Below the pieces are notes generated by a model. It saw only the letters and a program-made list of their open reading frames with translations. It had not been told where the DNA came from and ran no database searches. A DNA stretch of 64,000 bases. Origin: Octopus bimaculoides (lineage: Eukaryota). This document shows, one piece after another, positions 1 through 64,000 of this stretch. Within the stretch, counting starts at the first letter, position 1. Each line of letters begins with the position of its first letter. Both the position numbers and the translations under genes were made by a program. Location of the stretch: the NCBI RefSeq assembly GCF_001194135.2, contig NC_068992.1, positions 33,423,715-33,487,714 on the forward strand, written 5' to 3'.

Positions 1-8
1 TGATGATG

Positions 9-47
<39 letters not shown>
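1..47 (+). repeat. (TGA)n/(TTA)n microsatellite
   Basis: Trinucleotide run visible directly in the sequence. Confidence 0.95.
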
Positions 48-49
<2 letters not shown>

Positions 50-265
50 GTCAGCGAGTTGGCTGAATCATTAGCACACTGGGAGAAATGCTTAGCTGTA
101 TTTTGTCTGCCACTATGTTCTGAGTTCAAATTCTACCAAGGTTGACTATGCCTTTCATCCTTTTGGGGTCGATAAATTAAGTACCAGTCAAATACTGAGG
201 TCGATGTAATCAATTATCCTCCTTTCAACAAATTTCAGGCTTTGTGCCTATAGTAGAATGAATTA
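48..265 (+). mobile_element. SINE-like interspersed repeat, family A
   Basis: GCGAGTTGGCTGAATCATTAGCA...TTCTGAGTTCAAATT...GGGGTCGATAAATTAAGTACCAG is shared with copies at 5437, 13811 (minus), 35004 and 61082; ends in (ATT)n. Confidence 0.8.
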
Positions 266-279
266 TCATTATTATTATT

Positions 280-817
280 GAGTGAAAGAGCAGTGCATGT
301 CATCAAAGTGACACTGGGATAGAAATATACAAAGCCCAATATACCAATCAAGACTACTCACCTGATTAGGGTACACCAGGCACATGCATCACAACCATAT
401 GTGTGTGATATTGTGATCCCATATCAAGATAAACAGGACATGACCTTGCAGGTGGGACTCAGAATTTTCTTCAGGTCGAGTGGCCATCCCATTCAAACGG
501 TCCCTGAATAAGGTTTGTTTAAGGATGATGAACAAAACACCTATTTTTCCAGAGGTGAATAATTTAAACCCCTAAGAATTCCTCTCAACACATGGCTATG
601 ATGCTCTCCCACTACTTCTGCTCACAATCAGAGATGCACGCTCCATCAACCACCAAGGGGCATGCTCAACTGGTTATGGTCAAGTGATTGACAAGCAAAT
701 CTGTGGTATTAAGCAGAATATTTGCTGCAACCAAGACAAAACATATAGATGACAACACTTTCAATCAGTTAAGATCAGAAGCTATGAGAGCCACTACCTG
801 GTACTGCATCAGGGCAT
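280..817. mobile_element. Non-coding ~540-bp interspersed repeat, family B, flanked by (ATT)n
   Basis: Homologous copies at 27803-28064 and 29758-30289 (inverted); GAGTGAAAGAGCAGTGCATG start and GTACTGCATCAGGGCAT end. Confidence 0.85.
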
Positions 818-869
818 GTATCATTCTCCTTCTTATTATTATTGTTTTTGTTATTGTTCGAAAGCTGTT

Positions 870-1696
870 ACATGCTAGATTAATTAGCATATTATCCTGG
901 GGTTTAGCAAAGAAAAGTCTTTCCAAATCTCAAGCTCTCTCTCTTGGGTTTCTTGCAAAATATAGGATGACACTTTTCTGCAGGTCAACAATACCTTTCT
1001 CAGTTCCAGTTTGTCTTTCAGTGTCTTAGGTAGCAGTTTGGAGTTTTGACTGAATGCGCCAATTACAACTGGAACAATTTCCACTTTTGTCTTCTACAAT
1101 CTCTTCATTTCCTTGGATAGATCCTGATATTTCCTAATTTTCTTGGTATCCACTATGTTATCATACTGTTTCAACAGTATGGCCAATCATTTTATTGAAA
1201 TCCTGTAAATATCAATCACCATCACAATCTCTGGCTCTGGCTCACATACTATTCCTTCATCACTTTGAAGCCATAAATTTGGATAGCATACCAATACACT
1301 CTTTCACTCGTACATTTATATCTGAGTTTATACATTTTCGTACTTGTCTGCTGCTCTTACTTAAGATGGTTAATACAAATAATTACATCTTTTCTTCCAA
1401 ACATTTTGCATTTGCTTTCTGCTTGAGTTTTGCCAATTTTTGTCTTCTTCAAGTTCGTTCAAAGGGTATGTTTCTGAACAACTATAATCAATGATTTGGT
1501 TTCTCATTTCAGATTTTCATCTCTCAGTCACAACCAGTGTTCTTTATTCAAACATCCTCAGTTTATCACATGAAGTGGCCATGCAATTCTCTTTCCAGCT
1601 ATTTGTCCTGTCTTTCTTTTTCTGTTCTTGAACTCTCTTACTATTTCAGTGACATTTTGGATATTCATGGCTACAGACGGTACTCTTACTTTACCA
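870..1696 (-). mobile_element. R4/Dong-like RLE non-LTR retrotransposon, decayed 3' part
   Basis: Minus-strand remnants ELHGHF, ETKSLII and EIVPVVIGA match the RLE LINE C-terminus; many stops and frameshifts. Confidence 0.75.
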
Positions 1697-2982
1697 CATC
1701 ATCGTTTAACGTCCGCTTTCTATGCTAGCATGGGGTTGGACGATTTGACTGAGGACTGGCAAGCCAGATGGCTGCACCAGGCTCTAATCTGATCTGGCAG
1801 AGTTTCTACAGTTGGATGCCCTTCCTAACGCCAACCACTCCGAGAGTGTAGTGGGTGCTTTTATGTGCCACAGGCACAAGGGCCAGTCACATGGTACTGG
1901 CAACGGCCACGCTCAAAAAGGTGTTTTTTACGTGCCACCTGCACAGGAGCCAGTCCAGCGGCACTGGCAACGACCTTGCTCGAATGATTTTCTAATGTGC
2001 CACCAGCACAAGTGCTAGAAGGCAGCGCTGGTAACGATTATGCTCAAATGGTGCTATTTATGGGCCACTAGCATGGAAGCCAGACAGCTGCTCTGGCAAT
2101 GAACACACTAGGACAGTGCTGTTACTGCTCCACTGGCACAGGTGCCAGTCATCGAGTATGGTTCAATTATGATTTCGATTTCACTTGCCCCAACAGGTCT
2201 TTGCAAGCAGAGTTTAGTGTCCAATGAAGGAGAGGTTGGCATGGGGGCCAGTCGTCAGATTCATTTCGATTTCAGATTTCAAATTTCAAATTCCAAATTC
2301 ACTTGCCTCAACAGGTCTTCGTAAGCAGGGTTTTTGGTGTCCAATGAAGTATAGATACGAATTAGTGAGCTGGCTACACTTCTGGCAGAGGTCACAGATT
2401 ATGATCTCATTTGCCTTGCTGGGTCTTCTAACATACTGCATATTTCCAAAGGTCTCGGTCACTGGTCATTGTCTCAGTGAGGCCTAAAGTTCGAAGGTCA
2501 TGCTTCACCACCTCAGCCCAGGTCTTCCTGGATCTACCTCTTCCACAGGTTCCCTCAACCGCTAGGGTGTGACACTTTTTCACACAGCTATCCTCATCCA
2601 TTCATACCACATGACCATACCAGCGCAGTCGTCTCTCTTGCACACCACAACTGATGCTTCTTAGGTCTAACTTTTCTCTCAAGGTATTTACACTCTGTCA
2701 AGTATGCAGACTTACATTACACATCCACCGGAGCATACTGGCTTCGTTTCTTGCAAGCTTATACATGTCCTCAGCAGTCACAGCCCATGTTTCACTGCCA
2801 TGTAGCATGGCTGTTCATACGCATGTGTCATACAGTCTGCCTTTTACTCTGAGTGAGAGGCCTTTTGTCACCAGTAGAGGTAAGAGCTCTCTAAACTTTG
2901 CCCGGGCTATTCTTATTCTAGCAGCTACACTTTCAGTGCACCCTCCCTTGCTACAAACTTGATCACCTAGGTAGCGGAAGCT
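1697..2982 (-). mobile_element. RTE LINE, 5'-truncated, inserted into the R4-like element
   Basis: (CAT)n tail at 1697, the 3'UTR shared by all RTE copies here, and an ORF2 C-terminus homologous to 30772-31550. Confidence 0.9.
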
Positions 2983-4060
2983 TTTTTCAAGCCCAATATT
3001 GCAATACTGTTGGTATCTTCTATGTTTAACAAACCTCTGCCTCCATTTCTTCTTGGTATGTAGAGTGTATTGATAGTACTTTTAAGATATCGTACTGTGT
3101 GCAGCTTAGTTCTTCTATTCAAAACCTGTAACTTTGTCTTTGTCTACTTTAGAGAAGAAACAAATTATCTCAGCATTGGCTTGGCCCACGTATTGATTGC
3201 ATTGATAACATTCCTTTCATTAAACTTTGTTTCAGGCATTTTCTCAATCCTTCTGTCATACTTTTTGGAAACTTTCTCATTTCTATTTCCATCAGCTTAT
3301 TATCATCTTGCAATACCCCTAGATGCTTGTATCCTTCATTATCTTACAGTAATCTAGTAATATCATCTTGTGATATCTTTATACTATCAAATTTAGTCTT
3401 TCATTCTCTCTTCATAATTTAAATGGCACCCTTATTCACTCTAAAATCTGTATACCAATATCCTTGCTAAACACTCTTACTGTTTGGACAAGAGAGTCCA
3501 AGTTTTTCATAATTGGTGTATAGTTTGTGGTCATTCGCAAATAACATGATTTATTCTTACTCTACTTGTAGAAAACCAGTTTGAATTTTCTCAGTATTCT
3601 TCTCAAAAGAAGTAACATGATCACACAAAGTAATAGACAGTGCAAGTCTCTCTGAAACATCCTCCAGAATATTCTTGCACTTCCTTATGATTCAAGTCAA
3701 CATTTTAGTTCAACTTTTCATGATTTCATTGCCTTTTCTAAAATCTCTTTTCATTTTCTCATTGACCCTGACTGTCTTTAGGAACTCCAAAAGGTAACAA
3801 TGTGATGCATTATTGCATGCTTTCTTGTAATCTATTCAATCCACAGCTTAGTATCATACTATTGATCTGCAGTTCCCTTTAACTTCTTTCTGCATCCTTA
3901 TTCCATTTTCTGGTAATAGAGTTTTCTTCACTAGATGCCTATGCAATTCATTTATTATGAGGCCAGTTTGTAATTTCCAGAGTAACAGTAAGCATGTAAT
4001 AGGCCTATAATTACTGACAATTCTTCATGGGAATAATAAATATAAAACTATTACTCTGTA
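2983..4060 (-). mobile_element. R4/Dong-like LINE, decayed RT region (continuation of 870-1696)
   Basis: Minus-strand remnants SNYRPITCL, LFANDHKLY..LDSLVQTVRVFSKDIG and TLYIPRRNGGRGLLNIED occur in the expected order. Confidence 0.8.
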
Positions 4061-5436
4061 GAAAATTTAGGCTTGGGACATAATACTTGATTCTGATTGC
4101 AGAGTAGTAAATATTTTACTTAGCATTTCCCATAGACTGAATTTCTTCTCAAACATTTACATATTTGTCATGTTTATACAAGAGTGACATATTCCATATA
4201 CTTAATACATTTTAGCTGCAGAAGCCATAGCTGCTATTAAAGGATTAGACCCTAATTTTCTTTCTGCAATAGAAAAGCATACATAAAGATGATGATGATG
4301 AATATAAAAGAGCAGTCAGCACAAGTAATAACGGCGGAATTGAAGTATGAACCTTTTAACAACAGCAATCTTTACTTAGCTTAAGTGATTCCCATTTGTT
4401 AGCACAAAGTAAAGAAACCACAGAATAGTAGAATATTTTCAACATCATTCACTGGTTATCTGCTGAATGGGATCAAGTGAAAACCTCAATGGAAACACCT
4501 TTGATTCTGAATCGAATGCTCTGTCAAATTCCAGTGAAAGCCCAATTCAAAGCAGAATTTAGGTCACACAATTCCAGTACAAAAAATCTTTAGAATTATT
4601 TCACTTGGTGTACTTCCTATTTCTGTTTGAATACTCAGAATAATATATCCCATCATAAATATTTCTAAAGGTTTTTAACATATGCAAATATACACCCTGT
4701 AGTAAAATGGAATTTATAGAAATCTTTCATTTCAAGATTCCAATATATTAAGTTATACAACATTAAGAAGAAAATCCAAACTAAAAATATAACAAAGACA
4801 TCACCCCTTTCTTAACTCTGTGTAATCTATGGATTTTGCCGGCAAAGACTTTCTCTGGCATACATCAATGTCACATTCATTCCATTTTAAATACAGTTTG
4901 TGTTGGCAAGGAATAATGTATGATTGATTCATGAGAAAGAATGTATGCACATACAAAGATACAATGTTCTATAAGCTTGCATGCATATAAGAAATTAAAC
5001 CAACAGAATTTCTTTCAGTCTAATTGATTGTTTTTCTTTCAAACATTATGCTAACACTAGAATGATGAAAATAGATTATTACAAAACTGATAAAAGTTAG
5101 GAAATTAAAACTATTAACTTCAAACAACACCTCACCTGTTATATTTCTGACTTTCAACCAATTCACAAGATGTGGATATGTATGATTGTAAACAAAAATA
5201 AAAGCTAGAGATATTTCATGTTCAGCTTATTAAAAATTAAATCTATCACGGTTCTGTAGTTGTACATGTTGGAGTGTGACTTGGTCTGATATAGTAGTAT
5301 TAAACTGTAACAAATGCATCATGTTAGTTGAAATAGACATCTAAATACATACACCATAATATTTGCTGTTCACATTTATTGTAATATAGTTAAAATTCAT
5401 TTATCCAAAATGCTTTAGACTGGAAAAAGACAAATT

Positions 5437-5560
5437 AGCTGAGTTGTTACAACATCAGGCGAAATGTTTTGTGCTATTTATTCTGGTTCCCTGCATAATG
5501 AGTTCAAATTCAACTTCAGATTTGTTTTTCATCCTTCCAGGGTTTATAAGGTAGCAGTCA
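5437..5560 (+). repeat. Degenerate family A SINE-like copy
   Basis: AGCTGAGTTGTTAC..GGCGAAATG..GAGTTCAAATTC..TTTTCATCCTTCCAGGG resembles 48-265. Confidence 0.5.
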
Positions 5561-6263
5561 GTTCAGGGGTAATTGGGGTGGAGGAAGAATTTGAGCATTT
5601 GGCCAGGTGCTTTGCAGTGTTTGGTTTGTTTCCTTGCATTTTGAGTTCAAATCCTGCAGTGACCTACTTTACCACCACCACATTGTCTTTGAGTACCTTT
5701 AGTAATGTCGTTCACTCTGTTGCAAGCATTTAGTTTAGATCTCCAATTTGAGAAATCACCCACCTTTCCACTTGTCTGAAGATGGTCATGTGGATGATGT
5801 ATTTTTTTCTAACTAAAAAATTGTTTTGAATTTCAATTGTTTTCAGTTTCAGGATGATGGTATAAGATTTTGGAATAACTGTATACATGTGACTATAAAG
5901 TGGGGCAGCTTGAGGATAGAACCCATGCTTTAAAATGTTATCTATTTACATTCTATAAAACAGATTATATTTTCACTGTGAAGGTTGTTTTATATAAAAT
6001 TGATGCTAGTTCACTTTTGCACTTGTACGAATTCCACTTTGGTTGCAAAACAGATCTACCTATTACATTTATGCACAGTGCAAATGGCATAAGTGACATT
6101 ACTCCCAACAGCAGATGGCTTGATGCGTGGCTAGCGATAGTAGTACATTTCCAAGGAATCTTCTGAACACTTTCTAAAATTCTACATTTCTAGTGCTTCT
6201 TTCCCTTAAAAATAAATTTGGGATTTGGACCTTTCAGATTTCAGAATTTCAGATAAAGTATTA

Positions 6264-8006
6264 CACTGAAGAACATTTTTGAAAAAGTTTTAGTTGTCTT
6301 GTTTTTTACTATTAGTTTTACCTAATTTGATGGTGCTGGGATCAGAAATGCCCTCAGAAATTTTCTTTCACATCAAGTTTTTGTGGAAAAGGAATTAATT
6401 TTTTACCAAAAAATATCAATTTTGCCATTAAATATAATACTGAAATAAGAAAGTGATGCAAACCAAACAGTACTCTTTATTGTTTAACAGATATGTTGCA
6501 CAAAATGTTTAATTACACATCTTAAGACAGATATTTCTGCCAAAATAGAGCTTCAGCTACTCAAGGAGTGAATTTTCTTTCTCTTTGCTGCTTTACAAGT
6601 ATAACTTGCATCATGACAGTCTCTTTCCAGAGACCAGCAGTAGTCAGCCATCATGGTTGTGTTTCACCAACCTTGGTAACTAGTCTCCATTTCTGTGGTA
6701 GAATCTGTCTCCTTCCTCATCACTTATAGCACAATGATTTTCAGGGAAGTAGTTCATATGATTGTGCAGGAAATGCATTTTTACACTCATGTTGCAGCCC
6801 AGTGTTTAAAAACTGGTTACCATGGCCTGCACAAGTTCTTCATAATTTGATGATTCCTGTTTCCCAGGAAATCAGACACAGCTGCAACAAAGCATCCCAT
6901 GCTTCTTTTTCAACATCAGACACGGTCTCCAAAAGCAACTTATCCTACAATAGCCACTTAATCGGTGACCCACCAAACAGACCAAACTTAATTTTCTCTC
7001 AAGACAAAACTGGAAGCTTTCTGATTAAGTATTTGAAATAGTCACTGTCTCAGTGTTTCAACACATGTTTTACACAGTGGGGTGCCCAGGCTTTTTTTTT
7101 GATCCACTTGTTCCATGCCAAAGTAAGTAAAGTAAGCCCTCATCACAAAATCTGTGATTTTGTTTTGCTGCCTAGGTAAAGTGTAACATCTACAAAAATA
7201 TAGCAGAAGACATCAGGGCTGTTTTTGCATTGTTTTCTCTCACAACTGGCCATATTTCTGAAATACATAACATATATTCAAGCTGATTGTCACTTGATAA
7301 AGGCTTTTTTAGAATTGTCAACAGTTATAGAGTAAGCAAATGCAGACTTGTGATGGCAAAGTTCCATAAAGAGCATACATACCATGAAGTTCTTTCAACA
7401 GTTTTTTGACCATGCTTGACAAAAAGTGACCTTGACCCATGTAACCTCACAATTCAAACATTAAGGGCATATTCAAAACACCAATTTTCATAAGAAATAG
7501 TTAAAGATTCAAAAAAACATGTCTCACCTGGTTTGCAATGATAATCACACTTAATCAAGCACAGTATGGGCACTTCTGCAGATAAATTCCACAAACATGA
7601 TATATGTTTGATATGAAGGACCACAGAAATGAGCTTGTTTTTTAAGATGTGATTGAATAAAGGACAATTCTGTCATCATCATGACATTTAAAACTGGTTA
7701 GATTGAAAATAGTGGAAGTTGCTCAAGTTTGATGCTTTTCATTTTGTAGTTGCAGTTACTTTAAATGATGTTGAAAAACTGTTTTCAATGCTATGCCAAA
7801 CTCCATATATGGTTCTGCATTTGATGAAAGCAAATCTATTCTAAAAATTAGCGACAATACTGGAAATGTTGAAAAATGGACATTTCGACCTTGAGAAAAA
7901 TCTTGATGTGATAGAGAGAAATGGATTTCATTTTTGGAAATCAACACCCCAAAATTATGAAAAAACATATCTCCAACACCTGATGACAAAACCATGTTCT
8001 CCAGTT
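6264..8006 (-). mobile_element. Chapaev3-like (CMC superfamily) DNA transposon, internally deleted
   Basis: Termini CACTGAAGAACAT (6264) and ATGTTCTCCAGTT (ends 8006); subterminal imperfect inverted repeat containing CTTGATGTGA; TTA on both flanks (6261-6263, 8007-8009); transposase remnants inside. Confidence 0.85.
6625..7253 (-). pseudogene. Chapaev3-type transposase remnant (N- and C-termini joined by a deletion)
   Basis: ATG at 7253 gives MASCERKQCKNSPDVFCYI..ITDFVMRAY..WAPH, then YFKYL..DFLGN..NYEELV..LGCNMSVKMHFLHNHMNYFPEN..MMADYCWSLERD; stops and frameshifts. Confidence 0.85.
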
Positions 8007-8057
8007 TTATCTGTGTATACAACAGAACTGCAAAATAAAACAATTTACGAAGCCAAT

Positions 8058-8891
8058 CCCTGAAAGTGGATGGTACCCATGGAAGAGAGAGGCCCAAGAA
8101 GACATGGGATGAAGTGGTAAGGACTAATCTCAGGAAGTTGGACCTCACAGAGGAAATGACCATGGACCGAGATGTCAGATGATATGAAGTTCTTGAGAAG
8201 ACCCACCCACATCAGTGAAACTGAGTTCTAGAAGCGTTGTGTCAAAAACTTCTCACACACTCTACCACAATGAACCAAACTACGTCTCTACATCCCTCCT
8301 CTTCCTCACATTTCCACTTCATGTACTATGATTACCTCCTAATCCCCAGTCTTGTCCTCTTAGCCTGGTCCCACTATATCATTGTTCTCTGCATGCCCCT
8401 GACCTGTGCATTCTACCCACATGCATTGTCTCACTTTATTATTGCCATTTGTTAGCCACCAACATGAGTGTTCCACCCACACATGACAAGAAAACTTTTC
8501 CCTCACCCTACCCCAACTAACCAATTTACATCTTTTCTCTTCCTCGCATTTCCTCCTTCATTCACTATGGCTACTTTTCATTCCTTGCCTAGCTCTCACT
8601 CCACAATCCTGTCCTTGCACCTCTGTTCCTCTGTATCATTTCTCTCCAGTAGCCCCTCCAACTCTGTATATACCCAGGTCTTTTGCTACTTACTCGCACT
8701 CTTTGATTACACTCACTTCGTAATATCCTGTCATTTATATTATGGCATTTGAACCTCAAGGGCATGCCCTGGCACTTGCCACTATCTATATCTCTCTCTT
8801 CGTTTACACAACCATCTCATTTATACTTTGATCCCCATTCCTTGTGAACATGCCCGGCATTTTGCCACCATCTCCACCCTGTTGTCTGCCC

Positions 8892-8939
<48 letters not shown>

Positions 8940-9372
8940 CTCCTCCTCCTCCTCCTCCTCCTCCTGCACTTCTCTCAGGTTGGGCAACCATGTATTTTCT
9001 TTGTGGTAGCACACTTTTTTCTGTCTTCATTCCTGATCTTTCTCTCTCCAGCCGTGTAACCGTGTACTTCCTCATCAGCGAGACACCTATATCTGTCTCA
9101 CTATAACCTTTTCATCATCACCTCCTCCAATGCCTCCTCCCCTCTTAAAAGTTTTTGTCTTGCAAGTACTTGGTGACCCTGTCAGTGCAGGTGCTACTTA
9201 AAAGGACCCAGTCCACATTGTAAAGTGGTTGGTGTTAGGAAGGGCATCCAGCTGTAAAAATCCTGCCAAACAGTCACAGAAGTCTGATGGAGGCTTCAGC
9301 ATGGCCGGCTCTTGTGGTATTGTCCCACCTGTGCTAGCATGGAACATGGGCGTTAAATGATGATGATGATGG
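8058..9372 (+). mobile_element. Old RTE LINE 3' end with long pyrimidine-rich 3'UTR and (GAT)n tail
   Basis: RERPKKTWDEVVR-type C-terminal remnant at 8058-8200; RTE-type tail GTTAGGAAGGGCATCCAGCTGTA..GCTAGCATGGAA..GTTAAATGATGAT at 9230-9372; internal (CT)n(CCT)n. Confidence 0.65.
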
Positions 9373-9563
9373 AGTAGTATGTACAAGTTTTTAAATATCA
9401 GGTCATCCCATAAGTTCTGTCCGATTTTACCTTTTTTAAAACTGAATGAAATTTAATAGTATTTAAGAATGTCTAATGGAATTTAAAATTATTTTTATGC
9501 ATTTGTGTACATTTAAACTAATTAAATATTATTTTACAGAATAATAGAATTGAAATTTCTTTC

Positions 9564-9876
9564 AGTTCTATATTTAAGAGATGTGGAATTATGTGCATTA
9601 TTTATATTATTTACATTCAACGGATATTTGTCCTCATCTTGCTTGTTGTTAACACAATGTATCGGCTGATACACCCTCCAGCCTTCTTTGGGTGTCTTGG
9701 GGAAATTTCAAACCTGGGTTCTCATTCCTAAGGTATTTTCGATGTTATTATTATTATTATTGTTGTTGTTGTTGTTATTATTATTAATATCGTCCAGGTC
9801 ACTGCTTGGAATCGAACTCGGAATCTTGGGGTTAGTAGCCCACGCTCTTAACCACTACGCCATATGCTCGTGGGTA
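9564..9876 (-). mobile_element. tRNA-derived SINE-like element with internal (AAT)n and an HHR-remnant tail
   Basis: Minus-strand A box TGGCGTAGTGG (9852-9862) and B box GAGTTCGATTCC (9808-9819); tail matches 12292-12456 in inverted orientation. Confidence 0.75.
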
Positions 9877-9877
9877 A

Positions 9878-10131
9878 TAGATAAAAAAGAAGAGTGCCAT
9901 AATTAAATTTGTTGAACGATATTTTGGTATCTCGCGTACCTTCAACGGGTTCAAAATTCGATATGTCAGTCTGCTTCATTTTTTATAAATGATATTAGGA
10001 CTGCTATGACTTCTCTAGAAGGAATATGTAGATAAAAATTAAAAATTCAAATTCGTTCAACAAATTTAATTATGGCACTCTTCTTTTTTATCTACATATT
10101 CCTTCCAAAGGAGTCATAGCAGTCCTAATAT
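9878..10131. repeat. Interleaved inverted repeats
   Basis: 9878-9919 is the perfect reverse complement of 10053-10094 (42 bp); 9992-10038 versus 10085-10131 matches 44/47. Confidence 0.95.
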
Positions 10132-10132
10132 T

Positions 10133-12271
10133 ATATACGTTTATGGAAGAGAATAACCTCTTTCCCACTGAACAAAAAGGATGCAGACGAGGCTCATACA
10201 GATGCAAAGATCAGCTCTTAATTAATCGCATGATCCTTGAGAACTGCTATAACAAGCGCAGAAATCTCAGTTCTTCATGGATTGATTATAAAAACGCCTT
10301 TGACAGCATACCACATTCGTGGATTCTGAAATCGCTGGACATATTCAACATTTCTTCTGTGATTTCAAATTTTTTAAAGTATAATATGTCACTATAGAAC
10401 ACAAAGCTCCTTTTATATCATTCTAATGGAGTATTGCACTCAAACAATATTAGCATAAACTGTGGCATTTTCCAAGGTGACTCACCTTCACCACTAATTT
10501 TCTGCATAGTACTAATACCACTCTCAAGTGAACTGAATAAAACAGTGTATGGCTACAAAATTGACAACAGGAAAATAAGCCATCTATTTTATATGGATGA
10601 TTTCAAACTATATGGAAAAGATGATGAAGAGCTTGAAGGACTACTACATACTGTGAAAGGATTCAGTGATGATATCGGGATGGAGTTTGGCCTTGAAAAG
10701 TGTGCCAAAGCCACTTTTAAGAAAGGGAAACTGGTAAAGTCAAGTTCAATAGAATTAGATGTCGAAACAGTAATAAAAGAACTTGAGCAGGAATAAACCT
10801 ATAAATACCCAGGAATAAATAAAGGCATTGGTATCCAGCATGCAAGCATGAAAGAGAAGGTTAGGAAGGAATGTTATAGAAGAGTTCGAGCAGTTCTGAA
10901 GTCTGAGCTGAATGCATATAACAAGGTGTTAGCCATAAATTCCTTAGCAGTCCCAGCTGTTCTTTATACCTTCAATGTGCTTAACTGGAATACCAGTGAA
11001 ATGATGAAAATTGATAGAAAAATCCACAACCTACTGACTTGTAATAAGATGCACCACCCAAAGGCAGACGTGGATCGTTTTACCTTCCCAGAGCTCAGGG
11101 AGGTCAAGGCTTGATCCAGCTTGAACTTACGTACAAAACCACCACAATTGGACTGGCCAAATACCTTGAAACAACCAACGATTGGATGCTGAAACTTGTT
11201 GAAAAACATGAAAGACCAGAGCAAAAAATTCGCTACTGATCTCTTAGATACCTACCAGTTTGATCAGGCTGAAGAAAATGCGCCAACTGCTGCTGCAAAG
11301 AAAATAAAATTAATTGCAAAGACAAAAGCACATGAAAAATTAGCTAGCAGATGGGAACAGAAACCTCTGCATGGCAAGTATGTGGCTCGTAGCAAACAAG
11401 CTGATGTCGACCAGAAACACATGCATCAATGGTTACGAAGTTCAGGGCTAAAAGCAGAGAGTGAAGGCTTCATATTAGCTGCTCAAGACCAAAGCTTATT
11501 AACCCAGAACTACCAAGTTAATGTGAAAAAAATGGAGCTGACCCAAAATGCCGATTCTGTAACGATGCGATTGAAACTATAGACCACATAATCTCAGGGT
11601 GTAGAGTATTAGCACCTGTAGAATATAAAGCAAAACATGACAGAGTCGGCCAATATGTCGGCATTATAAAATCAAAACCGCTGACAAATGATATAAACAC
11701 CATCCTGAAGCTGTGACTGAGGGAGAAAATGTATTGATTCTGCGGGACTTCCCTGTATGTACCGACAAAAGTATAAAAGCTAATAAACCAGATATTATTA
11801 TAAAAGATCAGACAAAGAAGACATGTTTATTAATTGAAATGAGTATTCCTTGCAATCACAATATAGCGGCAAAAGAATTTGACAAGATCAGTAAATATAA
11901 AGACTTGCTAATAGAAATTGAAAAAATGTGGCACCTCAAGGCGACTACCGTACTAGTGATTGTAGGATCTCTAGGAATGATAAAAAAAGGTACTGAAACC
12001 TATTTGAAAATGATACCAGGCCTATCATCCCTAAAGGAAGCACAAAAAATTGTGTTAACTGGAGCGACTCAGTACTGAGAAGAGCCTTATCGCTGTGAAA
12101 ACAACATCCATTCATGAATTTATTTATTTATTAATTTTTCTTAATACATATTTTACCTGTGAATTTGCGTGTGTAAACTGGGAATGCATACAATGAGTTT
12201 CTCTGCCCTAGGTGTACGGAAAACACTCGGCAAGAAATGGAAGAAAATTTGAAGAAAGAAGAAAAACAAAC
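10133..12271 (+). mobile_element. R4/Dong-like RLE LINE, 5'-truncated, followed by (AAT)n
   Basis: EQKGCRRGS, WIDYKNAFDSIPHSW, FQGDSPSPLIF, YMDDFKLY, HPKADVDR, LHGKY, ESEGFILAAQDQ, CCHC remnant, PDIIIKD..IEMSIP..KYKDL; frameshifted. Confidence 0.95.
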
Positions 12272-12291
12272 ATAATAATAATAATAATTAA

Positions 12292-12456
12292 TAACATCGA
12301 AAATACCTTAGAAATGAGAACCCAGGTTCGAAATTTCCCCAAGACACTTGAAGAAGGCTGGAGGGTATATCAGCCGAAAACTTTTGTTAACAACAAGCAA
12401 GATGAGGACAAATATCCGTTGAATGTAAATAATGTAAATAATCTAAATAATGCATA
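12292..12456 (+). repeat. Tail-only copy of the tRNA-SINE/HHR element
   Basis: AACATCGAAAATACCTTAG..GGCTGGAGGGTATATCAGCCGAAA..GAGGACAAATATCCG is the inverted homolog of 9590-9750. Confidence 0.85.
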
Positions 12457-12485
12457 AAATTTCTTTGATTAAAACAATTTCTAAC

Positions 12486-13506
12486 ATGGATGTATCCAAA
12501 GAGAATTTAAGGCACGTAACGCTTTATGAGTACAAAAAACGGAACTCTGCTGCCAAAGCAACTCAAAACATACACTCAGTTTATGAGAAAGAATGCTTGA
12601 AGGAAAGAACTTGCAGATGGTTTGAAAATTCAGAAGTGGAGATTTAAGCCTTGAAAATGAAGATTGAACAGGACGTCCAGTTGAGTTTGATGATAAGATC
12701 CTTGAGGCATTACTTGAAGAAAATCCTGCATTATCAGCTGAAGAATTGGCAATAAAGCTTAGTTCAAACCATACAACTGTTCATCATCTTCAACAACTTG
12801 GAAAGGTTCCTAAACTTGGAAAATGGGTGCCTCATGAATTGTCCGAAAGCAACTGCAAATCCCGAGTTGACATCTGCTCTTCTCTCCATTCTCACAAACT
12901 CATTTCACCCCTTTTGAGTAGACTTGTGACTGGTGATGAAAAATGGATCTTCCATCGAAATGTTATACATCGTAAACAGTGGCTTAGTAAAAGGGGAAAG
13001 CTCAACCACAACCGAGAAGGGAACTTCATTGGAAAAAGGTTCTTCTCTCAATCTGGTGGGATTGCAAAGGAGTAATTCCCTTTGAATTGATACCACCTAA
13101 TACAGCAATCAATGCACAAGTCTACTGTCAGCAATTAGAGCATTTGAACCAAGCTTTGAAGAAACAAAGACCCGCTTTAGTGAATCGAAAAGGAGTGATG
13201 TTTCATCAGGACAACGCGTGACCCCACACTGCAAAGATCACATCACAGAAGATCGAAGAGCTTGGTTGGGAAAAAATTCCTCATCCACCTTATTCTCCCA
13301 ACCTTGTTCCTTCAGACTACCATTTGTTTTGTAGTTTACAGAATCATCTGGGGGACATAACTTCCACAAGATAGGAGGAGGTCGAAATTGATATTTCAGA
13401 GTTCTTTTGCTTTGAAACCAAAAGAGTTTTGCATTGATGGAATTAAAAAGCTTGTAAATAGATGGAAGGAAGTCATAGATAATCAAGATAAGTACACTGA
13501 TGATTA
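12486..13506 (+). pseudogene. Mariner transposase pseudogene
   Basis: MDVSKENLRH..GKWVPHELS..VTGDEKWI..SIWWD..FHQDNA*PH..HPPYSP..SDYHLF; frameshifts and stops. Confidence 0.92.
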
Positions 13507-13810
13507 TATTTCAATTAAATATAACATTTGATCACTTGTTTTCATTATTCAAAATTCGGACAGAATTTATGGAATGACCTGATACTTCTCATGTCCCCTC
13601 ACTGATGAAATTATCTATTAAGATTAGTGCTTCCTAAACATACTGGTGTGCTGCAAGGTGTAAGCTAGGTGCACTGCAAAAATAATAACATTATATTAAA
13701 AAAAAATATGAAAAGTAGAAACTGAAATTCTAAATATTATGCTTTTGCAATTTTAATTCACTTACTAAATGAAGAAATAGATACACTGTAATTTTGTTTA
13801 TATTATGTTG

Positions 13811-13960
13811 GTTTCTAATTTTGGCACAAACCAGTAATTTTGGGGAAGGGGTTAAGTTAATTACAGTGACCCCAGGGCTCAACTGGCACTCATTTTATTG
13901 ACCCCAAAAGGATGAAAAGCAATGTTAGCTCTGGTGGAATCTGAATTCAGAACGTAAAAA
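13811..13960 (-). repeat. Family A SINE-like copy
   Basis: Reverse-complement similarity to 110-260 (TTTATTGACCCC..AGGATGAAAAGC..GAATCTGAATTCAGAAC). Confidence 0.65.
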
Positions 13961-14023
13961 TGGATGAAATGCCACTAAGCATTTCTGCTAACAATGCTGC
14001 CAGCTTGCTGCCTTTCTTTCTCT

Positions 14024-15250
14024 CATCATCATCATCGTCGTCGTTGTCGTCGTTTAACATCTCCTTTCCATGCTGGTATGGGTTAGACAGTTTGACTGAG
14101 GGCTGGTAAACCAGAAGGCTGCTCCAGGCTCCAATCCAATCTGGCAAAGTTTCTACACCTGGATGCCCTTGCTAACGCCAACCATTCCAAGAGTATAGTA
14201 GGTGCTTTTTTACAATCCACTAGCATGAGGGGCAACCAGGCGGTACTGGCATCGACAATGCTTGAATGGTGCCTTTTACATGCCACCAACATTGGTGCCA
14301 ATCAGGTAGTACTGTCATCAGCCACGACAACTTCACTTGCCTCAACAGGTCTTTGCAAGTGCAGTTTATTGCCCAATGATTGAAGGGTACTCTTAAATGG
14401 GCTTGCTGGGTCTTCTCAAGCACAGCACATCTCCAAAGGTCTCGGTCACTTGTCATTGCCTTGGTGAGGCCCAACATTCAAAGGTCATGCTTCACCACCT
14501 CATCCCAGGTCTTTCTGGGTCTACCTCTTCCACAGGTTCCCTCTACTGCTAAGGTGTGACACTTTTTCATACAGCTGTCCTCATCCATACACGACGCATG
14601 ACGATACCAGCTCAGTCGTCTCTCTTGCACACCAAATCTGATGCTTCTTGTGTCCAACTGTTCTCTCAAGGCACTTACACTCTGTCATGTATGCACACTG
14701 ATATTACACATTCATTGGAGCATACTAGCTTCATTCCTTCCAAGCTTACACATGCCCTCAAGAGTCACAGCCCATGTTTCACTGCCATGTAGCATGGCTG
14801 TTTGCACACATGCGTCATACAGTCTACCTTTTACCCTGTGCAAGAGGCGCTTGCCACCAGCTGAGGTAGGAGCTCTCTGAACTTTGCCCAGGCTACTCTT
14901 ATTCTAGCAGCTATGCTCTCAGAGCATCCACCCCCAGCTACTGACTTGGTTACCTAGGTAACGGAAGCTATCAACTACTTCTAGTTTTTCCCCCTGCAAT
15001 GTGACAGAAGCTGTTTTCTGCACATTTTCAGTGTTTATTGCTCCTGAGCATTTGCCACACACAAAAACTATCTTCCCAGTTAGCCTTCCTTTGCTATTGC
15101 TGCACCTCTTATGTGTCCATGGCTTACACCGGGTATATTTTATGGAGTTTCTTCCTATGCCTTTTCTAGAGATCAAGCAGGGTCATCTACCTAAAGAGAT
15201 TTGTGGTTTGTCTGCCTTCCTACTTATTAAGACTTAGGTTTTTGCAAGAT
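14024..15250 (-). mobile_element. RTE LINE, 5'-truncated
   Basis: (CAT)n tail, RTE 3'UTR, ORF2 remnants GRGRPRKTWDEVVKHDL, LEVVDSFRYLG and CKPWTHKRCS. Confidence 0.92.
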
Positions 15251-15621
15251 TGATTAGTTTATATTATTTATATTTATAGGGTAAAACTTTAAAGTACCAT
15301 TTTTTAAGTCAGGAAATGTGTCAAGGCCAACAGGAAGAGGTGCTTCCTAGGGTTAAATTGCAGTAGTATTCTTCTCTTTCACGGGACTGTCACATTAAGT
15401 TGACAACATACCACCACTTTATCGTATTACTACTGTATAAATCTCTCTGAGAGATTTAGAATGCATTATTTCATTTTCTAATTAGTCTAAACTACACGAC
15501 AGAGAAAAGAGTCTGATAATTGTTAATCTAGGTTATTTATCCTTTGTCCTTCATCTTGTACTGTAGCCATGTACTTCAAGGGTTCAGATGAGCAAAGTAC
15601 CCCAGTTCTTTTTTTTAAAGT

Positions 15622-15747
15622 CTTGTATTTATTCCATCAGTGTCTTCTTGCTGAACTGCTAAGTTACAGAGATGTAAACAAACCAACACCAGTTGTCAAG
15701 TGGTAGTGGGGATATCAAACACAAAGACACACATGCACATGCATGCA

Positions 15748-15801
<54 letters not shown>

Positions 15802-15945
15802 CACACAGAATGGGCTTCTTTCAGCTTCTATCTATTGCTCAGGGCTATAGTAGAAGACACTTGCCAAAGTGCCATAGAATGGGAGTGAACCAAGAACCAT
15901 GTGGTGGGGAAGAAAACTTCTTACCACACTGCCACACCAATGCCT
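15622..15945 (-). mobile_element. tRNA-derived (CORE-like) SINE with internal (CA)n
   Basis: Homologous to 25918-26340; minus-strand GGCATTGGTGTGGCAGTGTGGTAAG head and GGCACTTTGGCAAGTGTCTTCTACTATAGC. Confidence 0.8.
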
Positions 15946-16199
15946 AAAATAAATTCATACACACATACACACACACATATACACACATACCCACATGTAT
16001 GTTTATAGAATGAAGTATGGTAAAAAAGATATTGAACAGTATGATGAAGATAGGAGCTAACTCAGGAATATACTGTTTGAGGTAATGGGATAATGGAAGG
16101 GACATTTTTATGACCAACATTCATGTTGGCTTGAAGCAACTATAGGCACTTTCCCATTTTCCATCTATGTGTGTGGTGGTGGTGGTGGTGGGCCTGATG

Positions 16200-16760
16200 A
16201 AGCAGAGAGGAAATTTGGGGAGGAGATTTTACCAGAGTATATCTACTATGAAGTTGGATCTATTGGCAAAGTGGAGAAAATAGGTTTTTACAAAGTTTGT
16301 GGAGATTTTTTTTTTGCAAAGAACCAAACGGACTAAGTGCATTTTAGGAGACAGGAGTGCTTGTAGGCTGTGTGATGCATGAAGGAATCCTATACAGTTT
16401 GGATGTTGGTCTTGGAGGATTTATGATGATATGCAAGAGTTTTCTAGTTGGTAGAGGTGAGGGATTTCTTTCAAGGGTTGTTGGCTATTTTCAGTTGCTA
16501 AACTAAACTGCTGCAGTATAGCTAAGAATGAACCAAAGGAGGGATTGAGGTTTGAGAGTTTTGTTTAGTGGCATGTAGAAGGACATGTTGAAGAGGACGG
16601 TTTTAGTTACTTGCCTACTTGTTTCTAATGAGTCAGTAATGAAGCACATTAGATGCCACAGATAGTCAGCATAGAATCAACAAAGCTCAAAGCAGCCGGT
16701 TATGAGGTTTGGGAAAGGAGGAAGCAATGTGTTAAAGTGAATGCAGTGAGTGATAGTAAT
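16200..16760 (-). mobile_element. Possible highly decayed Penelope-like remnant
   Basis: Minus-strand fragments NRPLQH and KTLAYHHKS resemble the Penelope RT-EN linker; weak. Confidence 0.3.
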
Positions 16761-18479
16761 AAGGTTTGTTTAATACTAATGAAGTAGAGGGGAAAATATC
16801 TGGTGCATTTAGTTTTAGATTTTGGCATGTAGGAAAGTGTATAGCACGTTGGGACACAGTACACTTACATTGCTGTGAATCAAAGGTTTTCCATGTAAGG
16901 GACCCATGTGAACAGACTATGTCACAGAGATATTTTATGAAGTATTTAGATATGATTTCTTGTATAAAATCCTCAAATATACAATTTTGTAACATTTAAT
17001 GAATGTCTTAACTATTTTGGAATGTGCTGTCTTAGAATTTAGGATACTTTTTTCAAATATGCTGTGGATTATGCAAAAGAAAACCTCTTTATAACTTATA
17101 TTATCAAGAAGGAAAATATATATCAAGGTTTTCAAACAGACTTGCATGTTATAAAAGTTGGCAGATTTCCCTGTCATCCACTTAACAAATTGGAAACTGG
17201 AGTTAAGCACCAGCTGTGTGAATTCATATGATTTCAGGAAAATATATTCAATTTCCTGGTTTGTATTCAATCCATTATGGAAATCTAAAAATATGTTACC
17301 ATGTAAGAATATATAAGACTAAATAATTCCTTCAAATTACTGAGTGAAATCAGTTGGTGAAGGGAATTTACAATTGTTTTTCTATTTCCTCTCATTCCTC
17401 TGTATTTCCGTGCCATTTAATACAAATGTGTTTGGATGTTTGTTTGTGCACATGCATGCACATGTGTGTGTATATGTGCACATGTACACACACACACACA
17501 CACATATGTATATCTACACACATATACAAATTTTTTTTATAAATGCTTTATAAATTACACATTGCATACTACCTTTGACTGCTTCAGGATTTGATATTTC
17601 TTAGCTGAGTATGACCTTCACATCAGTGATCTGTTGCTATATAGTATAACACTGCCTATGATATTCCAGCTTAATGGGGCACATTCACATTTCTGCTCCC
17701 TTACTTTTCGAAATGAACTGGTCAAAAGAAATGTATAATTCTTCATATGCCTCAACCAGGAGAGTTTTAAATGCCTGGCTACAATGGTTTTTACATGTGC
17801 TTCAGGTTGGTCCCTTTTATTTCTATCAACACCATTAGAAGGTGCTTGTTTGTTGTCTACATTTGGAGAAGTGTGATAATAATACAATTCTTACTAAATA
17901 AAAAAAAATGGGGCTGCATCTGTTCAGCATCTGCATAGGTAGTTGTAATTGAGTACTGGTTCCTGACCTCATGTAACAATTCATTTAACAAATCAAACCA
18001 CCTTTAAAACTGTGGGCTGTATAGAGCTAATAGTTCAGTTATTTCATATGACACCAAAAGCCATACCATGGATGTAAGAAGAAAAGAACTGATAGAAATA
18101 TTTGAAGAATTCATTTTAAGCATCTTTGTTAGTACCAGTCTAACCATAGCTAATTTTCAGATTTTAGATACTATATGAACAAGAAGCCAAATGAGGGAAA
18201 CATCTACATATATTGCTAATAATTTCTAACAGTTCATTCTTGATTGAGAATCTCATAGGTGCTGCAAGCAGAATAATTCCCCAACTTAAAAGGACATTTT
18301 CAACAGAAATGATTCCTATTATAATGATGCGATAACAAGAAGTGGTTTTGCCTAAAATCATCTTATGTGTCTATAGCATGCTCTAAGTACACCATATGGA
18401 ATTTCTACCTACACTTTTTCTAGTTTTCAAGCATGGCCATTTCGCTGAAATGATTAGTAGTTTGTCAGCTTTGCTGCAT

Positions 18480-18504
18480 CTACATATATATATATTTATA
18501 TACA

Positions 18505-18580
<76 letters not shown>

Positions 18581-18596
18581 NNNNNNNNNNNNNNNN

Positions 18597-18639
<43 letters not shown>

Positions 18640-18967
18640 TATATACATACATGCATACACATATAAATACTTACATATCATTTACTGATTGCTTTCTATG
18701 CTGGCATGGTTTGGATGAGTATAATCAACTCCCAGGCAGAGAATTGAGTCCAGCCTGCTGAGTGAGAGGCAGGCACACTTATCACTTTACTACCAAGGAC
18801 CGGTATAAATATGTGTGTGTGTGTGTGTGTGTGTACGTGTGTGTGTGTGTGTCTGTGTGTGTGTCTGTCTGTGTGTATGTATGTATGTATGTATGTATGT
18901 ATGTATGTATGTATGTATGTATGTATGTATGTATGTATGTATATATATATATATATATATATATACA

Positions 18968-19036
<69 letters not shown>

Positions 19037-19048
19037 GCATATATACAT
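18480..19048. repeat. Compound microsatellite field (CA)n/(TA)n/(TATG)n
   Basis: Visible directly; includes a gap at 18581-18596 and an RTE-tail remnant at ~18680-18770. Confidence 0.9.
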
Positions 19049-19230
19049 AGAGGTGCAGGCGTGGTTGTGTGGTAAGAAGCTTGCTTCCCAACCACATTGT
19101 TTTGGGTTCAATCCTGATGTGTGGTACCTCAGACAAGTGTCTTCTACTATAGCCTTGGGCTGACCAAAGCTTTGTGAGTGGATTTGGTAGACAGAAACTG
19201 AAAGAAATCCATCACATATATATATGTGCA
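19049..19230 (+). mobile_element. CORE-like tRNA SINE, 5' half
   Basis: AGGTGCAGGCGTGGTTGTGTGGTAAGAAGCTTG..GGGTTCAATCC..CAAGTGTCTTCTACTATAGCC..GGTAGACAGAAACTGAAAGAA. Confidence 0.85.
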
Positions 19231-19347
19231 TGTATGTGTAATTATTAGATAATAAAACAAGCGGTTTATACATGGTAGCTTTTGCAGTGTTCATTATGTA
19301 TATGGTAGATGGAAGATACGAGAATTTTTATTAATCACAACAATTGT

Positions 19348-19834
19348 TTGGACACATCTAGCATTGGTCCCTCATGGGTGGAATACTTAACAGCTGGTTC
19401 AGGAGCATCCGAGAGTGCAGATGTGTCTGTTTGGGTGATAAGTAGATATAACTGGTTAAAATAACAATTCTACAACGTATCTTCTCGTTTCATGTAAAGA
19501 AAAGCAACAAATTAAAAGATATATCTTTATTTATATAGAAGATCAAAAATAAAATAACAGATGCAAAAAAGAAACAAAATCGCAAGTCTTTCCTTGCTGT
19601 ATTGCGAGTTTTTTTTTTTTTGGCATCTGTTATTTTATTATTGAGTTTCTATATTGAAGCTATATTCTTTAATTTGCTGCTTTCTTTACACAAAATAGAA
19701 GATACATTGCAAAACCGTTATTTTAACCAGTTACATTTACTTATCTCTCGAAGAGACACATCTCCACTGTCAGATGCTCCTGAACCAGCTGTTAAGCATC
19801 CCACCCATGATGGGTTGATGCTAGATGTATCCAA
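19348..19834. repeat. ~490-bp imperfect palindrome (fold-back)
   Basis: 19348-19585 aligns to the reverse complement of 19602-19834 along its full length; 16-nt spacer GTCTTTCCTTGCTGTA. Confidence 0.92.
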
Positions 19835-20149
19835 TTTTTAAAGGGAGGAGAGACAAAATTTTAGACAGGTTTGGGCTTAGAGGAGCATAACTTGAATAAA
19901 GTGAAGAAAAAGCGATAACTTGAATAAGGTAAAGAAAAAAATACATGAATAAGCATGAATTTAAGACAAAACAGAGATCGAGTGATGTTTACATGGAAAG
20001 AAATATATAGATAATAGAGAACGGACAGTGGGTGGGAGTACAGCAAGAAGGGATAATATATGAAAGTTAGAAAGATAAAAATTCTTGTATCTTCCATCTT
20101 CGTCTTTCACTTACTTTATATATATATGTATAGATCTATGTGCGTTTGT

Positions 20150-20350
20150 GTCTGTGTTTGTCCCCTCACTGTCACATGACAACTGATGTTGGGGTGTTTA
20201 CATCCCTGTAACTGAGTGATTCAGCAAAAGAAACTAGTAGAATAAGTACTCGGTTTACAAAGAATAAGGCCTAAGGTCAATTTCTTTGGCTAAACCCTTT
20301 AAGGCAGTGCTCCGATATGGCCACAGTCAAATGACTGAAACCAGTAAAGC
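20150..20350 (+). mobile_element. CORE-like SINE, 3' half
   Basis: Matches 34320-34520 (TGTGTTTGTCCCC..CAGCAAAAGA..AATAAGTAC..GGCCACAGTCAAATGACTGAAAC). Confidence 0.75.
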
Positions 20351-20657
20351 AATAAAAGAATATGTATACCTGTGCATGCATCTGTGGGTATGTGTGTGTG
20401 TGCTTGTGTGTACATACAGAGAAAGAGAGAGAAAAAAAGAGAGAGAAAGAGAGAGAAAAAAAAGAGAGAAAGAGAGAAAGGAGAAATATTGACTGATCAA
20501 GGGACTTAACTCATGCCCACTTAATGAACACTTCTATTCATTATTCTGTTATCCCATAGGAAAATTGTGTAATGGAAATTAAGAGCTATAAACACAACAC
20601 TTTTGTGGTCGGTGACTTAATGTTCTTCGTTTCTTAATTAAAATCATCCATATGGCG

Positions 20658-20916
20658 TTCATCTCTATTGCAAGCTCACTGATGAGGTTATCAAAGCCTA
20701 ACATATGTGATGATTCTTTCAGTCATCTTATCTTCCAGTGTTGTTCCAAATCCATTATCCTAACTTTGTTCCACAAAGATTATTGAATTCCCTTTTCCCT
20801 TCACAAATGATCAGCCATGCTGATTTTTCTGTCTCAACATGGTTTAGACAATTGAAAGAATCAACACATTTGCAAGGCTTTGATAACCTCCTCTGAAGAC
20901 CTAGTGTAAAGATGAA
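20658..20916. repeat. Inverted repeat carrying degenerate hammerhead-like motifs
   Basis: 20684-20721 versus 20853-20890 pairs at 34/38; weaker extension outward to TTCATCT/AGATGAA; CTGATGA begins at 20679. Confidence 0.85.
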
Positions 20917-21490
20917 TTCCATTTGGAATCATTAAGAAAGAAGGTACATTAAACCTACAACAATAAAAAAAGATGATAGGTTTAAAGCTCCTAATTTCCA
21001 TTACTGAATTGTCCAACAAACAAGACAATAGAATAATGAATGCAGCATTGATTAAATGTCAAATGTTGGGTACTGTTGTTTATTTAGTGGATGTGAGTTC
21101 GTTTCCTTGGTTACTCAATCTGTACATAATTCTTCAAGCTGACTATGCAAGTGGTATCAGTACAAGAATATATATGGTGTAGGCAATGAAAGGAAAACAA
21201 TATCCTCACTATGGGTTTTAATAAAAGGCTCAGTTTGTATTTAAGAAATGGAGTGTGTGTGCGTATGTCAGTGTGTTTGAGCATGTTTATACGTGTGTGT
21301 GTGTGTAAATTAAAAAGGGTGGCTTATTAGCAATTACAACCTAAAGGCAAAGTTAATAGTGGTAACAAAAGTGACAGAGGGTACTGACTAGCACCATGTT
21401 TACTAAAAATAAAAGTTAAAACAACTCAAAAGCCACAAAAGCACTGTCTTAATGACTAACAAAGGGAGGTAAGTTCCTGGCGAGGTGTAT

Positions 21491-21546
21491 ATTCAGATCG
21501 CAATTTCGGATTTTGATGTAGACCATCTTAATCCTCATCAGTGACT
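21491..21546 (-). ncRNA. Minimal type I hammerhead ribozyme, intact core
   Basis: Minus strand reads AGUCA CUGAUGA GGAUU-AA-GAUG-GUCUA-CAUC-AA-AAUCC GAAA U-UGCG-AUC UGAAU: core motifs, stem II (5+4 bp), short stem III, AUC cleavage triplet, stem I 4/5. Confidence 0.8.
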
Positions 21547-21788
21547 CCTAATGCCTAGGGTTAGACTCAAGTTTTTTTAACTCTTATTTTTAGTAAAAGC
21601 GCTGCTATTGAGTACCCTTTGTCACTTTTGTGACTTCTGCTAACTTTGCCTTTTGGTTCTAATTGCTAATAAACCACCCTTTTTAATATATTGTTTACAC
21701 TTTAACTGTTTCGAAAATCAATACATGCTTTCAACAGTTTTTCTTATAAGACTGACAGAGGTAGTTGAGTTTAACCCTATGCATCAAG

Positions 21789-21844
21789 AGTCGCTGATGA
21801 GGATTAAGATGGTCTGCATCAAAATCCAAAGTTGTGATCTGACT
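21789..21844 (+). ncRNA. Hammerhead ribozyme paralog with mutated core (GAAA>AAAG)
   Basis: AGUCG CUGAUGA GGAUU..AAUCC AAAG UUGUG AUC UGACU; stems I and II intact, G12 and A15.1 changed. Confidence 0.7.
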
Positions 21845-23362
21845 ATATGAGCTGGGAAATTACCTTCCTTTCTTAGTCATTAAGACAGTACTTTTGTGGC
21901 TTTTGAGTTGTTTTAACACTTATTTTTAGCAAAAGTGGTGCTAGTCAGTACCTTCTGTCACTTTTATGACCCCCCTCTCTCTCCCCTTCTACACACACAC
22001 ACACACACACGTACATANNNNNNNNNNNNNNNNNNNNNNNNNNNNNNNNNNNNNNNNNNNNNNNNNNNNNNNNNNNNNNNNNNNNNNNNNNNNNNNNNNN
22101 NNNNNATATATATATATATATACACAAGCATACTAACTCATATTTAAACATACACACATTCACTTACAAATATATGTTCACATCCAAAATATATATGGCT
22201 ATGATATACAAAGATGATAAAAATCAATTTTGAACATACAGGCACACTCATAGAATTGTTCATGCATGCAAACACACACTCACACACACACACAGATTCA
22301 CACACATATAGAAAAACACAGAAATAATCCTACATATATTTATATATATGCGTAAGTAGCAACTATGCACATAAAGATATATGCATACACATATAATGTT
22401 CCTTATTAGTGTTTTGAACACTAGGAAATAGTGTAATAAATTGGCTATAGTCATTATTTAAATTGACTGGTGTGGAAGAAACATCTACTTTCCAGGGGAG
22501 GAATTCAAATTAAGATTAGTCTTTTGAATATATAGAATTCAGTACACTACACTACAGCAGGAAATCCTAAATAGGTTGGCATAATGCCAGATAATTTCAT
22601 TAAAAGAAAATGATAATTCTTTGAGGAAATAGTTTTTCATTACATTAGGAAATTCTTCATTGCAGAAATAAAGAAAAACTATAGAGAACCTAAGAAGTAA
22701 TGATAGAGAGAAATAGAAGGGGAGAAAAGAGCAAGAGAAAAGAAAAGAAGACAAGAGAAAAAGAAAAAAAAGGGAATGAAAGGGGATTTGATGTTATATT
22801 ATTATGGTAGTACTTCAGCTGAACTCACAACTTAGTAAATCACTTGGTCACCATTGCCAGTCACTTTACCACGTATAAGTCCATATTAATTTTGTTGATG
22901 GTCTGTATTGTAGAATTTTGTTTAGCTTTCATTGACTGAGAGGTTAAAATTGACATTATAGATGCTAGTCATTAATATAACACAGATCAATATTCTGCTT
23001 CTTATCATCTTCTTCTGAGAGAGACTTTGAATCATTTGGTGGATACACAAAATTTATATGTAGAATATATGAGCAAATATGAAACAGTTATGAATAAGAA
23101 TATCAGTTTTATTGCTTGCTTCTTCTATTATCATTCCATTCACATTCGGGATGCATAATGGTCCTGTGACTTCCTTTTGTTGAATAATTCTGAGTTTGAA
23201 GAAAACATATTTTCAGTATATTAATGAATGTTCAAGTTCAGTATAGTTGTGAACTAACCAAGAATACCAGATCACATATGAAATATATACTTCTAACAAT
23301 ATTAAAACAAATTCATACAAGTACATTCAGTACAGAAATAACATATAACATGAAATAAGCTA

Positions 23363-23462
<100 letters not shown>

Positions 23463-23480
23463 CACATACATACACAAGTG

Positions 23481-23519
<39 letters not shown>

Positions 23520-23637
23520 TTATATGTGTTTTCTGTTTTTAATTATTATAAATCTTCCACTGAGAGGGAGCCATTTCCAACATAGATACAAGGCTCCATC
23601 TTTAGGATGTATGCATGTATGTATATATGTATGTATA

Positions 23638-25817
23638 TCTTTATATATAAGACAGAAACTGACTGTGTGTGTATGTGTGTGTGCGTGTGTGTGTGTGCAA
23701 GTGTGAAGGTTTATAACTCAAGTTCCACCTAACTGACTTGACTGAAATTTCTATTTGGTATGTTCCAAGGTATGTTTTAGTCATAACAACTGCTTGCATC
23801 AATGTTCGGTTTTCACAAAAATTCGATTGATAATTATCGATTTTTTTAAAAAGTCATTTGATTTTGATCAAACTTGACATACCTATGCATTCTTACCCAA
23901 GGTTTTTTGTTTAATTATTATTTTTTACAAATTCCATTTCGTTTGAGTACAACACAGGAAAAACTGACTCAAAAAATGCCTTTAAGGCAGGCTATAGTGC
24001 CGGAACCATTGAGCTGATTTAAACCAAACTCGCTAAACGAATGCATTTTCACCCAACAAATCTTATGTCATGGTTCATTTCATTAAATTGCACTTTGTTT
24101 GAGCACAATTCAACAAACTCACATTCGAACAAAATGCCTTTGTTGAGGTAGTTCCTGATTTGTTTTTCTCAGAACACTGACCCCATTCCTTCTCCGATGC
24201 ATAAACAATTAATCTCCACCATGGTGTGCACACACATTGTGACCCCACATGACCTCAAAATAGCCACTGCCAATAACAGTAAACATCCGGCACTGAGGCT
24301 TTCCATTGCAATAAATGAAAGCAATTTCTATGTGTAGCATGAGATAGCTAAAGCAATAACAGCCTCTGCACTGCGCAAGCTACTGGTAAGTACTTACTAC
24401 TTCCTTCATCCATTTCACTAGCAGTTGTAACCGGCGTTGCATGGGTCTTAATAAATTACCATGAAACTGCGGAAACATGAGGCCTTACACTTGAGAAAGG
24501 ACGGTTAAGGCAATAACCTTGGTAACCACTTGAATTAAATCAATACCCAAGCTGCCTTTCAAAAATTTATATTTTTGCACTGTTTACGGTTTCCGTGTAC
24601 AAGTACTTTCAGGTGAAGCTGGGCCAAACCACTGAATCACCAAACTGGTTTGATTGAAATTTCAGATATGCATTAGGTATGTTCCGGGACATGGTTTTAG
24701 TCATAACAACTGCTTCAATAAATGTTTGGTTTCCGCAAAAACTCGGTTGTAAAAATTTGATGAAGCATGTTGTTGAGGCAACCATCCTATCTGGATGCGG
24801 GAAAGGTGAGGATGTATTCATTCCCAGGATTCCCCTTACTCCCTCGGGAACAGACATACCTTTCGCCTTCAGAAGACTGCAATTCCAGCTTCACCATGTC
24901 TGTCAACAAGTCCCAGGGCCAGACTCTTTCTGTGGCCGGACTTCTCTTGGAAGAGCCTTGCTTTTCCCATGGCCAGCTGTATGTTGCATGCTCCAGAGTC
25001 CGCAGTAGAAACAGACTGTTCACATTAACACATCAGGGGAAGACAAGAACCAATGTCTAGAACAAACTGCTACATATTTGCCAGGGCTGAAGTGGGTATG
25101 TTATCGCCATGCATGCATATAACGGGGTTCACTCAAATACTTTTACTATTTTTCTCATATCAGACGCAAGCATCAGAAAAGGTCGCCTGCCTCTTGACAC
25201 TCTGTGGGTCTATGGAAGGCGTTCATGTGGTGCTCCTACGATGGCAAAGAGGTGACAATTTGATGCAGTTGCACGATAATAATGCGAAGAACCAATGTTG
25301 TCAAACAGCTGCTACAAACGGACCAGTGGAAAGGCAGGTTAGGTATCGCATATTTGAGGACATTTCTGCTGCCTTCTATATGGTCGATTACCTCAAGCAT
25401 GTTTATTCATAACATTAAAGTGACCAATTCAATGGAAACGATACCAATTTACAAAACACATGGCAGCTATGTGTTGCATGAATCTCTTGAGGGCAACATT
25501 CCAACTGTTGACCATTTACCACCTTCGACTGGGAGCAATCTAGTGCTCAAACGGTTCCCTTTTAGGAAACAGTGAAGTTGTTCAACTCATTCTCTTCCTA
25601 TATGTTTATCTGTGTGCTTCATTCTATGGCTTCATTCACAAGTGTATGGTTCTAATCTGTGCTGGGCTGAGGAGTAAGGTGTTGAAATCAGAAGAGAATT
25701 GCACTAACACGGTAGCCGAGGTAGGGCTCAAAAAGTTTTCTCATGTGTAAGGCGTCATTTTTCTGCAGTTGAATGGTAATTTATTAAGACCCGTGCAACG
25801 CCGGGTACTACTGCTAG
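23638..25817 (+). mobile_element. Non-autonomous rearranged Helitron
   Basis: A|TC 5' end (TCTTTATATATAAG followed by (GT)n); 3' hairpin ACCCG-TGCAACGC-CGGGT then CTAG|T at 25814-25817; helicase fragment inside. Confidence 0.85.
24740..25075 (+). pseudogene. Helitron PIF1-type helicase C-terminal fragment
   Basis: VEATILSGCGKGEDVFIPRIPL..PFAFRRLQF, then after a frameshift NKSQGQTL..EPCFSHGQLYVACSRV. Confidence 0.92.
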
Positions 25818-25823
25818 TATATG

Positions 25824-25889
<66 letters not shown>

Positions 25890-25917
25890 ATACACACACA
25901 TACATGTATGTATATAT

Positions 25918-26135
25918 TTCTTTTATTCTTTTATTCTTTTACTTACTTCAATCATTTGACTGTAGCCATGCTGGATCACTGCCTTTGATCAAATAAATCG
26001 ATCCCAAGACTTATTCTTTGTAAGCCTAGTACTATTTCTACTGGTCTCTTTTGCCGAACCATTAAGTTACAGGCATGTACACACACCAGCATCGGTTTTC
26101 AAGCAATGATGGTGGGGACAAACACAGACACACAA

Positions 26136-26177
<42 letters not shown>

Positions 26178-26340
26178 GATGGGCTTCTCTCAGTTTCCAT
26201 CTACCAAATCCATTCACAAGGCTTTGGTAAACCGGAGGCTATAGTAGAAGACACTTGCCTAAGGTGCCATGCAGTAAGACTGAACCCAGAACCATGCGGT
26301 CGGAAAGCAAGCTTCTTACCACACAGCCATGCCTGTGCCT
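25918..26340 (-). mobile_element. CORE-like tRNA SINE, near full length, with internal (TA)n
   Basis: Minus-strand AGGCACAGGCATGGCTGTGTGGTAAG..GGTTCAGTC..GGCACCTTAGGCAAGTGTCTTC head; body matches other copies. Confidence 0.88.
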
Positions 26341-26344
26341 ATAT

Positions 26345-27800
26345 ATACAGAGACTGGTTTGATGAAAATGATGCTGAAGTTCAGCAACTATTGTTTGTAA
26401 TGCACCATATCTACAATGTATTGTTGCACAGAGGACTTTCGGCTGTGCATCGAAATCTAGCACTTGCTTACTATAACAGTGTAAAATCACTACTGCAGCG
26501 ATCTCTCAGCAAGATGCAGAACACTAGTTGGGAGGATCTTGCTCATGATGTTCAAGCTGCTGCTGATGCAAATCACTGCAAGAAGCTTTACCATCTTACG
26601 AAGCAGGTTTATGGGCCTAAGAGGGTCTGCATCAGCTCCTTTGCATTCCAAGGACACTTCTGCTCAATTCACTAAATCAACACAAATCACAGGTCGCTGG
26701 ATTGAACACTTCTCTGAACTTTTGAACCATGAGTCATTTGTGGATAAAACAGTGATTGAAATTATGCAACAGAAGCCTATCATTGGTTCCTTAAATTCCA
26801 TGCACTCAGTAGATGAGGTAATGACAGCAATAAGTAAACTGAATCTTGGCAGGACACCTAGAAGGGATAAAGTTTGTGCTGAGGTTTTGTGATTTGGTGG
26901 TGATTACATCATACAGTCTCTTCATGAACTTATTAGTGTAGTCTGGAGGGATAGTGCAATGCCTAAGGATTGGAAGGATGCAATCATTCTTCCTCTTTAT
27001 AAAGGAAAAGGAGCCAGAATAACTTGTGGTAACCACAGAGGTATTGCTCTACTATCAACTGCTAGCAAGGTTCTGGCAAATATTCTTCTTACCTGCCTGA
27101 ACGAGTGTCTCGTAAATGGTGTCCTAACTGAATCCCAATGTGGCTTCTGATCTGGTAGAGAGACAATGGATATGATTTCCACAGCAAAACAGATGCAGGA
27201 GAGGTGCTATGAGCAGAATGTGGATCTAGTTATTCATTGATCTAACCAAGGCCTTTGATACTGTGAATATGGCCTTGCTATGGAAAATATTTGGCAAACT
27301 TGGATGTCCAGATCACTTTGTATCTATAATTAAATCATTTCATGATAGGATGGAGGTTTGGGTCAATGTTGGTCGTGGCACGATAGGACACATTCCTGTA
27401 GAGAATGGTGTCAAGCAGGGTGACATCCTTGCCCCAACTCTCTTTTCTTTGTACTTTGCTGCTGCTTTTACACATACCTTTGCTAACGTTAGCTCTCTGG
27501 GAATATATGTCAGGTGTCATTCTTCTGGCTGCCTCTTTAATCTGTGCCAATTTGCTGCCAATTCAAAAGTTTTTCAAAAGTCTCTTATTCATGACCTCCT
27601 TTATGTAGATGACTGTGACTAAGTCACTCATACAGTGGATGACGTGCAAATACTTATGAATTGCATTTCTGCTTCTTGCAAAGCATTAGCCTGAACAAGA
27701 CTGTTCTAATGTTTCAGGCTGCACCAGGAAATCCAAATGTGGAACCAACTATTTTGGCTGAAGGAACAATACTGAAAGTGGTAGAGGAGTTTGTCTATTA
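26345..27800 (+). mobile_element. RTE-BovB-like LINE ORF2 fragment
   Basis: DWFDEND, RWIEHFSELLN, PKDWKDAIILPLYKGKG..NHRGIALLS, ESQCGF, TKAFDTV, GVKQGDILAPTLFSLYF, LLYVDDC; stops and frameshifts. Confidence 0.92.
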
Positions 27801-27802
27801 TT

Positions 27803-28064
27803 GAATGAGAGAGCAGTGCATGCCATCAAAGTGACACTGGGGTACAAATATATGAAGCCCAATATACCCATCATGACTACCCATCTGATAAGGGTTCAAC
27901 AGACACATGCATCACAATCATATGTGCACGACATGTTGATATCAAGATAAAGAGCACATCACATTGCAGGTAGGGCCCTGTTAGAATTTTCTTGAGGTCG
28001 AGTAACCCATTCCACTCAAAAGGTCCCTGAATAAGGCTTTTTTAAGGATGTTGAACAAAACACC
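27803..28064. repeat. Family B repeat, partial
   Basis: Homologous to 280-545. Confidence 0.85.
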
Positions 28065-28145
28065 TTTTGAATAACAAAGAAAAACAAAAGAAATTCATTT
28101 AAGTGCATCATGCTTTCAATAATGCCGTGAATTGAATGAACGACA

Positions 28146-29012
28146 GGGTACCCAAAAGTAACTGGAAACGTTCTGTATGAGACAAGTCCGCTGCAGTTAA
28201 GGCTTCCACCACTAGAAGCCACGAGATGCAACCCTTAATTATAAGTCTGCCGACCAGCAACATATGTTGAGGTCACACAGTGCACCTTTCTTTTGCAATG
28301 CTTCTCCCCTGTTCATCGATTTTCGCGATGACTGAAACAAAGAAACAGCATGCTTCCATGATATTCTTATTTTTGGCTGGGGAAAACAGGAATTCAAACA
28401 GTTGTCATGCTTCAAACAGCTTACAAGGACGCTGCCATGAGCAAAACACAAGTTTACAAGTGGTTTTCATGCTTTAGGAATGGTCACTTATTGCATGAAG
28501 ACCAACCCCATTCAGAGTGACTGTCAACCTCCCAAACAAATGAAAACATTGTGAAAATTCATGAACTGATCTTGGAGGACCATCACCAAACAATCGACAA
28601 ACTTTTTAATATAACTAGTGTGTTTTAGAAATTCTGTCAATGAATTTTGAGCGAAGAATTGCAAATGAAAAGAGTTGCAGTAAAATTCTGCCTCACTCAT
28701 GGAAGATCAAAAACAGTCACAATTGGATGCATGTCATGAACTGAAAGAAAAATTGGAAGTTGATCCAAGCCTTTTTTCGAAGGTCATCATTGGTGATGAA
28801 AGCTGCTGCTATGGAATTTGAAGATTTGGAAGAGGTGAAGAAAAAGACCGACAAAGGCATCACTTTGCAAAGGTTCCAGCACTGCTTTGAACAGTGGAAA
28901 ACATATCTGGAGCAATGCATTGGTTCAAATACTTTGAAGGTGATCAAAGTGTAAACATGTAAAACTAAGTGAATAAAATAATATTGCAGAATTCTGGTTT
29001 CTTTTGGGTAGC
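28146..29012 (+). mobile_element. Mariner-like element, internally deleted
   Basis: Imperfect TIRs GGGTACCCAAAAGTAACTGGAA / TTCTGGTTTCTTTTGGGTAGC; MLQTAYKDAAMSKTQVYKWFSCFRNG, MKRVAVK, IIGDES, then a jump to FQHCFEQWK. Confidence 0.85.
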
Positions 29013-29482
29013 ATTGCATTAGTTACTTCAGAGACAGATGAAATGAAATCACTTCAGAAGTGATCACAAGAGCCTCAGATACCATATATCTCAGGTAATT
29101 TCATTTTGTCTAGCCCTGATATATATAAAATGTTTTTAACACAATACATCTTTAAAGGGATCTTTTCTGGATGAACATCCCCATTTTCTGGTATTAAACA
29201 TATGTTCAATAAATATGTTGCATTGATATTTACACTATAGAGTTGCTTATATTGCATTATCTCAATTCAAGTAATATTGTACTACTTCAGTCATTTCGAC
29301 TTTGGAAATATGATAGGGTGGTAATCTTTTACAATGCAATGAGTAATATCCCATTTTAAAGTATTGCTGAAGCTTACGTACTGAACAAAGGTAATTAAAT
29401 TAATCTGTTCTGTTTTCTTCAGATATTTATTTAATCATTACATACATGCATCTCTCTCTCTCATTCTCTCTCTCTCTCTCCT

Positions 29483-29547
<65 letters not shown>

Positions 29548-29757
29548 TGTAAGTTCCTTTATAGAAAACATTCTTGAGTATGCATATAAAAGTTCCTATC
29601 TTTATATGCTGGCTACAGCCTTATGATACCAATGAGCAATAGCAGTTTTATAGGCTTGTACTGAGCTGTGCCAATATAATACTGGATAAATATAGTAATA
29701 ATAATAATAATAATAATAATGATGATTATGATGATGATGATGATGATGATGATGATA

Positions 29758-30289
29758 AATATCCTGATGCAGTACCAGACACTGGCTCTCATGGCTTCTG
29801 ATTTTAACTGATTGAAAGTATTATCATGTACATGTACTGTCTTGGTATAAAAAAAATGGGCTACAGCAAGTATTCTGCTCAATACCACAAATTTGCTTGT
29901 CAGTTGTTTGACCTTAACCAGTTGAACTTGTCCCTTGGTGGTTGACGATATGTGCATCTTTGATCATGAGCAGAAGTAGTAGCCATGTGTTGAGCGGAAT
30001 TCTTCAGGACTTGAATAACTCACTTCTGAAAGCCTAAGTGTTTTGTTCAACATCCTTAAAAAAGCCTTATTCAGGGACCTTTTGAGCTACTCGACCTGAA
30101 GAAAATTCTAACAGGGCCCTACCTGCAAGGTGATGTGCTCTTTATCTTGATATCAACATGCCGTGCACATATGATTGTGATGCATGTGTCTGTTGTACCC
30201 TTATCAGATGGGTAGTCATGATAGGTATATTGGGCTTCATATATTTGTTCTCCATAGTCACTTTGATGGCATGCACTGCTCTCTCACTC
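29758..30289. repeat. Family B repeat, full length, inverted relative to 280-817
   Basis: Reverse complement of 280-817; flanked by (AAT/GAT)n and (AAT)n(AAG)n. Confidence 0.88.
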
Positions 30290-30460
<171 letters not shown>

Positions 30461-30734
30461 AATCTGTGGTTGGAATGTAAAAACATTTTAATGTATTACT
30501 ATGCACTTTTCCACCTATCACATTTTTCTTATGATCATTGTGTATATTCCTGGGATGATCACATTACTGTCCATAATATCCAGTGACATCTATGGATATA
30601 TCCCAGGAATACAAACCATGATGATTGTAAGAAACATGTGATTTATGGCAAATGCACATTGCAATGCATTAAAATATTTATAAATTCCATCCATGAATTA
30701 TTATCATTATTGTCAGTTTTACTACATTTACATT

Positions 30735-30771
<37 letters not shown>

Positions 30772-30777
<6 letters not shown>

Positions 30778-31998
30778 AAGGAGTAGGTAGTAACTCTATA
30801 AGATGTACCCAGTGCAATCTATGGACATATAAGAGGTGCAGCAATATCAAAGGAAGGCTAACTAGGAAGTTAGCTTTTGTATGTGGTAGATGTTCAGGTG
30901 CAATAAACATTGTAAACAAACAGGAAACAACTTCTGTCTCATTCCAGGGAGAAAAACTAGAGGTAGTTGATAGCTTCCGCTATCTGGGTGACCAAGTTAG
31001 TAGTGGGGGTGGGTGCGCTGAAAGTGTAGCTGCTAGAATAAGAATAGCCTGGGCAAAGTTCAGAGAGCCCTTACCTGTGCTGGCAACAAAGGGACTCTCA
31101 CTCAGAGTAAAAGGCAGACTGTATGACGCATGTGTACGAACAGCCATGCTACGTGGCAGTGAAACATGGGCTGTGACTGCTGAGGACATGCGTAAGCTCG
31201 CAAGGAATGAAGCCAGAATGCTCCAATGGATGTGTAATGTCAGTGTGCATACCCGACAGAGTGTAAGTATCTTGAGAGAAAAGCTGAACATAAGAAGCAT
31301 CAGATGTGGTGTGCAAGAGAGACGATTGTGCTAGTATGGACATGTGGTGAGAATGGACGAGGATAGCTGAGCGAAAAAGTGCCACAACCTAACAGTTGAG
31401 GGAACTCGTGGAAGAGGTAGGCCCAGGAAGACCTGGGCTGAGGTGGTGAGGCAAGACCTTCAAACATTGGGCCTCACCAAGGTGATGACTTCTGACCGGG
31501 ACCTTTGGAAATGTGCTGTGCTTGAGAAGACCCGGCAAGCCAAGTGAGACCTAAATCCAAGGCCTCTGCCAGGGGTGTAGCCAGCCCACTCATGCGTACC
31601 TTTCCTACGTTGGACACAAAACTCAGCCTGCGAAGATTTATTGGGGCAAGCGAATAGCGAAATCGGGATAGCACCTGTGCCCAGCGTCGCCTTCCTGGCA
31701 CTTGTGCCCGTAACATGTGTAAGGAGTTTTGAGTGAGATCGTTACTAGTGCCCCTGGACTGGCTCTTGTGCAGGTGGCACATAAAATACACCATTTTGAG
31801 CGTGGCCTTTATGCGGGTGACACGTAAAAGCACCCACTACACTCTCTGAGTGGTTGCCGTTAGGAAGGGCTTCCATCTGTAGAAACTCTGCCAAATCAGA
31901 TTGGAGGCTGGTGTTGCCATCGAGTTTCACCAGTCCTCAGTCAAATCGTCCAACCCATGCTAGCATGGAAAGCGGACGTTAAACGATCATGATGATGA
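30772..31998 (+). mobile_element. RTE LINE, 5'-truncated, relatively young
   Basis: Long open ORF2 segment RKGVGSNSIRCTQC..LEVVDSFRYLG..ARIRIAWAKFRE..GRLYDACVRTAML..GRPRKTW; 3'UTR and (GAT)n tail. Confidence 0.95.
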
Positions 31999-32794
31999 TA
32001 TATATATATGTATACATGCATATATATATATACATGCATAAATGTATGTTTATTTTTTTCAATGTGTACAAATAACATGGAAAAAAAAACAAATAATAGT
32101 TACCAAGGTAACAAAATTTCACATAAGAGCCAAGGATATCACAGCCTACTTATAAAGGTAGAAATTCCAGGGTTAAGTGAAATGCTTTTGTATAACATAG
32201 ATAAATTAAGAAATGGAGTCAAATGCAGGTGCTATTCAAATCTTTATACTTCCGACATATATTTTGAAGAAAACATTGATATTATTCCGGAAGGAAGAAA
32301 ATGATGTAAAACAATGCAATCATCTCGTCGGGGAAAAAACAAAGAAACAAAACACATCAGTAAGCCATTTTAACCGAATGTGATTACTGCATATATGATG
32401 AAGGGGAATACTGGCAAGTTATTTTTTAAAAAACCATTAATAGATCTAAGGTCAAAAGCAGTTTAGAGAAAGAGAAAGAGGAGAAAGAAAGCAATTAACA
32501 GAAAATTAAGAGTGGAGAAATATAGTGTGATAGATGAATGAGAATAAAGCTTAAAAGCGTAGAAATAGATATATGTAGTGGATATTAAATATAAGAAAGC
32601 AGTTAAAGGTCGAATTTTATAGATTGGTAGAAATTACTTGCAGGAACTAAAGGTATGTTTTTGCCAATGTTTACAACAATAAACACGTTCTTTAAGCATG
32701 TTTACAAGAGAATTCTCTGAGAACAAGATGAGAAATTGTTCTTCGTTACAGAAAATGCATAACTTCGTAAACAGGTCCAAGAAAGTCAATTGGT

Positions 32795-33532
32795 CCCAGA
32801 AAGTCAATAAGAACCATTGCAAAGGACCTCAAGGTTTCAGAATGCACCCTTGGAAGAGTTGTGCATGACGAGATCTGGTATAAGTCGAATGCAATGTGGA
32901 GGAGCTAGTTTATGCTGAATGTCACAAGAGAGAATTGTTTGATCCCTGTAAAGTACTTGCTAAACAAGTTAAAACACAAAACACCAAGAGAAAAACCTCT
33001 ATCAAGACCAAAATGTAAACTGAAGAAATGACAGTGGTTATGCAGAGACTTGAATAAGATTTCCATGGTCATACATACTAGGCTCCCAGCAACTGTGATG
33101 GTTCTGGGAGTCATCAGCAATGAGGTAGATGTCATTCCACCACATCTTTTTTTTACTTAAGAGTCAATACCACTGTCTGCACGGGAATACTGGAGAAAAT
33201 TGTGGGGCCCTGGATAGTCAGAGTATGCAACAGAAGACCATACATCTTCCAACAAGACTTTGTGCCATCTCATAAGGCTAGGACAGCTCAAATGTAGATG
33301 TGTGCCAATCTCTATGATCATGTTCTTACAGTCACATGGACCCCTAGCTCACCAGATCTCAATCCACGGGACATAGTTCAGAGAGATGTTAATGAAATCT
33401 ACCCACATCATAACACCATGCAGTCTCTCAAGTCTGCCTTAACCAGCACTATGTCCAAATTTGATAAAGACTTTCTGATTAAAGCATGTCAGCTTCTGAT
33501 CCTGTATTCAAACAGCCATTGGATTCATTGCA
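32795..33532 (+). pseudogene. maT/DD37D-like Tc1-mariner transposase remnant
   Basis: RTIAKDLKVSE, PATVMVLGVISNEVDVIPPH, RPYIFQQDFVPSHKA, WTPSSPDLNP, HNTMQSLKSA; TIRs not located. Confidence 0.8.
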
Positions 33533-33667
33533 TAGGTGTCATAAAAGGATTCTCAAGATTATTTGTACCAATTTGTTTTCAAATACAGCATTTTCCATTT
33601 TGATGACCTATGCATCCTTTTTCTAAATTCAAACAAATGACATCAGTCAGAACACTGACACTCCCTA

Positions 33668-34214
33668 NNNNNNNNNNNNNNNNNNNNNNNNNNNNNNNNN
33701 NNNNNNNNNNNNNNNNNNNNNNNNNNNNNNNNNNNNNNNNNNNNNNNNNNNNNNNNNNNNNNNNNNNNNNNNNNNNNNNNNNNNNNNNNNNNNNNNNNNN
33801 NNNNNNNNNNNNNNNNNNNNNNNNNNNNNNNNNNNNNNNNNNNNNNNNNNNNNNNNNNNNNNNNNNNNNNNNNNNNNNNNNNNNNNNNNNNNNNNNNNNN
33901 NNNNNNNNNNNNNNNNNNNNNNNNNNNNNNNNNNNNNNNNNNNNNNNNNNNNNNNNNNNNNNNNNNNNNNNNNNNNNNNNNNNNNNNNNNNNNNNNNNNN
34001 NNNNNNNNNNNNNNNNNNNNNNNNNNNNNNNNNNNNNNNNNNNNNNNNNNNNNNNNNNNNNNNNNNNNNNNNNNNNNNNNNNNNNNNNNNNNNNNNNNNN
34101 NNNNNNNNNNNNNNNNNNNNNNNNNNNNNNNNNNNNNNNNNNNNNNNNNNNNNNNNNNNNNNNNNNNNNNNNNNNNNNNNNNNNNNNNNNNNNNNNNNNN
34201 NNNNNNNNNNNNNN
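33668..34214. other. Assembly gap
   Basis: Run of N. Confidence 1.
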
Positions 34215-34275
34215 TAAGTGCCTTCTACTATAGCCTCGAGTGGATTTGGTAGACAGAAACTGAAAAGAAGCCCAT

Positions 34276-34322
<47 letters not shown>

Positions 34323-34520
34323 ATATATTTGTGTGGGTGTCTGTGTTTGTCCACCCACCATTGCTTGACAACCAATGTTGGTGTGTTTATGTCCCTGAAA
34401 CTTAGCAGTCCAGCAAAAGAGACTGATAAAATAAGTACAAAGAATAAGACCTGGGGTCGATTTCTTCGACTAAAGGTGGTGCTCCAGCATGGCCACAGTC
34501 ATATGACTGAAACATGTAAA
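34215..34520 (+). mobile_element. CORE-like SINE (5' end in gap)
   Basis: AAGTGCCTTCTACTATAGCC..GGTAGACAGAAACTGAAAAGAAGCCC..(TA)n..GGCCACAGTC. Confidence 0.85.
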
Positions 34521-35003
34521 TGAGTAATACACATACACTCACACACACACGCAGACATGCGTACATGTACATGCGCACTCACACACACACACACACACAC
34601 ACGTATTGTTTGAAACAATGTTCATAACACCCAACTTGCAGTCTCTTAATCCCACAGCTACTTTATACAGGAAAATCAAAGACTTTTGACAGAAATTATT
34701 TAATTAGATTATTTAAAGTGAAATTTATCTTCTCTACAGAATCTTCATTATAATTATTTTACATATTAGTACCAAAAGATATCATATTGAGAAAGTTTGG
34801 GTAGCTATTCCCTCCATCTTAACAAGACGAATACAATGATTGAGGTAAACTACCTACAGATACCATTCATATAAAGCACAATAGCTGAGCAACTGCTAAA
34901 TTACCTAAAGAAGTAAGAAAAAAATTTGAGTATTCAGAATTGCTGTTTCAATGGCAAAATGAAATTATAAGCTCAATTGATAATGCAAATTAAATTTTTA
35001 TTT

Positions 35004-35200
35004 GGCAAGCTGGCAGCACCATTAGCAAGCTGGGCAAAATGCTTAGTGGCATTTTGTTCTGAGTTCAAATTCTGCCATGGTCAACTTTGCTTTTCATTCA
35101 TTCGGGGTTGATGACATAAATACCAGTCAAGTACTGGGATTGATGTAATTGACTACCCACTCCCCTAAAATTGCTGGCCTTATGCCAAAATTTGAAACCA
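35004..35200 (+). repeat. Family A SINE-like copy
   Basis: GGCAAGCTGGCAG..GTTCTGAGTTCAAATTCTG..TTCGGGGTTGAT..AAATACCAGTC. Confidence 0.8.
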
Positions 35201-36645
35201 ATAATGTGAATTAAGTTTTATTAAGGATAAAGGCTGACAACTCCAAAGTACTAAATTACACATTTGCTGCACCTCTATAATAAAGCTTTTCTATCAACAG
35301 ATATGGAAAATACAAGAAAATTCTATCTATCTCTGTTTTGAAGAGGTCTAATAACACTAAAACATGTCCAAACTTTTCTGGATAATTAGGTCTGAGAATT
35401 ACTTCAATGTAATGCATTGGTTAGTTGTTTAAAAATTTTCCATGAGGTAAAATAACAATCTACACGAGTTACTTTTTGCAACAATATAGTTGAAGGAGGA
35501 ATTATTTTGAAGTTCAGCTACAGGCATGTATTTGCAGTATATGACTAGAGAAAAAAATGTTTACAACAAATAAAATGCATGAAGTTACCGTGACATAACT
35601 GATTATTTACAATGGTAATGACTAATTAACTGATAATACAATATGATTTGAGGCAGAGATATTCAAATTGATATGGAGAAAGATTCCTATGGAAGATTCC
35701 ATGAGAGATTCAATAAAGGAATAAATATTGCTTGATTGCATTCATAACATTTATGACCAATATTAAATCTTTCCTTTCAGAATGGTTATACTTTGATCAC
35801 ACTATCAGCCTCATGTTTTCATCAGAACCAGTATTTGATTTGTATATTCTTCAATCATTTTCAAATGCCACTTAATTACATATTTAGCTTGGCTGGTTTA
35901 GAACTCATGAACATTTATTCTACATTCCCTTTTGCATTATCTAATTTAAACAGGAAAGATATTGCGTCTATCTTTAAGACTTTTATCAAATGGTAAAATT
36001 ATATTCTCTATTACGAGCCATCAAGTCAGGGTTTGGATTGCTGCCAAATGCAATCTAATGGAAAAACATTCATTTCTTCCTGTCAGTCTACTTTTCTTTC
36101 ACAGAAATTTCAAATTACTTAAATAATCCTAAAGGGGAACTGGAAGACTGATATTTAGCTCATGTTTTAATGATATAAAGCAGTTGAGGTATAGAGAGTG
36201 ACCTCCAGAAAAAAAAGCACAACACAAAGAAAAACAGCAGCCTATCTCAGGCAGCATTCACAGATCTGGCACATCTTCCTGATAGTTATTTCAAGTTTAT
36301 AGAAGGAAGTGTACAACTTAAATACAAAATACTACACTCACAAAAGATTTCATGTTAAAACTTTTCAGCTGGAAGTCTGCTACCATATACACTTGGCTAT
36401 TTTGCATAACTGGTTGCAATATTGCTTTAGAAATTCTTGTAGAAACACATTTTTTAAGGAGAAATTTATTACAAAAGGTACAGAAATATTTGTTACTCAG
36501 TTTAGTTTTTAACATAAAAGAGAATTTTCTTTTTATTTATATATTATATGCTGCAAAAATGGTTGCCTGTGTACAAATCTACAAGAGCAGAACTTGGCAT
36601 CTAGGAAGAGAATGTCAGTGAAAGAGAAGATACATATATATGTAT

Positions 36646-36708
<63 letters not shown>

Positions 36709-39095
36709 CAGAGAGACAGACACACAAACAGAGAGAAGGGAGAGAAAAAAGAGGGAGAGTGATGTGTGTGCATGTTTGTATGCTTGGATGTATGTATAAA
36801 TGAATATATATATAAACATACACACTTTATATATTACAAACACAGTTACACATTCAGATATCTGGATATGCATATGTAAATAGAAGAGAAAGTACACATG
36901 TTCAGTAGTTATTATTTATTTGAAGTTTTGATTAGACATTGTCATCACTCAGTGTTTTTTGATATACAAAGCAACTGCCAAAGAAAGCTACACATAAATA
37001 GACACACATGTTACAATAGACAAAGAAACAGCAGTTATTTATTAATATTTTTTGTTTAAGATATGTAGAACTATTGTAGTTATCTAGAAACTGAAAATTT
37101 ACTAAATATATTAATGAAACAAAACAATGCAGATACTCTTGGTTTATTGTTGATACTATATTGCCTTTATTTATTATAATAGTCTCATGGATAAACATGC
37201 ATTTACAAATGTGAATGATTACTTAGGGCATTGCACAAAATTTAAATAACTAAATGTGTCTGATAAAATATTGCAATATCTGCTAATGAGGATTTTGATT
37301 TGATAACTATTATTATTATAACATCTCTACAAGTATTACAGATATTTTAATGTTATCTTTTCATTTTATAGGTTTTAAGATCAATGTTTTAAAAAGCCTT
37401 TATAATGATGTGGAGAAGTCTTACTAAATAAATCTAAGGAAATTTAAATTATATTTATTCCTGAGTAAGATACAAAAAAAAATAGGTAACTAAAAGAAAT
37501 TTTTGCCCTTTTTCTGTCTCTAGGTTTTGCTTCAATGATTTGAGTACCACCTTTAAATGGTTTATAAAATTTAATCACTTCCAGGATTTATTTTCATCTG
37601 TTACTACTTATGTATTTATAATTGTCAAATTATAAAAAGACATACCAGAAACAACACTGGTTATTCTGCAGATGCACAGCTAAGCAAATACACACACATC
37701 ATATATACATAAATACACACACAAGCACATACACACACATCAACTGGTTACAAAGTGAGACTCTCTTAGCACATGTTATCAATAACAGACAATAAATTAA
37801 AGTTGTTCGTATTTCAATACGATATTATATAATGCATTAGGATAGTACATGCATTAGAAGAATTGGTACAGACTATCTCATGGTTTTGTTTACAATTCCA
37901 TAAAATGACATTAGCCTATAGTTCCAAGTTGACTTACTCTTTTTTGATTGAAACTGTGAAGACAGAAAAGGTGCTGGATAGACTACAAATTTACATGTGG
38001 GATTGATTATACATATTCTTAAAAGTAGACTTAATCACCTGGTTTAATGCCACCACTTGGGCCTTGGTTGGCTTTGGCAATGACTAATCTGTTGCAAGTA
38101 TTTCAACCAGACCTCTTATCTGAAGAGGGTTCATTTATGGTGTGATGTTTCTATCACACCAAGTTGTGGATTCTTCCATCCTTCTCTTAGTCTCATGTGT
38201 TCTTGAAAATGAATGATTCCTTTCATACCCTGGCTAAGTTTTAATAAATTAGCAAAACAAAACTAAGAGAATAGGTACCAACATTTGGGGGTAATTTATT
38301 AATAACTGATGTGAGCAAAGGATAGATTTAATTTTCCTTGAAGTATGCTTCAGAAAATAGATCTATATGCTAATCTTATAAATTTCTGATTTTCCAGAAT
38401 ACAATGTCAAACAAGATTCTATGGGGTGGTACTTAGCTCATTTTTAGCTCTATCTATGTCATTCTTTGAATACAGTGTCATACTTCAGATTACATGACCA
38501 AGTAATCTGGTACTTATTTTCAAAATTTAGCAGAACAGAGGTATATGGAATTAAGAGGACTTCCCAAATACACCATTGAGAAAATCCACTAGTCATTTTG
38601 AATCTGAAATCATTCAGCTGTAGCAGTTTATCATCATATTCAATGAGCCATTTTATGAACCATTCTGACTTTCAAGGCCTTTTAGTTAAACATCTACATT
38701 GTGAAGCACTAAGTTCTTTTTGTTTTGTTTTTTGTTTTGATTGATCAGCTTTCAGTTATGAAGGCTGTTTAAATATTTATGTAATTTACATAGAGACCTT
38801 TAATGCACATACCAATAAAATTTTCTAAAGTTTCCTTTAACAAACTCATTGCAATCTGAAATATTCATTAATCACTATATTCATAAATTATTTATTTTTA
38901 AAGTCTTAGATTTATTGGGCAACTCCACATAATGTCTCAGTTTTACATAATAATGTTGTTTTGCTTCTCCACATGGCTTCTAGTTGATATAGGAATAATT
39001 GTTGTATAGCACCTGGTCAGGCCTCAGCAATCAGACTAGTGATCAAAGCAACTTCATGCTATCGTTGACCAAACTGTCTTGTATTTAGACACATT

Positions 39096-39355
39096 CTTTC
39101 TTTCTTTGCACCCTTTTAAAGCCTAGCCAGGCTCATGGGCCCAGTTTCCGGGTTTCAATGGCGTATTTGTTCCTCCAGTTGGACGGGACGCCAGTCCATC
39201 GCAGCGTTACTCATTTTTGCCAGCTGAGTGGACTGAAGCAACGTGAAATGAAGTGTTTTGCTCAAGAACACAACGCATCGCCTGGTCCAGCAATTGAAAC
39301 CACAATCTTACAATCATGGTGCTGACACCCTAACCACTAACCCACGCACCTCCAC
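39096..39355 (-). mobile_element. tRNA-derived SINE (Meta/V-SINE-like body) with a 13-bp TSD
   Basis: Minus-strand head GTGGAGGTGCGTGGGTTAGTGGTTAGG; GTTGTGTTCTTGAGCAAAACACTT and GCGATGGACTGGCGTCCCGTCCA; ATTTAGACACATT at 39083-39095 and 39356-39368. Confidence 0.85.
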
Positions 39356-41866
39356 ATTTAGACACATTGGATCTAAGATTTCAATATCTGAAATATCCTT
39401 TTGAAAAATGTAGAGTATTATTAGAGGAGGAATTTTGGTTACTAAGCATAGTGGGATGAGTGACTGCATAGAGGGACTTCCTTATTGGTCTGAAGGAATG
39501 TTATAGTTGATTGCATTGGTTCTAGTTCATTTGAAACAGCAAAAAAGAAAGTTCATCCTAGGAAGATTTGAACTTTAAAACAAGAAGGATGAAAGTAAAT
39601 ACAATAATTCATCGGATTTGATACTATAGACTCTCAACCACCTGCATCACTTTCAGTTCAAGATAAATTATAAAATATGAATTTCAGATTTAGCAGCCAC
39701 TAATGTATTATGGAACATAAATGTGTTCAGATACCTTGGATGAAACAAGTAAGTTATTTGTCATGCTATTTATAGAAAAACTTGAAGGCACTTACCTCTC
39801 GATAAGCATGGTTGCTTGTTTGCATGCATTATGGAATGGACAGTCAAAGAACATTCATATAAATAGAAGTAAGAAATGTTAAAATAGATTTTGGACTAAT
39901 AGCTAAATGTAGATCACGCCATCAATGTTCTATACCAAAACAGTAGAAATCAATCTGACAGTTACAGAATTCAGTGATTCTCATACAAAGCATAGAATTG
40001 AGAAGAACATACTTCAATTGTTACTGCAAAATAGCAATCAGTCAAGTTCATTTAATAAAATGTTTACAAGAAGTCAAATCATGAAATTAAATACTTGCAA
40101 AAAGTTTACATCAAAATAAAAGAAAATACAAGAAATGAAATAATAATAGTAAAGATAACAACAACAACAGTAATGATAATAATAATAGTAATTATAATAA
40201 TGATAGTAATAACCTTTTAAAGGAAATGCATCAGTTGAATATCATTATTCATTGAGGGAAGCATTCATTGTTTTTCTGATGAAGCAAAGCAGGGTTAGGG
40301 TAAAGTATTTCCGAAGCAGTGATGATGTAGGCTAATGAGGGATTGTCAATTAAAGCTAATTACTGTGTGATCTTTTACCGCCAATCCTATTTTATGTTTT
40401 CTTTCCATATATTGTCTTTTTGTGACTCTTAGAAGTAAATGACTGCTGAGTCACTTCCATACTTGTGTTTTTCTTTCATATTTCCTACTTATTAGTGTAA
40501 TGGTAATTAAAAGTTTGAAATAGTTTAGGAAAGTGACTTGGCAAGCATCCTGGAAAAATACTAAGTTGCCTTACACTGAGTGTTCAGTTTTGTCTCTCAA
40601 TAATCTGAGTTCTAAACTGTTCAGTTTCAATTTTCCATATTTTTACCCCAAAATTGGAGAAATGTATACCAGACTATAAACAGAAATTATGCACCCTCAC
40701 CTAAAAATTTGTGGCCTTGTGTGAAGAGGAAATCAAAATTAATTAAATAACTATGAAAGCTGGTATCAATGATAGAGTGATTGACTAAATGTATAGCAAT
40801 ATTTACTTCCATCACCTCTAAATCCTGAGATCAAGTACTGCTAGTGTCAGCAGTGCTTTCATCACTGTTAATAAAATAATTACTACTAATATATCAGAGA
40901 CAATTTCAAAATCGGTTTCTTGCCAAGTCAAAAGTAATTAGTGCATATATCATATAAATATAGGCCATAATATAGAGAAGGAGATGAAATAAATTGCTAA
41001 GAAAATTTGCGAGCCAATTTTAATTCCCAGTGGAAGCCATTTTGCTTCACTTATAACTTTATTGCTCTTGTGAATACCACACAGTATTATTTCTCTTAAA
41101 GAAATCCGGATTAATCAAATAACTGCAAGCATTGTAGAGAAAGAAGTAAGCGCACAGTAAGATAAAATTGTGATACATTTTGCATTTTTGGTTTGAAGCC
41201 ATTTCATTTCCTTTATACTATTGTAAGAAAGGTGTAAACATTACAGTTTGCATATCCTCTTCCCCTCTGCATAGAAATGTAGGGCCTCACTGCTTAGTTA
41301 AAATAAATCAATATTGATTAAAGAATTTTAAATATTCAATAATATTAGGCATTCACTGTTTCAAGAATTAATGTTTTTTTTTTAATTTTAGTGTATTTCT
41401 GTGTAGGAGTTGGATTTAGATAAAAATTAAACGAACTGTAATTTCATTTCCATTATCAAATGAAAGTGAACTTTATGATATCTGCATTGTCAACTTTCAT
41501 ACATTTCTAGTACAATGTATTGAGTGACTCTTGGTAACACATTAAACATTTCTTTTTGCATAATATCTCACTATCATCAAATTATTTCTTTCTTATTGTT
41601 TAGTTCATTTCAATTTACAGAGATACTATTTAGTTCTTTTTGTATGAGTTCTGCTCTATTTATTGACATATTAGAGCTGTGATTTGTTTACTGTCATATA
41701 CTGTTTCTTCTAACTTCACAATCTGAATGCAAAGTCTTTCTTCTACACATCTGAGTTTCAAAATTCCCTGTTTAAAAATAAAATTGTAACTTTGCAAAGT
41801 TAGTAATCAGTCTCAAATACCACCAAAGATAGAGTATAATTTCTTCTCTGATAGTTTTACATTTAA

Positions 41867-42086
41867 CCCTTTAGAATTTAAACTGGCCTTATCAAGTTCA
41901 AATATTCTACTTGTTTTACGTTCAAAATACCAAGACTGGCCTCTCACACCTATCCTACAATGTCATTCTAAAAATAAACAATCACATCATCAAAATTCGT
42001 AAAGCTACAAGATAATGCATGATTAATTTAAAACAATATGAATAAAGAAGCATTACATTTGACAGATTTGTCTAAATGTTAAAGGT
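41867..42086 (+). mobile_element. piggyBac-like MITE, degenerate
   Basis: TTAA|CCCTTTAGAATT left end; AATGTTAAAGGT imperfect right end; right TTAA not preserved. Confidence 0.5.
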
Positions 42087-42328
42087 ACAAATTTGTTTAT
42101 ATTTATAAATTATTCAAAAATTATTCTCTATGAATCAGAGAGTTAACTTTTATAAAGTTTGAAGTAATTAGTTAATAAATTTATAAATACACACAAATAT
42201 GCCCACAGACACATGCACACACAGAATATATATATAAAGTGGTTGACATTAGGAGAGATGTTCACTTGTTTCACTCATTAGACTGCAGCCATGTTGGGGC
42301 ACTGCCTTGACTATATAAATATGTATAC

Positions 42329-42898
42329 AAGGCCTCTGCCAGGAGTGTAGCCAGCCCACTTATGTGTACCTTCCTCATTGGACACTAAACTACGCTTGCG
42401 AAGACCTGTTGAGGCAAGTGAAATCGAAATCGTACTAAATTTGATGACTGGCACCCATGCCAACGTCATCTCCTTCATTGGACACTAAACTCACCTTGCG
42501 AAGACCTGTTGGGGCAAGTGAAAGCGAAAAAGTGAAATTGTGATGGCACTTGTGCCCAGCGTCGCTTTCCTGGCACTTTTGCCAGTGGCACGTGTAAAGA
42601 CATTCGAGCGAGATCGTTGCCAGTGCTGCTGGACTGGCTCCTGTGCAGGTGGCACATAATATACACCATTTTGAGCAAGGCTATTGCCAGTACCACCTGA
42701 CTGGCCTCCGTGCTGGTGGCACGTAAAAGCACCCACTACACTCTCGGAGTGGTTGGTGTTAGGAAGGGCATCCAGCTGTAGAAACTCTGCCAAATCAGAT
42801 TGGAGCCTGGTGTAGCTATCTGGTTCACCAGTCCTCAGTCAAATTGTCCAGCCCATGCGAGCATGGAAAGCGGACATTAAACGATGATGATGATGATA
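42329..42898 (+). mobile_element. RTE 3'UTR-only copy
   Basis: AAGGCCTCTGCCAGG..GTAGCCAGCCCACT through GGAAAGCGGACATTAAACGATGAT, as in 31559-31998. Confidence 0.9.
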
Positions 42899-42907
42899 TA
42901 TATATAA

Positions 42908-43060
42908 TCATCATCATCGTTTAACGTCCATTTTCCATGGATGCATGGGTAAGGCGGTTGACAGGAACCAGCCAGGTAGAAAAACTACTCTAGACTACTA
43001 TGTCTGATTTGGCAGGGATTTTATGGCTGAATGCCCTTCCTAACACCAGCCACTACACTT
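42908..43060 (-). repeat. RTE-type tail fragment, tail-to-tail with the preceding copy
   Basis: CATCATCATCGTTTAACGTCCA..GCCCTTCCTAACACCAGCCACT. Confidence 0.75.
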
Positions 43061-43134
43061 TGACAATATATAAATACATGGCAGTATACAATGTACGCAN
43101 NNNNNNNNNATATATATATATATATATATATAAG

Positions 43135-43420
43135 GTATGGATTTCTCAATTACTTTCCATTTAATCACATGTGGTGTTTCATTATCTTTTGAAGTCCATA
43201 TGTAGCTAGCCAACTGAGTAGTTTTACTTTTGTCCCTATGTTGGGAGGAGGCTATGTGATTAACATAGCGATTTTTAAATTCTCCTTCACTTAATCCAAT
43301 ATAGGTCTTCCCCTCAGTTGTATTATCATTTAGGGTTGCAGTAACTTCTGCCTCATATATGGTCAAGTGGACAGGATACTGACCATCGTTGGTCAAGTGG
43401 ACAGGATCCTGGGTTGTGAC
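43135..43420 (-). pseudogene. Penelope-like GIY-YIG endonuclease fragment
   Basis: IYEAEV..KTYIGLSEGEFKNRYVNH..TQLASYIWTSKDNETPHVIKWKVIEKSIPY. Confidence 0.85.
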
Positions 43421-43589
43421 AGTTGCAATTGGATTCAGGTTCTTGGTATTGACCACATGTAATGATATTCTTCATACTGGGGCAGCAGCTACATGATAAT
43501 TTCCTAGAATGCCTATTAAATATTTTCCTGTATCTGTGAGTTGCTGGAAAGTGTTTGACTAAGAGTGACAGGAATCTTTTACCAATGTT

Positions 43590-45010
43590 AGTTTTCCCTC
43601 AATATAAAAACTCTGCTGTCTGTTTTGACATGGTTTCTATGGCTGGCTGACCATCCCAACACCAACGACTTTACAGAATGAAATGGGTGCTTTTCATGTG
43701 TCACCTTTTCATATGTCACCTTGGTGAGGTCACCAAGTAACTTGCTGGACAAGACTCCACAACTGAGGTAGGGAACGACATTGAGAGAAATAAAGGTGTT
43801 TTGCATTAGAAGAGAGGCAAAACTTCCTTAGATGGAAAAAAGAGAGAGAGGAGAGAAAGATGGTGAAGATGTGACAGAGTTGAGGCAAGGGCCATACATC
43901 CAAGTTAAGGGGTGGTGTATACAGTGAAATAGACTGGGTATTAGATTTGGTTGGTAGGTGGATCAATTCACAAGATTTCAAAAGGAGAATGGGAGCTAGA
44001 TGTGGGGAGGAGGGATGGGATTTAACAGGGACTTATTTTGTGCAGACAGGTAGATGGACGTGTGAGAGGAAATGAAGGGGAGGGGAAAAACTGTGGTAGT
44101 GAGCATGAGTGGATTGCGAGAGAAGGAGGGATACATGGACATGGATTTTACTTTATTGGTCTAGCCTTCTCAAGCACAGCATATCACCAGTTGTCTTGAT
44201 CCTTTGCTCTCTCCTCTGTGAAGCTCAACATCTGAAGATCATTTCTTCTCATTTCATCCCATGTCTTCCTGAGCCTTTCTCTTTCACAGGTTCCCTCCAC
44301 ATTTAGAAATTGGTGTTTCTTTATACAACTATTCTAGTCCACATGCATCACCTACCATACCAGCACAGTCTTCTCTCTTGCGCACTAAAACTTATGCCCC
44401 TTATAACCAATTCCCCTCTCAAAACATTTACACTTTATCATATATACACTGACATTGTATATCCAGCTGAGCATGCCAGCTTCATTTCTTACAAGCCTTT
44501 ATATGTCCTCTGTAGTCACAGCCCATGTTTTGCTGCTATCTAGCGTAGCATCTGTACACATACATTATACTGTCTACCTCTCAGTCTGAAAAAGATGCCC
44601 TTTGTGACCAACAAAGGTAACAGCTCTCTGAACTTTGCCCAGCCAGTTCTTATTCTGGTAACTATGCTCTCAGAGCAACCTCCACTGCTGCTAATTTGGT
44701 CACTTAGTAAGTAAAACCTATCTACTGCCTCTAAGGGTCCCACTGGACATTTGTGCAAATCTATTTCCTGTACATTCTTAGTGAGTATTATACTTGCTCA
44801 TCTACCACACACAAAGACTACTTTCTCTGTTAAACTTCTTTTGATTCCATTGCACTTCTTATGTGTCCATAGCTTGCATTGGGTACAGTGTATGGAATTT
44901 CTGCTTACACCTTTACTACACATCAAGCAGGACTCTGAAGGGATTAGTAATGTGTCTGCTTTCTTGCTTAATAGAAATTCCTTTTACTCTTAGATTCCAG
45001 TACTTCCTCC
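43590..45010 (-). mobile_element. Old RTE LINE with long 3'UTR
   Basis: LEAVDRFYLLSDQISSSGGCSESIVTRIRTGWAKFRELLPLL; tail-like sequence at 43600-43700. Confidence 0.75.
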
Positions 45011-45399
45011 CATACTTCCACATCTGAAATTTCTCTATCATCAAATCTTTTTTTTTCTTTAAGTGAACTCCTACCTGCATAATAAATTTGTCATTTATAT
45101 TCAATGCTAACTTCCAACTCACTGACAGCATCCCTGTACATGCTTGGATGGCTCTCACCTGCCACTCATCTACCTCTAGCTTCTACATTAAGCACCAGAT
45201 GAGTGAGTGGGGGATTCTGTCAAAAGATTTCTACATGTCTGCAAAAGTCAAATACATTGGTTTATTTTTTGCTAGATGCTTTTCCTGCAGTTTCCTTACT
45301 AAGAAGATTTGCCCCTCTGGACAAATTCTGTTGTAAGACTCAGCATTTTGAGATCAGCCTTCAATACTTTGTCTATATCTTCCTAGATCTGCCTCTCCA

Positions 45400-45735
45400 C
45401 AACTTCTTTCCAGTTTAAGTGATTGGCACTTCTTTATGTAACCGTCCTCATCCATACACATCACATGACCAAATCAGCACAGTTTCCTCTCTTGCACACT
45501 GCATTTAATTTCTCTTCTCTCAATATACTTGCATTCTATCAAACATGTACTCTGACATTGTACATCCAGTAGAGCATACAAGATTTATATCTCTCGAAAT
45601 TTCACATGTCTTCAGCATTCAGTGTTGATGTCTCACTATCATGTAGCATTGTAGCTTGTACTCATGTATCATACAGTCTTATCTTCATTCTGAGAGAGAG
45701 ACTTTTTGTTGCCAATGGAAGCAAAAATTCTCTGA
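45400..45735 (-). mobile_element. Old RTE ORF2 C-terminal fragment
   Basis: CCTCATCCATACAC..TCTCTTGCACAC..CATGTAGCAT..CTGAGAGAGAG matches the corresponding segment of other RTE copies. Confidence 0.7.
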
Positions 45736-46139
45736 AAAATGATATAAAAATATGAGTCAAGTTGCATCTTTTTACTTAGAAATCTAACTTAGCCATGTGG
45801 TAGAATTCAGTGCAATAAGTATTGGATTAAAATGATTGACTAAATCTCTTGAAAACGTGCTACAGCATTGCAAGGAACCATTGCCTGGAACCAGTAAAAG
45901 AATATGTGAATTTAAAAGAATGCCAATACGTATCAGATATTTTAAAAGATATAAAGCGAAGCTGTGGTACTTATGCCTTGTTGAAAGAGCATTATCAACA
46001 TTATGCAAGTGGTTTAAATCCAGAATGAAACATAGGCTATTTGGAAGTACAGTTGTATCATAAGGAAACAATATATTTTCCAACTAATACTGTAAAAGTA
46101 TTATTTTGTTGGAGTTAATTTTTGTACTCTCATGTTCAC

Positions 46140-46214
46140 TTAAATGTACACACACAAACATACAAAGACACATACCTATATGCATATATGCTCACATACA
46201 CATACACACACACT

Positions 46215-46255
<41 letters not shown>

Positions 46256-46519
46256 GCATATTTATATTTATATTGTATACTATATACATGCACACACACA
46301 TACACACACACATATATATATATAACGAGCGAGAAAAAGAGAGTTGGGTGAGTGATATCCTTTATTCTTTATTTGTTTTGCAATACTGTTGATGTGAATT
46401 GGTACTGAAACAAATGTTTTTTGTTGTATAGCAGGGGGTCATTTTAACCCTTCTTTCATACAACACTCACACATACACACATTTATAGGTATATGTGTGT
46501 ATACATATGCATATATATA

Positions 46520-46580
<61 letters not shown>

Positions 46581-46880
46581 TCATCATCATCATCATATAT
46601 ATATGTATATACATGTATAGTAATATATATAGATAGATGTACATGTATATATATATACACACATGTATATATATATTCATACAAATGTATATGTGTGTGT
46701 ATGTGTGTGTGTATGTATATACATATATATATATAGATATAGATATATATACATACACACATACATACACATATACATGCGTATATGTGTGTGTATCTGT
46801 ATGTATGTATGTATGTATGTATGCATGTAAGTAGGTATGTATAAGTGCGTGTTTATATGTATATGGTTACACATATGTGT
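46140..46880. repeat. Compound (CA)/(TA)/(TATG) microsatellite field
   Basis: Visible directly. Confidence 0.9.
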
Positions 46881-48839
46881 ATTTTTCTGTCTACATTTCT
46901 GGTCTCTTTGTGTATGTATATATTTGAATTAAAAAGGTAAATATTGCATAAAAAAAACATTGTCATCGAATCATATATCAATATATTGACAAAGAAATGC
47001 TGCTTGCAGACCAGAAGAATACATTAATAATATATTAATGACCATATGTAAATTCATGTTATGAAGCCAATCTTTTTTTGTTTTTGTTTGTTTGTATGAA
47101 TGCTTTGCAAAAACCCCACTGAACATGAATTAATAACAGACTACCTAGAATGTTTTATCTTTATTAATATATTTCAGTATATTTATTTTTTCACTATTTG
47201 AAAGGAAGCCGATTGTCTAGATGCTGTTGTTTTATTAAAACTATGGGAAAAAAGCAACTTACACTTATGTTTTGCTTATAAGATGTTTTAAGTTACAGCA
47301 ACATATGCACAACGTATTCATGTAAAGAATGGAATCATTTGTGTCTGTCTCATTCCTCCAATCTAAAATAGTAAAGTGGGTACTGGACTAGATTTCTTGA
47401 TATGGTACACCAAGAAATTTCAGTTCAATGAAATTACATTCAAAATGCAACGAAGAATGAATTTGAACTTTTGCATTGCAGTGCTATTAACTCCAAACAT
47501 ATTTCAGTCATATTACACCTCATCAGTATAACAAAGTCTAAAATCATACAACGATCCAGTGTCTCTTTATTTACTAGACTTTTCTTCCATTTTCTTCCAA
47601 CTTCCACCCAGCAGTATTTTGCGCCATTTTTCAATAGTTAGCTATAAATACTGTGTCATCCATCCTGAAAAAAGGGGATTTGGTTCCAGTCAGTCAGCTG
47701 GCAGTTAGCAGAAGACTTCAGTGACAGTATAACTAGTTTCATGTGGGACTTTGAAAGGACACTACCTCAGATGGCATTACTTCAAAATGATCTGCTGTGT
47801 TATTTCACCGACTTAATGCTGTAAACTTCGGGATTACATTAAGCCTATACAGCGAATCCCATTATTCTCTATGGACAGAACCTGCCTGTTTAAACTTCTT
47901 ACTACCTTTTATCACAGTATGCTTCTATCCATTTGCATAATAGTAAGTCCAACAGCCTTCCTTGACTCCTATATACAACAATTCTCTGCACTCATTCCAA
48001 CCCAAATAAATTATGATGTTTGCTCTAATATAGCCTTCTGATGTATTTTCTCAATGCCTCACAGATGCAACTTGTTCCATTAACTTTCCACATTGTATAT
48101 TTATTTGATAACATGCTAAAATTGGTAACACTTTACTCAAGTTATACTCTTACATAGTTTTATTCGAACACAGAAACAAGTCTGTTACAAACTCATGACT
48201 TGCATAACTTTCTTATACATTTTTCCATAACTTGTGGGAAATTATCATTGTTATACATCTATTTTATGTTTGCTGTTGTTTCTTTTTGTCAGTATTAAAG
48301 AAGCCAAAGTTAGTTTTGTGATTTAAATGTTTAAATTTCATTTCAAAGCTATCTCCCAATGCAATGTTTTAATCTGTTTTCTTAGTAAATGTTTATGTTC
48401 GGTTAGGTTCCCATAAGATAATTTGGCAGTCATATCTAGATTAGAAATGTAAATGAAAAAATTAGCATATGCTTTCCATGCTGGAATAACTTCATGATAA
48501 ATAAGATAAAATAAGCACGAAAGCTAGCTAAATCAAAGTTTATTTGATACAAATAGAAAGCAGCAGAAATTACATCTAACCGACATCTTGACCATTAATA
48601 GTAAATAACACGAAACAGGAAAAGGATAGAAAATAAAGATTTAGTTTATCAATCTCACAGGAAATTAACCATATAAAAGCTTTGTTACTATGAAATTTAG
48701 AGTGTGTATGAGCTTTACAGTTTTGGCAGTACATATACTACCATACACACACACACGCACATTATATATGTGTGTGTGTGTATGTATGCATATGCATGTA
48801 TATATGTATGTGTGTGTAGTTACATATATACAGACACAC

Positions 48840-48884
<45 letters not shown>

Positions 48885-48939
48885 ATATACATACATTGTG
48901 TGTGTGCATTTTGGTTTTTAATTTCATTGTTTTACGTAT

Positions 48940-49260
48940 ATCAATCAATGGACTTTAGTCATGTTCCTGATTTTTCTTGAACAGTTTAGTCAACTGAATC
49001 ACATCAATACTTATCTTGATATATTCTATTTGTCTTCTTTTGGCCAAAATACCAAGCAAGAGGAATGTAAGCTAAACAATACCAGCTGTCAAGTGGTGAG
49101 TGACAAACACTAGAACAAATGTAAAAAATAACACACACACACACACACAACTCTTATACATATGTGATTGGATTCTATACAGTTTCCTGTATTAAGCTCA
49201 CTTACAAAATATTGGCTGGCCTTGGGCTAGCTAATGCCTTGCACAGTGTGACAGAAGACA
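48940..49260 (-). repeat. Degenerate CORE-like SINE
   Basis: ACCAGCTGTCAAGTGG..ACAAACAC..(CA)n..CAGTTTCC..TTGGCTGGCC..TTGCACAGTG resembles 25918-26340. Confidence 0.55.
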
Positions 49261-50039
49261 AAATCACAATGTTTAAATGGTTTTGAATTGATCTTCTTAA
49301 TCACACAGTGTTGATAAGTACAATGTTGATAACCACCACAATGTTGATAAGTAAAATATAGCAATCATTCACAAAGTGAGGGACTGTTAGAAGGAGTGAT
49401 TAAGTGGAAGAAGGGAAGAAAGCAATGCAAGGCTGTATGCAAAGTGATTGAAAGTTAGGTGTGGTGAGATTTACAACTCTAAGGCTCAACTGAATAGCAG
49501 GTGGCTGGAGTAATTTAATTTTGTGATATGATTGGCATCATAAATATTTTTAATGCAGTCCTCTTCAACAACCACAGCACTACTTACAGAAAACTAGATA
49601 AACTAAATAATACAATAAATAAACATTTATCAACAATGGTTATACAAATAAGCTGTATAACAGTACAGAAACAAATACAATGCAATAAATACATCAGACA
49701 CTTCACCTATTAAGAAGATGCATGAATCACATGCATGCTGATTATAAGATAGAACACCTTATCCAATAACTCATAAAACAAAGCACAAAATTCATTGCCA
49801 TGCCATAAACGAAAATTATAAGCATGCACTTGTTGCAACAGTAACAATCTTGTGAACTTGAAAAGAAGATACAAATGAGCAACATAACAGGAACTGCAAA
49901 AGTTTGCAACTCCTATATTGACCACATGAATGACACTTTCCCACAGCACTTACAAGATACCACAATCATCATGTATTACATAACATAAAACCAAGCAAAA
50001 TTAGAAAATGCCCATAAAAACATAACTCTCATCTACAGA

Positions 50040-50108
<69 letters not shown>

Positions 50109-50919
50109 ATATGCACGCACACAAATTTACAAAAAGAAGCCAATCCAGATTAAGTCAAAGAGGCAAATCATGTAGCAGACCACAATATTGAAACAAACAC
50201 ACAAATAACATATTTTTGTAAAATAAATAAAGAATAAAATAAAACAAAAAGCACAATTAATAAAGTATAACACTAAAGGCCAAGAAATATTCCAACATTG
50301 GCAATGGTGTCAAAAATAATCCCATTGTCTCTGCTTAACAAGTAAGAACAATACAAGCCAATGTTATCCTCCTCCTTCTGAGGATGAGACCATGAATGTC
50401 TAGAAGCAGTGATGACAGATTTCTAGGACAAGCAAATTCTACAGTACGCTACAGAAAGTGCAGTAATTAATAAAAATGAATTGTCAAATGCAATAGCTCT
50501 TTTTTATGACATCAGACTCTTTATGGCAATTCATCTCAATATCAAACATATATAGCAATATGCATAATACAAGATATTACTAATACAACTAATATATTCA
50601 TGCATATATGTATTCTGATTTTCATGTTTTATTTTTGTATTTTTCACAATTCTATAATTTTACAATGTTACATATTACAAGAAAAGTACTTTCCTACTTT
50701 CTGCAATGCTTAGGTTTATATAGCAGCAGTATTAACTGACAGTTATGTTTCACAGTTGATAACCGTAGTGGAATACTTGAATTTGTCCTTTAAGTACTTT
50801 CTAGTATGCTCCAGCAAGCTGTATCTTTCATTCAACTAAAAGGAAGAAATATTTATTCACCTAGACCAATACATAGATAACCTTTACAAATTTCCACTTA
50901 GGCATAATAGAAGTGCCAG

Positions 50920-51470
50920 ACCAAATATTACCAAATCAGAGAAGTTTGCACTTAAACATCTCAAAACTGATAACACAACAGTCATCAAACTAGCAGACAA
51001 AGTGGGTGCCATTGTCATAATGGGAGCCACATATTACCAGGACTTAGCTGAGAATAAATCGAAGGATACAGCATTTTACATTTTACAGATTCCTGCATCA
51101 TGAAAAAGCTCAATAACTTGGTTTCAGAATACATCTCCCTTACCACGAGTGAAAGAGACAACATTTTACCAATTTTGAACCTAAAGCAAGCAAATTTTAT
51201 GGCATACCAAAAATATATACAAGTGATGGTAATTAAAAATGACACCACTATCATCACTGATATATATTATAAAGACACAGATATTCAACAGTGCCTGAAC
51301 TTTAACTCATGCCATCCAATACATACAAAATGGAATATCCAATAATGTCTAGCCAGAATAATTTTTACCATTGTTGATAATGGAGACATTAGAGACAGAT
51401 GTCTCACAAAACATAGGATTTCTACTCAAACGAAATCACTCACCTCTACTTATTGAAAATGGTACAGTGT
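50920..51470 (+). mobile_element. Penelope-like element, 5' part (RT core deleted)
   Basis: NITKSEKFALKHLK..VIKLADKVGAIVIM..TAFY; VMVIKNDTTIITDIYYKDTD..LNFNSCHPIHTK..LARIIFTIV. Confidence 0.8.
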
Positions 51471-52884
51471 CATCATCATCATCATCATCGTTTAACGTCC
51501 GCTTTCCATGCTAGCATGGGTTGGACGATTTGACTGAGGACTGGTGAAACCGGATGGCAACACCAGGCTCCAGTCTGATTTGGCAGAGTTTCTACAGCTG
51601 GATGCCCTTCCTAACGCCAACCACTCAGAGAGTGTAGTGGGTGCTTTTACGTGTCACCCGCACGAAAACGGCCACGCTCGAAATGGTGTCTTTTATGTGC
51701 CNNNNNNNNNNNNNNNNNNNNNNNNNNNNNNNNNNNNNNNNNNNNNNNNNNNNNNNNNNNNNNNNNNNNNNNNNNNNNNNNNNNNNNNNNNNNNNNNNNN
51801 NNNNNNNNNNNNNNNNNNNNNNNNNNNNNNNNNNNNNNNNNNNNNNNNNNNNNNNNNNNNNNNNNNNNNNNNNNNNNNNNNNNNNNNNNNNNNNNNNNNN
51901 NNNNNNNNNNNNNNNNNNNNNNNNNNNNNNNNNNNNNNNNNNNNNNNNNNNNNNNNNNNNNNNNNNNNNNNNNNNNNNNNNNNNNNNNNNNNNNNNNNNN
52001 NNNNNNNNNNNNNNNNNNNNNNNNNNNNNNNNNNNNNNNNNNNNNNNNNNNNNNNNNNNNNNNNNNNNNNNNNNNNNNNNNNNNNNNNNNNNNNNNNNNN
52101 NNNNNNNNNNNNNNNNNNNNNNNNNNNNNNNNNNNNNNNNNNNNNNNNNNNNNNNNNNNNNNNNNNNNNNNNNNNNNNNNNNNNNNNNNNNNNNNNNNNN
52201 NNNNNNNNNNNNNNNNNNNNNNNNNNNNNNNNNNNNNNNNNNNNNNNNNNNNNNNNNNNNNNNNNNNNNNNNNNNNNNNNNNNNNNNNNNNNNNNNNNNN
52301 NNNNNNNNNNNNNNNNNNNNNNNNNNNNNNNNNNNNNNNNNNNNNNNNNNNNNNNNNNNNNNNNNNNNNNNNNNNNNNNNNNNNNNNNNNNNNNNNNNNN
52401 NNNNNNNNNNNNNNNNNNNNNNNNNNNNNNNNNNNNNNNNNNNNNNNNNNNNNNNNNNNNNNNNNNNNNNNNNNNNNNNNNNNNNNNNNNNNNNNNNNNN
52501 NNNNNNNNNNNNNNNNNNNNNNNNNNNNNNNNCCATAGCTTGCACCGGGTACATCTTATAGAGTTACTACCTACTCCTTTTCTACATACTGAGCAGGGCC
52601 ATCTACCTGAAGGGGTTTGTGTTTTATCTACCTTCCTACTTATTAGGATTTTGGTTTTAGCTAGGTTGACTCTAAGGCCCTTCAATTCTAGACCTTGCTT
52701 CCACACCTGAAACTTCTCCTCTAGTTCTGATAGTGACTCCGCAATCAGGGCAAGGTCATCAGCATAGAGGAGCTCCCAGGGGCAACCTGTCTTGAACTCC
52801 TCTGTGATTGCCTGGAGGACTATGGTAAATAATAGGGGGCTGAGGACGGAACCTTGGTGGACCCCTACCTCTACCCGGAATTCA
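51471..52884 (-). mobile_element. RTE LINE (gapped) inserted in the Penelope-like element
   Basis: (CAT)n tail and 3'UTR; after the gap VGVHQGSVLSPLLF..CPWELLYADDL..GLRVNLAKTKIL..WPCSVCRKG. Confidence 0.93.
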
Positions 52885-53525
52885 TGCTAAACAAATACCT
52901 ATAGAACAACTTAGAGCAAACTAAGAAAGAGGAATGCAAAAACAAAAACATTGTACCATTTATAATGACACAAAACCCATGTCACCAAAATAACAGTCCT
53001 AACATCAATAAATTAAACTAACCTATCATTAGTCAAAGTAACAAACTAAAGCCTTTAATTACAGATCAAATACTGATTCAAATTAAAAGGCAACCAAAAC
53101 ATTTGAATCAATTATCAACAAAGGCAAAATTTAACCTTAACAACAATGATAAAACATACATAGTGTCCAAATGCACTGACAATCAATATGGTACATGTGA
53201 GTTCAAGCATGCTAGTCAATATATCCATCCAAAAACCAGAAGACTATTTACAAATGCAAATATGAACTGTAAAAGCAGAAAGCTAATCTGCTGCATCAAC
53301 ACCCGAATGTTGAAGAGATATGTATTGACCAGACAGGAAAGTCATTATCAGAAAGCAAATTAGGGTCCCTGATGTTTACCAGATTCTATTAAGCAGCCAT
53401 TTAGGAGTGGGTGATCTGAAAATGTTTATAATATTCTCATTTTACAAAATGTACAACTCATGTGAAGATGAAAGAAGAGTGAGTAAAAGGAATTTTATTG
53501 AGGAATTCAAACCCATCTACATGGA
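52885..53525 (+). mobile_element. Penelope-like element, 3' part (GIY-YIG region, decayed)
   Basis: AKQIPIEQLR, KRQPKHLNQLSTKAKF, VSKC..GTC, NMNCKSRKLICCI, NFIEEFKP. Confidence 0.75.
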
Positions 53526-53624
53526 CAAAAATAATAATGATGTCAATAATTATAGTAGTAATAATTAATGCTAGGAATTTTAGCAATAATATTAAATTCA
53601 TTTAAGGCAGGAATATTAGCTCAA

Positions 53625-53930
53625 TAGTTAGAGCATTGAGCTCACAATCATGAGGTAGTGAGTTTGATTCCTGGACCAGGCTGTGTGTTGTGTTCTTGTA
53701 AGACACTTCATTTCATGTTGCTTCAGTTCATTCACCCATAGAAATGAGTTGTGACATCAATGGTACCAAGCTGTATCAGCCTCTTCCTTTTCCTCGTGTA
53801 ACATCAGAGGTGTGGAGAAGGAAGGCTGGTATGCATGGGTAACTGCTGGTCTTCTATAACCAATTTTGCCTCAGAGGGGAATTTTTTAGGTACAATCCCA
53901 AGGTCATTCATGACCGAAAGGGGTCTTTAG
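53625..53930 (+). mobile_element. tRNA-derived SINE related to 39096-39355
   Basis: TAGCTCAATAGTTAGAGCATTG..GAGTTTGATTCC (A/B-box-like); GTTGTGTTCTTGTAAGACACTTCATTTCATGTTGCTTCAGT shared with the 39 kb SINE. Confidence 0.75.
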
Positions 53931-54421
53931 CCTTTACTGTTTCTAGTAACAAGTGTTTTGCAACATTTTAATATAGCTGAATCCTTTATAGAAGACTTTA
54001 ATTAAAATGTCCCTCGGAATAAGCCCTGTCAATGTCCATTATGTTGGCATGTTCACCAAATCATACTGGGTAAGCTGAATGTTGATTGGTTGAAATGTTT
54101 TTTTTCAAATAAGATAATGTAGATGCTACTTGCATCGGCAGTCCTAACCAGGCCATGATATCTAAGCCATACACTGATTGGTTGAAGTAATGTTTGTAAA
54201 ATACAGCTTGCTGGACTGTACTGGAAAGCATTTAAAAGACAAATTCAAGCAACTCAATGCAGTTATCAATTGTGAAACATAATTGTCAGTTATTGATTGC
54301 AGAGATCATAAAAGTACTTGTATTATTATAAAATGCAACATTATAAACTTGTGAAACATACAAACTAAAACGTAAAAATCTGACTGTGCTGTAATTTCAT
54401 TGATTTAATATATATTAATTA

Positions 54422-54586
54422 GAAAAAATGAATAGAAATGACTTTTCTGATAATTTTCCCACTTTAATAATTAGATGCTTATGAGTTATTAGGGGTTTAC
54501 AAAAGGTGTAAACCCCTAAAAACTTATAAACATTTAATTATTAAAGTGGGAAAATTATCAGAAAAGTCATTTCTATTCATTTTTTC
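54422..54586. repeat. Near-perfect 165-bp palindrome
   Basis: 54422-54501 versus the reverse complement of 54507-54586: 76/80 identical; 5-nt loop AAAGG. Confidence 0.97.
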
Positions 54587-54756
54587 AAATATATGATACT
54601 GTACCAAGGACTTTCTATTTCTTATTCTACTACATATATCTAAAATATATATATACATATACATACAATTTGAATACTACAAAAAATTCTATATATACAC
54701 ACAGTACTCCTTGTATGTATATATATATATGTGTGGGCTGTCTGTGTGTATTTACT

Positions 54757-54766
<10 letters not shown>

Positions 54767-54827
<61 letters not shown>

Positions 54828-54848
54828 ATCTATCTATCAGTCTATACA

Positions 54849-54926
<78 letters not shown>
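54767..54926 (+). repeat. (CTAT)n(CT)n(AT)n compound microsatellite
   Basis: Visible directly. Confidence 0.95.
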
Positions 54927-54929
<3 letters not shown>

Positions 54930-56690
54930 TCATCATCATCATCATCATTGTTTAACGTCAGCTTTCCATGCTAGCATGGGTTGGATGATTTGACTGAGGA
55001 CTGGCAAAACAGATGGCTGCACCAGGCTCCAATCTGATATGGTAGAGTTTGTACACCTAGATGCCCTTCCTAATGCCAACCACTTCAAGAGTGTAGTGGG
55101 TGCTTTTACGTGCCACCGGCACAAGGGCCAATCACGCGGTACTGGCAACGACCATGCTCAAATGGTGTTTTTACATGCCACCTGCACAGGAGTCAGTCCA
55201 GCGGCACTGGCAATGACCTCGCTTGAATGTTTTGTTCACATGCCACCGGCACAAGTGCCAGTAAGGTGATGCTGTTAATGATCACGCTCAAATGCTGCTT
55301 TTTACGTGCCACCGGCAGTGATCCTGCTCAGATGGTGCTGTTAGCGCTCCACTGGCATGGGTGCCAGTCATCGAATTTGGTTCAGTTACGATTTCACTTG
55401 CCCCAACAGGTTTTCGCAAGCAGGGATTTGTGTTCAAAGAAGGAAAGGTACACATAAGTGGGCTGGCTACACCCCTGATAAAGGCCACGTGTTATGGTCT
55501 CACTTGTCTTGCCAGGTCTTCTCACACACAACATATTTCCAAAGGTCTTGGTCACTAATCATTGCTTCGATGAGGCCTAATATTCAAGGTTCGTGCTTTA
55601 CCACCTCATCCCAGGTCTTCCTGGGTCTAACTCTTCCACAGGTACCCACAACTGCTAGGCTGTAGAAGTTTTTCACATAGCTGTCCTCATCCATTCTCGC
55701 CAAATGACCATACCAGTGCAATCGTCTCTCTTGCACACCACAACTGATGCTTCTGACATTACACATCCAGCGGAGCATACTAGCTTCATTCCTTGTGAAC
55801 TTCCACATGTCCTCAGCAGTCACGGCCCATATTTTATTGCCATGTAGCATGGCTGTTCATACACACATGTCATACAGTCTGCCTTTCATTCTGAGCGAGA
55901 GGCCCTTTGTCACCAGCAGAGGTAAGAGATCTCTGAACTTTGCCCAGCTTATTCTTATTCTAGCAACTACACTTTCAGTGCACCCTTCCCTGCTACTGAC
56001 TTGGTCACCTAGATAATGGAAGCTATCAACTACTTCTAGTTTTCCTCCCTGGAATGTAGCAGAAGTTGTTCTCTGCACATTTTCAGTGTGTATTGCTCCT
56101 GAGCACCTGCCACATACAAAAACTATCTTGCAAGTTAGCCTTCCTTTGATGTTGCTGCACCTCTTATGTGTCCATAGTTTGCACTGGGTACATCGTATAC
56201 AGTTTCTACCTACGCCTTTTCTACAAATAGAGCAGGGCCATCTACTAGAAGGGGTTTGTGGTTTGTCTACCTTTCTACTTATTAGGACTTTGGTTTCAGC
56301 TAGATTGACTCAAAGGCCCTTCGATTCTAATCCTTGGTTCCACACCTGAAACTTCTCCTCTAGTTCTGATATTGATTCAGCAATTAGAGCAAGTTCATCA
56401 GCATAGAGGAGCTTCCAGGGGCATCCTGTCTTGAATTCCTGTGTTATTGCCAGGAGAACTATGATAAATAGGAGGAGGCTGAGGACTGAACCTTGGTGCA
56501 CCCCTACCTCTACTCGGAATTCACTGTATTCATTGCCAACCCTCACCTTACTAATGGCATCCCTGTACATGGCTCGCACAGGTCTCACTAACCATTCATC
56601 TATCCCTAGTTTCTTCATTGACCAGCAAATAAGAAATTGGGGGACCCTGTCAAAAGCTTTCTCCATGTCAACGGAAGCCAGGTACACCAA
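54927..56690 (-). mobile_element. RTE LINE, 5'-truncated within RT
   Basis: YLASVDMEKAFDRVP..VGVHQGSVLSLLLF..LLYADELALIA..WPCSICRKG..GRPRKTWDEVVKH; 3'UTR and (CAT)n tail. Confidence 0.95.
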
Positions 56691-58075
56691 CCATGCACTC
56701 CATTTATTCAACTCTTCCTCCTTCCCGCCTGGTCCCTCTAAACTTCTCTTCACTCTCGATATACAGAGCCTTTACACGGTGATCCCTCACCACAAGAGGC
56801 TGTGTGCACTCCAGCATTTCTTTGACCTTCGACCCAACCTCCAACCTGACACATCCACACTCGTTCATCTGGCTTAACTTGTCCTCTCACTCAGCTGGTT
56901 CTTGTTCGCTGGTGATTTTTACCTTGTCAGAAGTGGACATGGGAATGAGAATGGGCCCCAACTATGTGAACCTGTTTATTGGCTATGTTGAGGCCCATAT
57001 ATTCTCAGGTTTCACTGGTCCCAATATACTGGTCCATTATATTGACGATTGTATCGGTACGACCTCACTCTCCTGTTAACATCTAGACTCCTTCCTCTTT
57101 TATGTCAAACCTTTCCATCCTGCCCTCCACTTCTCCTGCACTATCACTGACACTTCTGTCTCCTCTTTTGACATTTCGATCAGCATTCATCACTCCACTC
57201 TCACCACCTCCATCCACTACAAACACACAGACTCACACTCATACTTCAACTTCTCCTCCTCCCATCCTAAACACACCAAGCTCTCCATCCCCTATTCCCA
57301 ATTCCTTTGTCTACGCAGGCTCTGCAATGACAACCGTGACTTTGAGACTCAGTCTCAACTCATGGCTCACTACTTCATCCTACATGGATATCCCCTCACC
57401 ACTATCCACACCGGCCTTGCCAGAACACACTCCATGGACCATGCATCTGCTCTCCCCCCCCCCCGCACTTGTCCTGCCATCTCTCATCTCCCATTTACCT
57501 TCTCCTACCACCCTACCACCCTACCTCTCCAACACACCATTCTCCGAGCCTTCCAGTGACTCCAGTCTGACCCCTCCACTTTGCACATGTTCCATAACTG
57601 ACCCCTCTCTTCTTTCAAACGAGACCTCTTGGTCCACAGCTTCTTCCCTAACCCAACCTCCCAAGCCAGCTCATTCCCCTTCTCCTGCCCATACTGCGCA
57701 CTTGCCCTTACCTCTCCAACACCACCCTCCTCACCAGCACCCATCATCAGCCCTATCATTTCACCGACTCCTTATCCTGCACTTCTAACAATGTCATTTA
57801 CTGCATCTCCTGCTCTCTCTGTCCTTCTCTATACATCAGGCAAACAGGACATCACTTGGCTTACTGGTTTGCGGAACACCTCCGAGACATCCGACTTGGC
57901 AATGACAACGCGGCCTCATGCCATTTCTGCTCTACCGGTCACTCTTTGCAACTCCTGTCCATGTTCGGATTGTCCTTGCACAGGGGCCATATGGACTCCC
58001 GTCTTCGCCGCGAACAGGTATTAATCTTCTCTCTTCACTCCTTTGCACCACATGGGCTCAACTCTCCTCCCCCTT
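56691..58075 (+). mobile_element. Penelope-like retroelement (RT plus GIY-YIG), 5'-truncated
   Basis: TNHAL..LLFTLDIQSLYTVIPH, MGMRMGPNYVNLF, YIDDC, HYKHTDSHSYFNFSSSHPKHTKLSIPYSQF, NNVIYCISC..LYIRQTG..FAEHLRDIR..RREQVLIFSL..PHGLN. Confidence 0.92.
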
Positions 58076-58945
58076 CATCTAACCCTTCTCTCCTCTCCTC
58101 TCACACCTACTTCCTCCCACCCACCTCTCCTCTCTTGCTCCTATTTCTTCTCTTCACTCCTACCCACCTTCTCCCTTCCTCCTCTCCCCTCATTGTCACC
58201 CCTCCCTCGTAACCCCACCCCTACACAATCTAACCCCACCTACCCTNNNNNNNNNNNNNNNNNNNNNNNNNNNNNNNNNNNNNNNNNNNNNNNNNNNNNN
58301 NNNNNNNNNNNNNNNNNNNNNNNNNNNNNNNNNNNNNNNNNNNNNNNNNNNNNNNNNNNNNNNNNNNCATCCCATCCCACCCTCACCCCATCTCTTACAC
58401 CCACTCCCACATGCCCCCTCTACCCCCACATTCAACCTAACCCACACCCCACCCTTTCTTTCCCCACATCCCAACACCACCACACCACACCACATACTAC
58501 CACACCACACACCACCACACCACCCTACCACACAACACCATATCACATCACACCACCTCACACACACTAGCACTGACCACTTCCCACACCCACACCATCA
58601 TCCACATACCTACACATGCACACACACACACACACAGATCAAGGTCACCAGCCCTCTTCCACAAGCACATACATGCTCTCTTATACACATGCACACGCAC
58701 CTTCAATCTATTATCTACTTTATTATCTCCCCTAGTTCCTAGCTCTCCTGTGTGACCCCCACTGTCCAGCATTTACCATGATAGATCACTAGCCATTACA
58801 CATTCTTTATTTTCTCTCCCTGTTTCTTTCTGTGTTCCTTTCTGTGGATGAGCGTAGGCTTGAAATGTTAAAGACTTTTTCACTTCCTGACCATTAAACT
58901 AATACATCTGTTTGTTGTCTACACCAGCTGTCTTCGTCTTTTGTT
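58076..58945 (+). repeat. C-rich low-complexity tract and terminal repeat following the Penelope ORF
   Basis: Strongly C/A-biased tract containing a gap; ends in GAGCGTAGGCTTGAAATGTTAAAGAC..CTAATACATCTGTTTGTT. Assignment as Penelope 3' end is an inference. Confidence 0.5.
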
Positions 58946-61081
58946 TTTTTTTGTGAATTCTCTCCCTATACACACACACACACACATATATATGTATGTA
59001 TGTATGTAATGTATGTATATATACACATTTAATTTGGTAAATAAATAGTGTGTATTAGGTTAATAGTTAGGAAAAATATGAGAAGTCTTTTATTTTAAGT
59101 GCTTATGCTTTTCTATAGTAAGAATAGAGAAGGAAAAACACAAGGGAGAGAGAAAAGAACAAATGTGACTCAATTAGATGATCACCGCATACTGAAATGA
59201 CCAGCAGTAGAAATAGGTTGATAGTGGTATGAGTAGCATGAGGAGCAATGCTGAGGAGTAAACTGAGGTGTGAGTGGCAAGGGGAGCAACTCTGAACTTG
59301 GTTTATATGTGTGTAAGAGGGAGAAAGAGTAAGGGGACTATCTAATCTAATAATGTATTTCTTTTGTTCATTCTCAAACAAACTCAACATATTTTAATGA
59401 TTGGCTAGATCAGTATACACATTCATATTGAGGTGAGGTGAAAAATTCTGATGAGCTGAAATTAATTAGAAACCAAATTTAGGCAATAGAGTGGAGTGTA
59501 AGTCTAATACTAACAGTATAGGGAGAACTCTGAACATGATTTGGTCTCAGTAGACCTCTTCAGCAAACCACAGTCTTTACCAGTACAGCCAAATAAGGAT
59601 GAGGTGAGAGACGTCCTTTTATTATTATGTGGTTTAATAACTTGAAATGTATTGTTGCAAGCCAAGAAATTTTAATTAATTAATATTCAGCTAATAATAA
59701 GGAGAAGCAATTATTAGCTTGCTGATCAATTCTGTATGTTAGCACCAGTCTTGCAATTTGAATTTCATGCTGAGCATATCCATTATATTTTTTGCAATGC
59801 CTGACATGTTTTAAACAGATCTACTATATTATAATTTGTTGTAGTCTTCCCATTCTGTTTGTTGCTCCACTCACTCTTCTAATGCAATGTGCTATCTGAC
59901 ATGCATTGTTCCTACTACTGCTGCCTGATTTCTTGGACTTGTGTGGTAGTCTGATATATTTATTAAATAAATGTTGACTATGAAGCATATAGGATGTAAT
60001 ATAAATATTATTTTATGAAAATCTCTTTCTCTATTCGTTTCTTCCTTTCATTCTACTTCTCTGTCTACTTCCACTTTCTCTTACACTTGGCTACTTTTAT
60101 TTGAGCATAACAATTTTCAAATAAAAACATGCTATAGAAGGAGAGAGTGGGGATAAGAGAAAGAGGGATTTACAATATACTAAATACCAAAAGACTATTT
60201 ATTTTACATCCTAACTGTAATAATTTTATTTGGATATTTATGGAGTCCAAAAAAACATAATGGTCTGCAGCCCATTTTACATTTATCTGTCTACATAACA
60301 TCATCATCATCATCATCATTTTACCATATGTTTTTCTATACTGTCATAAGTTGGGTCTATAGTATGACATGCAAATACTTTTCTGAATCTAGTATCATCT
60401 TGCTTGTGAGACTTATTATCTATAGTTCTGACCTCTCCATTATTTATCACATCTTCATTTGCTATGAGTATCCTCTGCTGACACCACACATCACTTTTTC
60501 ATCCAGCATTTATTGTCTATTTACATCACATGTCCATAGCAACACAGTCATATTTCCTGCATATATTAACTGATGCATCTACTACCCACTCATTCTCTCT
60601 CTCTTCCTCTCCCTCTCTCTCTTATTTGTACTTCAACTTATATTTTATGTAATATTACATCTCTGTCAGTTCATATTTCATTCACTTCTCTTTTGTCACC
60701 ACTGGTCTTTTACATTCTTACACATGGGTAATACATAATTATCAATCTTCCATAATCTGCATGCAAATTAATATAATGTTTTTATCAGAATATAATGCTT
60801 CAGTTTCAAATTGAAAGAAAGTCAGTCTATTTATGGATTAGTCAGCAAAGGAATGGCAGCATCTATAAACTCTTGTTGGAATCTAAGATTGGTAGGGAAA
60901 GGTGGAGCAAACCACTTGACTTATGAGTTACTCTTAATTTGAAGACCTGCTTCAAATTTTCACAACACAATGGACTCTTCTAAAAGCATCCTAACACCAT
61001 ATAGTTGTGTTAAATGGATGACAGATTAAGGCTACTGCCAATATGTTACAGCAATATTATAAACAACACATTGAAGGCAAC

Positions 61082-61275
61082 AAGTTGGCAGAATTGGCAG
61101 AATTGGCAGAATTGGTAGCATACATTTTGAGTTCAAATTCCACTGAGGTTGACTTTGCCTTTCGTCTTTTTGGGGTCAACAACATAAGTACCAGCAGAGT
61201 ACTGGAGCCAATATAATTAACTTACTCCCTTACCCAAAATTGTTGGCTTTGTGCTAAAATTTGAAATCATTATTA
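61082..61275 (+). repeat. Family A SINE-like copy
   Basis: TTGGCAGAA tandem at the head; TTTTGAGTTCAAATTCCACTGAGGTTGACTTTGCC..GGGGTCAAC..AAGTACCAG. Confidence 0.8.
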
Positions 61276-62324
61276 TTAGCAACACATAATCACATTGAAA
61301 TATATTTCTAAATCACTTAGGAAATAATCGCAAATTTTTGTTGTTCATGTTAACTCCCAAGTCACCCCTTATCCAGTGAATGCTGTTTCAGCTATGGCAA
61401 TCCTCATCCTTTTTATTTTTTTGTTTTTCAATCAGTGAGTTTCTAAAACAATATTTCCCCAGTATTTTATATTTTTAAGAGTGTAGTGTAGAACCCAAGA
61501 GATATTTGGTTTCTATTTCTAGACTGTCAGATAACCATATAGATGCTTCTTTGTTAACTTGAATCATAAGTGCACTGGATTGGAACAAATTGTTTAATTT
61601 ATTTGAGCTTCATAAAAAAACAACAACCATCACACAATAACATACTATGAAAAGAAATATTGGGAATAGCAATGCTATGATGTGTCGCAACTTTAACAAA
61701 TCACTGTGATCGCTTCCTTTATCACATTGGACAAAGAAGTTGAATAAGTATCGAATATAGATTTATTAGTTAGATTCTTTTTCATCTTTTTAACTTTTAA
61801 TGTTTTCATTAATGCTTAATGTTTTCATGCTGGGGTAATGCTTTCAAGGATTTTTAGTTGCCTATATTGGCCCCAGTATTTTGTCTGGCAATTATTTCAT
61901 TGTTCTCATAATATATGAAATATTAAGTGGATATTAGTGAAAGTTTTGATAACTCAGTTAGATGCAAATACTGCTGGATACTTCTGTTCAAATGTACCAG
62001 TTCTTGCCTATGCCATTGTAAACATTCCACACGCGCGCACACACACACATTGAAACATTGATGTTCATCATAAAATGCAAGTTACAAATCAATGCTATGG
62101 TAGAAAGATACTACTTAAGATGCCAAAATCTTGAATAACATGGCAGCCAAGTAAACTGCTAAACCATACATTCATGCCTTCATAAAAAATACTAAAATAC
62201 AAACTGTAAAATGCATCAAGTTTCTTAATAGCATTTGTATTCTAATAATCATGAACTGCCCTCCTGGCCTCAGTACAAGCAAATTCTTTACTTTTTTATT
62301 GTCCTCCCCCTCTCCCCCTCCTCC

Positions 62325-62552
62325 TCATCACCATCACCATCACCATCACCATCACCATCACCATCATCATCATCATCATTTAATGTGTGTCATACATGCT
62401 GACATGAGTTGGATGGACTTGACAGGTGCTGGCAAGCCAGAGGACTGCACTAAGTTTCCCTGTCTGGTTTGGCATGGTTTTTACAGGTGACTGATTTACT
62501 TAATGCCAACCACTTTACAAAGTGGACTGGGTGCTTTTCATATGGCGCTAGT
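62325..62552 (-). repeat. RTE-type tail / tail-sharing SINE with (CAT/CAC)n
   Basis: CATTTAATGTG..CATGCTGACATGAGTTGGATG..AATGCCAACCACTTTACA..GGGTGCTTT. Confidence 0.7.
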
Positions 62553-62575
62553 ACTTTTTATTATTATTATTATTC

Positions 62576-64000
62576 AGTAGTTTTATTTTTATAGCATGCT
62601 TTCACTTCACTACCGAGTGCAGCTCTGTGTGCCTTGGGTATGTGCTGTGGTTTTCTGTGATGATCTTATGGTTACTGAATTGAAAGTGTTTTGCGTAGGA
62701 TGTGTGCAGTGCCCAGTAGTGCAATTTTCTGTATGTTATAGATACTCGTAAGTCCTGGTATTTTTGTTATGTTTTTATTTGTTTGAATATTTTTTTTATC
62801 ATACCTAATGTGCCTACTATGATAGGAATTGTTTCTGTTTTTAGATTCCACATTCGAGTTACCTCTATTTCCAGGCCTTTGAATTTTGAAAGTTTCTCCA
62901 TTTCTTTTAGGGAAACGTTGTCATCTGCTGGTATTGATACATCAATTAGAAAGCATTTCTTTTCTTCATGATCTCTGACAACTATATCTGGCCTATTGAC
63001 CTTAATTTCTCTATCTGTGTGCATTGGCATGTCCCATAGTATGGTTGCTTTCTCGTTTTCTGTTACCTTTTCTGGCGTGTGTTTATACCATCTTTTTTTC
63101 TGTTGTTATTCCATAGTGTTGGCATAGCTTCCCGTATATGTAGGTCCCATCTCTGTCGTGTCTGTGAATATATTCCTTCTTAGCTAGGACTGGGCAGCCA
63201 GAGATAATATGATTTATTGTTTCTTGTCCATCACCACATATTCTGAAGTTACTTGTTATGTTTCTTTTCACCAGAAATTGCCAATTGTTCTTGGCAATTT
63301 CTGGTGGGGAGGCTTTGGTCTTGTGCAGCAATTAAAAATCCTTCAGTCTCTACTTTGAGTCCTGAGCTTCTCAACCATTGCTGGGATTTTTCTCTGTCTA
63401 TTTCTTTTGCATTTATTTTAGCCCAGTATTTGCCACGAAGGGGCTTTTCTTGCCATCGTTTTATCAGTCCATTGCTGTTCTAGTTTTAGTTTGGATTTCA
63501 TTTGTTTTATGGCTTTTCTTCTTCTTCTTCTTCTTCTTCTTCTTCTTCTTCTTCTTCTTCTTCTTCTTCATATTTGTTAGGTAGTATGATTTCTTGTTTG
63601 TATTTGTCAGCTTCCTTAAATACTGAAAACAGCTTTTTGTTTTGCTCGTGCTTTGTGGCTATTTGTATTAGTTTTCCTTGCATCTGAAGTAGGTATTTTT
63701 GCAGTCCTATGGGGGTTATTTTATAATAGTTTTCTAGCTGTATAAGGCCTCTGCCATCTTTTGTACGTTGTGTGTATATATAGCCTTTCTAAGTCAGATT
63801 TTGGGTGGTGCATACTAGATCCTGTCATTATTTTTCTTGTCTATTTTGGTGAGTTCATTTAGTGTCCAGTTAAGGATATTGTAGCTGTAACTTATAACTG
63901 AGACAGCTAAAGTGTTAATACCTATTATCTTGTTTTTAGCATTGAGCTCTGTTTTTAGTATTGAGCTAACTCGTCTATAGCATTCTTTCTTTATTTTCTC
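62576..64000 (-). mobile_element. R4/Dong-like RLE LINE (runs off the window end)
   Basis: CRICGDGQETINHIISGCPVLAKKEYIHRHD; RPDIVVRD..LIDVSIP..KLSKFK; IPIIVGTLG; KIALLGTAHILRK; (TAA)n immediately 3'. Confidence 0.95.

Follow-up and report, generated by a model that had tools for sequence, protein, structure and literature searches.

The window analysed here, a 64-kb stretch of octopus DNA, contains a non-coding repeat locus at 21306-21971, in which three copies of one sequence are joined in inverted and partly tandem order. The repeated sequence is divided below into segments h, Y and Z, and two hammerhead motifs (HHR-A and HHR-B) are embedded in it. The features of the locus, together with a remnant of a Penelope-like element (PLE) found elsewhere in the window, are the following.

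21293-21306, no strand: (TG)n microsatellite that directly borders the inverted copy A at its outer (3') end; it reads (CA)n in the sense of copy A
21306-21570, minus strand: copy A, an inverted, 5'-truncated copy with segments h-Y-Z, 265 nt (inverted repeats, alignment, nhmmer)
21491-21546, minus strand: HHR-A, type I hammerhead with an intact core (direct sequence reading and descriptor match)
21541-21535, minus strand: CUGAUGA of HHR-A
21534-21508, minus strand: helix II of HHR-A, two stems of 5 bp (including G10.1-C11.1) and 4 bp, separated by a 2x2 internal loop
21507-21504, minus strand: GAAA of HHR-A
21504-21497, minus strand: helix III of HHR-A, AUUGCGAU, 8 nt
21496, minus strand: C17 of HHR-A
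21570-21690, plus strand: copy C, segment Z, the 3'-terminal 121 nt of the unit (repeats, alignment, nhmmer)
21691-21764, plus strand: segment q, 74 nt, single copy (alignment)
21765-21971, plus strand: copy B, segments h-Y-Z', in which Z ends after 65 nt and a CT-rich stretch follows (repeats, alignment)
21789-21844, plus strand: HHR-B, a hammerhead paralog with an inactivated core (sequence, fold, alignment)
21972-22017, no strand: CT-rich stretch at the right outer end, including (AC)n at 21991-22010
56743-58065, plus strand: frameshifted PLE remnant, not part of the hammerhead locus (homologues and visible motifs)

The 3' end of copy A, ...CCACCCUUUUUAAUUUA, points to the left flank, and the opposite end of this copy meets copy C head-to-head at 21570; copy C in turn continues directly into segment q. 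The initial annotation had described an inverted partial copy abutting the unit head-to-head and a segment of about 60 bp recurring 336 nt apart. Both were recovered, the former as the junction between copies A and C, the latter as a direct repeat of 65 nt (21570-21634 and 21906-21970) with 85% identity. Three pairs of inverted arms link the copies: 21361-21477/21855-21971 (90%), 21488-21570/21765-21847 (88%) and 21306-21426/21570-21690 (85%). The copies are about 13-15% apart, and their pairwise distances are nearly equal (0.131, 0.15 and 0.154), which fits a single event. (CA)n in sense orientation adjoins both outer 3' ends of the locus. On the right the locus is deleted beside an assembly gap (22018-22105), and its boundary there is uncertain because the gap follows at once.

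Segment q has no similarity elsewhere in the rest of the window by blastn or nhmmer, and it may represent the 5' portion of a 336-nt unit, or else further 3' UTR of a longer element. The unit has a GC content of 35% and is non-coding: no open reading frame of at least 90 aa is present at the locus, and the longest stop-to-stop frame (68 aa, across q and HHR-B) had no relative among 1.84 billion proteins (phmmer, 0 matches), in agreement with the earlier statement that no protein-coding remnant is recognisable. As a proxy for family size this phmmer null is uninformative, because spurious ORFs need not be called. All three copies terminate inside the final 336 nt and are free of ORF-derived sequence.

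HHR-A reads, on the minus strand, 5'-AGUCA CUGAUGA GGAUU-AA-GAUG-GUCUA-CAUC-AA-AAUCC GAAA UUGCGAU C UGAAUA-3'. The type I core was tested as C3-U4-G5-A6-N7-G8-A9, G12-A13-A14, A15.1-U16.1 and an H17 that is not G, and HHR-A has every element of it (CUGAUGA, GAAA, A15.1/U16.1 and C17). Helix II is closed by the G10.1-C11.1 pair and is recovered with its 5+4 bp in the MFE fold. On direct reading A9 is followed by 10.1 with no unpaired nucleotide in between, CUGAUGA abutting GGAUU and AAUCC abutting GAAA. Helix I has only 3 contiguous bp (UGA/UCA). Helix III is self-complementary when two G.U pairs are allowed, so that 15.2-16.2/loop 3 is palindromic, and it can be drawn either as a 2-bp hairpin with a 4-nt loop or as an 8-bp intermolecular duplex; the 8-bp intermolecular helix forms in the homodimer cofold, at -5.9 kcal/mol. 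This self-complementarity implies action as a dimer. A type I hammerhead with an intact core had been placed at 21546-21491 of the minus strand in the initial annotation, and direct reading of the sequence bears this out; the cleavage site predicted there, 21496|21495, agrees with the position of C17. The sequence thus supports the assignment of HHR-A to hammerheads of the metazoan type I/PLE kind.

A descriptor search of the whole 64-kb window returned HHR-A as its single match. With helix II of at least 5, helix I of at least 3 and helix III of at least 2, the chance rate is 0.018 per window in order-1 Markov simulations with the composition of the window, and when a fully self-complementary helix III of at least 6 nt is added, 3 of 9360 simulated windows match (3e-4 per window). 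A search with the Rfam hammerhead models, as suggested in the initial annotation, was negative: the models, RF00163 included, gave no match in the whole window at gathering score, and none when a 1-kb and an 81-nt piece were scanned permissively (E<=10 for the 81 nt). This result says little, because two textbook min-HHRs of PLEs that served as controls (L002 and L016) escape the same models as well. Other sub-threshold Rfam matches were discarded; MIR7533, at 51 bits with a gathering score of 230, is simply the long inverted repeat, and RAGATH-12 (22 bits against 75) and the snoRNA-like matches are noise.

The second motif, HHR-B, lies about 245 bp from HHR-A on the opposite strand, and the locus contains no two HHRs of the same polarity. 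Its CUGAUGA is at 21794-21800 and its C17 at 21839. As had been described, this paralog has a better helix I (5 bp, against 3 bp in HHR-A) and a mutated GAAA: AAAG stands at 21828-21831, which corresponds to G12A and A15.1G and breaks the core. HHR-A and HHR-B differ at 6 of 57 aligned HHR columns, matching the background rate. Divergence is 0.105 in the HHR columns versus 0.136 elsewhere; the hammerhead has changed as fast as the rest of the copies and therefore shows no sign of constraint.

The PLE remnant nearest to the locus, 35 kb away, comprises the C-terminal half of an RT (LLFTLDIQSLYTVIPH ... HYIDDCIG ...) and a CCHH/GIY-YIG endonuclease (NVIYCISC..YIRQTGHH..FAEHLRDI..APHGLN). Pfam gave no match on its decayed pieces; it is identified by homologues that carry RVT_1, PF26215 and GIY-YIG (PF01541) and cover 100% of the query, and by the GIY-YIG/CCHH motifs that are still visible. 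The matches of the protein search are at most 55% identical and belong to ENA contigs, corals and fishes, with no octopus among them. Penelope remnants had been reported for this window, and the one at 56743-58065 on the plus strand confirms them. The hammerhead unit has no nucleotide similarity to this remnant (blastn, nhmmer). Moreover, an ORF for RT plus GIY-YIG is absent from 21306-21971, so the element, if mobilised by PLEs, is non-autonomous or truncated.

PLE insertions are strongly 5'-truncated, partly tandem and often inverted, with a bias towards microsatellites (PMC8557442). The locus combines a partial tandem with an inverted copy truncated at its 5' end, and it adjoins microsatellite sequence; the identification of this layout with the published PLE integration signature (PMC8557442) is supported. 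The PLE relative L016 has the same layout, with arms at 4554-5805/6449-7440 and a min-HHR in each, and the octopus genome is rich in PLEs (PMC13282606, PMC8967140). The earlier proposal that Penelope machinery mobilised the element therefore stands in part: the PLE-type layout, the microsatellite flanks and the RT/EN remnant argue for it, whereas the dissimilarity between unit and remnant argues against it.

Hammerheads of PLEs and other metazoan sequences typically have a long helix II with a G10.1-C11.1 pair, whereas helix I is short and helix III palindromic; pairs of HHRs on opposite strands, 100-700 bp from each other, have also been reported (PMC4209133). HHR-A shares with the min-HHRs of PLE pseudo-LTRs (Cervera and de la Pena 2014, PMC4209133) the predicted type I topology, the CUGAUGA...GAAA core, G10.1-C11.1, the length of helix II (here 5+4 bp), the shortness of helix I and the self-complementarity of helix III; the last four count as support because the descriptor did not force them. 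Like those min-HHRs, the locus has two opposite-strand copies a few hundred bp apart and a PLE-style insertion by a microsatellite. Cleavage of PLE min-HHRs as dimers is reviewed in PMC6765202. Unlike them, HHR-A lacks the unpaired nucleotide between A9 and 10.1, its helix III is 8 nt long, whereas that of L002 and L016 is a 4-nt ACGU, and no RT/EN ORF adjoins the locus.

Metazoan non-LTR retrozymes offer a second comparison (Cervera and de la Pena 2020, PMC7229834; PMC7761336). The unit at the locus is, like them, non-coding, about 300 bp long and low in GC; it carries a single type I HHR whose palindromic helix III is weak, it is partly repeated head-to-tail, and PLEs, from which retrozymes have been derived (bioRxiv 10.64898/2026.07.22.740005), co-occur in the genome. 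In contrast to a head-to-tail retrozyme, which would present at least a dimer of a 170-400-bp unit with HHRs of the same polarity, the locus has 1.2 plus-strand units, one HHR per strand and no array, TRF having found no tandem array there. The predicted fold of the unit is also not strongly self-paired: the composite circular monomer folds at -69.9 kcal/mol, and 12 of 200 shuffles fold equally well. This value (z = -1.56) is unexceptional, and a rod-like circular RNA fold is unsupported.

Of the 336-nt retrozyme monomer proposed in the initial annotation, the 336-nt spacing of the repeat is retained; against it stand the single Z-to-q junction, the extent of only 1.2 units and the missing same-strand HHR pair. 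This last point matters because the dimeric mode of cleavage and the excision of a monomer both require such a pair. A 336-nt monomer is not established, because a longer PLE that left three 3' ends, each truncated on its 5' side, would give the same picture. Searches with blastn and nhmmer recovered no further copy of the unit elsewhere in the window, nor in 21 kb of O. vulgaris, and an exact 22-mer had no match in JGI metagenomes or IMG/VR. A family of such elements is assumed rather than shown, since no second locus was found in the sequences searched. In the literature searched, we found no description of hammerheads or retrozymes in octopus repeats. There are 235 matches to Hammerhead_1 (RF00163) in Architeuthis dux (PMC6962438), and hammerhead motifs are thus already common in cephalopod DNA; unlike these, HHR-A scores with no Rfam hammerhead model and is one of those that annotation of this kind overlooks.

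The locus is a real relic of a PLE-type, hammerhead-bearing element, at most a putative retrozyme, and an ordinary example of a well-known kind. With a probability of roughly 55%, we interpret it as the product of one composite retrotransposition of a short non-coding hammerhead element dependent on PLE machinery, namely a retrozyme-like, non-autonomous PLE derivative. In the source element, a type I hammerhead with a short self-complementary helix III would cut multimeric transcripts as a dimer after C17, giving unit-length RNA that was possibly circularised. The template would be an RNA with the unit q-h-Y-Z, about 336 nt long and with its HHR cleavage site at position 149/150 of the unit. 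A PLE RT/GIY-YIG endonuclease would copy this RNA into DNA at a (CA)n microsatellite, and template switching of the kind typical of PLEs would then leave three pieces: an inverted 5'-truncated one (21306-21570, minus strand), a partial direct one (21570-21690) and a longer direct one (21691-21971, plus strand). The element is old, dead and inert at this locus: its copies have diverged to the extent given above, HHR-B lacks G12 and A15.1, and HHR-A, although its core is intact, is left with a helix I of 3 bp and without a partner on its own strand. In a read-through transcript both hammerheads would be buried in a hairpin of roughly 210 bp.

Among the alternatives, the one to be taken most seriously, although we judge it rather unlikely, dispenses with a separate 336-nt element. 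According to it the pieces, which measure 265, 121 and at least 281-336 nt, are 5'-truncated fragments of the 3'-terminal (pLTR) region of an ordinary autonomous PLE several kb long, joined in inverted and tandem order in one insertion, and the hammerhead is the min-type ribozyme of that PLE. The heavy 5' truncation, partial tandems and frequent inversion of PLE insertions (PMC8557442) agree with this, as does the fact that genomic min-HHRs are mostly single or in opposite-strand pairs, which have been ascribed to truncated PLEs (PMC4209133). In L016 the HHR follows the stop of the ORF by 93 nt and is some 117 nt away from the element end, so a fragment of up to 340 nt could be free of coding sequence; furthermore, there is just one junction to define the 336-nt spacing. 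However, all three truncations would have to fall inside the last ~340 nt of an element of ~3 kb, the unit does not resemble the only PLE remnant available, and the helix III of HHR-A (2 bp and a 4-nt loop, or an 8-nt palindrome), with no bulge at A9/10.1, is nearer to the retrozyme type than to the ACGU type of L002 and L016.

It is improbable, in our estimate, that the motif was never a ribozyme and arose by chance in an unrelated repeat, either a foldback or MITE-type DNA element with 121-bp TIRs (21306-21426/21570-21690) or a SINE. Copies A and C alone do resemble a 385-bp element with 121-bp inverted termini, a relaxed descriptor gives ~0.1 chance matches per window, the motif was picked from a scan of many windows, and Rfam is silent. 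In addition, a degenerate pattern of core and helix II had 11 metagenome matches, all in unrelated bacterial sequences; a core plus a 5-bp helix II thus arises by chance in bacterial coding DNA. Against this reading stand the strict chance rate of 3e-4 per window and copy B, whose homology runs on over h-Y-Z in the opposite orientation while keeping tandem register with copy C, an arrangement for which a simple MITE cannot account. A target-site duplication is not evident at 21306/21690 on reading the sequence, a tRNA-like part, as expected of a SINE, was looked for and not found, and each difference between HHR-A and HHR-B within the motif leaves at least one copy in an HHR-compatible state. 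Still less credible is an assembly artefact, in which repeat copies from different places were stitched together in a short-read scaffold by the gap. The N gap does begin 47 nt past the locus, the window has six gaps, and PLE structures often break short-read assemblies (PMC8557442). On the other hand, arms that differ by 13-15% cannot be one sequence assembled twice, 21306-22017 is free of N, the three pairwise distances are near-equal, and the layout is exactly as the biology predicts.

Hammerheads in PLEs and in animal retrozymes are already well documented, retrozymes have been described as non-autonomous PLE derivatives (PMC7761336; bioRxiv 10.64898/2026.07.22.740005), and their mobilisation by PLEs has been proposed with phylogenetic support in vertebrates; a single decayed octopus locus therefore adds little alone. 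Standard Rfam annotation misses the class of HHR-A, both in this window and in two clear PLE controls, and cephalopod hammerhead counts based on Rfam are consequently underestimates. The unit also provides a concrete query for a possible octopus retrozyme family. That octopus genomes hold an unannotated hammerhead retrozyme family of ~336 nt, which makes small circular RNAs and whose PLE integration signature is preserved at this locus, is a tentative and doubtful proposition. If such a family exists, the locus shows an insertion with a PLE-specific inverted and tandem layout, which is mechanistic rather than correlative evidence. It would then be direct structural evidence, in a mollusc, of PLE machinery inserting retrozymes, and some of the octopus repeats in the large 'unclassified SINE/unknown' category would be PLE-dependent.

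Repeat finding and three-way alignment show that the 666 bp of the locus consist of one sequence, present in three partial copies. Its segments are q (74 nt), h (83 nt, containing the hammerhead ribozyme, HHR), Y (about 60 nt) and Z (121 nt), distributed as follows:

21306-21570, minus strand: copy A, h-Y-Z
21570-21690, plus strand: copy C, Z
21691-21971, plus strand: copy B, q-h-Y and the first 65 nt of Z

Copy C is continuous with copy B, giving the plus-strand order Z|q-h-Y-Z' and therefore the 336-nt spacing noted in the initial annotation (a 65-nt repeat at 21570 and 21906, 85% identity); copy A, 5'-truncated and on the minus strand, meets the plus-strand copies head-to-head at 21570. Both the recurrence and the inverted partial copy are confirmed by repeats and alignment. 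No ORF of at least 90 aa is present at the locus, in agreement with the reported absence of a protein-coding remnant; no tRNA-like part was found, TRF detected no tandem array, and GC content is 35%.

The minus-strand motif, HHR-A (21546-21491), reads directly as 5'-AGUCA-CUGAUGA-GGAUU-AA-GAUG-GUCUA-CAUC-AA-AAUCC-GAAA-UUGCGAU-C-UGAAUA-3', and its layout is that of a type I hammerhead with CUGAUGA and GAAA, as had been claimed:

21541-21535, minus strand: 5' core box CUGAUGA
21507-21504, minus strand: GAAA
21504-21497, minus strand: helix III, 8 nt, AUUGCGAU
21496, minus strand: C17

Helix III is self-complementary provided that two G.U pairs are counted; helix II, with a G10.1-C11.1 closing pair, begins with 5 bp and continues beyond a 2x2 internal loop with 4 bp capped by a 5-nt loop, and helix I consists of just three contiguous pairs (UGA/UCA). 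From the position of C17 cleavage is predicted at 21496|21495, exactly where the initial annotation had placed it. In a predicted homodimer cofold an 8-bp intermolecular helix III forms, which would be consistent with the dimer cleavage mode reviewed in PMC6765202. The paralog, HHR-B (21789-21844, plus strand), does have the better stem I and mutated GAAA ascribed to it: helix I has 5 bp, more than in HHR-A, CUGAUGA (21794-21800) and helix II are kept, and AAAG replaces GAAA at 21828-21831 (G12A, A15.1G), so that the core is dead.

A descriptor composed of CUGANGA, helix II, GAAA, helix III closed by A15.1-U16.1, H17 (not G) and helix I matched once on the two strands of the 64-kb window, at HHR-A. 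In sequences simulated from the window's dinucleotide transition frequencies (an order-1 Markov model rather than exact shuffling), chance matches to the relaxed descriptor number about 0.10 per window, falling to 0.018 when helix II has at least 5 bp and to 3e-4 (3 of 9360 simulated windows) when helix III is also fully self-complementary over at least 6 nt. As even this last rate predicts about a dozen chance matches per 2.7-Gb genome, the motif by itself is strong but not conclusive evidence, and the context must decide.

The Infernal search proposed in the initial annotation did not recover the motif: Rfam hammerhead families gave no match at gathering scores in the entire window, nor at E<=10 over 1 kb or over 81 nt of the locus. 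For calibration, the same permissive scan was run on two textbook hammerheads of Penelope-like elements (PLEs), both minimal type I HHRs on ENA contigs:

11915-11875, minus strand of L002 (ERZ25067889): acuuCUGAAGAuGUAUGCcggaaGCAUACGAAACGUCaagu
7290-7323, plus strand of L016 (ERZ25073789): gcuCUGACGAaGGGCuaacGCUCGAAACGUCagc

Both were equally missed, and the Rfam negative therefore carries little weight for this HHR subclass. In the L002 motif A9 is followed by a U that stays unpaired, helix II has 6 bp and helix III is ACGU; the motif adjoins a PLE ORF 55% identical to the window's PLE remnant. A sub-threshold MIR7533 match (51 bits vs a cut-off of 230) was rejected, as it reflects the long inverted repeat.

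PLE insertions are heavily 5'-truncated, with partial tandems and a microsatellite bias including (CA)n (PMC8557442, Craig et al.), and often have an inverted 5'-truncated copy on the 5' side (PMC8557442). At the locus, the outer end of copy A touches a (TG)n run (21293-21306) that reads as (CA)n in the sense of that copy, and the right end is followed by a CT-rich stretch, (AC)n at 21991-22010 and an assembly gap (22018-22105); with 31 AC/GT runs across the window, chance is an unlikely cause of two abutments in sense orientation. The hammerheads of PLEs, characterized by long helix II, short helix I, G10.1-C11.1 and palindromic helix III, are mostly single or in opposite-strand pairs 100-700 bp apart (PMC4209133, Cervera and de la Pena). 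L016 (4554-7440) offers a clean positive control for the head-to-head architecture: its PLE, 43% identical to the window remnant, forms an inverted pair whose arms (4554-5805 and 6449-7440) are PLE 3' portions, 93-99% complementary, each with an identical minimal HHR (7290-7323, plus; 4704-4671, minus) that follows the ORF stop by 93 nt and leaves about 117 nt to the outer end. The locus has the same layout, but without any ORF. HHR-A, in contrast to both controls, has no unpaired base after A9, and its helix III is of 8 nt rather than 4 nt; in these features its closer resemblance is to the 'canonical' type I HHRs found in animal retrozymes, short non-coding HHR-bearing retroelements.

Animal non-LTR retrozymes are low-GC tandem repeats of about 170-400 bp; each unit contains a single type I HHR, and the elements are expressed in the form of circular RNAs (PMC7229834, PMC7761336). 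A 2026 preprint argues that such elements derive from PLEs and are non-autonomous (10.64898/2026.07.22.740005). Of the 336-nt retrozyme-like monomer in the initial annotation, the size and the non-coding nature hold, and the GC content of the locus also fits a retrozyme; the tandem organization does not, as the locus contains 1.2 units with one HHR per strand. The period rests on a single Z-to-q junction, and because this junction was set where copy A homology ends, it does not count as separate evidence of where a unit begins or ends. A multi-kb PLE that left three 3' ends, each 5'-truncated (265, 121 and about 336 nt), with no short element involved, would give the same picture; against this, all three copies end within the last ~340 nt without ORF-derived sequence and helix III of HHR-A is of retrozyme type, and for these reasons we lean, by a small margin, towards a short element. 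A viroid-like rod is unsupported by the predicted fold of a composite circular monomer (-69.9 kcal/mol, z = -1.56; 12 of 200 shuffles as stable). Segment q ends on its 3' side with AAGACUGACAGAGG, the complement of which, CCUCUGUCACUUUU, lies within Z (21748-21761 vs 21367-21380), and a small Z hairpin, GUCAC-NNNN-GUGAC (21624-21636), is the source of a sub-threshold RAGATH-12 match; such segments may pair over long range in the unit RNA, or the matches may be coincidental.

Decayed mobile elements occupy almost the whole window, including the Penelope remnants previously reported:

56743-58065, plus strand: PLE remnant, frameshifted, C-terminal half of RT and CCHH/GIY-YIG endonuclease
43040-43456, minus strand: ORF with a GIY-YIG-like stretch (TYIGLSEGEFKNRYVNH...)
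30693-31334, plus strand, and 51693-52706, minus strand: two copies of the C-terminal part of a LINE, including a PHD-type zinc finger (GVGSNSIRCT.C.LW...)
10434-10796 and 27263-27622, plus strand, and 56310-56753, minus strand: three RVT_1 fragments of non-LTR type, one adjoining the 5' side of the PLE remnant
24767-25060, plus strand: PIF1/Helitron-like helicase tail, identified by eye, no Pfam match
12746-13075, plus strand: mariner-like fragment, identified by eye, no Pfam match

Homologues of the PLE remnant bear RVT_1, PF26215 and GIY-YIG, some spanning the whole query; Pfam matched none of the window's decayed PLE pieces. No nucleotide similarity was found between this remnant and the HHR unit, and the descriptor found no HHR downstream of it, where an assembly gap (58247-58367) lies roughly at the expected hammerhead place, ~100-200 nt past the ORF; its non-coding tail stops at an (AC)n run (58970-58986). 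The ORF at 43040-43456, also without Pfam match, may be what remains of a further GIY-YIG element, e.g. an N-terminal-EN PLE of Naiad type. The two LINE copies are up to 92% identical to predicted proteins of Octopus bimaculoides and O. vulgaris, which marks the host as an octopus, and several repeat families are common to the window and a stretch (L003) of O. vulgaris chromosome OX597814.1 (76-87% nucleotide identity). At 16012-15972 on the minus strand of L003, tcaCUGAAGAgACCauugcaaGGUGAAAugacaugauc ugg weakly resembles a hammerhead; the match, in which helix II has 3 bp, sits beside LINE sequence, is absent from the homologous repeats of the window and is probably due to chance.

Further copies of the unit were found neither in the rest of the window nor in 21 kb of O. 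vulgaris; an exact 22-mer had no match in JGI metagenomes or IMG/VR, the 11 matches of a degenerate pattern were all unrelated bacterial sequences, and a 68-aa open frame across q and HHR-B, used as a protein-space proxy for the family, retrieved no relative. The p-distances (A-B 0.131, A-C 0.15, B-C 0.154) are star-like, as expected if a single event gave all three copies, and the O. vulgaris repeat calibration (JC 0.065 for about 18 My, 0.09 for about 25 My; PMC13282606) would place it very roughly 20-25 My ago. Divergence is 0.105 in HHR columns vs 0.136 in the remaining ones, and nothing in these values indicates constraint on the ribozyme after insertion; neutral decay would leave just such a pair, with one core intact and the other dead.

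A function at this locus is unlikely, because HHR-B is dead, HHR-A, though its core is kept, forms a weak helix I and lacks a dimer partner on its own strand, and in any read-through transcript the 86-90% complementary arms, 21361-21570 and 21765-21971, would pair and sequester both motifs in a long hairpin. PLEs are abundant in octopus (PMC8967140, PMC13282606), and cephalopod DNA hammerheads have already been reported, with 235 Rfam Hammerhead_1 matches in the giant squid (PMC6962438); the cephalopod repeat surveys and retrozyme papers examined make no mention of octopus hammerhead elements. The locus genuinely preserves what is left of a hammerhead-bearing element of PLE type, for which membership in a retrozyme family is plausible but unproven, and it is best filed among already known element types, of which it is a new individual member.
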